From an uncultured Clostridia bacterium (GTDB taxonomy: Bacteria > Bacillota > Clostridia > TANB77 > CAG-508), in NCBI GenBank assembly GCA_944390335.1, contig CALXQA010000001.1, positions 1 to 55,696 of the forward strand: 55,696 nt of DNA, in the 5' to 3' direction. Positions 1 to 55,696 of the stretch are shown one piece after another. Made by a program: the position numbers and the translations under genes. The stretch's first letter is position 1. Every line of letters starts with the position of its first letter. Below the pieces are notes generated by a model. That model was not told the origin of the DNA. It was given only the letters and a program-made list of their open reading frames with translations, and made no database searches.

Positions 1-317
1 GCCCAATAATATAGTATCCTTTTTATTAAATTCTTTTTCTCTGTCATTTGCATTTCTATATTACAATATTCATTATTATTTATTTTCGCTAATACATCTA
101 CTACTCCTAGCTTTCCTTCTGGCAATTCTTTTTTTAATACTATATTCGGTTCTAAACTTATATCTATTATTTTCTCATCTAGTATTGTACTTAGAAAATC
201 TTTTGTTATATTTTCACTTCCTTTTTCTCCAAATAATATTTGAAATATTACATCTATTTTTGGTGATAATAATTCTTTTGTTTCTTCTTTTTTTCCTTCT
301 TCTATTTTATATGACAA
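1..317 (-). CDS. Rpn-family (YhgA-like, PD-(D/E)XK / transposase_31) recombination-promoting nuclease, N-terminal 105 codons; continues beyond window edge
   Basis: Own translation of minus strand from TTG at 317 (GGAGG 6 nt upstream): SYKIEEGKKEETKELLSPKIDVIFQILFGEKGSENITKDFLSTILDEKIIDISL..GVVDVLAKINNNEYCNIEMQ..RILYYW. The start pattern and the D..E-x-Q nuclease core fit the family. Absent from the ORF track because it is open at the window edge. Confidence 0.6.
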   Translation of the reverse strand, partial: MSYKIEEGKKEETKELLSPKIDVIFQILFGEKGSENITKDFLSTILDEKIIDISLEPNIVLKKELPEGKLGVVDVLAKINNNEYCNIEMQMTEKKNLIKRILYYW

Positions 318-603
318 TATTTTCCTCCTTTTATTTTTTGTTTTATTTTTTTATTTCTTTTTTCTTTATCTTTTATATTGAAAATTTAAGAATAAAAAAT
401 TTGAATAAATTAATTATATTAGGTTTTGAAATAACAGATTAGATGATAAATTTAATAATAAATTTATTATATATCCTAAATTACTAAATTTTAAGATTTT
501 TTCATTGACATAATTCGACTTAATTTTCATAAATTCATAAATAAAACTACATACTTTAGTTTTATCTAAAATATGCAGTTTATTTTTTATAATATTTTTA
601 TTA

Positions 604-2079
604 TTATCTACCCACATAATTACAGTAGTTTTGTATCATAGCTGCTGCTTCTGCTCTTATTGCTGTTCCTCTTGGGTCTGTCATTGTTCCGTTTACTTTT
701 CCGCTCATTACTTTTTTCGCTACTGCCCATGATATACTTTCTTTTGCATAACTTGATATTCCATTTTGGTCTTTAAATTTAGATAGATCAGCTCTACTAC
801 TTGTATCTTTTCCTTTAAATCTAGCATAATTCATTAGTATTGTTGCTAATTGTTCTCTTGTTATATTATTATTTGGTCTAAATTTTCCATCTTCGTATCC
901 ATTTACTATTCCTTTACTTCCTGCCCAATTTACTGCATCATAGTAGTACTCTTGACTTTTTACATCACTAAATTTTTGACCTTCTTGTGATTTTGGACTT
1001 CCTTCCATTCTCCATAATATTGTAACTAAGTTTGCTCTTGTTAGATTGTTATTTGGTGAAAATGTTGTGTCTGATGTTCCCATTATAAGCCCATTATTAT
1101 AACAATATTCTACTGAGTCAAAATACCATGTATCTGCTCCTATATCATTAAAATGCGACTTTTTATATACTATAAGTGGACATTCATATTTTTTGCTTCC
1201 TAACATAGTATATACTTTTGTTTCTCCTACTTTTAGACCAGTTATATCTCCATTTTCATCTATACTTGCTATACTCTTATCTTCAATTTCCCATTTAGCT
1301 GAAGGTATTGTAACTGACGTTCCCCATGGATTTCCTATCTCTTGCTTTATTCCTATATCGCATACTTCAGATATATTTGTTTTATTACCAACTTTAATTG
1401 AATTTGATTTTCTTGAAGTTATGTAATCGAGTTCATCTAAACATGCACTTACTTCATAATCGTCATATTGATATGGTAGTTCCTCACCTAATTCAAATTC
1501 TTCTGGTTCATTTTTTCCAAAACCGAATATATAGAATAATCCTCCTCCATTAGGATTATAAACTATTCCTACTCCTAATGATTTATATTCTGGATTTAAT
1601 ATATTCTTCTTACTTTCTGGGATTTCCATTAATCTATTAAAAATTTCTTCTGTTCCAAGTCCCCATCCCATCTCTTCTGCATCTAAGTTTTTATTTACTG
1701 AAAAACACATTTCTCCATTAGGTCTTACATGGTTCCATCTTACAATTGATTCTATTGCTCTTGTTTTCATCGCTTCCATTAAACCTTTATCTAATTTTAC
1801 TTCTGGCACTCCTGCTTTTCTTCTTTCGTAATTGATTTTATTGCATAAACTTGTCCAACTATTAGGAGCTACTGAATAACCCGCATATTTATATATAGTT
1901 GTTAGCTCTCTTGTATTTTCACTGTCTGTATATCCACTATCTTCTCTATTTACTCCATGTATTACATAATTAAATTCTGGTCTATTATTTGCTGCTTTTG
2001 TTGTATTTATATTTGAAAGCACAATATATACAGCTATAATTATTAATCCTATAATTAATAATTTTAACTCTTTTTTCAT
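604..2079 (-). CDS. SLH-anchored secreted protein 1: signal peptide + CAP/SCP (PR-1/YkwD-like) + Big_2 Ig-like + 3 SLH repeats
   Basis: 491-aa ORF with AAGGAG RBS. Hydrophobic N-terminus LLIIGLIIIAVYIVL..TKA. CAP-like RRKAGVPEVKLDKGL..VRWNHVRPNGE..LGVGIVYN. Big_2-like IASIDENGDITGLKVGETKVY. C-terminal SLH triplet: FNDIG..WY, FSDVK..YYYDAVNWA..GIVNGYEDGKFRPNNNITREQLA, ISSYAKESISWAV. Confidence 0.85.
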   Translation of the reverse strand: MKKELKLLIIGLIIIAVYIVLSNINTTKAANNRPEFNYVIHGVNREDSGYTDSENTRELTTIYKYAGYSVAPNSWTSLCNKINYERRKAGVPEVKLDKGLMEAMKTRAIESIVRWNHVRPNGEMCFSVNKNLDAEEMGWGLGTEEIFNRLMEIPESKKNILNPEYKSLGVGIVYNPNGGGLFYIFGFGKNEPEEFELGEELPYQYDDYEVSACLDELDYITSRKSNSIKVGNKTNISEVCDIGIKQEIGNPWGTSVTIPSAKWEIEDKSIASIDENGDITGLKVGETKVYTMLGSKKYECPLIVYKKSHFNDIGADTWYFDSVEYCYNNGLIMGTSDTTFSPNNNLTRANLVTILWRMEGSPKSQEGQKFSDVKSQEYYYDAVNWAGSKGIVNGYEDGKFRPNNNITREQLATILMNYARFKGKDTSSRADLSKFKDQNGISSYAKESISWAVAKKVMSGKVNGTMTDPRGTAIRAEAAAMIQNYCNYVGR

Positions 2080-2118
2080 TAATTTCTTCTCCTTTTATTT
2101 AAAATATAAATATATCAT

Positions 2119-3447
2119 TTATCTACCTACATAATTACAGTAGTTTTGTATCATAGCTGCTGCTTCTGCTCTTATTGCTGTTCCTGATGGATCTGCCATT
2201 GTTCCATTTACTTTTCCGCTCATTACTTTTTTTGCTACTGCCCATGATATAGAGTCTTTTGCATAACTTGATATTCCATTTTGGTCTTTAAATTTAGATA
2301 GATCTGCTCTACTACTTGTGTCTTTTCCTTTAAACCTAGCATAGTTCATTAGTATTGTTGCTAATTGCTCTCTTGTTATATTATTATTTGGTCTAAATTT
2401 TCCATCTTCATATCCATTTACTATTCCTTTACTTCCTGCCCAGTTTACTGCATCATAATAGTACTCTTGACTTTTTACATCACTAAATTTTTGACCTTCT
2501 GCTGATTTTGGACTTCCTTCCATTCTCCATAGTATTGTTACTAGATTTGCTCTTGTTAAATTGTTATTTGGTGAAAATGTTGTATCTGATGTTCCATATA
2601 TTATTTTATTATCTGTACAATATTTTACTGAATTATAGTACCAGTCTGATGTTTTTATATCACTAAAAGGTACTTCACTGCGTGCTACAAACTTATATCC
2701 TAAATCATTTGCTACTTCTTCTGCTACTGTTCCTTTATATCCATATATAGTTAATTGTGATGTTGGTATATCTCCAAAAGCTGTTCCATCTATTGTATTA
2801 TATATAGATTCTATTCCTTTTGGAAAATAAATTTCTTTTAATGTGTCCATATATCCAAAAGACCACATTGATACTGTTTTTACTGATTCTGGTAAAACAA
2901 CTTTTTCTAATCCAGCTCCCTCAAAAGCAGCCCATTCAATTGTTTCTACTGAGTTTGGTATTTCTATACTTTTTAATGATGTACAATGATAAAAAGTATA
3001 TGAATCAATTACCTTTAAGTTCTTTGGTAGTTTTATATTTTTTAATGCACTACACTCAAAAAATGCTTCATATTCAATTGTAGTTACTGAATCTGGTATT
3101 GTTATACTTTCTAAAGATGTACAATTTGCCAAAGCAGCTTGTTTAATACTTGTTACAGTATTTGGAATTGATATTGTTTTTAATTTTGCACAACTTGAAA
3201 AACTTCCTATCCTTGTAACTTTTTTTCCATTGATTGTTTCTGGAATTGTTGCACTTGTAATCTCTGTATTTGCTTTATATACAGTAATTGTACCATCATC
3301 ATTTTCTGTGTAACTTATTTCATTATTGTATGGTATTGGCTCAGGTGGTTTTGTTGTGGCAGCATTAGATATCCCTGAAAATACCCCTAATGCCATTGTT
3401 ATAACTAAGACTAATGTTATAACTGTGATTAAACTTTTTCTTTTCAT
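2119..3447 (-). CDS. SLH-anchored secreted protein 2: signal peptide + BspA-type leucine-rich repeats + 3 SLH repeats
   Basis: 442-aa ORF with GGGAGG RBS and a signal peptide. Repeated IPNTVTSI..A(F/L)..C..L..I.IP.SV..I units typical of LRR_5/BspA. The last 158 aa differ from ORF 604..2079 at only 4 positions. Confidence 0.85.
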   Translation of the reverse strand: MKRKSLITVITLVLVITMALGVFSGISNAATTKPPEPIPYNNEISYTENDDGTITVYKANTEITSATIPETINGKKVTRIGSFSSCAKLKTISIPNTVTSIKQAALANCTSLESITIPDSVTTIEYEAFFECSALKNIKLPKNLKVIDSYTFYHCTSLKSIEIPNSVETIEWAAFEGAGLEKVVLPESVKTVSMWSFGYMDTLKEIYFPKGIESIYNTIDGTAFGDIPTSQLTIYGYKGTVAEEVANDLGYKFVARSEVPFSDIKTSDWYYNSVKYCTDNKIIYGTSDTTFSPNNNLTRANLVTILWRMEGSPKSAEGQKFSDVKSQEYYYDAVNWAGSKGIVNGYEDGKFRPNNNITREQLATILMNYARFKGKDTSSRADLSKFKDQNGISSYAKDSISWAVAKKVMSGKVNGTMADPSGTAIRAEAAAMIQNYCNYVGR

Positions 3448-3563
3448 AATTTCCTCCCTTTATTTTTATTTATATATTTTAGTAATTTAAAACCTTAATT
3501 AAATTTATGTTATTTCGATTTAATATATTTACTTACATTTTTCAATATTATTATATTTATTTT

Positions 3564-4754
3564 TTATCTACCTACATAATTACAATAATTTTGTATCATA
3601 GCTGCTGCTTCTGCTCTTATTGCTGTTCCTCTTGGGTCTACCATTGTTCCATTTACTTTTCCGCTCATTACTTTTTTTGCTACTGCCCATGATATAGAGT
3701 CTTTTGCATAACTTGATATTCCTTTATTATCTACAAATTTATTTAAGTCTGTTCTTTCCCTTGTATCTTTTCCTTTATATCTTGCATAATTCATTAGTAT
3801 TGTTGCTAATTGTTCTCTTGTTATATTATTATTTGGTCTGAATTTTCCATCTTCATATCCATTTACTATTCCTTTACTTGCTGCCCAGTTTACTGCATCA
3901 TAGTAGTACTCTTGACTTTTTACATCACTAAATTTTAAACTTCCTGATACTTTTTGGTTTCCTTCCATTCTCCATAGTATTGTTACTAAATTTGCCCTTG
4001 TTAGATTGTTATTTGGTGAAAATGTAGTGTCAGTTGTTCCCATTATTATTCCATTATCATAACAGTATTTTACTGAATTATAGTACCATACAGTTTCGCT
4101 AACATCTTTAAAAGGTACTTCTTCTATATCATCTACTGGTATTAAAATTACTTCGCTTTCATATGATGGCTCAGTATCTTCTTTATTAGCATACCCTTTT
4201 AATGTTAATTTTTTATTAAATATATCTATTCCACTACCTTTATACCAAACTTCAGACCCCAAGTCTTTGAATGTTACTTCTATTGTTATGTTATATGAAC
4301 CATCTTCTAATTCTTCTACAAAATTAAATCCTGTTCTGTCAAGTAAATTAGTTTTGTATGTATCGTCTGCTATAAGTTCTATTTTTTCTGTCTCTGCTGA
4401 TTTTTCAATATGTAAACCTATATGTGCAAAAAGTTTATTTTGTAATGTACTTTTTATTTCTTTATAGTATTTGTAGTTTTCATCTATCTGGGAATTTTTT
4501 TGTAATTCTCCTATTATGCTGGCTAAATGTACATTATCTTGCATAATATATATATTATTATTGTCTTCTTTTTGTAATTGTTTTATAGGGAAGATTACGA
4601 CTCTATCATCACCTGTGAAATTTTCATTCATAATATTTATTAATTCTTTTGCTGTTTTTGTTTCTTCTGCTGCTTGCACAGTGCAAGAAATCAAACATGT
4701 TATTGTTGTTATTAACAAAATTAAAATAATCGCTTCTTTTATTATTTTTTTCAT
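3564..4754 (-). CDS. SLH-anchored secreted protein 3 (head of unknown family) + 3 SLH repeats
   Basis: 396-aa ORF with AGGAGG RBS. Signal peptide with a Cys-containing hydrophobic region (ITCLISCTVQA). ~210-aa head with no family I recognise. Canonical SLH triplet tail. Confidence 0.8.
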   Translation of the reverse strand: MKKIIKEAIILILLITTITCLISCTVQAAEETKTAKELINIMNENFTGDDRVVIFPIKQLQKEDNNNIYIMQDNVHLASIIGELQKNSQIDENYKYYKEIKSTLQNKLFAHIGLHIEKSAETEKIELIADDTYKTNLLDRTGFNFVEELEDGSYNITIEVTFKDLGSEVWYKGSGIDIFNKKLTLKGYANKEDTEPSYESEVILIPVDDIEEVPFKDVSETVWYYNSVKYCYDNGIIMGTTDTTFSPNNNLTRANLVTILWRMEGNQKVSGSLKFSDVKSQEYYYDAVNWAASKGIVNGYEDGKFRPNNNITREQLATILMNYARYKGKDTRERTDLNKFVDNKGISSYAKDSISWAVAKKVMSGKVNGTMVDPRGTAIRAEAAAMIQNYCNYVGR

Positions 4755-4785
4755 CTAACTTTCCTCCTTTTTTTATTTTAATAAG

Positions 4786-7413
4786 TTATCTACCTACATA
4801 ATTACAATAATTAGTTATCATAGCTGCTGCTTCTGCTCTTATTGCTGTTCCTGATGGGTCAACCATTGTTCCGTTTACTTTTCCGCTCATTACTTTCTTA
4901 GCTACTGCCCATGATATGCTATCCTTTGCATAACTTGATATTCCTTTATTATCTACAAATTTATTTAAGTCTGTTCTTTCTCTTGTATCTTTTCCTTTAT
5001 ATTTTGCATAATTCATTAGTATTGTTGCTAATTGTTCTCTTGTTATATTATTATTTGGTCTGAATTTTCCATCTTCATATCCATTTACTATTCCTTTACT
5101 TGCTGCCCAATTTACTGCATCATAATAATACTCTTGGCTTTTTACATCACTAAATTTTGAGCTTCCTGATACCTTTTTGCTTCCTTCCATTCTCCATAGT
5201 ATTGTAACTAGGTTAGCCCTTGTTAAGTTGTTATTTGGTGAAAATGTGGTATCTGTTGTTCCATATATTATTTTATTATCTGTACAATATTTTACTGAAT
5301 TATAGTACCAATCAGATAACTTTATATCTCTAAATGGCATTTCTGGTTTTAGTATGCTTACTGTTTTTTCTACATAACAAGCTTTATAATTGTCAGATGG
5401 TGGAATACTTACATAAACTTCATATTCTCCTATTTCTGTAGGTACAGAATTACTTGACCACATAGATCCAACTTCTCCATAAAAGAACTCGACCTGAACA
5501 TTTGTGGGGTTTTTGGTTATTACTGGTGTAAGTTTGCCTTGTCCATATATTATATCTTTTATTTCAAAATCAAATTCTCTTTCTGCTTTCTCTATTTCAT
5601 ATTCTGCTGTAGCTGTTCCTGTATAGCTTCCATTTCCTTTTACAGTTACATTCTTAGTTCCTGCATTTGTTACATCACTACTATATGTTATTGTATAGTC
5701 TTGGTTAACTTTAAGTATTTTACTTCCATAATATATTGTTACATTTGGTTTTTGTGCTGTTTTATTATATGTAAATTTGTCAGTATTTAGAGTGATCATT
5801 CCGTTTGATATAGGAATTGCATTATTTGTGCTAAATTTAATACTATTATTATTTGCATATTCTTGTGCTTTAGAACCTTCTGTTCCATATATTGTTAAAT
5901 TATAGCTATCTTTAAAAGCCTTATTAGCTATATTGGTTATACTGCTTGGCACTTTTGCGACATATAGTTTTGGATTCCAATAAAAAGAATATTCATCTAA
6001 TTTGGCAGTGCATCCATCTTCTATTATTACACTGCCTAGTTCATTACATTGTGAAAATGCATCTTCTCCAATGCTTGTTACAGTTTTTGGTATTGTTATT
6101 CCTCTTATTGTAGAATAATGAAAAGCATCTCGTCCTATCTCTGTTAGTCCCTGATTGAGCACAATGTTTTCTATATTATGTTCATAAAATGCATATGGAT
6201 TTATTGTCTTTAATGTACTAGGAGTTACTAAAGATTTTACTTCTTTATTAGGCATTAAGCACATTAATATAGTTTTATTTTTGTCATATATTACATTATT
6301 TTCTACTACCAAATTCTTAGAATTAATAGTTAAATTATTTAAATTAGTACATCCTTCAAAAGCCCTTCCTCCAATATATTCTACATTTTCTGGTATTACT
6401 AATGATGTAAGCTTATTACAATTTAAAAATACAGCTTCTCCTATTTTTTCTATTGTTTTTGGAAGTGTTACGCTTAATACTTCTGTCTCACCATAAGCAT
6501 TTCCCCAATAAAATGCATCTGCATCAATCATTGTTACTTTTTTTCCATTTATTTCTTCTGGAATTACTATATTCCCATCAAATCCATTATATTGTCTTAT
6601 ATTTATTGTTCCATCGGCTCTAGTAGAATAATATAATCCATATGGCTGTTCTGTAACACTATAGTATCTTGGTGCTTTTTCATTATATCCTGCTTCTGCT
6701 ATATATACTTTCCCATCTATAAGTACAGATACATTTCTATGTCCACTTCCTGCTCCTGGGTCTATTGCAGCATACCTTAATTGAGATTTTAAACCAACCA
6801 TATTGCACATTTCTATTATGCAATATGAACTTGCCCAGCAGTCTCCTCCTCCACTTAAAATCATCCCTTGATAGCTTGATGCATTTGCTGAATAGTCATA
6901 ACTTGCTACAAATTCGCAAATTTTTTTTAGCTTATCTAAATTAGACATATTACTAGTTATATTTTTATTTATGTATTCTTGCAGTACATTTTTAGAATAA
7001 TAATTTACATAATTTATAACATTAATAGTTATATTAAAAGTACTTCCTGCGACTGTAACTTTTATTTTAGCAGTCCCATATTCATACTTTTTATATGTTC
7101 CTGTTATACTTCCTCCTACATATGTAACATTTTGATATTTAGGTTCTACTAAGCCATTCTCACTTACACTTACAATATCTTGACCTTCTATCACTTCATA
7201 TTTAGCTTTTTCTGTTGTTCCATTTATTTTTATTTGATAAGTAGTTGGATATTCACTTGGTAGAGTTACAGAATATGCTTTTGAAATATATCCATCTATT
7301 TGATAAATGTCTACAGAAGTTTTTTCTACTGAAATTGCAGCATTTGATTTTATATTAAATATAACTAATATAGAAAAAACAAATATTAAACTTATACATA
7401 ACTTTTTATACAT
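4786..7413 (-). CDS. SLH-anchored secreted protein 4: transglutaminase-like Cys protease core + BspA-type LRR + Ig-like repeats + 3 SLH repeats
   Basis: 875-aa ORF with GGGAGG RBS and a signal peptide. GGGDCWASSYCIIEMCNMVGL...GSGHRNVSVLIDGKVYIAEAG resembles the Cys/His transglutaminase core. LRR_5-like units (ITLPKTIEKIGEAVFLNCNKLTSLVIPENVEYIG...). Ig-like FTYNKTAQKPNVTIYYG..YTITYSSDVTNAGTKNVTVKGNGSYTG. SLH tail. Confidence 0.8.
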   Translation of the reverse strand: MYKKLCISLIFVFSILVIFNIKSNAAISVEKTSVDIYQIDGYISKAYSVTLPSEYPTTYQIKINGTTEKAKYEVIEGQDIVSVSENGLVEPKYQNVTYVGGSITGTYKKYEYGTAKIKVTVAGSTFNITINVINYVNYYSKNVLQEYINKNITSNMSNLDKLKKICEFVASYDYSANASSYQGMILSGGGDCWASSYCIIEMCNMVGLKSQLRYAAIDPGAGSGHRNVSVLIDGKVYIAEAGYNEKAPRYYSVTEQPYGLYYSTRADGTINIRQYNGFDGNIVIPEEINGKKVTMIDADAFYWGNAYGETEVLSVTLPKTIEKIGEAVFLNCNKLTSLVIPENVEYIGGRAFEGCTNLNNLTINSKNLVVENNVIYDKNKTILMCLMPNKEVKSLVTPSTLKTINPYAFYEHNIENIVLNQGLTEIGRDAFHYSTIRGITIPKTVTSIGEDAFSQCNELGSVIIEDGCTAKLDEYSFYWNPKLYVAKVPSSITNIANKAFKDSYNLTIYGTEGSKAQEYANNNSIKFSTNNAIPISNGMITLNTDKFTYNKTAQKPNVTIYYGSKILKVNQDYTITYSSDVTNAGTKNVTVKGNGSYTGTATAEYEIEKAEREFDFEIKDIIYGQGKLTPVITKNPTNVQVEFFYGEVGSMWSSNSVPTEIGEYEVYVSIPPSDNYKACYVEKTVSILKPEMPFRDIKLSDWYYNSVKYCTDNKIIYGTTDTTFSPNNNLTRANLVTILWRMEGSKKVSGSSKFSDVKSQEYYYDAVNWAASKGIVNGYEDGKFRPNNNITREQLATILMNYAKYKGKDTRERTDLNKFVDNKGISSYAKDSISWAVAKKVMSGKVNGTMVDPSGTAIRAEAAAMITNYCNYVGR

Positions 7414-7437
7414 AGCATCCTCCCTTTTATCTTTTTA

Positions 7438-10065
7438 TTATCTACCTATATAATTACAATAATTAGCTATCATAGCTGCCGCTTCTGCTCTTGATGCAGT
7501 TCCAGCTGGATCTATTCTTGTACCATTTACTTTTCCACTCATTACATTTTTAGCTACTGCCCATGATATAGAGTCTTTTGCATAACTTGATATTCCTTTA
7601 TTATCTACAAATTTATTTAAGTCTGTTCTTTCCCTTGTATCTTTTCCTTTATATTTTGCATAATTCATTAGTATTGTTGCTAGTTGTTCTCTTGTTATAT
7701 TATTATTTGGTCTGAATTTTCCATCTTTATATCCATTTACTATTCCTTTGCTTGCTGCCCAGTTTACTGCATCATAATAATATTGGTTTTTAGTTACATC
7801 TACAAACTTCTGATTATTTCCTTCTACTTTACTTCCTTCCATTCTCCATAGTATTGTAACTAGATTAGCTCTTGTTAAATTATTGTTTGGTGAAAATGTT
7901 GTATCTGTTGTTCCATATATTATTTTATTATCTGTGCAATATTTTACTGAATTATAATACCAATCTGCCTCTTTTACATCTTTAAAAGGAAATGGAGTTT
8001 CTTTTTTAGTAATCGTTATTTTTATTATTTTTGTAACATCTCCACATGTAACAGTTATATTTGTGCCACCTTCTTTTATCCCTGTTATTAATCCATCTTG
8101 TCTTATTGTAGCTATATTTTTATTATCTGAATTAAATGTTATTATTGAATTTCCTCCATTATCTGGTACAGTTTTTGCATTTATTTTATATGTTTGTCCT
8201 TCTTGTATATTTACACTTGCTGTATTTAAATTAATATCTGTTACAGGACTTATATCTTCTGAATATAAATCTTTAAATACACTTCTATATGTATAATCAA
8301 TTAATTTTCCCGTTCCATCATCTACATTATGTATTGTTATTTCAAAAACATCTCCATTTCTATATGCTATTGTATCATCTTTAAAAGTTAATTGTTTTGA
8401 GTCTACTGCTCTTAATAATTTTCCGGACTCATTTTTATTTGCTTGAGTTATATTATATATTTTTCCACTATTTAAGCATTTTATTGTTACTTCCGTTTTT
8501 GCTGATACTTTATAATTGTTATAAAATCTAGCTGTCCAATTCCCAATTCCATTAGAGACCATATTTAGTGGGAATATACCATTGCTTGGCCATGCTACTA
8601 AATCTACTTTATTATAGTTTGATTCTGGTGAAAATTTATGAACTGATTGTATCATCATAGAAAGACCTTCCCCTGCTAATCCTATTCCCCATTGTGTATT
8701 ACTAGGTTCTAATAAATTATATCTATGTCCACAACCTATTGAGTCTCCTTGTGTATCATTAAGTGCATTTGATATACTTGTTTGTGGATTGCCATTATAT
8801 AGATTTTCAACCATATATTGTTGTGCTTTATTATAGTAGTCATCACTAAGTTCAGATGGTTTTTCTGGATAGTGTCCGCCTTGAAGTCCATGTGAACTAT
8901 TATATAAAACTAAAGTTGCCTTTGCCTGTGCACTTTCCACTATACTACTATTTAATTTTACTTCTGAAAGTCCCATTCCTACTCTTGCTACATTTAAATA
9001 ATCATTACTTACCTGTAATACACTATCATTCATTTTTCCTGCAGTAATCGGCATATTATCATATTCAGGTTCTACATCAAAATAGCTATTATTATTTTTT
9101 TCAAAAAAGTCATTTGCTTTTTCTGTACTTTCTCCTAATTTATTATATGCTACTTTTGCCTTTGCTAATAGTTCTTGTTCTCTTTCAGTTAATGCTACAC
9201 TTTTTGTTTCTTCTGAAAAATTAGGATCTATGAAAGTTATTGTTAGTTTTGCTTTTATTGGACTTTCACTAGTTATATCTAAATCATAAAATAAATATTT
9301 ATAATTTTCTGCTTTTGTATAATTTTTAGAATATTCTCCTATTCCTATTGGGTTTGGAAGATATGTATAAAAATCAAGTGTTCTACTCATTATTAAACTT
9401 ATATATTTTGCACTTCCAGTATTTATTCCATAATTATATAAATCTGTTCCATTTTCTTTTAATTGCTCATTAGTATAAAACAAATCCTCATCTATACTTG
9501 TTTGTGTAAAACTATATCCAAATAATTTTGCAAGTATTTTACTTACTATAATTGTATGCTTTTGCAAATCATATAAATAACTATTATCATTTTTATATCT
9601 ACCCCAATAGTTATTTACATCTTGTGTGCTACAATTATATTCATATATTCCTATTATGTTATTTGAATCATCTGTCATTGTACTTCCTGATAAATATGAT
9701 ATATATGGTGATTCTTTTCCTCCATATGAATATTTCTTTGTTACAAAATTTCCTCCTATAGCACCAAATCCTTTTATTTTTCCTGATTCATCTGTTTCAA
9801 TATTTAAATACCAAGTTAGATTATTATCATAATATGAATATGCCTTACCACCAAAAGCAGATTTTCCTTCTACTTTTGGCGTTCCAAACTTACTGTTTAT
9901 TTGTGCTATTGTTGTATTTTTAGTTATTGTATATCCATTAAATTTTATTAAATCATCTGCATTAAGTCCATTGTTACTTGATGTTGCTAATGATATTGTT
10001 GGCACTATATAAGCCATAATAATTACTGTTACAAAAATTGTTAATATTATTTTTAGATTTTTCAT
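7438..10065 (-). CDS. SLH-anchored secreted protein 5: large head with CAP/SCP-like domain + Big_2 + 3 SLH repeats
   Basis: 875-aa ORF with GGAGG RBS and a signal peptide. CAP-like YLNVARVGMGLSEVKLNSSIVESAQ..GHYPEKPSE..GCGHRYNLLEPSNTQWGIG. Big_2-like ITFNSDNKNIATIRQDGLITGIKEGGTNITVT. SLH tail. Confidence 0.8.
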   Translation of the reverse strand: MKNLKIILTIFVTVIIMAYIVPTISLATSSNNGLNADDLIKFNGYTITKNTTIAQINSKFGTPKVEGKSAFGGKAYSYYDNNLTWYLNIETDESGKIKGFGAIGGNFVTKKYSYGGKESPYISYLSGSTMTDDSNNIIGIYEYNCSTQDVNNYWGRYKNDNSYLYDLQKHTIIVSKILAKLFGYSFTQTSIDEDLFYTNEQLKENGTDLYNYGINTGSAKYISLIMSRTLDFYTYLPNPIGIGEYSKNYTKAENYKYLFYDLDITSESPIKAKLTITFIDPNFSEETKSVALTEREQELLAKAKVAYNKLGESTEKANDFFEKNNNSYFDVEPEYDNMPITAGKMNDSVLQVSNDYLNVARVGMGLSEVKLNSSIVESAQAKATLVLYNSSHGLQGGHYPEKPSELSDDYYNKAQQYMVENLYNGNPQTSISNALNDTQGDSIGCGHRYNLLEPSNTQWGIGLAGEGLSMMIQSVHKFSPESNYNKVDLVAWPSNGIFPLNMVSNGIGNWTARFYNNYKVSAKTEVTIKCLNSGKIYNITQANKNESGKLLRAVDSKQLTFKDDTIAYRNGDVFEITIHNVDDGTGKLIDYTYRSVFKDLYSEDISPVTDINLNTASVNIQEGQTYKINAKTVPDNGGNSIITFNSDNKNIATIRQDGLITGIKEGGTNITVTCGDVTKIIKITITKKETPFPFKDVKEADWYYNSVKYCTDNKIIYGTTDTTFSPNNNLTRANLVTILWRMEGSKVEGNNQKFVDVTKNQYYYDAVNWAASKGIVNGYKDGKFRPNNNITREQLATILMNYAKYKGKDTRERTDLNKFVDNKGISSYAKDSISWAVAKNVMSGKVNGTRIDPAGTASRAEAAAMIANYCNYIGR

Positions 10066-10104
10066 TTATCCTCCACTGCCTTTTTTTATAAATCTTTTTA
10101 ATTT

Positions 10105-11193
10105 TTATCTACCTACATAATTGCAATAATTAGCTATCATTGCTGCTGCTTCTGCTCTTATTGCTGTTCCTGATGGATCTACCCTTGTACCATTTACTTT
10201 TCCGCTTATTACTTTTTTAGCTACTGCCCAAGATATAGCGTCCTTTGCATAACTTGATATTCCTTTATTATCTACAAATTTATTTAAATCTGTTCTTTGA
10301 GATGTATCTTTTCCTTTGAATTTTGCATAATTCATCAGTATTGTTGCTAACTGTTCTCTTGTTATATTATTATTTGGTCTGAATTTTCCATCTTCATATC
10401 CATTTACCACATTGCTTTTCTCTGCCCATTTTATTGCTTCATAATAGTACTGGTCCTGCTTTACATCACTGAATCTTTGGTTTCCTGTGACTTTTGGTTC
10501 TCCTTCCATTCTCCATAGTATTGTAACTAGCATTCCTCTTGTTAGCTTTCCATTCGGATTAAATGTATAATCATTTATACCATATATTATTTTATTGTCA
10601 TTATTAAATTTTACTGAGTTATAATACCAGTCTGATTTTTTTACATCTGTAAATGGTATTACGTTGTATATTTTTACTGTGTCTTTAACTTTAAACGAAT
10701 TTACTATTCCATTTTTTTCTGAACTATTTAGGTAACTTTCATTTTGTGTACCTAACATTATAACATAAACATAATTATCTGAATTTACTACATATATTTC
10801 ACCATACATAATTCTAAATGTTGATGTATCTTTAAATTTTAGTCTCATACCTTTATATCCGTTTTGTTCTATTATATTTGATGATATATATTCATACCCT
10901 TCTCCATATGTTTCTTCAAAAAAGTTTTCCATATATTGCATGAATAGCTCATTTATTTGTATTCCATTATTTTCATATTGCCCTGGTACTGAACTTTCTA
11001 TTGATAATGCTATTGTATTGTTGCTATTCATACTTGCTAGTGTATATTGTGTCTTTTCTGTTATAAAACTATCTGGTACATTTACTTTAAATGTGTCTGT
11101 TTCATATTCTTTACCTTTTGATACTGTTGCACTTATAAATAATATAGCCAATATAAATATTATTGTTAAAATAACTTTATTTTTTGTTTTCAT
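10105..11193 (-). CDS. SLH-anchored secreted protein 6 (small head of unknown family) + 3 SLH repeats
   Basis: 362-aa ORF with AAGGAGAG RBS and a signal peptide. ~150-aa head that I cannot assign. SLH triplet (FTDVKKSDWYYNSV.., FSDVKQDQYYYEAIKWA.., ISSYAKDAISWAV..). Confidence 0.8.
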   Translation of the reverse strand: MKTKNKVILTIIFILAILFISATVSKGKEYETDTFKVNVPDSFITEKTQYTLASMNSNNTIALSIESSVPGQYENNGIQINELFMQYMENFFEETYGEGYEYISSNIIEQNGYKGMRLKFKDTSTFRIMYGEIYVVNSDNYVYVIMLGTQNESYLNSSEKNGIVNSFKVKDTVKIYNVIPFTDVKKSDWYYNSVKFNNDNKIIYGINDYTFNPNGKLTRGMLVTILWRMEGEPKVTGNQRFSDVKQDQYYYEAIKWAEKSNVVNGYEDGKFRPNNNITREQLATILMNYAKFKGKDTSQRTDLNKFVDNKGISSYAKDAISWAVAKKVISGKVNGTRVDPSGTAIRAEAAAMIANYCNYVGR

Positions 11194-11233
11194 AATTTTT
11201 CTCTCCTTTTATTTTCTTTTTTATTTTTATATC

Positions 11234-12586
11234 TTATTTACCGATATAATTACAGTAATTAGCAATCATAGCTGCTGCTTCTGCTCTTGAAGCATTTCCT
11301 GATGGATCTACTCTTGTCCCATTTTCTTTTCCACTCATTACTTTTGTTGCAACTGCCCAAGATACTCCGTCCTTTGCATAACTTGATATTCCTTTATTGT
11401 CTATAAACTTATTTAAGTCTGCCCTTTTTGATGTATCTTTTTTATTATAATCTGCATAATTCTTTAGTATTGTTGCCAATTGCTCTCTTGTTATATTATT
11501 ATTTGGTCTAAATTTTCCATCATCATATCCATTTACAACTTTATTTTTCTCTGCCCACTTTATTGCTTCATAATAATATGCATCTTGTTTTACATCACTA
11601 AATTTTTGCTCTCCTGAAATTTTAGGACTTCCTTCCATCCTCCAAAGAAGCGTTACTAGATTTCCTCTTGTTAAATTTTTATTAGGAGAAAATGTTGTGT
11701 TTGATGTTCCATATATTATTTTATTAGTTGCACAATATATTACTGAGTTATAGTACCAATCATCTTCATTTACATCATCATAGCTTACTATTACTCTAAT
11801 GCTTGCAGTTTTATCTCCTATTGTAGCATTAATTGTGGTTTCACCACAACTTACTCCTGTTACCATTCCTGTTTGATCTACTGTGGCAATATTTGTATTT
11901 GAACTTGACCATTTAGCATTTTTCCCATCTATTATAAGATAACCTATTCCCATGTCATACCATAGACCTTTATCACCTTTTCCTCCAACTTTTAATTCTA
12001 TAGGTGCTTTATTAACAAATCTTATATCTATAATATATTTATTTAATATCTCTATAGTATAATACTTTTCTATTGTATCACTTCTTCTTACTACTTCTTT
12101 TGGTTCTTCTATACCAAAACACTGTACCCAAGATGTTTTTCCACTTACTATAATGTGACCTATTCCAATAGTAGTGAAATCTTTATTTAATATATTACTT
12201 CTATGACCTGGAGAGCCCATCCAGCTTTTCATAACTCTTTCAGGAGTAATCTGGCCTTTTGCTATATTCTCTCCAAAAAGCTTGTCACTTACAGTATTAC
12301 ACATACTACCATCTGGTCTTATATGGTTACCATATAGACTAATTTCTGCTGATCTTTGCAATGCCGCATTTAGTAAATCTTCATCCATTACTAAAGGATT
12401 TGCTCCTACTTTTGCTCTTTCCTCATTTACTAAGTCTAATAATTTATAAATGTAATCATAATTATGGGTTGCTACGAAAAAAATCTTTGAACTATCATTT
12501 GTCTCTGATGCTTTTACAAAAACTGTTCCAAAACTTAACAGGAAAATAAATAGAATTAAAATACTATTCCTTATACTTTTTAACAT
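11234..12586 (-). CDS. SLH-anchored secreted protein 7: signal peptide + CAP/SCP (YkwD-like) + Big_2 + 3 SLH repeats
   Basis: 450-aa ORF with AAAGGGGA RBS. CAP motif LVNEERAKVGANPLVMDEDLLNAALQRSAE..GHIRPDGS..SWMGSPGHRSNILNKDFTTIGIGH. Big_2-like WSSSNTNIATVDQTGMVTGVSCGETTINAT. SLH tail. Confidence 0.85.
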   Translation of the reverse strand: MLKSIRNSILILFIFLLSFGTVFVKASETNDSSKIFFVATHNYDYIYKLLDLVNEERAKVGANPLVMDEDLLNAALQRSAEISLYGNHIRPDGSMCNTVSDKLFGENIAKGQITPERVMKSWMGSPGHRSNILNKDFTTIGIGHIIVSGKTSWVQCFGIEEPKEVVRRSDTIEKYYTIEILNKYIIDIRFVNKAPIELKVGGKGDKGLWYDMGIGYLIIDGKNAKWSSSNTNIATVDQTGMVTGVSCGETTINATIGDKTASIRVIVSYDDVNEDDWYYNSVIYCATNKIIYGTSNTTFSPNKNLTRGNLVTLLWRMEGSPKISGEQKFSDVKQDAYYYEAIKWAEKNKVVNGYDDGKFRPNNNITREQLATILKNYADYNKKDTSKRADLNKFIDNKGISSYAKDGVSWAVATKVMSGKENGTRVDPSGNASRAEAAAMIANYCNYIGK

Positions 12587-12610
12587 ACTTCTTTATCCCC
12601 TTTCAACTGT

Positions 12611-12639
12611 ATTATATATGTTTATATAATTTTTTTCAA
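12611..12639 (-). promoter_or_regulatory. SigmaA-type promoter heading the SLH array (TTGAAA-17-TATAAT)
   Basis: Minus strand reads TTGAAA aaaattatataaacata TATAAT, about 25 nt upstream of the ATG at 12586. The gaps between six of the seven genes are only 24-40 nt. Confidence 0.55.
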
Positions 12640-12767
12640 TAGAATTACATAAAGATTTTTAAATGTAATATTTAGAAAAATAAGATGCTAATTTCAAAGT
12701 TCTTTACCATTTTTTATAATAGATCTACATATTTTATTTCTATTACTAAATGGATCTTTGTATATAC

Positions 12768-12810
12768 AAAAAAAAAGCTATGTGCTAATTTTTATCCATT
12801 AACACATAAC
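12768..12810 (-). terminator. Rho-independent terminator downstream of the Rpn gene
   Basis: 13-bp stem (gttatgtgttaat / attagcacatagc on the minus strand, 2 G-U pairs), 8-nt loop, followed by a U9 tract. Confidence 0.6.
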
Positions 12811-12840
12811 TTTTTTAGTTTTACTATTAAATTATATTAA

Positions 12841-12951
12841 TTATTCATCTTTCATCAAATTATTTAGTTCTTCTTCAGATATATTTAATATCTGGCATAT
12901 TTGCTTATTTGTCATTTTATTTTCTTGCATTCTTTTAACAATTTCTTTCAT
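12841..12951 (-). CDS. 36-codon ORF encoding an Rpn-type C-terminal tail; out of frame with the Rpn body (frameshift remnant or separate mini-gene)
   Basis: Own translation: MKEIVKRMQENKMTNKQICQILNISEEELNNLMKDE. This frame stays open upstream to about 12984 (..EEKRENTKK) and is offset by one nt from the Rpn stop at 12980-12982. Confidence 0.3.
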   Translation of the reverse strand: MKEIVKRMQENKMTNKQICQILNISEEELNNLMKDE

Positions 12952-12979
12952 TTTCTTTGTATTCTCTCTTTTTTCTTCT

Positions 12980-13777
12980 TTACGTCCGCTCTTCTATTCC
13001 TGACTCTTTACCTTCTTTTTTTCCTTTTTCTTCTGCATATGCCACTGCTGTATCATAATTAAATTTTGCCATCGCTCTTGCTTCTATTATTTCTCTTTCT
13101 TTTGGATCTGACATTATTTCTTCTACTAATTTCATTGCTTTTTGTACTTCTGGGTTATTTAGCTTTGACATTTTTACTTTATCCTCCCTTCCTATTATTA
13201 AGTATAGCCACTCTTCTAATTTTGTTTTTATTTCTGGATTTTTCTTTATAAACTTTGGTAATTCTATAAAGTGCATTTCTAATGCATCTGTTGCTATTTC
13301 ATCTTCTTTTTCATATCCCAATTTTACATATTCTTCTTTTTTAGTTTTCTCAAACTTCATATGTGCTATTAAATGATAACTATTCCTTTTATATCTATTA
13401 AAATTTAGTATATTTATTACTATTGATGGTTTTAAATTTTGATAATCTTCTCCCACATTTATTTGTGTTGATATATTTTTACTCATATATACTGTACTTC
13501 TTTTGTCTATATTTCCTTCATCTTTTACTTGCATTTCTATATCTATCAGTCTTTCATCATTTAGTTTTGCTCTTATATCTAGTACGCTTCCTTTTTCTTC
13601 TAATATATCTTTTGGTATCTCTGCATTTAATACTTCTACATTTCTTAATTTCATATCCAGTACTGCTTCTAAAAAATCTTTCAGTATTCCATTTGGACTA
13701 CCTTTGGTAAATGTTCTTTTAAATATATAATCATTTAAAAGCGGTGCATCTTCTCTTATTATATTATTTTTCGTCAT
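12980..13777 (-). CDS. Rpn-family (YhgA-like, PD-(D/E)XK) recombination-promoting nuclease / putative transposase
   Basis: LLNDYIFKRTF.., VLDIRAKLNDERLIDIEMQV (D..E-x-Q core) and ELPKF are typical of the family. Start moved to the ATG at 13777 (AAAGGA RBS) because the track's TTG at 13819 is the -35 hexamer of the promoter. Confidence 0.8.
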   Translation of the reverse strand: MTKNNIIREDAPLLNDYIFKRTFTKGSPNGILKDFLEAVLDMKLRNVEVLNAEIPKDILEEKGSVLDIRAKLNDERLIDIEMQVKDEGNIDKRSTVYMSKNISTQINVGEDYQNLKPSIVINILNFNRYKRNSYHLIAHMKFEKTKKEEYVKLGYEKEDEIATDALEMHFIELPKFIKKNPEIKTKLEEWLYLIIGREDKVKMSKLNNPEVQKAMKLVEEIMSDPKEREIIEARAMAKFNYDTAVAYAEEKGKKEGKESGIEERT

Positions 13778-13790
13778 CTTTTTCCTTTCC

Positions 13791-13819
13791 ATTGTATCAA
13801 ATACTATTCTTTTTTTCAA
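13791..13819 (-). promoter_or_regulatory. SigmaA-type promoter of the Rpn gene (TTGAAA-17-TACAAT)
   Basis: Minus strand reads TTGAAA aaaagaatagtatttga TACAAT, immediately upstream of the RBS and the ATG at 13777. Confidence 0.5.
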
Positions 13820-14133
13820 GCATTTTTATTTCTAATTCTTTTATTGATACAATTTTTAATTATTGCTCTTACTTATATATTAAATTTATTAATTTTGTCA
13901 TATGTGCAAAGTAAACTAGTTATACTATTTTTTAATACTTTTCTTTTTTAAACTTTTTTGAAAATTTTTAGATTTAAATCTTTTGAATTAAAGAACTTGG
14001 ACTAAATTATATAATTTATTATACATTTTATTTTACAATTATTTCCATATAATAGCAATATATTTTTACTATTTATTTTATGTTTTCTAAGACATAATTA
14101 AACATTTTTCGATAAATTTAATTACTGGCACCC

Positions 14134-14173
14134 ATAAAAGGTTATGTATTAATTTTTCTATTAACACATAACC
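14134..14173 (-). terminator. Hairpin terminator after the glycan operon; sequence-related to the hairpin at 12768-12810
   Basis: 14-bp stem (ggttatgtgttaat / attaatacataacc on the minus strand), 6-nt loop, then UUUUA. Begins 7 nt after the GT14 stop codon. Confidence 0.5.
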
Positions 14174-14179
14174 TTATTT

Positions 14180-15067
14180 CTATTTCAAATATTCATATAT
14201 TTTATCTATTATTTTATTATCTAATTTCTCATTAAACTTTCTTGCAAAAAAGAAATTATCTAAATTAATTAAATATTCAAAATCTTTTTCCTTCCATACA
14301 TAGGGCTTTTTATCTTTCCATTCTATCTTCCTTAAAATAGAAATATAATTATCATCAAATCCTTTATAATATAATCTATCTTTAAACTCGTTATTATTAT
14401 ACACTAGTGTTTGAAGAAAAACTTCATCACCACAAAATGTTCTTTTGTATTTTTTTACTATTCTTTCTTCATTTTCTACAATATATTTAGCCAAATCATT
14501 TGGAATACTAAACCAATTAGCCCCACTCTTTATTATGTCCGTATTATTTTTTAGCCTATTAACTCTAAATAACTTTTGAAGTAATAAAAAAGACTTAAAA
14601 AATGCGTATTTTATAACTTTTTCTAATCCTTTTTTCTTTCTAAAATCAGTAGCAATATAGTAATACTTAATTCTTTCATCTATACCTTCATAATCATCAT
14701 CTTTTCTAAAATGGATAAATATTTTTCCAATATTTTTATTAAAGAACTCATGAATATCTTGTTGTTTTTTTAGTGGCATATCAAAACCTGATATTAAATG
14801 ATAATATTCATAATTATTTTTCACTGACTCTTTTAAAAGTACAAGTTCAGCTTGTATCTGTGAAAAGCTTCCCCAAGTTACTTTTACTCTATCTGTAAAA
14901 ATAACATTAGATTTTTTCATATGTTCTAGCAAGTGTTCTTTATCTAATTTACTTTTTTTATCAATATGAACATATATATCATTTTCTTCATAATCTAATA
15001 ATTGTAATAACTTATTTAACTGTTCAAAATTATTATGTGCCATTATAAGGTAAGCATGTTTTTTCAT
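14180..15067 (-). CDS. Glycosyltransferase family 14 (core-2/I-branching, Branch-type) protein
   Basis: MKKHAYLIMAHNNFEQLNKLLQLLDYEENDIYVHIDKKS is the typical N-terminus of Branch/GT14 enzymes. Start set at the ATG with an AGGTGA RBS (track start 15076 is a GTG inside the RBS). Confidence 0.7.
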   Translation of the reverse strand: MKKHAYLIMAHNNFEQLNKLLQLLDYEENDIYVHIDKKSKLDKEHLLEHMKKSNVIFTDRVKVTWGSFSQIQAELVLLKESVKNNYEYYHLISGFDMPLKKQQDIHEFFNKNIGKIFIHFRKDDDYEGIDERIKYYYIATDFRKKKGLEKVIKYAFFKSFLLLQKLFRVNRLKNNTDIIKSGANWFSIPNDLAKYIVENEERIVKKYKRTFCGDEVFLQTLVYNNNEFKDRLYYKGFDDNYISILRKIEWKDKKPYVWKEKDFEYLINLDNFFFARKFNEKLDNKIIDKIYEYLK

Positions 15068-15088
15068 TATTATCACCTACTTTTTTAC

Positions 15089-16498
15089 TTATCTTTTTGC
15101 AAATTTATCTTTTACAGCTTTATATAGAAAGCTTACATTTTTTAAATTGATACATACTGCATATATTGTAATTAATAATGCTACTATAATACTTAATATA
15201 TTGTTGTTCAAATAATATGATACTAATGTAATTATTGTACCTATAATCATTGATATAACTATTTTTTTATCCACTTTTAGTTTTACATACTTCCTAGAGT
15301 CTATAAACCTATATATAAACATAACAAGCCAAGATATAACTGTAGAAAGTGATGCTGCATATAAACCTATAAAGTTTATTAAAGCTAAATCTATTACTAT
15401 ATTTATAATTGCTGTTACTAGTGAAATTTTAGCTATTTCTTTAGATAATTTTTTAGCCACATATATAGTTCCTAGAAAGCTAACTAATATATTAAACATT
15501 GTTCCAATTATTAATATTGGTATTTGCATATATGCTTCATTATAACTTTCATTTACTAAAATGCTAAATGCAAATGGCATAAATGCTATAATTCCTAAAC
15601 ATAATGCTCCAAAAAATCTTACTGTTACATCAAATATTTTACTAAAATATTCGTCTTTATCTTCACTTTTAAAGTTTACAGAAACAGATTCTGTCCATGT
15701 TATATTAAAAACACTATAAATTGTGGTTACAACTGATGAAAATTTATTTGCAACTGAATAAATTCCATTCATTGATACATTCATAAAATATGTAATTATC
15801 ATTCTATTAGATACATTTACAATCCACCAAGATATTGCATTTGGTATTAATGGAAGAGAGTATTTTAAAAGTTCTTTTAATACTGTTTTGTCATAATATA
15901 TTCTCTTTACCTTTTTATATAATTTCATTGAAACAAATATATATATTATGCATACTATATTTCCAATAAGGTTTGCATATAGCATACCATATGCACCTTG
16001 TTTAAATCCTGCAATTAATATAACATTTAAGACTATAGTTGCTACACCTGATAAAAAACTTCCTATTGTATATTTTGTATTATTTCCAAGTCCTCTTGCT
16101 ACTTGAAGAAGTATATTTGTGCATGATGTTGCTATTAGGTTTGTTGCTAAAAAATATTTGTATTCATTATTTATCCATGGGCTAACTACTAAAAATATTA
16201 CCATATATATAGCAACTTGTCTTAATACAAAAAATGTAATTGTAGTTATTAGCTTTTTTTGCCCTTCTTCATTGTCTCTGCTATCTATTAAAAACCTAAA
16301 TATACCTTGGTCTACTTGAAATGTAAGTATTGGTATTAATAGACTTATTAAAGTGTTAAGTAAGTCTACTACACCATATTCTGTTGTTGTTAAATATGCT
16401 GTATATAAAGGTAATAGGAAAAATGATACAAGTTGTGTACATACTTTTCCTATTGTTACAATTGCTGTGTTTTTTATTAAAGTTCTTTCTTTAGACAT
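15089..16498 (-). CDS. Wzx-type oligosaccharide flippase (MOP superfamily polysaccharide biosynthesis protein)
   Basis: 469 aa, about 12-14 hydrophobic helices. N-terminal LIKNTAIVTIGKVCTQLVSFFLLPLYT pattern typical of Wzx/PST flippases. Confidence 0.75.
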   Translation of the reverse strand: MSKERTLIKNTAIVTIGKVCTQLVSFFLLPLYTAYLTTTEYGVVDLLNTLISLLIPILTFQVDQGIFRFLIDSRDNEEGQKKLITTITFFVLRQVAIYMVIFLVVSPWINNEYKYFLATNLIATSCTNILLQVARGLGNNTKYTIGSFLSGVATIVLNVILIAGFKQGAYGMLYANLIGNIVCIIYIFVSMKLYKKVKRIYYDKTVLKELLKYSLPLIPNAISWWIVNVSNRMIITYFMNVSMNGIYSVANKFSSVVTTIYSVFNITWTESVSVNFKSEDKDEYFSKIFDVTVRFFGALCLGIIAFMPFAFSILVNESYNEAYMQIPILIIGTMFNILVSFLGTIYVAKKLSKEIAKISLVTAIINIVIDLALINFIGLYAASLSTVISWLVMFIYRFIDSRKYVKLKVDKKIVISMIIGTIITLVSYYLNNNILSIIVALLITIYAVCINLKNVSFLYKAVKDKFAKR

Positions 16499-16542
16499 TA
16501 CTATTCTCCGTTTTATATTTCATATTTACTATATTTTTATCT

Positions 16543-17607
16543 TTATTTGAATATCTTATCAAGTAGTTCAAAGTGTTTTTTTGCAAGCTTCTTTTCTTCA
16601 GATACATCTACTTTATATGTTAAGTCTTCTTCTTTTAATTCTTCTACTTTAAATTCATCTAACTTTCTAATATCTATTATTTTTCCTTTAAAGTTAATAT
16701 CTTTTAGTGCATTTATTGTTTTATCACTATATATTACTGGTATTATTGTTTTATCTAATATTAGTCCTAAGATATTTGCATGGAATCTACTTCCAATTAC
16801 TACCCTACAATCTCCAATAACATTTAAAGCTTCTTTTATATCTCCATCATAATAATATTTTGATATTTTTTCTCTTGCCTTTAAATTTAATTTATCTAAT
16901 ATTTTTTCTATTTCTACTTCATCATTTTCTTTTTTGCAAAATGACATTAATACTACTTCATAATTTCTTGCTTGAAAATAGTAGATTAAGTCTATTATTT
17001 TTTCTTCATATTTTTCCTGATAGCTTTCATCTAATTTTCTTTTACAATCTATTATAGATATTAAGGCTTTTTTGTTATTAGTTATATTTATGCCTTTAGT
17101 ATCTAAACCATAAACAATATCAGGTGCATATGTTATATTTTTGTTTTTTAAGTTCTTAAATAATTCATATGAAGTTTTATCTCTAAAACATACATAGTTT
17201 GCATTTTCAAATATTTCTTTACAATAGTCTATGTATTTATCTGTTTTATATGGTCCAAAGTTTGTTCCTATAATATAGTATTCTTCTGACTTTTCAAGTT
17301 CTTTGTAGTCTCCACTTTTTCCTTCTATAAAAAGGCTTCCTCCTAATACTAATGTTCTTTTATATTTTTTTGCTAATATATTTTCAATTGTAACTTTCTT
17401 ATTTGTTAATATTTTAAGTATTTTATTAACAGCTCTAAAACAAAAACCTGTAATTACTTTAATATTGGTAAAATTTGATTTTTGATTTACATATGATGCA
17501 ATTACAAATTTTGTATTAGGATATTTTTCTGAGATGATTTTTGCAAATAAATCATCTCCCAGATTATTATTTAAATATAACTTTAAATAGCACTTTTTAT
17601 ATTTCAT
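16543..17607 (-). CDS. Polysaccharide pyruvyl transferase family protein (CsaB/WcaK/EpsO-like)
   Basis: 354 aa. N-terminal LNNNLGDDLF and C-terminal VIGSRFHANILGL motifs are characteristic of the PS_pyruv_trans family. Start overlaps the preceding gene by 11 nt. Confidence 0.7.
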   Translation of the reverse strand: MKYKKCYLKLYLNNNLGDDLFAKIISEKYPNTKFVIASYVNQKSNFTNIKVITGFCFRAVNKILKILTNKKVTIENILAKKYKRTLVLGGSLFIEGKSGDYKELEKSEEYYIIGTNFGPYKTDKYIDYCKEIFENANYVCFRDKTSYELFKNLKNKNITYAPDIVYGLDTKGINITNNKKALISIIDCKRKLDESYQEKYEEKIIDLIYYFQARNYEVVLMSFCKKENDEVEIEKILDKLNLKAREKISKYYYDGDIKEALNVIGDCRVVIGSRFHANILGLILDKTIIPVIYSDKTINALKDINFKGKIIDIRKLDEFKVEELKEEDLTYKVDVSEEKKLAKKHFELLDKIFK

Positions 17608-18913
17608 TATTTATAATGTTCTCCTTATTTTCTTCAATAATTACATTATTGTTTATATTGGTTTTATTACTTTCTTTTTCTTCTTTATTATCATTTATAC
17701 TAAATATTGTCCTATATGGCACTGTTTCATCTCTTTTTTTATAAATATAGTCATAAAACCATATTGCTAAGTTTACAGATACTAAAGCTATTATTGATAA
17801 TACAAATAGTATTTTATTATTTTTAAAGTTTCTTATATAATATGGGAATAATACTATTTGGAAAATACTAAAAAATAAAGCTAATCTTTCACCATATGTA
17901 CTTGTTAAATACCCAAGTAATAATAGTACTGCTCCTATTATATTCATACTAAATAGTAAACTCATTTGTTTATCATGATTAATCTTCTTTATCATAAAGA
18001 AAAATGGTACTATTCCTGGAAGTATTCTTATAAAATATGCTATTGAAAGCCCAGGTGCCTTTGTTTTTGAAAAATACAGTGCATAGTATTGTAGGCTTTC
18101 TATATTTGATAACAATTTTCCTATTGTATCAAAGTTTAGTATAATAGCTAAAAGTACTACAAATGATAATACCTTAAGTACTTGAAATACAGGTTTTGGA
18201 TTTACATATATTTCCCTTACAAATGGTACTGCTAACATTACTAATGCCGTTCTTTGAAATAGTACTGCTATTATTACGCAAATAAAGTACTTAATATAAT
18301 TTATAGCAAAATATTTTATATATTCTTTACTATGTTTATATCTTGGCTTATATTTTTCTATATTTTTTCCTTTTTCTAGATATTTCTTTTTATAGTTTTC
18401 ATTTTCATACATTTTTTCATCATTTTTTATATCTAAGTATTTAAATCCATAGAATATTATTGCTATAGACATCATTTGCCTTACTAAATTGAATGATTTT
18501 TGATAAAATATTACCATGAAAAAGAAAAGTCCTAAAGGTACATTTATTTTATCTTTATAATGTTTTAATCCTGCATATATGCAAGAGTTTGTAATAAGTG
18601 AACATATAAACATTACTATATTAAAGTTACCATTTAAAAATATTACTAATTTATTTATAAGTATATAACCTATTTCTATATTTCTTCTTCTTTCTTCTAG
18701 ATGTCCGTTTACTAATTCATCAAATATTGGTTTGTATGCACCTGCATAGTCTGTTCCTACATTATATCTAATTCCTGCAATTATTGAAGGAAATAGTACT
18801 ACTATAATATCTAATAGTATTACTAATTTTTTGTTTTTTGTTTTCTCTTCTACGCTTTTACTTATAAATGCTAAAGCTGTACTTATTATAATAATTGCTA
18901 AATATGTTACCAT
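17597..18913 (-). CDS. EpsG-family (Wzy-like) polysaccharide polymerase membrane protein
   Basis: 438 aa, polytopic. AGIRYNVGTDYAGAY motif typical of EpsG. Contains a Lys/Tyr-rich loop and an Asn/Glu-rich C-terminal tail. Confidence 0.65.
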   Translation of the reverse strand: MVTYLAIIIISTALAFISKSVEEKTKNKKLVILLDIIVVLFPSIIAGIRYNVGTDYAGAYKPIFDELVNGHLEERRRNIEIGYILINKLVIFLNGNFNIVMFICSLITNSCIYAGLKHYKDKINVPLGLFFFMVIFYQKSFNLVRQMMSIAIIFYGFKYLDIKNDEKMYENENYKKKYLEKGKNIEKYKPRYKHSKEYIKYFAINYIKYFICVIIAVLFQRTALVMLAVPFVREIYVNPKPVFQVLKVLSFVVLLAIILNFDTIGKLLSNIESLQYYALYFSKTKAPGLSIAYFIRILPGIVPFFFMIKKINHDKQMSLLFSMNIIGAVLLLLGYLTSTYGERLALFFSIFQIVLFPYYIRNFKNNKILFVLSIIALVSVNLAIWFYDYIYKKRDETVPYRTIFSINDNKEEKESNKTNINNNVIIEENKENIINNEI

Positions 18914-18937
18914 GTTTCCTCCTAATATTTTATACTT

Positions 18938-19915
18938 CTATTTTCTATTTCTTTTTTTATTTATTTCTATAGCTTTTTTATAAATATTTCTACCAAAGTA
19001 TGAAAGTATTATTGCTATTTTATGTTTTTTACTTACATTTTTATCTTTTAATACATTTTTTCTATATTTTTTTACATTTGCTTTTGCTATTTTTAAATAT
19101 TCTTTATATTCTTTATTATCTGGAATTCTATACCAAAGGTAAAGTTCGTGGTCTACTAATAAAAATTCAGCAGCTTTAGTTAATTCTGGATAATTTTTAT
19201 TTACATCTTCTAAAATCTTGCTGCAATACTCTATAATTGCTTGTACATCTGTTTTTCTTATTTCATTATGTACTATACTACCTTCTCTTATTAAATAGTT
19301 ATATTTTTCTTTTGGTATATATATTATTTTATTTGCATTTAAGAATGTTTTATATATAACTGCTAAATCTTCATAATTTTTACCTAATGGAAATTTTATA
19401 TTTTCCCAAACTTTTTTCTTATATAACTTTCCCCATGGGCTATGCCTTAAAAAGTTATAGTAAAATAAATCTTTTACAGCTTCTACATTATTATATTCTT
19501 TTATTCCTTTTATTCCAAAGTCTTTATGTAAAACTTTTCCAGTCTCTTCTATTACATTTTTACAATTTATAACTGCTATATCTGCATTATATTTTTCTAA
19601 ATTACTATATAATACTTCTAAATAGTCATTGTCTATTGTATCATCACTATCTACAAATGTTACAAATGTTCCAGTAGAATTTTCTAAAGCTTTATTTCTT
19701 GCATCTGCTACCCCTTGATTTTTTATGCTTATTATTTTTATTCTATCATCTTGTTTTTGCATTTTCTTCATAATATTTAATGAGTCATCTTTTGACTCAT
19801 CATCTATTAATATAATTTCTATATTTTTATATGTTTGATTTATTATACTTTTTATACATTTTTCAATATATTTTTCTGCATTATATACTGGAACTAAAAC
19901 ACTTATTTTTTCCAT
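18938..19915 (-). CDS. Family 2 glycosyltransferase
   Basis: ISVLVPVYNAEKYIEKCIKSIINQTYKNIEIILIDDESKDDS plus a DSDD motif. ATG at 19915 with AAGGAA RBS. Confidence 0.85.
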   Translation of the reverse strand: MEKISVLVPVYNAEKYIEKCIKSIINQTYKNIEIILIDDESKDDSLNIMKKMQKQDDRIKIISIKNQGVADARNKALENSTGTFVTFVDSDDTIDNDYLEVLYSNLEKYNADIAVINCKNVIEETGKVLHKDFGIKGIKEYNNVEAVKDLFYYNFLRHSPWGKLYKKKVWENIKFPLGKNYEDLAVIYKTFLNANKIIYIPKEKYNYLIREGSIVHNEIRKTDVQAIIEYCSKILEDVNKNYPELTKAAEFLLVDHELYLWYRIPDNKEYKEYLKIAKANVKKYRKNVLKDKNVSKKHKIAIILSYFGRNIYKKAIEINKKRNRK

Positions 19916-19940
19916 CAATTTTATTTCCTTATTATTTTTT

Positions 19941-20819
19941 CTATATTTTTAACATATCTCCAAGTTTTTTATCTACATCTTCAAAATAGTCCAAATCTAC
20001 GCATCCTGCTGGTGTAAATGTAAGTTCTCCAAATATCGGTTTTGATTTATAATCATAGAAATCTACTCTCACAAATTCAAATGGTTTTGCTAGTTTTTCT
20101 GCATATTCATACATTTTATCTATACTTTCTGGCTTAGGTATTGTAAAGTTTTCTGGTGCATCTTTTCCTGCTTGATTTATTCTAAGCAAATTCCATTCTT
20201 TATCAAAATAAAAATATTTTGGTTTTCCCAAATTTCTCTCAACACACAATAAGCAAAACTTCGGCTTTCCATTAAAGCAATAAATTTTATAATCTTCTAT
20301 ACTATTCTGATCTTTGGATTCTAAATATTTTTCACATATTATTTTCTTCTCTACATTCTTATATTGAACTTCCGCCACATATTTCCAGTAATCTGTTTTT
20401 AGCCATTTTTCCAACTTTTTCTTGGTTTCTTTTATATTAAGCTTTGTTTTGTCTTGACATATTATATTAAATCCTGATGCATGATTACATTTTAAAACAA
20501 ATTTATTAGGAAGTTTATTAAAATCTATTTCATCTACACTATTATATACTCCTATAAGGTCATTTAATATTTCTTTTCCACATATCTTTTCTACATATTC
20601 TCTTACCTTATATTTATCTGCACAATTAGTTACTAATTCGTTGTTATCATATTCATTAAATTTTAGATACATTAATTTTTCATTAAATGTTTGAGGATTT
20701 TTTAAATCTAATTTCTTACCCATTTTTATGCGATAATAAATCTTACTTGTAAGTTTTGGTGAAAAATTAGATATTATTGACATTACATATCTAAACATTT
20801 CTCGTAGCCATTTTTCCAT
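19941..20819 (-). CDS. TupA-like ATP-grasp amidoligase
   Basis: LKNPQTFNEKLMYLKFNEYD..CADKYKVREYV..LPNKFVLKCNHASGFNII matches the ATPgrasp_TupA pattern. Confidence 0.7.
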   Translation of the reverse strand: MEKWLREMFRYVMSIISNFSPKLTSKIYYRIKMGKKLDLKNPQTFNEKLMYLKFNEYDNNELVTNCADKYKVREYVEKICGKEILNDLIGVYNSVDEIDFNKLPNKFVLKCNHASGFNIICQDKTKLNIKETKKKLEKWLKTDYWKYVAEVQYKNVEKKIICEKYLESKDQNSIEDYKIYCFNGKPKFCLLCVERNLGKPKYFYFDKEWNLLRINQAGKDAPENFTIPKPESIDKMYEYAEKLAKPFEFVRVDFYDYKSKPIFGELTFTPAGCVDLDYFEDVDKKLGDMLKI

Positions 20820-20869
20820 TTTTTTCTCCTTTATGTTCTAGTTCAATTGTTAATATTATGCTTAAATAA

Positions 20870-21355
20870 TTATAATAACTGATTAATTTTATTTTCTATT
20901 GAGTTTATTAAGCTTGTATTATTTTCTTCCCATTTTATTGGTCTATATTCATTTATTTTTTGAATCACATCATATAGTTCATCCATTTCTGTTACAACTG
21001 GTATATTATATTTTTCATGAAATACCTCTGCAAGTTCTAATTGATGATTGTCCACATGTTCTCCAAATTCTTTTCGTCTTGGTACTATAATTATTCTTTT
21101 TCCCATTTTCAAAGAATTTATTATGCTTCCTGTTCCGGAATGTGTAATTATTATTTCTGCATCTTCAGTTATTTTATCAATTTCTTCTTGTGGCTTTAGT
21201 CTAAATGTTTTAAAATTTTTTGGCTGATACTCTTGGCATACATTTTGTACCATTATATCTTCTTTTTTTAATTTATTTTCATCTATAAGCTTATCTAATT
21301 CTTTTAAAATTCTATCGAACTGAAATTTTTGAGTACCTAAAGTGACAAAAATCAT
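20870..21355 (-). CDS. Alg13-like / PssE-Cps14G-type glycosyltransferase catalytic subunit (Glyco_tran_28_C)
   Basis: 161 aa. MIFVTLGTQKFQFDRILKELDKLI..ITHSGTGSI is typical of Cps14G/PssE/Alg13. Confidence 0.75.
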   Translation of the reverse strand: MIFVTLGTQKFQFDRILKELDKLIDENKLKKEDIMVQNVCQEYQPKNFKTFRLKPQEEIDKITEDAEIIITHSGTGSIINSLKMGKRIIIVPRRKEFGEHVDNHQLELAEVFHEKYNIPVVTEMDELYDVIQKINEYRPIKWEENNTSLINSIENKINQLL

Positions 21356-21370
21356 TATTGTTTCCCCCGC

Positions 21371-22963
21371 TTAATATATTTCACCATCATAATGTGCTTT
21401 TGGATAAAACTTTTTCATTTCTTCCCATTGTACATAAAAGTCATCTGCAAATTTATATATAATTCTTCCTGTTATTGTTGGACTATTTATTTTTGCAAAA
21501 GATTCTATATATATAACTTTTCCATCTAAAAGCTTTATAAATAGGCATACAAAAGTTGTTGCTCCTGCTCCTGTACTTATTATTACATCTGGATTATACC
21601 ATATTGCTACATATATTGCTTTTAGAAAGTTGAATATGAATTCTAATATAAATGATATATTTTTTCTTTCTTGTTGCATTAAGTATCTTACCTTATATTT
21701 TTTACTATATCCTTTTGCAATTTCGTTCTTTTCTGTTAGTATAAATGTATTATATTTTTCTGACATTTTAAATAACTGTTTTAATTGCATAAAATGTCCA
21801 CCTGCTGATGAACATAGGCATAATTTAATGTTTTTCTTTTTTATTTCTAAGTATATTTTTTCTAATTTTTCTAAATATTTTTCTAAATTAAATTGTTCCT
21901 TTATAGTTTTATATGCATTTTTTGATAATTTTTCTCTATATTCTTTATTTGATATAATTATTTTTATACTTTCTTTTATTGATTTAATATTTCCAGGTTT
22001 TATTAATATTCCATTTTCTTTATTATGTATTATTTCTGGTATTCCGCCTACATCACTTGTTATAACTGGAAGTGAAAAGCTCATTGCTTCTAATACTGAC
22101 ATAGGTAATCCTTCATTATATGATGGAAGTATATAAAAGTCTGATTTTTTTAAGTATTCTTTCTTTTTTTCTTCATCAAGCCATTCTATAATTTCTATAT
22201 TGTCTTGTAATTTTTCTTCATTAACAAGATTTTTTGCTTTATCTACTTCTCCATCTCCTGCTATTATAATTTTTACATTTATATTTTCTTTTTTTAATTC
22301 TTTTACAGCTTCTATTACATCATATATACCTTTTCTTTTTCCTATTCTCCCTAGTAAAAGCCCTGTATATATTTCTTTACTCTCTTTTCTTTCTATAACT
22401 TCTGGCACTTTTACAGAATTATACATTACTTCTATTTTTTCACTATCTACTAATTTTTCAAAAAACTTTTTCCAGCTTTCTGATAAAACTATTATTTTTT
22501 CAGACTGATTTAAAACTTTTTTGATATATTTTTGTTTTTTAGGATTTAAATTATTAAAGAATTCTTCAAAACAAGCACCATGTATATGCATTATAGTTTT
22601 TATACCAACTACTTTACATATTGATGATATAATAGATTTTCTATAAAAACTTCCAAATGATGCACTATGAATATGTGCTAATTCTATTCTATATATTAAT
22701 TTATATATTAATATTCGAAAAGTCGCCAAAAAGAATAAACAAAACTTTTTCCCATCTATATATGTAGAAATGTGCTTTATATTATATTTATCTTTTAAAT
22801 GTGAAGAATATATTTGACTCATAACAGTAGCCATTCCACCTTTATCTTTTAAAGATGGACCTATTTCTAATATTACTTTTTTCTTTTTATGTTTTAATAT
22901 TTTTAAAACTATTATTAATATTATAATTAAAATCAATGCTATAACAATATTTCTAAACTGCAT
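21371..22963 (-). CDS. Fusion protein: N-terminal membrane anchor + GT4 glycosyltransferase + C-terminal Alg14-like (PssD/Cps14F-type) domain
   Basis: 530 aa. TM segment IVIALILIIILIIVLKIL. GT4 signature LPSYNEGLPMSVLEAMSFSLPVITSDVGGIPEII. From about residue 375, IKLCLCSSAGGHFMQLKQLF..ISTGAGATTF is typical of Alg14/PssD. Confidence 0.75.
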   Translation of the reverse strand: MQFRNIVIALILIIILIIVLKILKHKKKKVILEIGPSLKDKGGMATVMSQIYSSHLKDKYNIKHISTYIDGKKFCLFFLATFRILIYKLIYRIELAHIHSASFGSFYRKSIISSICKVVGIKTIMHIHGACFEEFFNNLNPKKQKYIKKVLNQSEKIIVLSESWKKFFEKLVDSEKIEVMYNSVKVPEVIERKESKEIYTGLLLGRIGKRKGIYDVIEAVKELKKENINVKIIIAGDGEVDKAKNLVNEEKLQDNIEIIEWLDEEKKKEYLKKSDFYILPSYNEGLPMSVLEAMSFSLPVITSDVGGIPEIIHNKENGILIKPGNIKSIKESIKIIISNKEYREKLSKNAYKTIKEQFNLEKYLEKLEKIYLEIKKKNIKLCLCSSAGGHFMQLKQLFKMSEKYNTFILTEKNEIAKGYSKKYKVRYLMQQERKNISFILEFIFNFLKAIYVAIWYNPDVIISTGAGATTFVCLFIKLLDGKVIYIESFAKINSPTITGRIIYKFADDFYVQWEEMKKFYPKAHYDGEIY

Positions 22964-22995
22964 TATTTTATTTCTCCTGATTTTTATCTTAAAAA

Positions 22996-23024
22996 ATTAT
23001 ACTCTATAAATATGATAAAATCAA
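22996..23024 (-). promoter_or_regulatory. SigmaA-type promoter of the glycan operon (TTGATT-17-TATAAT)
   Basis: Minus strand reads TTGATT ttatcatatttatagag TATAAT, about 30 nt upstream of the ATG at 22963. Confidence 0.5.
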
Positions 23025-23031
23025 TAGAAAA

Positions 23032-23072
23032 TTTAAACCAAAAATGATAAATTTTATCACCTTTGGTTTAAA
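23032..23072 (-). terminator. Long hairpin terminator after the Lon-like gene
   Basis: tttaaaccaaa..(inner tgataa/ttatca pairing)..tttggtttaaa: 11-bp outer stem followed by a U-rich tract on the minus strand. Confidence 0.5.
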
Positions 23073-23108
23073 ATTTATTTTATCTGCAATATTTATATAC
23101 ATTATATC

Positions 23109-25475
23109 TTATTCATCTTTACTTGCTTTTGCATATTTTTTTAGTGTTTGATATACTAAAAAATTTATTGTCCCTGGTATATCTTTTTTTCCTGCTGGTA
23201 CTCCTGTTAATATCTCAATTCCTTCATCTATTGTAGATACTGAATATATGTGGAATTTTCCATTTTTTACTGCATTTACCACTTCATCATCTAGGTTTAA
23301 ATTTTGTATGTTTTGAGTAGGTATCATAACACCTTGTTTACCTGTTAACCCTTTTAGCTTGCAAATTTCAAAATATCCTTCTATTTTTTCATTTACACCA
23401 CCAATTGCTTGTATTTCTCCTTTTTGATTTACCGAACCTGTAACAGCAATTCCCTGGTTTATTGGTACTCCTGATAAATTAGAAAGTAAAGCATAAAGTT
23501 CAGTACTAGATGCACTATCACCATCTACTCCATTATATAATTGTTCAAAACAAATACTTGCTGTAAGTGATAAAGGCATATCTTTTGCAAATTTCTCTCC
23601 TAAATACCCATTTAAAATCAAAATTCCTTTTGAATGTGAAGATCCTGAAAGTTCTACCTCTCTTTCTATGTCTATAATTCCTTTTTTTCCTGTATAGGTA
23701 TTTACTGTAATTCTTACTGGCTTTCCAAATGAATAGTCTCCAATGCTCATTACGGTAAGACCATTTATTTGTCCTATCTTTTCGCCTTCTGTATCTATTA
23801 ATAATGTACCTTCTTCTATCATTTCTGTATATTTTTCATCATATTTTTTAAGTCTATTTTTTCTTTCATCTAATGCTTTTTCTATATACTCTTTTGTTAC
23901 CACTTTTGCTTTATTTAATCTTGCCCAAGTAGCTGCTTCTGCTATTACTTGTGCTAAGTCTCCAAATCTTGTAGATATTCTATTTTGATTAGTTGATAGT
24001 CTTGTAGAATATTCTGCAAGTTTTGCAACTGCAAATTTATCTAAATGTGGTAATTCATCATCTTCGCAATATCCATGTACGAATTTTGCTAGATTTTTTA
24101 GATTATCATTATTAAGTGGTGCATCATCTTCAAATTCTACTTTTATCTTGAATAATTTTCTAAAATCACTATCTACAGATAATAGTGTTTGATATACATT
24201 TTCATTTCCTATTATAATAACTTTAAGGTCAAGTGGTATTGGCTCTGGTTTAAGTGATACCATTACCATTGAAGTTTTTTGGTCTATTGAATTATCTATT
24301 CCTAGTTCTTTATTTCTTAAAACTTTTTTTAAGTTATCATATGCTACTGGATTAGTTAGTAAATCATTTGCTTGAAATATTATATATCCACCATTTGCCT
24401 TGTGAAGAAGTCCTGGTCTTATCATTGTATAGTCTGTTTTTAGTATTCCATAATGGTTTTCATATTCTAGCCTTCCAAAGATATTTCCAAAGCTATAGTT
24501 TGTATCCATTATAACTGGGGCACCTTCTGTTTGACTATTGTCTATAAATAGATTTACTCTATAGTTGTCCCATGGATTTTGCTCTATTACTTTTGGTATA
24601 CCATTTTCTACTTGTTTCTTTTCTTCACTTATAAATTTAGATATATTTTTAAGTATATCTTTTTTTATTCCATTTAAAAAGTTATTTATTTTTTTACTTC
24701 TTTTAAATTTAGATTTTACTATTGATATTTGTCCTTCTATTGCGAGTGATGCTATACTTGATTGCCATTCTGATACTTTTTGTTCTGATTCTTCTTCTAT
24801 TTCTTTTATTTTACCTATTACTCTTATTATTTGTTCTTGAACTATACCTGACTTACTTTCATATTCTTGTTTTATTTTTTCATCTAATTTATCAAATTCT
24901 TCTTCTTTTATTATTTTACCATCTAATACTGGCATCATGTATATTCCTGTATCTGATGATTTAACTTGAAATCCATATTTTGCTGATTGAACATTTAAGT
25001 CTTCTAAAAGTTTACTTCTTTTTTCTTGATATTTTTGCATTATTACTTTTTTTTCTTTTTCAAAGTCATTATTATTAAATGTTCCTCTTATATCTGTTAT
25101 TATGTTTTTTATAAACTTGTCCATTGTATCTACAAATTCTTGACCTTGTCCTGCTGGAAGATTTAATGCTACTGGTTCATTTGGATTTTCAAAATTATAT
25201 ATATAGCACCAATCTTGTGGTACTTTTTTATTTTTACTTATTTTTTCTAAATAGTTTTTTGTATACATTGTTTTTCCTACACCGGAAGGTCCTTCTAAGT
25301 ATAGGTTATATCCATTTACATCTACATTTAGTCCAAATTTTAATGATTCTATTCCTCTTTCTTGTCCTATTCCTTCATAATTTCTTTCTAATTCCTCTGT
25401 TGTTACAAAATTAAATACATCTGGATTACATGTATATTTTAATTTTTTATATGATACTTCATTTGTTGTTTTCAT
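23109..25475 (-). CDS. Lon-like ATP-dependent protease (COG1067 type: AAA+ P-loop + S16 Ser-Lys protease domain)
   Basis: 788 aa. Walker A LEGPSGVGKT. C-terminal VDGDSASSTELYALLS (Ser nucleophile context) and GGVNEKIEGYFE (Lys). Confidence 0.75.
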   Translation of the reverse strand: MKTTNEVSYKKLKYTCNPDVFNFVTTEELERNYEGIGQERGIESLKFGLNVDVNGYNLYLEGPSGVGKTMYTKNYLEKISKNKKVPQDWCYIYNFENPNEPVALNLPAGQGQEFVDTMDKFIKNIITDIRGTFNNNDFEKEKKVIMQKYQEKRSKLLEDLNVQSAKYGFQVKSSDTGIYMMPVLDGKIIKEEEFDKLDEKIKQEYESKSGIVQEQIIRVIGKIKEIEEESEQKVSEWQSSIASLAIEGQISIVKSKFKRSKKINNFLNGIKKDILKNISKFISEEKKQVENGIPKVIEQNPWDNYRVNLFIDNSQTEGAPVIMDTNYSFGNIFGRLEYENHYGILKTDYTMIRPGLLHKANGGYIIFQANDLLTNPVAYDNLKKVLRNKELGIDNSIDQKTSMVMVSLKPEPIPLDLKVIIIGNENVYQTLLSVDSDFRKLFKIKVEFEDDAPLNNDNLKNLAKFVHGYCEDDELPHLDKFAVAKLAEYSTRLSTNQNRISTRFGDLAQVIAEAATWARLNKAKVVTKEYIEKALDERKNRLKKYDEKYTEMIEEGTLLIDTEGEKIGQINGLTVMSIGDYSFGKPVRITVNTYTGKKGIIDIEREVELSGSSHSKGILILNGYLGEKFAKDMPLSLTASICFEQLYNGVDGDSASSTELYALLSNLSGVPINQGIAVTGSVNQKGEIQAIGGVNEKIEGYFEICKLKGLTGKQGVMIPTQNIQNLNLDDEVVNAVKNGKFHIYSVSTIDEGIEILTGVPAGKKDIPGTINFLVYQTLKKYAKASKDE

Positions 25476-25534
25476 GTTTTTTAATTTCCTTTCTTTCTTC
25501 TGTTTATTATTATTTCATATTTTCAAATTTTTAT

Positions 25535-26692
25535 TTATCTATTTACAAAATTGGTCATTAAAATTGCATCATCACCATTATAGTATTTTTTCCTCTTGCC
25601 TACTTCTTCAAAACCAAATGTTTTATATAAGTCTATTGCTGTTTTATTTTTTTCATTTACTTCTAAGTTTATTTTCTCTATATCAGAAAAATAAGCATAT
25701 CTTATAACATAACTAAGCATGCTTGATGCTAGTCCTTGATTTTTTTTGTCTTTTCTTGTTACTATATTCATTATTTCCATTTCTTCAAATATAGTTCTAA
25801 ATCCAATAAAGCCGTATATTTCTTCATTTTGCTTTATTATGTAGTATTTTGAGTTTTGGTAATCTTCTTCTAATATCTTATAGTCCCATATATTTTCGAA
25901 TTTTTGATAGTTTATTTTTATTTTTTCTAAATCGGTATATCCCATCTCTAATATTGCTATATCGTCTGACATACCTTCTTTTTGTCTTTGTGCTTGTGGC
26001 TTTCTTAAATACATTGGATTTATACTTTCTGAGTATCCATATATACCCATATTATATCTGTTATATGCTGCTATTCCTGCTCCTATTGCTAATCCTGGAT
26101 ATTGCTCAATATATTCATGATTGCATACATCTTTACTATTTGCTTTTTCTTTTGCTATTTGTGCTAAATATAGTGGTTCTATCTTTTCTATATTTAATTC
26201 ACCTATAAAATATGTAGGAATTTTTAAATTGTCTATATAGCTTACCATTTCTGATATTTGCATAATATCTGGACTTCTATATATTGATAATTTTCCTTTT
26301 TTTACTTTATATATTGCATAATACACATTTTCATTTTTTGCATCTATTATTGATACATATTCTCCATCACCTTTTAAAATCTGTCCTGAGTATGCTAATG
26401 CCTCTAATGAATTGACACCTACTATTGGTATTTTTTTAGCATCTGAAAATGCTTTTACTGTGGCTAATCCTATTCTTATTCCTGTAAATGAGCCTGGTCC
26501 TTTTGTACATGCTATTAAATCTATATTGTCTAATGTTAGATTTAATGACTTCATAAGTTCATCTATCATTGGCATAAGTGTTTCTGAATGTTCTTTTTTG
26601 CTTTGGTCATGAATTTCTTTTAATACAGTTTTATTCTCTAAAACTGCAACTTGTGCAATTTCTACTGATGTATCAATTGAAAGAATTTTCAT
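25535..26692 (-). CDS. tsaB-rimI: Fused TsaB (t6A37 threonylcarbamoyltransferase complex dimerization subunit) - RimI-type N-acetyltransferase
   Basis: N-terminal half MKILSIDTS..GPGSFTGIRIGLATVKAF (TsaB). C-terminal half QGLASSMLSYVIRYA..INLEVNEKNKTAIDLYKTFGFEEVGKRKKYY (GNAT/RimI). Start set at the ATG at 26692 (GGAAGGTGAG RBS, promoter upstream) instead of the track start 26761. Confidence 0.8.
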   Translation of the reverse strand: MKILSIDTSVEIAQVAVLENKTVLKEIHDQSKKEHSETLMPMIDELMKSLNLTLDNIDLIACTKGPGSFTGIRIGLATVKAFSDAKKIPIVGVNSLEALAYSGQILKGDGEYVSIIDAKNENVYYAIYKVKKGKLSIYRSPDIMQISEMVSYIDNLKIPTYFIGELNIEKIEPLYLAQIAKEKANSKDVCNHEYIEQYPGLAIGAGIAAYNRYNMGIYGYSESINPMYLRKPQAQRQKEGMSDDIAILEMGYTDLEKIKINYQKFENIWDYKILEEDYQNSKYYIIKQNEEIYGFIGFRTIFEEMEIMNIVTRKDKKNQGLASSMLSYVIRYAYFSDIEKINLEVNEKNKTAIDLYKTFGFEEVGKRKKYYNGDDAILMTNFVNR

Positions 26693-26729
26693 TATTCTCA
26701 CCTTCCTTTTCGCCACTTTTCCTTTATAT

Positions 26730-26758
26730 GTTATATAATAGGATTGTGCAAAAGTCAA
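26730..26758 (-). promoter_or_regulatory. SigmaA-type promoter of tsaB-rimI (TTGACT-17-TATAAC)
   Basis: Minus strand reads TTGACT tttgcacaatcctatta TATAAC, 37 nt upstream of the ATG at 26692. Confidence 0.5.
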
Positions 26759-26834
26759 CATTTTTATTCATTTAGCACCAAAAAAGTATTTTATATTTTT
26801 ATTTTTCATTAACTTTAAATCTAAACACATCTAA

Positions 26835-27788
26835 TTAATCATTTGAAGCTATTTGCATGATTTTTTGAATAATTTTCAAGTCTTCTATTTTATTAATTCC
26901 AAAGCATTTCTTTCCTAAATCTTTTATAGATGCTCCTAAATGGTACATTTCTTTATTATCTATTACTATAAATCTATCATGAAATTTATTTGTTTTTGAT
27001 AGTTTTAATATTGGATATTCTTTATTAAATTTTTTTACATCTAAACTTTCTATTTTACTTTTGTCTGATGTAAGTATTACGACTTCTACTTTTTCTTTCT
27101 TTTTACTTAGCATCTTTAATATACTATCATCTATATAATTATCTATTATTAAAATTTTCTTATCTGCTCTTTTTATTAGGTCTATTATTAGACTATATGC
27201 ATCATATATTTGTCCTTCAAAAAAGATTCTTTGTTTTACATTTTCTTCTACCCCAAGACTATTAAATACTTCATCAAACTTTTTATCATGTTCTAACAGT
27301 TTATATTCTACTGTCGTTAGTCTTTCATATATTTGTCCATTAAGCATTAAAAATTTTCTCATTTCCACAAAAGCATTTATAATATTTATACTAACTCTAA
27401 TAGCAATATCATTCTTCAATAATCCTGATAACATTGCTATTCCTTGCTCTGTAAATACATATGGTCTATATTTATTTCCTCTATATTTAATATTTTCATT
27501 TTTTGAGCTGGTCGCAATTTGCGACCAGTTATCTTCTTCAGTATAATTTACAGTAACCTTTTTTGACTTAAGTTCTTTTACATCTTCATCAGTTAATTGA
27601 AAACAAAAATTTTCAGGAAATCTTTGTTTATTTCTATTTACTGTTTCATTTATTCTTTTAGTAGGATAATTATACAGCATCGCTACATCACTATCTAACA
27701 TTACTTGTTTTCCTCTTATAGTGTATATTAGCTTCTTTATTTCTTCATTAGTTTTCTCATTTTGTACTATTAATTTATCTTCTTCCAT
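26835..27788 (-). CDS. ORF6N (KilA-N-like DNA-binding) domain protein with C-terminal HKD/PLD-like module
   Basis: IYTIRGKQVMLDSDVAMLYNYPTKRINETVNRNKQRFPENFCFQLT and RPYVFTEQGIAMLSGLLKNDIAIRVSINIINAFVEMR are typical ORF6N. The tail carries FHDRFIVIDNKEMYHLGASIKDLGKK (HxR-x4-D..GAS). Start set at the ATG at 27788 (AAGGA RBS); the track's TTG at 27845 is the -35 hexamer. Confidence 0.7.
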   Translation of the reverse strand: MEEDKLIVQNEKTNEEIKKLIYTIRGKQVMLDSDVAMLYNYPTKRINETVNRNKQRFPENFCFQLTDEDVKELKSKKVTVNYTEEDNWSQIATSSKNENIKYRGNKYRPYVFTEQGIAMLSGLLKNDIAIRVSINIINAFVEMRKFLMLNGQIYERLTTVEYKLLEHDKKFDEVFNSLGVEENVKQRIFFEGQIYDAYSLIIDLIKRADKKILIIDNYIDDSILKMLSKKKEKVEVVILTSDKSKIESLDVKKFNKEYPILKLSKTNKFHDRFIVIDNKEMYHLGASIKDLGKKCFGINKIEDLKIIQKIMQIASND

Positions 27789-27816
27789 ATTTACACATCC
27801 TTTTTTATTTGTTGTA

Positions 27817-35882: not shown

Positions 35883-36392
35883 TTATAAATATTTACATTC
35901 TTCTGCATATTTTTCATATATATAATTTATAATTTCATCTTCATTTAGTTTTTCATTTAATATATTTTCTGGAATATAGCCTATCAAGTCTTTTTCTCTC
36001 CACCATTTACGCATTTCTTTTTCTCCAAACTCATTTGCATTTGCTTTTGTTTTATGTCTTTTTAATGTTTCTTCAAATGGAAGATCAAAATAAAACGCTA
36101 AGATATTGTCTTTAAATTCTTCCAATAATTTTTCAAATAATTTATTATAATGCTTTGAATATAGTATTCCTTCTAATATAACTACTTTGCAATGTTTCTT
36201 TCCATAAAGTACTAAGTTTAATAATAAATCTTCTGCCTTATTATTTTTTCTGCCTTTTACATACAACATCTCTCTTCTTACTACATCTTGTGATATAAGC
36301 ATTGTACCATGACCTAATTTTTTTTGTAATTTCTTTGCAATCGTCGTTTTTCCACTTCCAGAGTTTCCTCTTATAATAATCAGTTTTGCCAT
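35883..36392 (-). CDS. P-loop kinase-like protein (AAA_33 type)
   Basis: MAKLIIIRGNSGSGKTTIAKKLQKKLG Walker A. Start set at the ATG at 36392; the longer track ORF would overlap ruvC. Confidence 0.6.
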   Translation of the reverse strand: MAKLIIIRGNSGSGKTTIAKKLQKKLGHGTMLISQDVVRREMLYVKGRKNNKAEDLLLNLVLYGKKHCKVVILEGILYSKHYNKLFEKLLEEFKDNILAFYFDLPFEETLKRHKTKANANEFGEKEMRKWWREKDLIGYIPENILNEKLNEDEIINYIYEKYAEECKYL

Positions 36393-36420
36393 TTTATTTA
36401 CCTTTATACCTTTTTTATTT

Positions 36421-36906
36421 TTAAAGACATTTTGAAAATTTATTAGAATGTGCATAACATATTGCTGCTGCCATACTATCAGTTGTATCATCTAGTTTTG
36501 GTAATTTTTCTACTTTCAAGATTGACTTTACCATTTTTTGTACTTGCACTTTATCTGCTCTTCCATATCCAGTTACAGCTTGTTTTATTTGTAAAGGTGT
36601 ATATTCAAATAAAGGTACATTGTTTTTTCTAGCTACTACTAAGACTATACCTCTTGCTTGTGCTACATTTATTGCTGTTCTAGTATTTGTATTAAAGAAC
36701 AATTCTTCTATTGATATTACCTCTGGTTTATACATTTTTATTATATTTTCTAAATCATCATATATTTTTACAAGTCTATCTGGAAATGATTCTCCTGCTT
36801 TTGTAAGTATCGCACCAGAGTCTATTAATGTAAAATGATTTCCTTTATATTCTATTATGCTATATCCTGTTATAGCAAATCCTGGGTCTATTCCTAATAT
36901 TCTCAT
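36421..36906 (-). CDS. ruvC: Crossover junction endodeoxyribonuclease RuvC
   Basis: MRILGIDPGFAITGYSIIE... with typical length and motifs. Confidence 0.9.
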   Translation of the reverse strand: MRILGIDPGFAITGYSIIEYKGNHFTLIDSGAILTKAGESFPDRLVKIYDDLENIIKMYKPEVISIEELFFNTNTRTAINVAQARGIVLVVARKNNVPLFEYTPLQIKQAVTGYGRADKVQVQKMVKSILKVEKLPKLDDTTDSMAAAICYAHSNKFSKCL

Positions 36907-36921
36907 ATTTTTTCCTCTTGT

Positions 36922-38946
36922 TTATTCTTCCTTATCTAGTAATATTCTAAATATTTCTGCTATGCTCCAACATTGTGCTATTGCACCTTTGCCATGAGTT
37001 GGAAGTACTGAGTCATATATTTCACATATACTTCCTATAGTATTACCATTTGTTATTTCATATGTAAATGTAGATGCTACATTTAGTTTAAATTGCATTA
37101 ATGTATGTTTTAGTCTTTGTTTATTTGCTTCATTTTTTTCTGCTTTTATCATATTTTTTAAAGCATTATAATACTCTCCTAAAAGCCAAGGCCATGTTAT
37201 TCCTTGATGATAACTGCTATCTCTTTTTTCTGGAGAACCTTCATATACAGATACAAAACCTTTTTCTCCATTTGCTAATGTCTGCAAACCATATTTATTT
37301 AATAGTTTTTGTGTTACTGTTACAAAAACTTCTTTAGCCATATCTTTATCACAATCAAGTACAGTGAAAGATGTACTTATTGCAAAAATCTGGTTTGGTC
37401 TTATTAAATCATCTCCTAAAACATCATATAGGCATTTTTTATATGGATTATAGAAACGCCTTATAAATGACTTTTGTACATTTTGTGCAAGCATTCCATA
37501 TTCAAACTGTCTACCTATTTTTAAGAACTTTTTTGATAGTTCTTGCATTATTTTAAGTGCATTATACCAAAGTGCATTTATTTCTACTGCTTTACCATTT
37601 CTAGGTGTTACTGGCACTCCATTTACTTTTGCATCCATCCATGTATTTTGTGTGTCTAATGTACCTGATGATATAAGGTAGGTTTTTTCATCAAATCTTA
37701 TATTGTTATTATCTAAGTTAATTCCATCTAAATAATTATCTATAATTTTTATCATTCTGTGATACAAATTTTCTTTTACAAATTTATAATCACCTGTATA
37801 TATTAAATATTTATATACTGCTTCAAAAAATAGCAAAGATGCATCTACACTATTATATAAAGGGTGCATATCATATTCGTCAAATCCATTTGGTACTAAT
37901 CCTTGCTTTATACTGTTTGCAAGCATTAAAAGCACTTGTTTTGCTATTTCAAATCTTTTTGAGATTAATAATATTCCTTCAAAAGATATAAGTGTATCTC
38001 TGCCCCAATCTAAAAACCATGGATAACCTGCTATTAATGTATGAGAGTTCATACTTGGCCTATAAACTATAAAGTTATCTGATGCTATTATATATTTGTT
38101 TACTAAATCAATATAACTTTGTTTTTCTTCATCTTCTATTGGTAAATACTTATTTTCTAATAATTTAGATTCTTTTACTTCAGCATTTATTCTTCTTTTT
38201 TCATTTTCTATTATTTTACTTCCACTTAATCTTGAAAGTTCTTCTATAGTACTACCATATTCTCCTTCTAAAGAACATAGAAAAGTTATCTCTTTATCTT
38301 CATTTGGCTTTATTTCTACTTCAAATGTACCTGGGACAGCATGGTTTTCTTCTGCTTCAAAACCTCTTTTTTCTTCTTTTTCATAGTACATTGAGTAAAA
38401 TATATCATTTTTGTGTTCTATGTATTTACTTCCTTGTACACAAATATTTATTTTTCCTTTATTTTCCCCAAAGTCTAATGTGACTTTATCTCTATATATT
38501 TTTTGTTTATATTTAAATTCCAAATCATGGGTTAAACTATGAAAGTCTCTAAAATTTACAATAGGTGTTAATAATAGTTTTGCTTTTGCTTTTTGATTTA
38601 CTACTCTATATACAATAGCTACAGTATTTTTGCCATACATCATACATATAGACTTTTCTACAATTACATTTTTTATTTTATATGTATAAATAGGTATAAT
38701 ATATTTTTCAAATTTTTCTATATATTTATATCCATCAGATATTTTTCCTTGTGATTCATTTGTATATAGATTGTATTTTGTTCCTCCTATTTCTATACTT
38801 TCATCTACTTTAGATAATATTAATTTCCTTAGTCCAGGAGGATTTAAGGATGCAATTAGCATTCCATGGTATCTTCTAGTATTCATCCCTATATCTGTAG
38901 ATGATGCAAAACCACCAATTCCATTTGTTATTACCCATTCTCTCAT
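36922..38946 (-). CDS. Glycogen debranching enzyme (bacterial GDE_N + amylo-alpha-1,6-glucosidase domains)
   Basis: 674 aa. MREWVITNGIGGFASSTDIGMNTRRYHGML N-terminus, GYPWFLDWGRDT, QCWSIAE. Confidence 0.8.
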   Translation of the reverse strand: MREWVITNGIGGFASSTDIGMNTRRYHGMLIASLNPPGLRKLILSKVDESIEIGGTKYNLYTNESQGKISDGYKYIEKFEKYIIPIYTYKIKNVIVEKSICMMYGKNTVAIVYRVVNQKAKAKLLLTPIVNFRDFHSLTHDLEFKYKQKIYRDKVTLDFGENKGKINICVQGSKYIEHKNDIFYSMYYEKEEKRGFEAEENHAVPGTFEVEIKPNEDKEITFLCSLEGEYGSTIEELSRLSGSKIIENEKRRINAEVKESKLLENKYLPIEDEEKQSYIDLVNKYIIASDNFIVYRPSMNSHTLIAGYPWFLDWGRDTLISFEGILLISKRFEIAKQVLLMLANSIKQGLVPNGFDEYDMHPLYNSVDASLLFFEAVYKYLIYTGDYKFVKENLYHRMIKIIDNYLDGINLDNNNIRFDEKTYLISSGTLDTQNTWMDAKVNGVPVTPRNGKAVEINALWYNALKIMQELSKKFLKIGRQFEYGMLAQNVQKSFIRRFYNPYKKCLYDVLGDDLIRPNQIFAISTSFTVLDCDKDMAKEVFVTVTQKLLNKYGLQTLANGEKGFVSVYEGSPEKRDSSYHQGITWPWLLGEYYNALKNMIKAEKNEANKQRLKHTLMQFKLNVASTFTYEITNGNTIGSICEIYDSVLPTHGKGAIAQCWSIAEIFRILLDKEE

Positions 38947-39000
38947 TTGTTTTTTACCTCTTTTCTTTTTTCTTATGGTTCATCTTTTTAGTAAATCTCT

Positions 39001-40539
39001 TTATTTTTGTTTCTTTTTATCTATCTTCTTCTCTTTTTCTTTTTGCTCTACTAATTTTCTTCTCATTGTAGCATTTTTATCACTATCTTTTATTGACTCT
39101 ATTCTATCTTTATATTTAGAATTAAACTTACTTTTTATACCTTCTGGTTTACGTTCAAATGGTTTTTTCCCTGATCTTTGGAATTTCTTATCTTTCTTTT
39201 GTCTCTTTTTTATTTCTTTTTTGCTTTCTTTTAATCTTGAATTTAGCATCATATACTGGCTGTCATTTTGCATATCTTCAAATTTAAGTTCATCACATAT
39301 TAATTGGATAATTGTTGATGCTATAACATCAGGGTCATGTCTTATTGAATCTCCTTCTACTTTTGAAAGATTTCTTTGTATTAATCTTATTCCTAATTCT
39401 TTTGCTTTTTGTATATCTGGTAATACAATATCTGAACCTTTTAAATTATATTTCTTTATATATTCTGGCACTATTTCTCCTGTATCATATATACAATAAT
39501 TGATTATACCTTCTCCCACATATTCATTTATTGTTTTTATATGGTCTGATAATGTATATTCATCTGTTTGTCCAAGTTCTGTCATTATATTGCTTACATA
39601 AATTTTTATTCCGTTTGATTCTTTTATTGCTTTTGCAATTCCTTTTACTAAAAGATTAGGTATAACATTAGTAAATAGGCTACCTGGTCCAATTACTATT
39701 GCATCTGCTTCTTTTATTGCTTCTATTACACCTGGAGCAGGTTTGCAGTTAGTCGGATTTATAAATATTCTAGATATTTTACTTGCTGTTTCACTTACAT
39801 ATTCTGGTATTTTATCTCTATTTTCTATAACTGTTCCATCATCAAGTTCTGCACATATTTTTATTTCTTCTAATGTAACAGGTAGTACTTTTCCTGTTAT
39901 ATTTAATACTTCTTTTGAATTTTCTATAGATTTAGTAAAGTTTTCATGTATATTATTCATAGCTAAAAAGTATATATCACCAAAACTTAAGTTTCTTAAT
40001 TGGCCTGTTTTAAATTCTACATTTAATAGTTTTTCCATTTCTTCCTCATCATATGATAGTGCTACTAAACTTTCTTTTATATCATTTAGTGGTAATACTT
40101 GAAGTGCTTTTCTTGAGTCTGTAGGCGTTTTTCCATAATCAGATACTGTAACTACTGCTGTTATGTTGTCTGTATAGTTTTTTAGACCTTTTAGCACAGT
40201 ATTAAGTCCACTACCTCCGCCTATAACTACTATCTTTGGTCCTTGATTATATACTTTTTTATTGAATATTAGTTTATTTATGTTTTGAGTTTCTTTTCTT
40301 GTATCACTTTCCTCTATCAACAATTCTAATGTTCTTTTTTGCATAAACACAAAACCTATTACTATCATTGTAAATCCTATTACAAATGATACTACTATTT
40401 TTAAAATCTCTATTATTCCTAATGTATTAAAGTATAGTATATTTGCTATACCATAACATATTAATACTACTCCAAGTAATATTAAAAACATCCATCTTTT
40501 CATTTTTGCTTTTGATGTAAACCATTTAAAAAATCCCAT
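39001..40539 (-). CDS. yvcK: YvcK/CofD-family (UPF0052, gluconeogenesis factor) protein with two N-terminal TM helices and a Lys-rich C-terminal tail
   Basis: KIVVIGGGSGLNTVLKGLKNYTDNITAVVTVSDYG core. N-terminal hydrophobic segments. Last ~90 aa extremely K/E/R-rich. Confidence 0.75.
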   Translation of the reverse strand: MGFFKWFTSKAKMKRWMFLILLGVVLICYGIANILYFNTLGIIEILKIVVSFVIGFTMIVIGFVFMQKRTLELLIEESDTRKETQNINKLIFNKKVYNQGPKIVVIGGGSGLNTVLKGLKNYTDNITAVVTVSDYGKTPTDSRKALQVLPLNDIKESLVALSYDEEEMEKLLNVEFKTGQLRNLSFGDIYFLAMNNIHENFTKSIENSKEVLNITGKVLPVTLEEIKICAELDDGTVIENRDKIPEYVSETASKISRIFINPTNCKPAPGVIEAIKEADAIVIGPGSLFTNVIPNLLVKGIAKAIKESNGIKIYVSNIMTELGQTDEYTLSDHIKTINEYVGEGIINYCIYDTGEIVPEYIKKYNLKGSDIVLPDIQKAKELGIRLIQRNLSKVEGDSIRHDPDVIASTIIQLICDELKFEDMQNDSQYMMLNSRLKESKKEIKKRQKKDKKFQRSGKKPFERKPEGIKSKFNSKYKDRIESIKDSDKNATMRRKLVEQKEKEKKIDKKKQK

Positions 40540-40575
40540 TTCTATTTCCTCTTCCTATTTCTTCTTATTTTATTT

Positions 40576-41466
40576 CTATTCTCCTATTATTTTTATTTCT
40601 TCTTCTATATGTTTTCCAAACTTTTCATATACCTTTTGTTTTACATATTCAATTAGGTTTATAATATCTTCTGCTTTTGCATTTTTAGCATTTACAATAA
40701 ATCCTGCATGTTTTTCTGATACTTTTGCTCCTCCAATGGTAAATCCTTTAAGACCTGATTTGTCTATAAGCTTAGCAGTTATATACCCTTCTCCTCTTTT
40801 AAATGTGCTTCCTGCACTTGGCACATCTAATGGTTGTGTGTTTATTCTTTTTTCTCTATATTCTTCTATTTTCTTTTTTATCTCTTCTCTATTTCCTTTT
40901 TCTAATTTAAGCATTGTTTCTAATATAACTGCATGCTTTTTTGAGAAAATGCTTTCTCTATATCTAAATTCATGCTCTAGATTATTAATTGTCTCTGTTT
41001 TTTTAGTATCTAAGTCTATATATGTAGTACTAACTACTACATCTTTCATTTCTCTACCAAAAGCTCCTGCATTCATAACTATTGCTCCACCTATTGTTCC
41101 TGGTATTCCAAAAGCAAATTCTAGTCCTTCTATACTATTTTCAAGTATAGGCTTTGACAGAAGAGCATTCGGCATTCCTGCTTCTACTTTTATAATATTA
41201 TCATTTATCTCATAGTTTTTAGCAACATATTTAATAACTGTTCCTCTTATTCCTTTATCTCTAACTAATATATTTGTTCCATTTCCAATTATATATATGT
41301 TTTTTAAGTCAAGATTTAGTACTTTAGTTAGTTTTTCTTTACTATCAATTATTAAAAATCTATCTGCATTTCCTCCTACTTTAAATGAAGTATGCATTTT
41401 CATTGGTTCATTATATTTTACATTTTCTTTCCCTAAAATATCTTCTAATTCTTTATCATGTTTCAA
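40576..41466 (-). CDS. murB: UDP-N-acetylenolpyruvoylglucosamine reductase
   Basis: MHTSFKVGGNADRFL, GNGTNILV, SAGSTFK motifs. TTG start with GGAGG RBS. Confidence 0.9.
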   Translation of the reverse strand: MKHDKELEDILGKENVKYNEPMKMHTSFKVGGNADRFLIIDSKEKLTKVLNLDLKNIYIIGNGTNILVRDKGIRGTVIKYVAKNYEINDNIIKVEAGMPNALLSKPILENSIEGLEFAFGIPGTIGGAIVMNAGAFGREMKDVVVSTTYIDLDTKKTETINNLEHEFRYRESIFSKKHAVILETMLKLEKGNREEIKKKIEEYREKRINTQPLDVPSAGSTFKRGEGYITAKLIDKSGLKGFTIGGAKVSEKHAGFIVNAKNAKAEDIINLIEYVKQKVYEKFGKHIEEEIKIIGE

Positions 41467-41567
41467 ATATATAAACCTCCTCTTTTTATATTCCTATTTT
41501 ATCATCTTTATTCTTGTTTTACAATAATATTACAAAAATAACATTTTAAAAATTTACATACTTTTAC

Positions 41568-41596
41568 TTGATTAGTTTTTAATATTGTATTATTAT
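41568..41596 (+). promoter_or_regulatory. Candidate sigmaA promoter of tdk (TTGATT-17-TATTAT)
   Basis: TTGATT agtttttaatattgtat TATTAT, 34 nt upstream of the ATG at 41631. Confidence 0.4.
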
Positions 41597-41630
41597 ACAT
41601 ACGCAAGTATTATTATAAGGGGTAAGAAAA

Positions 41631-42194
41631 ATGGGTGACATAAATGTTTATTCAGGACCAATGAAATGTGGTAAAACTCAACATATTCTAAATGAATATA
41701 AAAGGCAATTAATTGCAGGAAAAAAAGTGAAAATGTTTAAACCTACTATTGATACAAGATATGCTGGAAATGTAGTTGTTTCTAGAAATGGTATTGATAT
41801 TCCAGCTATTTCTATTAGCAAAATTTCTGATTTAGAAAAGTATGATGCTGATGTTTATTGTATTGATGAATTTCAATTTCTAAAAGGTAATGTCAAAGTT
41901 ATTGAACAAATGGCTGAAAGTGGCAAAAAGTTCTTTATTGCTGGTCTTAATCTTACAGCTGAAAAGAAGCCTTTTGGCAAAATGCCTGATTTATTATGTA
42001 TTGCTGATAATGTTAATATGCTTAATGCTATTTGTGATAATTGCAAGTGTGAAAATGCTGTTTATACTTATTTTAAAGGTGGAAAAAATACTGAAATTGT
42101 AATTGGTGATAGAGAATACATGGCTTTATGTAGACATTGCTATGATTCTTTAACTAGACAAGATTCAATTAATAGAAATAAAGTACAAGCATAA
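41631..42194 (+). CDS. tdk: Thymidine kinase
   Basis: VYSGPMKCGKTQHIL P-loop. C-terminal Cys cluster CDNCKCENA..ALCRHCY. Confidence 0.9.
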   Translation: MGDINVYSGPMKCGKTQHILNEYKRQLIAGKKVKMFKPTIDTRYAGNVVVSRNGIDIPAISISKISDLEKYDADVYCIDEFQFLKGNVKVIEQMAESGKKFFIAGLNLTAEKKPFGKMPDLLCIADNVNMLNAICDNCKCENAVYTYFKGGKNTEIVIGDREYMALCRHCYDSLTRQDSINRNKVQA

Positions 42195-42225
42195 TTTCTT
42201 GTTTAACTATTATTTTATTAGTAAT

Positions 42226-42250
42226 TATCCCACGGCTAAGCCGGGGATAG
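42226..42250 (+). terminator. GC-containing hairpin terminator after tdk
   Basis: ttatcccacggctaagccggggatag followed by ttacttttattttt. Confidence 0.6.
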
Positions 42251-42273
42251 TTACTTTTATTTTTATATTATTA

Positions 42274-42774
42274 TTAAAAAGGAAACCATGGAAACATTAC
42301 TATTACTGCTCCTAATATCACTGCAAATGTCATCTTTGCATCTTCTGGATTATCAAATCCAAAATCTAGTTCTCCTTCTGGCGGCAATTCTTCTGCATCT
42401 ATTAAACTTATTTTCATATTATCTATTTGCTCATAATTAAAGCTAGATGCAAATTCTGTTTCTTCTTTTGGGCTTAAGTCTTTTATCTTAACATATTTTG
42501 TTCCAAGTAATACTCCTCTTTCTGAATAACTATCTATTTTTAGATATTTATTTGATACATTTACATCTGTATTATTTTTTACTTTTCCTTTTATATTTCC
42601 GTTTACAAATGTTGCTTTTGCTTCTTCTACTTGGACATCTAATATTGAGTTTTCTACTGAGTATTCTTTTGTAATGTATGTACTTTTTAGTAAATAAATT
42701 GATGCAATATCACTTATTATATATACTATTACTATAGCTAAAAAGTACTTAAAAAATGTCTTCATCCTACTCAT
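42274..42774 (-). CDS. Membrane-anchored hypothetical protein (single N-terminal TM, beta-rich ectodomain, C-terminal hydrophobic segment)
   Basis: 166 aa with GGGGA RBS. FKYFLAIVIVYIISDIASIYLL anchor. No family confidently recognised. Sits immediately downstream of lexA. Confidence 0.55.
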   Translation of the reverse strand: MSRMKTFFKYFLAIVIVYIISDIASIYLLKSTYITKEYSVENSILDVQVEEAKATFVNGNIKGKVKNNTDVNVSNKYLKIDSYSERGVLLGTKYVKIKDLSPKEETEFASSFNYEQIDNMKISLIDAEELPPEGELDFGFDNPEDAKMTFAVILGAVIVMFPWFPF

Positions 42775-42788
42775 ATTATTCCCCTTTA

Positions 42789-43472
42789 TTATAATTTTCT
42801 AAATACTCCTGCTACTTTTCCAAGTATTTGACAATCTGGTACTATTATTGGATCCATTGTACTATTTTCTGGTTGAAGTCTTATATATCCATCTTCTTTA
42901 TAGAATGTTTTTACAGTTGCTTCATCGTCAATTAATGCTACTACTATTTCTCCATTTTCTGCTGCATTTGTTCTTTTTACTAGAATATAGTCTCCATCTA
43001 ATATTCCAGCTTCTATCATACTTTCACCTCTTACAGTAAGCATAAAACTGTCACTATTTCCTACAAAGTCTAATGGTATTGGGAATGTATCTGTAATATT
43101 TTCTACTGCAAGTATTGGTTGCCCTGCTGTTATTTTTCCTATTACTGGTACATTTACCATTTCTCTATTTGTATAAAATTGTTTTGTTTCACTTACACCT
43201 TGGCTATCTGTTATTACATTGTCTCCTTTATAATTTCTAAGTAATCTTAAAGTTCTTCCTTTTTGATTTTCTTTCTTTATAAAGCCTCTTTCTTCTAGTG
43301 ATTTTAAATACCCTTGTACAGTAGCTGTAGAACTTAAACCAACTGCCTTTCCTATTTCTCTTACTGATGGTGGAAATCCTTTTAATAAAATTTCTTTTTG
43401 AATGAATTTTAATATAGCTCTGTCTCTCTTATTTAAACCATTTGCATCTCTAACAGATTTATTCATTTTCAT
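42789..43472 (-). CDS. lexA: LexA SOS repressor
   Basis: Winged-HTH [32 protein letters not shown]24 peptidase [37 protein letters not shown]. The true start may be the second ATG at 43466 (better RBS spacing). Confidence 0.9.
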
Positions 43473-43497
43473 CTCTCCTTTTTCTTAAACTAAACAT

Positions 43498-43526
43498 ATC
43501 TTATCATAAAAAAATGTGTTTGTCAA
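43498..43526 (-). promoter_or_regulatory. SigmaA-type promoter of lexA (TTGACA-17-TAAGAT)
   Basis: Minus strand reads TTGACA aacacatttttttatga TAAGAT, about 25 nt upstream of the start codon. Confidence 0.5.
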
Positions 43527-43536
43527 ACAAAAGTTT
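43525..43536. promoter_or_regulatory. LexA-box-like palindrome AAAC-N4-GTTT overlapping the lexA -35
   Basis: Minus strand reads AAACTTTTGTTT, with its last two bases shared with TTGACA. A second, degenerate box (plus strand AAACATATCTTA, 43492-43503) overlaps the -10. Confidence 0.35.
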
Positions 43537-43629
43537 TAAAAATATTTGTTTTTTTTTAATTTTTCGTTAATAACTAGAGTTTTATTTATTTTTTAGTTTT
43601 TATATTTATTTATATATTAATTTTATTAC

Positions 43630-43689
43630 TCAAAAGAAGGATACCTTTTTACAGATATCCTCCTTTTATAAGGCTTAAAACAAAGCCTT
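43630..43689 (-). terminator. Two tandem hairpins after the SleB-like gene (terminator region)
   Basis: aaggctt/aagcctt (43670-43689), and aggata/tatcct (43638-43661) followed by ucuuuug on the minus strand. Confidence 0.4.
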
Positions 43690-43698
43690 TGGGATGTT

Positions 43699-44454
43699 TT
43701 ATGTATCCCAGTATTTATAAAATACTTGGTACCCAATTCTTACGGAACATTTTACATTTTTTCTACTATCTAATTGTTTTTGACTTACAGCTTCTGGATT
43801 ATAAAAGTATAGAGGACCACCTTCTGCATATTTTTCTGTATCAAGACCTAGTCTTTCTGCTTCTTCTCTTAGTAGTTTTTCGACTTGTGTCTCTTTTCCA
43901 TCAGATAATCTTTCTACAACTTCCCATACTTGAGAAGTAATATGCTCCTCTTCTATTGGAACTATAGTTTTATTTACTATCATAGACGGTATTCCATCTA
44001 TCACTGATGAGAATTGTCCAGGTGCTGTTAGTACTTCATAAATAGAACAATTACTTTGTTTTGCCCTATTTAGTATTGTAAGTCCTACACCTTCTTGCTC
44101 TTCTACATCGCATATACCAGCTTCTGCATAAATTGCCTTAGCAAGAAGTAGTTTATCTTTATCTGATAAACTTATTCCATTGGTATTTTCTTGTGTCATT
44201 TTCTTTTCTACTTTAGCTATTATTTCTACATTCCTCTCTTTTTTTAATTTTTCTGCATTTGTCCTGTATAGATTATAACTAATTAATTTACTTCCCTGAA
44301 CTCTTTCTTGAGGAATATTTTTAGCATTTACTTGTTCTTCAACTATATAGTCTTTAGTTTCATCAACTAAAACAATGTCATTATCAAAGTCTCCTCCTAT
44401 AAAGAAAAATAGACATATTAGTCCTATAATAGAAAATAGTTTGATTCTCCGCAT
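43699..44454 (-). CDS. Cell wall hydrolase, SleB/CwlJ (Hydrolase_2) family, with N-terminal membrane anchor
   Basis: LLLAKAIYAEAGICDVEEQEGVGLTILNRAKQSNCSIYEVLTAPGQFSSV is a typical Hydrolase_2 motif. Confidence 0.75.
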   Translation of the reverse strand: MRRIKLFSIIGLICLFFFIGGDFDNDIVLVDETKDYIVEEQVNAKNIPQERVQGSKLISYNLYRTNAEKLKKERNVEIIAKVEKKMTQENTNGISLSDKDKLLLAKAIYAEAGICDVEEQEGVGLTILNRAKQSNCSIYEVLTAPGQFSSVIDGIPSMIVNKTIVPIEEEHITSQVWEVVERLSDGKETQVEKLLREEAERLGLDTEKYAEGGPLYFYNPEAVSQKQLDSRKNVKCSVRIGYQVFYKYWDT

Positions 44455-44558
44455 TTTTTACATCCTTTCTATTTTTGTGCTTGTTTATTATATCATATTT
44501 TTATTATTATGTCTACCATTTAAATTTTACCTTCTGTTTTGTCTATTACTTTGTAATT

Positions 44559-45759
44559 TTACAAGTATAATATGGTTCTAAATCCTACACTGGTACCATT
44601 ATCACTTGTATTACCACGGTTACGAAAAGTAGTATATCCATTACTATTAAGATGACTTCCACCTCTACGAACACAAGGAACACTACTATCAGTATAAGTC
44701 TCAGTATTAAATTCTGTTACATTTCCTGCAAGGTCATATATATTACATCTAACATCATAATTATTTTCCTCATCATGTGCATTACCAGTTATTGTTAATG
44801 CATCTTGTATTCTTGTTTGCTTTGAATAGTCTGTATCTCCACTAAACATCTGTATAAACACTATAGCTGTATCTAATCCATAACTATTTATTAAATCACT
44901 CTCAAAATTGTCATTATTATTATTATATAGGCTTCTTGCTAAGTTAGCTGCACTTGGCTGTGTTATTTTATTATATACTTCTTGCCCTTTTTTTATATTA
45001 AATGTATTTGTATTTCCTTCAACCTTTCCAGCTTCATATCTTCCTATATAATATCCTCCACTTGCTCTTGCCTTAGTTATAAAGTCTCCTAAGTTTTTAG
45101 CTATTGTATTCCCTGCTTCACTAGTTAATTCTACATAATTATATTCTTGACCTACATCTATTTCTACTACTTCTGCATAATTATCTGCTGATTGTTTCAT
45201 TACTCCTGATGTATTTGTCTCAAACTCATATCTTCCAAAGTTTATTGTAGTTATTGCTCCTTCTGTATTAGTTTTTACATCCCCTATTGGAATCCATACA
45301 TATTGATTTCCTTTACTTACTTCATCTCCTGCTTCTGCATCTTCTATTACTATTCCTTTTGTTACATCTGTTCCTGAATCTTGGGCTAACTTAAATCCCT
45401 GCGGTACTTTTACTGGATTTTTATATTTATCATATATAGTTGTATTATTTTCATATACTGTTCCATTTTTTATTGCTTCTTCTACTTCTGATAATGTTTC
45501 TTCTTCATCTTCTTTATTATTTCCGTTATTATAATCATCTATATAGTTTATAACTTTATCCAACTCAATTTTTTCATTTTCACTTGCATTTTGATAAGTT
45601 TTTGCTCCTTCCCCAGCTCTTTTAAATATTCCATCTTCTCCGAATCGTAAATGATATTGCCACTCCTGCTAAAATTAGTAATACTATTATTGTTACAACT
45701 AATGCCACAAGTGTAATTCCTCTTACTTCTTTCTTTAGTTTTTTAAACTTCTTTTCCAC
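44559..45759 (-). pseudogene. Prepilin-like-leader / FGE-sulfatase-domain protein, copy B, interrupted by a 1-nt frameshift after the leader
   Basis: GTG at 45759 (AGGAGG RBS) gives VEKKFKKLKKEVRG-ITLVALVVTIIVLLILAGVAISFTIRRRWNI*, with the stop at 45622-45624. The homolog of copy A resumes one frame over (GEDGIFKRAGEGAKTYQNASENEKIELDKV...) and runs to 44559. Copy A has 12 nt where copy B has 13 nt (45642-45654). Confidence 0.7.
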
Positions 45760-46017
45760 GTTTTTTTCCTCCTCATATTTATGTATTCTTAAGTTAAATA
45801 TTTAATTATCCAAGTTATATCATAGCTGATTTTTCTTTGCAAGTATTTTTACTTGCTTGTTTTTATTTATTATTAACATTTCATATATATTTATTTCCAC
45901 ATTTTGTATTTTTATTCGTTTAATCTTTTTTTGCCAAAAAAAGCTACATATTTTAGATTCTTCTAAAATACATAGCTTTATTTATTTTTTCTATGTTTAC
46001 TTCATTTTCTTTTTTAT

Positions 46018-55696: not shown

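Follow-up and report, generated by a model that had tools for sequence, protein, structure and literature searches.

The sap locus of Campylobacter fetus holds several S-layer genes that share a conserved anchor-coding region of ~0.6 kb and vary in the remainder, with recombination taking place between the conserved regions; DNA inversion shifts a single promoter among homologs that are otherwise silent and lie in opposed orientations, which results in high-frequency switching. SLH anchors usually have a CsaB-type pyruvyl transferase as their partner. In csaAB-type loci (csaA-csaB-sap-eag and the BSL proteins of Bacillus anthracis, SpaA/CsaB of Paenibacillus alvei) many functional heads are combined with one anchor type, the triple SLH wall anchor, and the SLH genes adjoin those for the flippase and pyruvyl transferase of the secondary cell-wall polymer. 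The principle of anchoring by an SLH module and a pyruvylated polymer has been described (PMC6030368). The cwp cluster/S-layer cassette of Clostridioides difficile comprises paralogous wall proteins with a common triple anchor of the CWB2 family (PF04122) and varied heads, encoded beside the locus for their ligand, an anionic polymer, and recombination shapes this locus between strains (10.1101/2025.04.02.646754). In Listeria monocytogenes (inlC2-inlD-inlE / inlG-inlH-inlE), LRR surface-protein genes stand in tandem and resemble each other in their 3' anchor-coding parts; inlH arose there by recombination that joined the 5' end of inlC2 to the 3' end of inlD, with the loss of one gene, and the anchor consists of B repeats and a sorting signal instead of SLH domains (PMC3977354).

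The locus analyzed here (Table 1) lies in a 55,696-nt stretch of DNA (the window, in its entirety) from an uncultured low-GC gut Clostridia bacterium. It shares with csaAB-type loci the triple SLH anchor, the many heads and the neighboring flippase and pyruvyl transferase genes, and differs from them in its host, in the head-to-tail arrangement of seven genes in one probable operon, and in having no obvious lattice-forming S-layer protein in the array. With C. difficile it shares paralogous wall proteins beside polysaccharide genes; its anchor, however, is SLH (PF00395), and exchange would occur among paralogous anchors within one array rather than by swapping whole cassettes between strains. 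We propose that (i) the array is chromosomal and encodes seven secreted surface proteins, each held at the wall by its C-terminal triple SLH module, (ii) the heads are old, distinct genes with orthologs in a sister species, and (iii) the 3' ends, ~550 nt that encode the anchor, form direct repeats which recombine with each other. A probability of about 0.72 is given to this explanation as a whole, including the ordinary nature of the recombination.

Table 1. Features of the SLH array and its surroundings (window coordinates).
Feature	Coordinates	Strand	Description
Polysaccharide cluster	14180..22963	-	Directly upstream of array
CsaB-like pyruvyl transferase	16543-17607	-	Best NCBIfam match CsaB
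Rpn-family (PDDEXK_2) nuclease/putative transposase gene	12980..13819	-	Between polysaccharide cluster and array
Terminator-like hairpin	12771..12816	-	Upstream of array; ends preceding Rpn-like gene
Candidate array promoter	12611..12639	-	Best sigma-70-like match, TTGAAA-17-TATAAT, 11 of 12; 25 nt upstream of g7 ATG
g7	11234..12586	-	Signal peptide + CAP + Big_2 + 3xSLH; 450 aa
g7 tail	11234-11785	-	
g6	10105..11193	-	Signal peptide + head without recognized family + 3xSLH; 362 aa
g6 tail	10105-10656	-	
g6 tail tract	10381..10618	-	47 substitutions in 238 nt, window vs. strain L001
g5	7438..10065	-	Signal peptide + weak CAP_assoc_N/CAP-like region + Big_2 + 3xSLH; 875 aa
g5 tail	7438-7989	-	
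g4	4786..7413	-	Signal peptide + Ig-like + transglutaminase-like Cys/His domain + BspA-type LRR + 3xSLH; 875 aa
g4 tail	4786-5337	-	
g3	3564..4754	-	Signal peptide + head without recognized family + 3xSLH; 396 aa
g3 tail	3564-4115	-	
g2	2119..3447	-	Signal peptide + BspA-type LRR + 3xSLH; 442 aa
g2 tail	2119-2670	-	
g1	604..2079	-	Signal peptide + CAP + Big_2 + 3xSLH; 491 aa
g1 tail	604-1155	-	
Putative g1 tail conversion tract	706..986	-	Tail nt 170 to at least 450; in L001 equal to g2 tail (window 2221-2501)
Candidate g2::g1 hybrid crossover interval, contig L069	692..717	-	Equivalent g2 coordinates 2207-2232
Terminator-like hairpin	544..581	-	23 nt after g1 stop codon
Second Rpn-family gene, 5' part	1..317	-	Just downstream of array; divergent, 28% identical to first

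ORF calling and Pfam searches recovered the seven consecutive minus-strand ORFs of the first-pass annotation at exactly the same coordinates, each combining a signal-peptide-like N-terminus (7/7 proteins) with a distinct head and a triple-SLH tail. Three SLH repeats were detected in all seven proteins (E-values 1e-33 to 1e-37), and the tail aligned end to end with the SLH structure of B. anthracis Sap (6BT4; E-value 3e-10), although SLH is C-terminal here and N-terminal in Sap and EA1. The Pfam matches in the heads were CAP in g1 and g7, Big_2 in g1, g5, and g7, and LRR_5 in g2 and g4, which agrees with the Big_2 modules and two BspA-type LRR heads annotated previously, as do the two heads of no recognized family (g3 and g6, the latter with a weak CBM-like_2 match only). 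Two of the earlier domain assignments were weaker than claimed. The third CAP head, g5, scored below the Pfam threshold (17.5 vs. 21.1 bits), its CAP-like region being indicated by a weak CAP_assoc_N match and by a BLASTP match between the CAP region of g7 and the g5 ortholog. The transglutaminase-like core of g4 was also sub-threshold (17.7 vs. 23 bits), with an AF2 model (pLDDT 89) matching transglutaminase-like cysteine proteases and with invariant Cys192/His225.

Every gene of the array is complete and has its own RBS, the inter-gene gaps measure 39, 116, 31, 24, 39, and 40 nt (the 24-40 nt plus one of 116 nt reported before), and no terminators were found in these six gaps. The genes are probably co-transcribed as a single transcript, for which the hairpin downstream of g1 is the likely end, and the 116-nt gap between g3 and g2 could be the site of an internal promoter. 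A promoter had been placed only at the head of the array, and the best-scoring site does lie there; the restriction to the head cannot be claimed because promoter-like matches in the real AT-rich DNA were no commoner than in shuffled sequences (97 vs. 96.6, the chance expectation) and an equally good match was found inside g7.

By window coordinate, i.e., in the reverse order of transcription, the polysaccharide cluster encodes a Branch-type glycosyltransferase, a Wzx-like flippase, the CsaB-like pyruvyl transferase, an EpsG-type polymerase, a GT2, a TupA-like ATP-grasp protein, a GT28C, and a GT4 fused to an Alg14-like domain. The layout of a cluster followed by an SLH array was also found in the related species L002 and L003. 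From this gene content, the cluster likely makes a pyruvylated secondary cell-wall polysaccharide to which the SLH tails would bind; the assignment of this ligand is kept at that strength because the pyruvyl transferase, in contrast to those of csaAB-type loci, is only CsaB-like, at 74.8 bits falling far below the CsaB equivalog cutoff of 213.

The anchors had been described as near-identical, which is overstated: pairwise comparison of the 549-nt tails in the window gave DNA identities of 75-90% and dS values of 0.25-0.71, and the longest identical run was 106 nt. Tail identity decreased with distance in the array (Spearman -0.68, exact permutation p=0.0004), the closest neighbors being most alike as first noticed, and the four differences among the last 158 residues of g1 and g2 were confirmed, corresponding to 26 of 474 nt. 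The tail subtype motifs follow array position in the way the first-pass annotation listed them. The tails of g6 and g7 are approximately as far from the other window tails as from the tails of another species, and homogenization is, on this distance and the dS values, slow and incomplete.

Tails could also be alike without any recombination, through strong purifying selection on the SLH module or through parallel selection fitting them to a lineage-specific wall polymer, and the low tail dN/dS (0.19-0.50), the core motifs TR(A/G)N, TREQ, and RAE conserved in the tails of four species, and the substantial dS between tails are in line with this. Heads and tails nevertheless have different histories. 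Orthologs of the heads of g2 (67% identity), g3 (54%), g5 (55%), and g7 (38%) were identified in L002, that of g5 also in L004 (40%), whereas all tails grouped by genome with 100% bootstrap support for all sites and 83% for third codon positions alone, and five amino-acid differences are fixed between all seven window tails and all four L002 tails. Synonymous differences were fewer between paralogous tails of the same genome (pS 0.362) than between orthologous tails (pS 0.428; p about 0.002; bootstrap confidence interval of the difference 0.016-0.119). The window tails are significantly mosaic (PHI 0.262 vs. 0.362 +/- 0.013 in permutations, p<1/5000), with significant GENECONV-like permutation runs for g3-g5, g2-g4, and g1-g7, and in related species adjacent tails are joined by identical runs of 282 nt (L003), 144 nt (L004), and 378 nt (L082). 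Together with the strain tracts described below, these synonymous-site data largely refute an origin by selection alone, which we hold to be highly improbable. The concerted evolution or gene conversion suggested earlier is borne out; the anchor-coding ends appear to exchange sequence with each other, and conversion over time would homogenize the anchors within a genome.

Strain-level comparison was based on 13 further same-species assemblies, which match the window at 98.7-100% identity; one of them is a long-read assembly (contig L158). All comparison data are metagenome assemblies, in which repeat-induced assembly errors could look like tracts or deletions. The 12 same-species assemblies other than L158 together show 112 substitutions over 22205 nt of tail sequence, against 91 over 46147 nt of head sequence, the tail excess coming wholly from tract events in g6 and g1 and from the hybrid tail of contig L069. 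Heads differ by ~0.2% between strains, and strains that are ~99.4% identical carry 17-47 substitutions confined to tail tracts of 240-310 nt. The g6 tract of L001 matches no other tail of the array, and a search for its donor found none. In L001 the g1 and g2 tails share a segment of at least 281 nt with no difference between them, in which g1 and g2 of the window differ at 13 sites, and a derived G (tail nt 396) occurs only in the L001 copies of g1 and g2. At the 5' edge, the five differences between L001 and the window recur in L070, an independent assembly covering only the first sites of this tract. On these sequence comparisons the segment is best read as a gene-conversion tract, the direction of which we infer.

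Short-read assembly over 0.55-kb repeats might, by path switching, bubble merging or skipping of a tandem-repeat cycle, have produced these tracts and the candidate deletions described below, so that only the slow, ancient tail similarity would be real. Contig coverage is low (3-13x, read from the contig names), the L001 contig ends inside the g1 tail where the identical tract ends, as expected of a collapsed repeat, and both deletion junctions lie within perfectly identical tracts. The five 5'-edge substitutions recur, however, in two independent samples (L001 and L070) with differing g2-head haplotypes, the long-read contig reproduces the window-type g1 tail, and these two (the 5' edge in two assemblies, the window type in the long read) are the only haplotypes that are replicated. 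An intra-array chimera is impossible for the g6 tract, given that it matches no array tail, and the clustering across species and the PHI signal are independent of the strain comparisons. We consider this artifact reading, taken as a whole, unlikely, and favor conversion between repeats in short tracts, ~240-380 nt where measured and mostly between neighboring tails.

Contig L069 is without g1, a candidate tail-to-tail deletion that would have left a g2::g1 hybrid, with a crossover interval that widens to tail nt 170-464 on the L001 haplotype; L084, from a related species, is without a 782-aa gene and is a candidate tail3::tail4 deletion. Such hybrids would represent the same event as inlH, whose fusion is established in complete genomes, whereas those described here rest on metagenome contigs. 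Because both junctions sit in tracts perfectly identical in sister assemblies, where assemblers can skip a repeat unit, the two deletions are treated as candidates indistinguishable from repeat-skipping. From time to time, a whole gene is probably lost or gained by unequal crossover between tails.

The first-pass annotation had gone further and suggested a cassette system, in which the repeats would be used for swapping heads and for deleting or amplifying genes, hereby varying the displayed repertoire between cells or clones. Recombination substrates are adequate (identical runs reach 106 nt in the window, and 281-378 nt or more in other strains or species), two deletion-like contigs exist, L002 departs from the window in gene order and content, and Rpn-family nuclease genes flank the array. 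Within the species, however, order and content equal those of the window in 12 of the 13 assemblies, from different samples, over the parts covered (no contig spans all seven genes through the end of g1), including the long-read contig, which reproduces the order g5 to g1. Heads are nearly invariant, no head-swapped chimeras were seen in the same-species assemblies, and there are no silent cassettes since all seven genes are complete with RBS and signal peptide. Neither inverted repeats nor an invertible element could be found flanking the promoter, and the ORFs scanned showed no site-specific recombinase gene adjacent to the array. The likeness to C. fetus sap lies in the common anchor-coding region with variable remainders and the recombination in the conserved part; in contrast to sap, the genes here are co-oriented and complete. 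A cassette system is unsupported by these data and distinctly unlikely.

In our preferred explanation, the repeats would undergo ordinary homologous recombination over evolutionary and population timescales, and the locus would not be a dedicated switching device. The array would accordingly represent an ordinary kind of surface-protein locus rather than a programmed switching system.

The seven SLH genes (g1 to g7, numbered by window coordinate) occupy positions 604-12586 as consecutive minus-strand ORFs, with coordinates exactly as stated in the first-pass annotation. They lie in AT-rich chromosomal DNA (GC approximately 27% near the array and 22-29% across the window) that also contains housekeeping genes, among them those for Obg, LexA, MurB, Lon, and an aminoacyl-tRNA synthetase. 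The seven ORFs of the array are all complete and translatable, each with a start codon, a ribosome binding site (RBS), and a signal peptide. The secretion signal was called from the K/R count and the Kyte-Doolittle value of a 12-aa stretch; every N-terminus was signal-peptide-like, with two to three K/R within the first eight residues followed by a hydrophobic 12-aa stretch (2.9-3.5 in all seven). A single transcript of the array is plausible since a strong RBS is present in each intergenic gap (24-40 nt, one of 116 nt), no terminator-like hairpins were found between the array genes, hairpins flank the array on both sides, and a promoter-like match leads it. Since promoter-like matches occur in this DNA at chance frequency (97 versus 96.6), however, co-transcription is an inference.

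Features of the SLH gene array and its flanks, in window coordinates
Feature	Position	Strand	Description
Second, divergent Rpn-family (PDDEXK_2) gene	1-317	same as array	
Terminator-like hairpin	581-544	minus	23 nt past the g1 stop
g1	604-2079	minus	Head: CAP + Big_2; last transcribed ORF of the array
g2		minus	Head: BspA-type LRR
g3		minus	Head: no family
g4		minus	Head: Ig-like + transglutaminase-like domain + BspA-type LRR
g5		minus	Head: weak CAP_assoc_N/CAP + Big_2
g6		minus	Head: no family; weak CBM-like_2 match only
g7	11234-12586	minus	Head: CAP + Big_2; first transcribed ORF (direction g7 to g1)
Top promoter-like match	12639-12611	minus	
Terminator-like hairpin	12816-12771	minus	Before the array
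Rpn-family (PDDEXK_2) gene	12980-13819	same as array	Recombination-promoting nuclease / putative transposase
Polysaccharide biosynthesis cluster	14180-22963	minus (array strand)	Directly upstream of the array; products in window-coordinate order (reverse of transcription): Branch-type glycosyltransferase, Wzx-like flippase, pyruvyl transferase, EpsG-type polymerase, GT2, TupA-like ATP-grasp enzyme, GT28C, GT4 fused to Alg14-like domain

All seven proteins carry three tandem SLH repeats at the C-terminus (Pfam PF00395, E-values 1e-33 to 1e-37), and their final 183 residues, here called the tail, align without gaps. TRAE-type motifs, which bind the ligand in the Sap and SpaA structures, were present in every tail of four species as TR(A/G)N, TREQ, and (I/S/T)RAE at the three motif positions. 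Residues 2-176 of the tail align with the SLH structure of Bacillus anthracis Sap (6BT4, E-value 3e-10). By every testable feature the products of g1 to g7 belong to the SLH-anchored class. A protein search using the tail as query yielded just 27 proteins, short and fragmentary, from which the range of heads (N-terminal parts) carried on this tail type could not be surveyed.

For the head of g4, a transglutaminase-like core had been proposed from the sequence; the Pfam Transglut_core model scored 17.7 bits, under its cutoff of 23, whereas the structural matches and an invariant Cys192/His225 pair favor it. The AlphaFold model of the g4 N-terminal region (eight homologues, pLDDT 89) consists of an Ig-like sandwich and, C-terminal to it, an alpha/beta domain, and its top PDB matches were the transglutaminase-like cysteine proteases 3ISR, 4XZ7, TglA (9CRN), and LapG (4FGP), with E-values of 4e-4 to 1.4e-2 and a TM of about 0.3 for the two-domain query; both residues were invariant in eight homologues. 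Searched by sequence against the PDB, the N-terminal heads of g3, g6, and g4 gave no significant match, and an AF2 model of the g3 head built from a single sequence was discarded (pLDDT 40).

The tails are less uniform than the "near-identical" anchors of the first-pass annotation: over 549 nt they are only 75-90% identical pairwise at the DNA level, with NG86 dS of 0.25-0.71, dN/dS of 0.19-0.50, and a longest identical run of 106 nt among the seven. Its two more specific observations were reproduced: the g1 and g2 tails differ at 4 of 158 residues (at the DNA level we count 26 differences in 474 nt), and neighboring tails are the most alike, identity dropping with array distance (Spearman -0.68, exact permutation p = 0.0004).

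The proposal that the tails evolve in concert by gene conversion is supported by four lines of evidence. The heads of g2, g3, g5, and g7 have orthologues (67, 54, 55, and 38% identity, respectively) in a related species represented by an uncultured Clostridia MAG (L002), so these are distinct genes older than the species split. The tail tree splits into one clade with all seven window tails and another with all four L002 tails, which are approximately 73% identical to the window tails at the protein level (bootstrap 100% with all sites and 83% with third codon positions alone), and five residues are fixed between all window tails and all L002 tails. The tails of a Hadza gut MAG (L003, approximately 60% protein identity to the window tails) and of a mouse-gut MAG (L004, approximately 55%; a short contig that contains no polysaccharide cluster) group likewise by genome. 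At synonymous sites, the tails of paralogues within a genome differ less (pS 0.362) than those of orthologues (pS 0.428; bootstrap confidence interval of the difference 0.016-0.119). This synonymous effect is modest, and homogenization is slow and patchy; the g6 and g7 tails are barely nearer to their array-mates than to the L002 tails.

The tails are also mosaics. The first 90 nt of the g1 tail look like those of g3, and the first 90 nt of the g2 tail like those of g4 and g5, whereas in the middle of the tail the likeness is between g1 and g2 and between g3 and both g4 and g5. Using our own implementation of the PHI test with 5000 permutations, the observed value was 0.262 versus 0.362 ± 0.013 in permuted alignments (0 of 5000 permutations), and a GENECONV-like run test was significant after Bonferroni correction for the pairs g3-g5, g2-g4, and g1-g7. 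In relatives, too, adjacent tails are identical over runs of 282 nt (L003), 144 nt (L004), and 378 nt (L082, from the L003-type species). The L003-type species (L082 and L080-L085) has two SLH gene pairs with a GT2 gene between them, and the two tail types within one genome reach only 58-61% protein identity, so homogenization acts between immediate neighbors only. Our literature search found no account of concerted evolution or gene conversion for SLH domains; intra-array gene conversion of an anchor module is a known evolutionary process and implies no new mechanism.

For the strain-level comparisons, exact-protein look-ups retrieved 13 more contigs of this species, drawn from different metagenome samples and 98.7-100% identical to the window; the look-up of g1 returned no record. 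A metagenome scan added one tiny same-species fragment (L104) and strains of the L003-type species. In 12 contigs (a long-read contig, L158, was left out) substitutions numbered 91 in 46147 nt of heads (0.20%) and 112 in 22205 nt of tails (0.50%), and when four tract events were taken out the tails fell to background level (34 in 22205 nt, 0.15%). In one of these events the g1 tail of the same-species contig L001 differs from the window at 17 sites inside 312 nt; between tail nt 170 and nt 450, where the contig ends, it is identical to the g2 tail of its own strain, a tract of at least 281 nt across which g1 and g2 of the window show 13 differences. The tract includes a G at tail nt 396 that is present in no window tail, and the five substitutions at its 5' edge are also present in L070, which comes from an independent sample and has another g2-head haplotype. 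In L158 the g1 tail is of the window type, apart from a g2-like patch of just 3 nt. The L001 tract would thus be a polymorphic conversion tract, a reading that comes from assemblies throughout and awaits read-level confirmation. A second event affects the g6 tail (window 10381-10618 versus L001 751-988), with 47 substitutions in 238 nt between strains that are otherwise about 99.4% identical, the rest of g6 being identical. Neither version of this tract matches another array tail or any fetched locus, and no donor for the L001 version was found among the 157 loci examined; the sequence may have come from an SLH paralogue elsewhere in the genome or from a foreign allele.

Some variation among strains was located in the heads. 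The CAP-containing g1 head carries a 51-nt in-frame indel between the window and L001 (1649-1699). The LRR head of g2 (2995-3409) differs from that of the same-species contig L075 by 26 substitutions in approximately 415 nt, including a run at 3194-3211, versus 0-4 substitutions in the neighboring heads; the assemblies include at least three haplotypes of the g2 head, and recombination may have occurred inside the g2 LRR region. L158 (ERZ21564551 s5279.ctg006722l, 75 kb, long-read by its name style) is collinear with window positions 9041-1 and contains 37 small indels, by which g4, g3, and g2 are broken up into short gene calls. The only match in a protein search with the g3 head, P0003, is the frameshifted g3 of this contig; it was rejected as a real truncated variant since it is an indel-broken fragment.

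Two contigs suggest changes in copy number. In L069, of the same species as the window, g3 and g2 lead directly into what lies beyond g1 in the window (hairpin, second Rpn-like gene, PGI). In the tail at this junction the 48 diagnostic sites as far as nt 438 are all of the g2 type, and the 6 from nt 465 to the stop are all of the g1 type. In L084, an L003-type locus from a 182-kb contig, a 782-aa gene present in L082 is missing, and the switch point lies inside the 378-nt tract in which tails 3 and 4 are identical. Both junctions look like unequal crossovers, and the hybrid tails would be the SLH counterpart of Listeria inlH, in which the 5' end of inlC2 is fused to the 3' end of inlD (PMC3977354). 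We do not count these deletions as established because both occur at sites where a de Bruijn assembler can skip a tandem-repeat cycle. Short-read assembly of arrays of this kind is liable to error at the very places where genuine recombination happens, and apparent gene gain or loss in them needs long-read confirmation.

That the locus might work as a cassette system for varying the surface repertoire, as had been suggested, is unsupported. Frequent rearrangement among closely related strains was not borne out, as 12 of the 13 same-species assemblies were collinear with the window where they covered it, and the sole exception may be an assembly artefact. No significant inverted repeats were found around 12587-12980, nor an invertible segment by the promoter, and the ORFs scanned included no invertase, integrase, or other site-specific recombinase. 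Of related interest nearby are only the Rpn-family nuclease genes, which are not known to have a role of this type. Systems of the Campylobacter fetus sap, Neisseria pilE/pilS, and Borrelia vls type have one expression site and silent, incomplete cassettes, whereas this array consists of seven complete ORFs. Nothing here indicates a programmed variation device. The array rather resembles other multi-gene families of wall-anchored proteins, such as the Listeria internalin clusters, the cwp cluster of Clostridioides difficile, and the B. anthracis SLH proteins with csaAB. How modular anchors evolve and cassettes recombine in Peptostreptococcaceae is the subject of a 2025 preprint (10.1101/2025.04.02.646754). 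Reshuffling on long timescales follows from the L002 array, in which g1, g4, and g6 have no counterpart and the orthologues of the other four genes stand in the order g7, g2, g5, g3. Past this array L002 has an ORF of more than 1852 aa (14994-20549, cut by the locus end) that has no window counterpart and may encode a large surface or S-layer protein of that species.

The cluster-then-array layout recurs in L002 and L003, the nearest species representatives found. The pyruvyl transferase of the cluster matches PS_pyruv_trans (E-value 7e-29), and its top NCBIfam match is the S-layer enzyme CsaB at 74.8 bits, far under the equivalog cutoff of 213. Pyruvylated secondary cell-wall polymers, whose synthesis involves CsaB, are known ligands of SLH domains (PMC6030368), and together with the CsaB-like enzyme this suggests that the locus may be comparable to csaAB-sap-eag of B. 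anthracis, with a pyruvylated polymer as the putative ligand. Between strains the polysaccharide genes (14000-19000 and 21000-22600) show 341 substitutions in 18639 nt (1.8%) versus 0.2% in the SLH heads, and their divergence from L075 is patchy (pS 0.165 in EpsG, 0.144 in the Branch glycosyltransferase, and 0.000 in GT2 and TupA). The wall-glycan genes thus look as if they carry imported recombinant segments while the anchors are unchanged. It is conceivable, though we think it improbable, that cluster and array form one co-evolving ligand-anchor unit in which tail conversion spreads a polymer-fitting change to all anchors. Tight tracking between cluster and tails at the strain level is argued against because strains with polysaccharide genes up to pS 0.17 apart have essentially the same tails; co-variation of tail variants with cluster variants among strains was checked and was unsupported. 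More speculative still is that the flanking Rpn-family recombination-promoting nucleases might raise the rate of tail exchange; L002 has no Rpn-family gene between the polysaccharide cluster and the array. The two Rpn-family genes were rejected as the ends of a composite element, being only 28% identical.

In the SLH anchors of these uncultured gut Clostridia neighboring tails are kept alike by the exchange of 0.2-0.4-kb tracts while the heads evolve as orthologues, and SLH tails are therefore unusable for inferring orthology.
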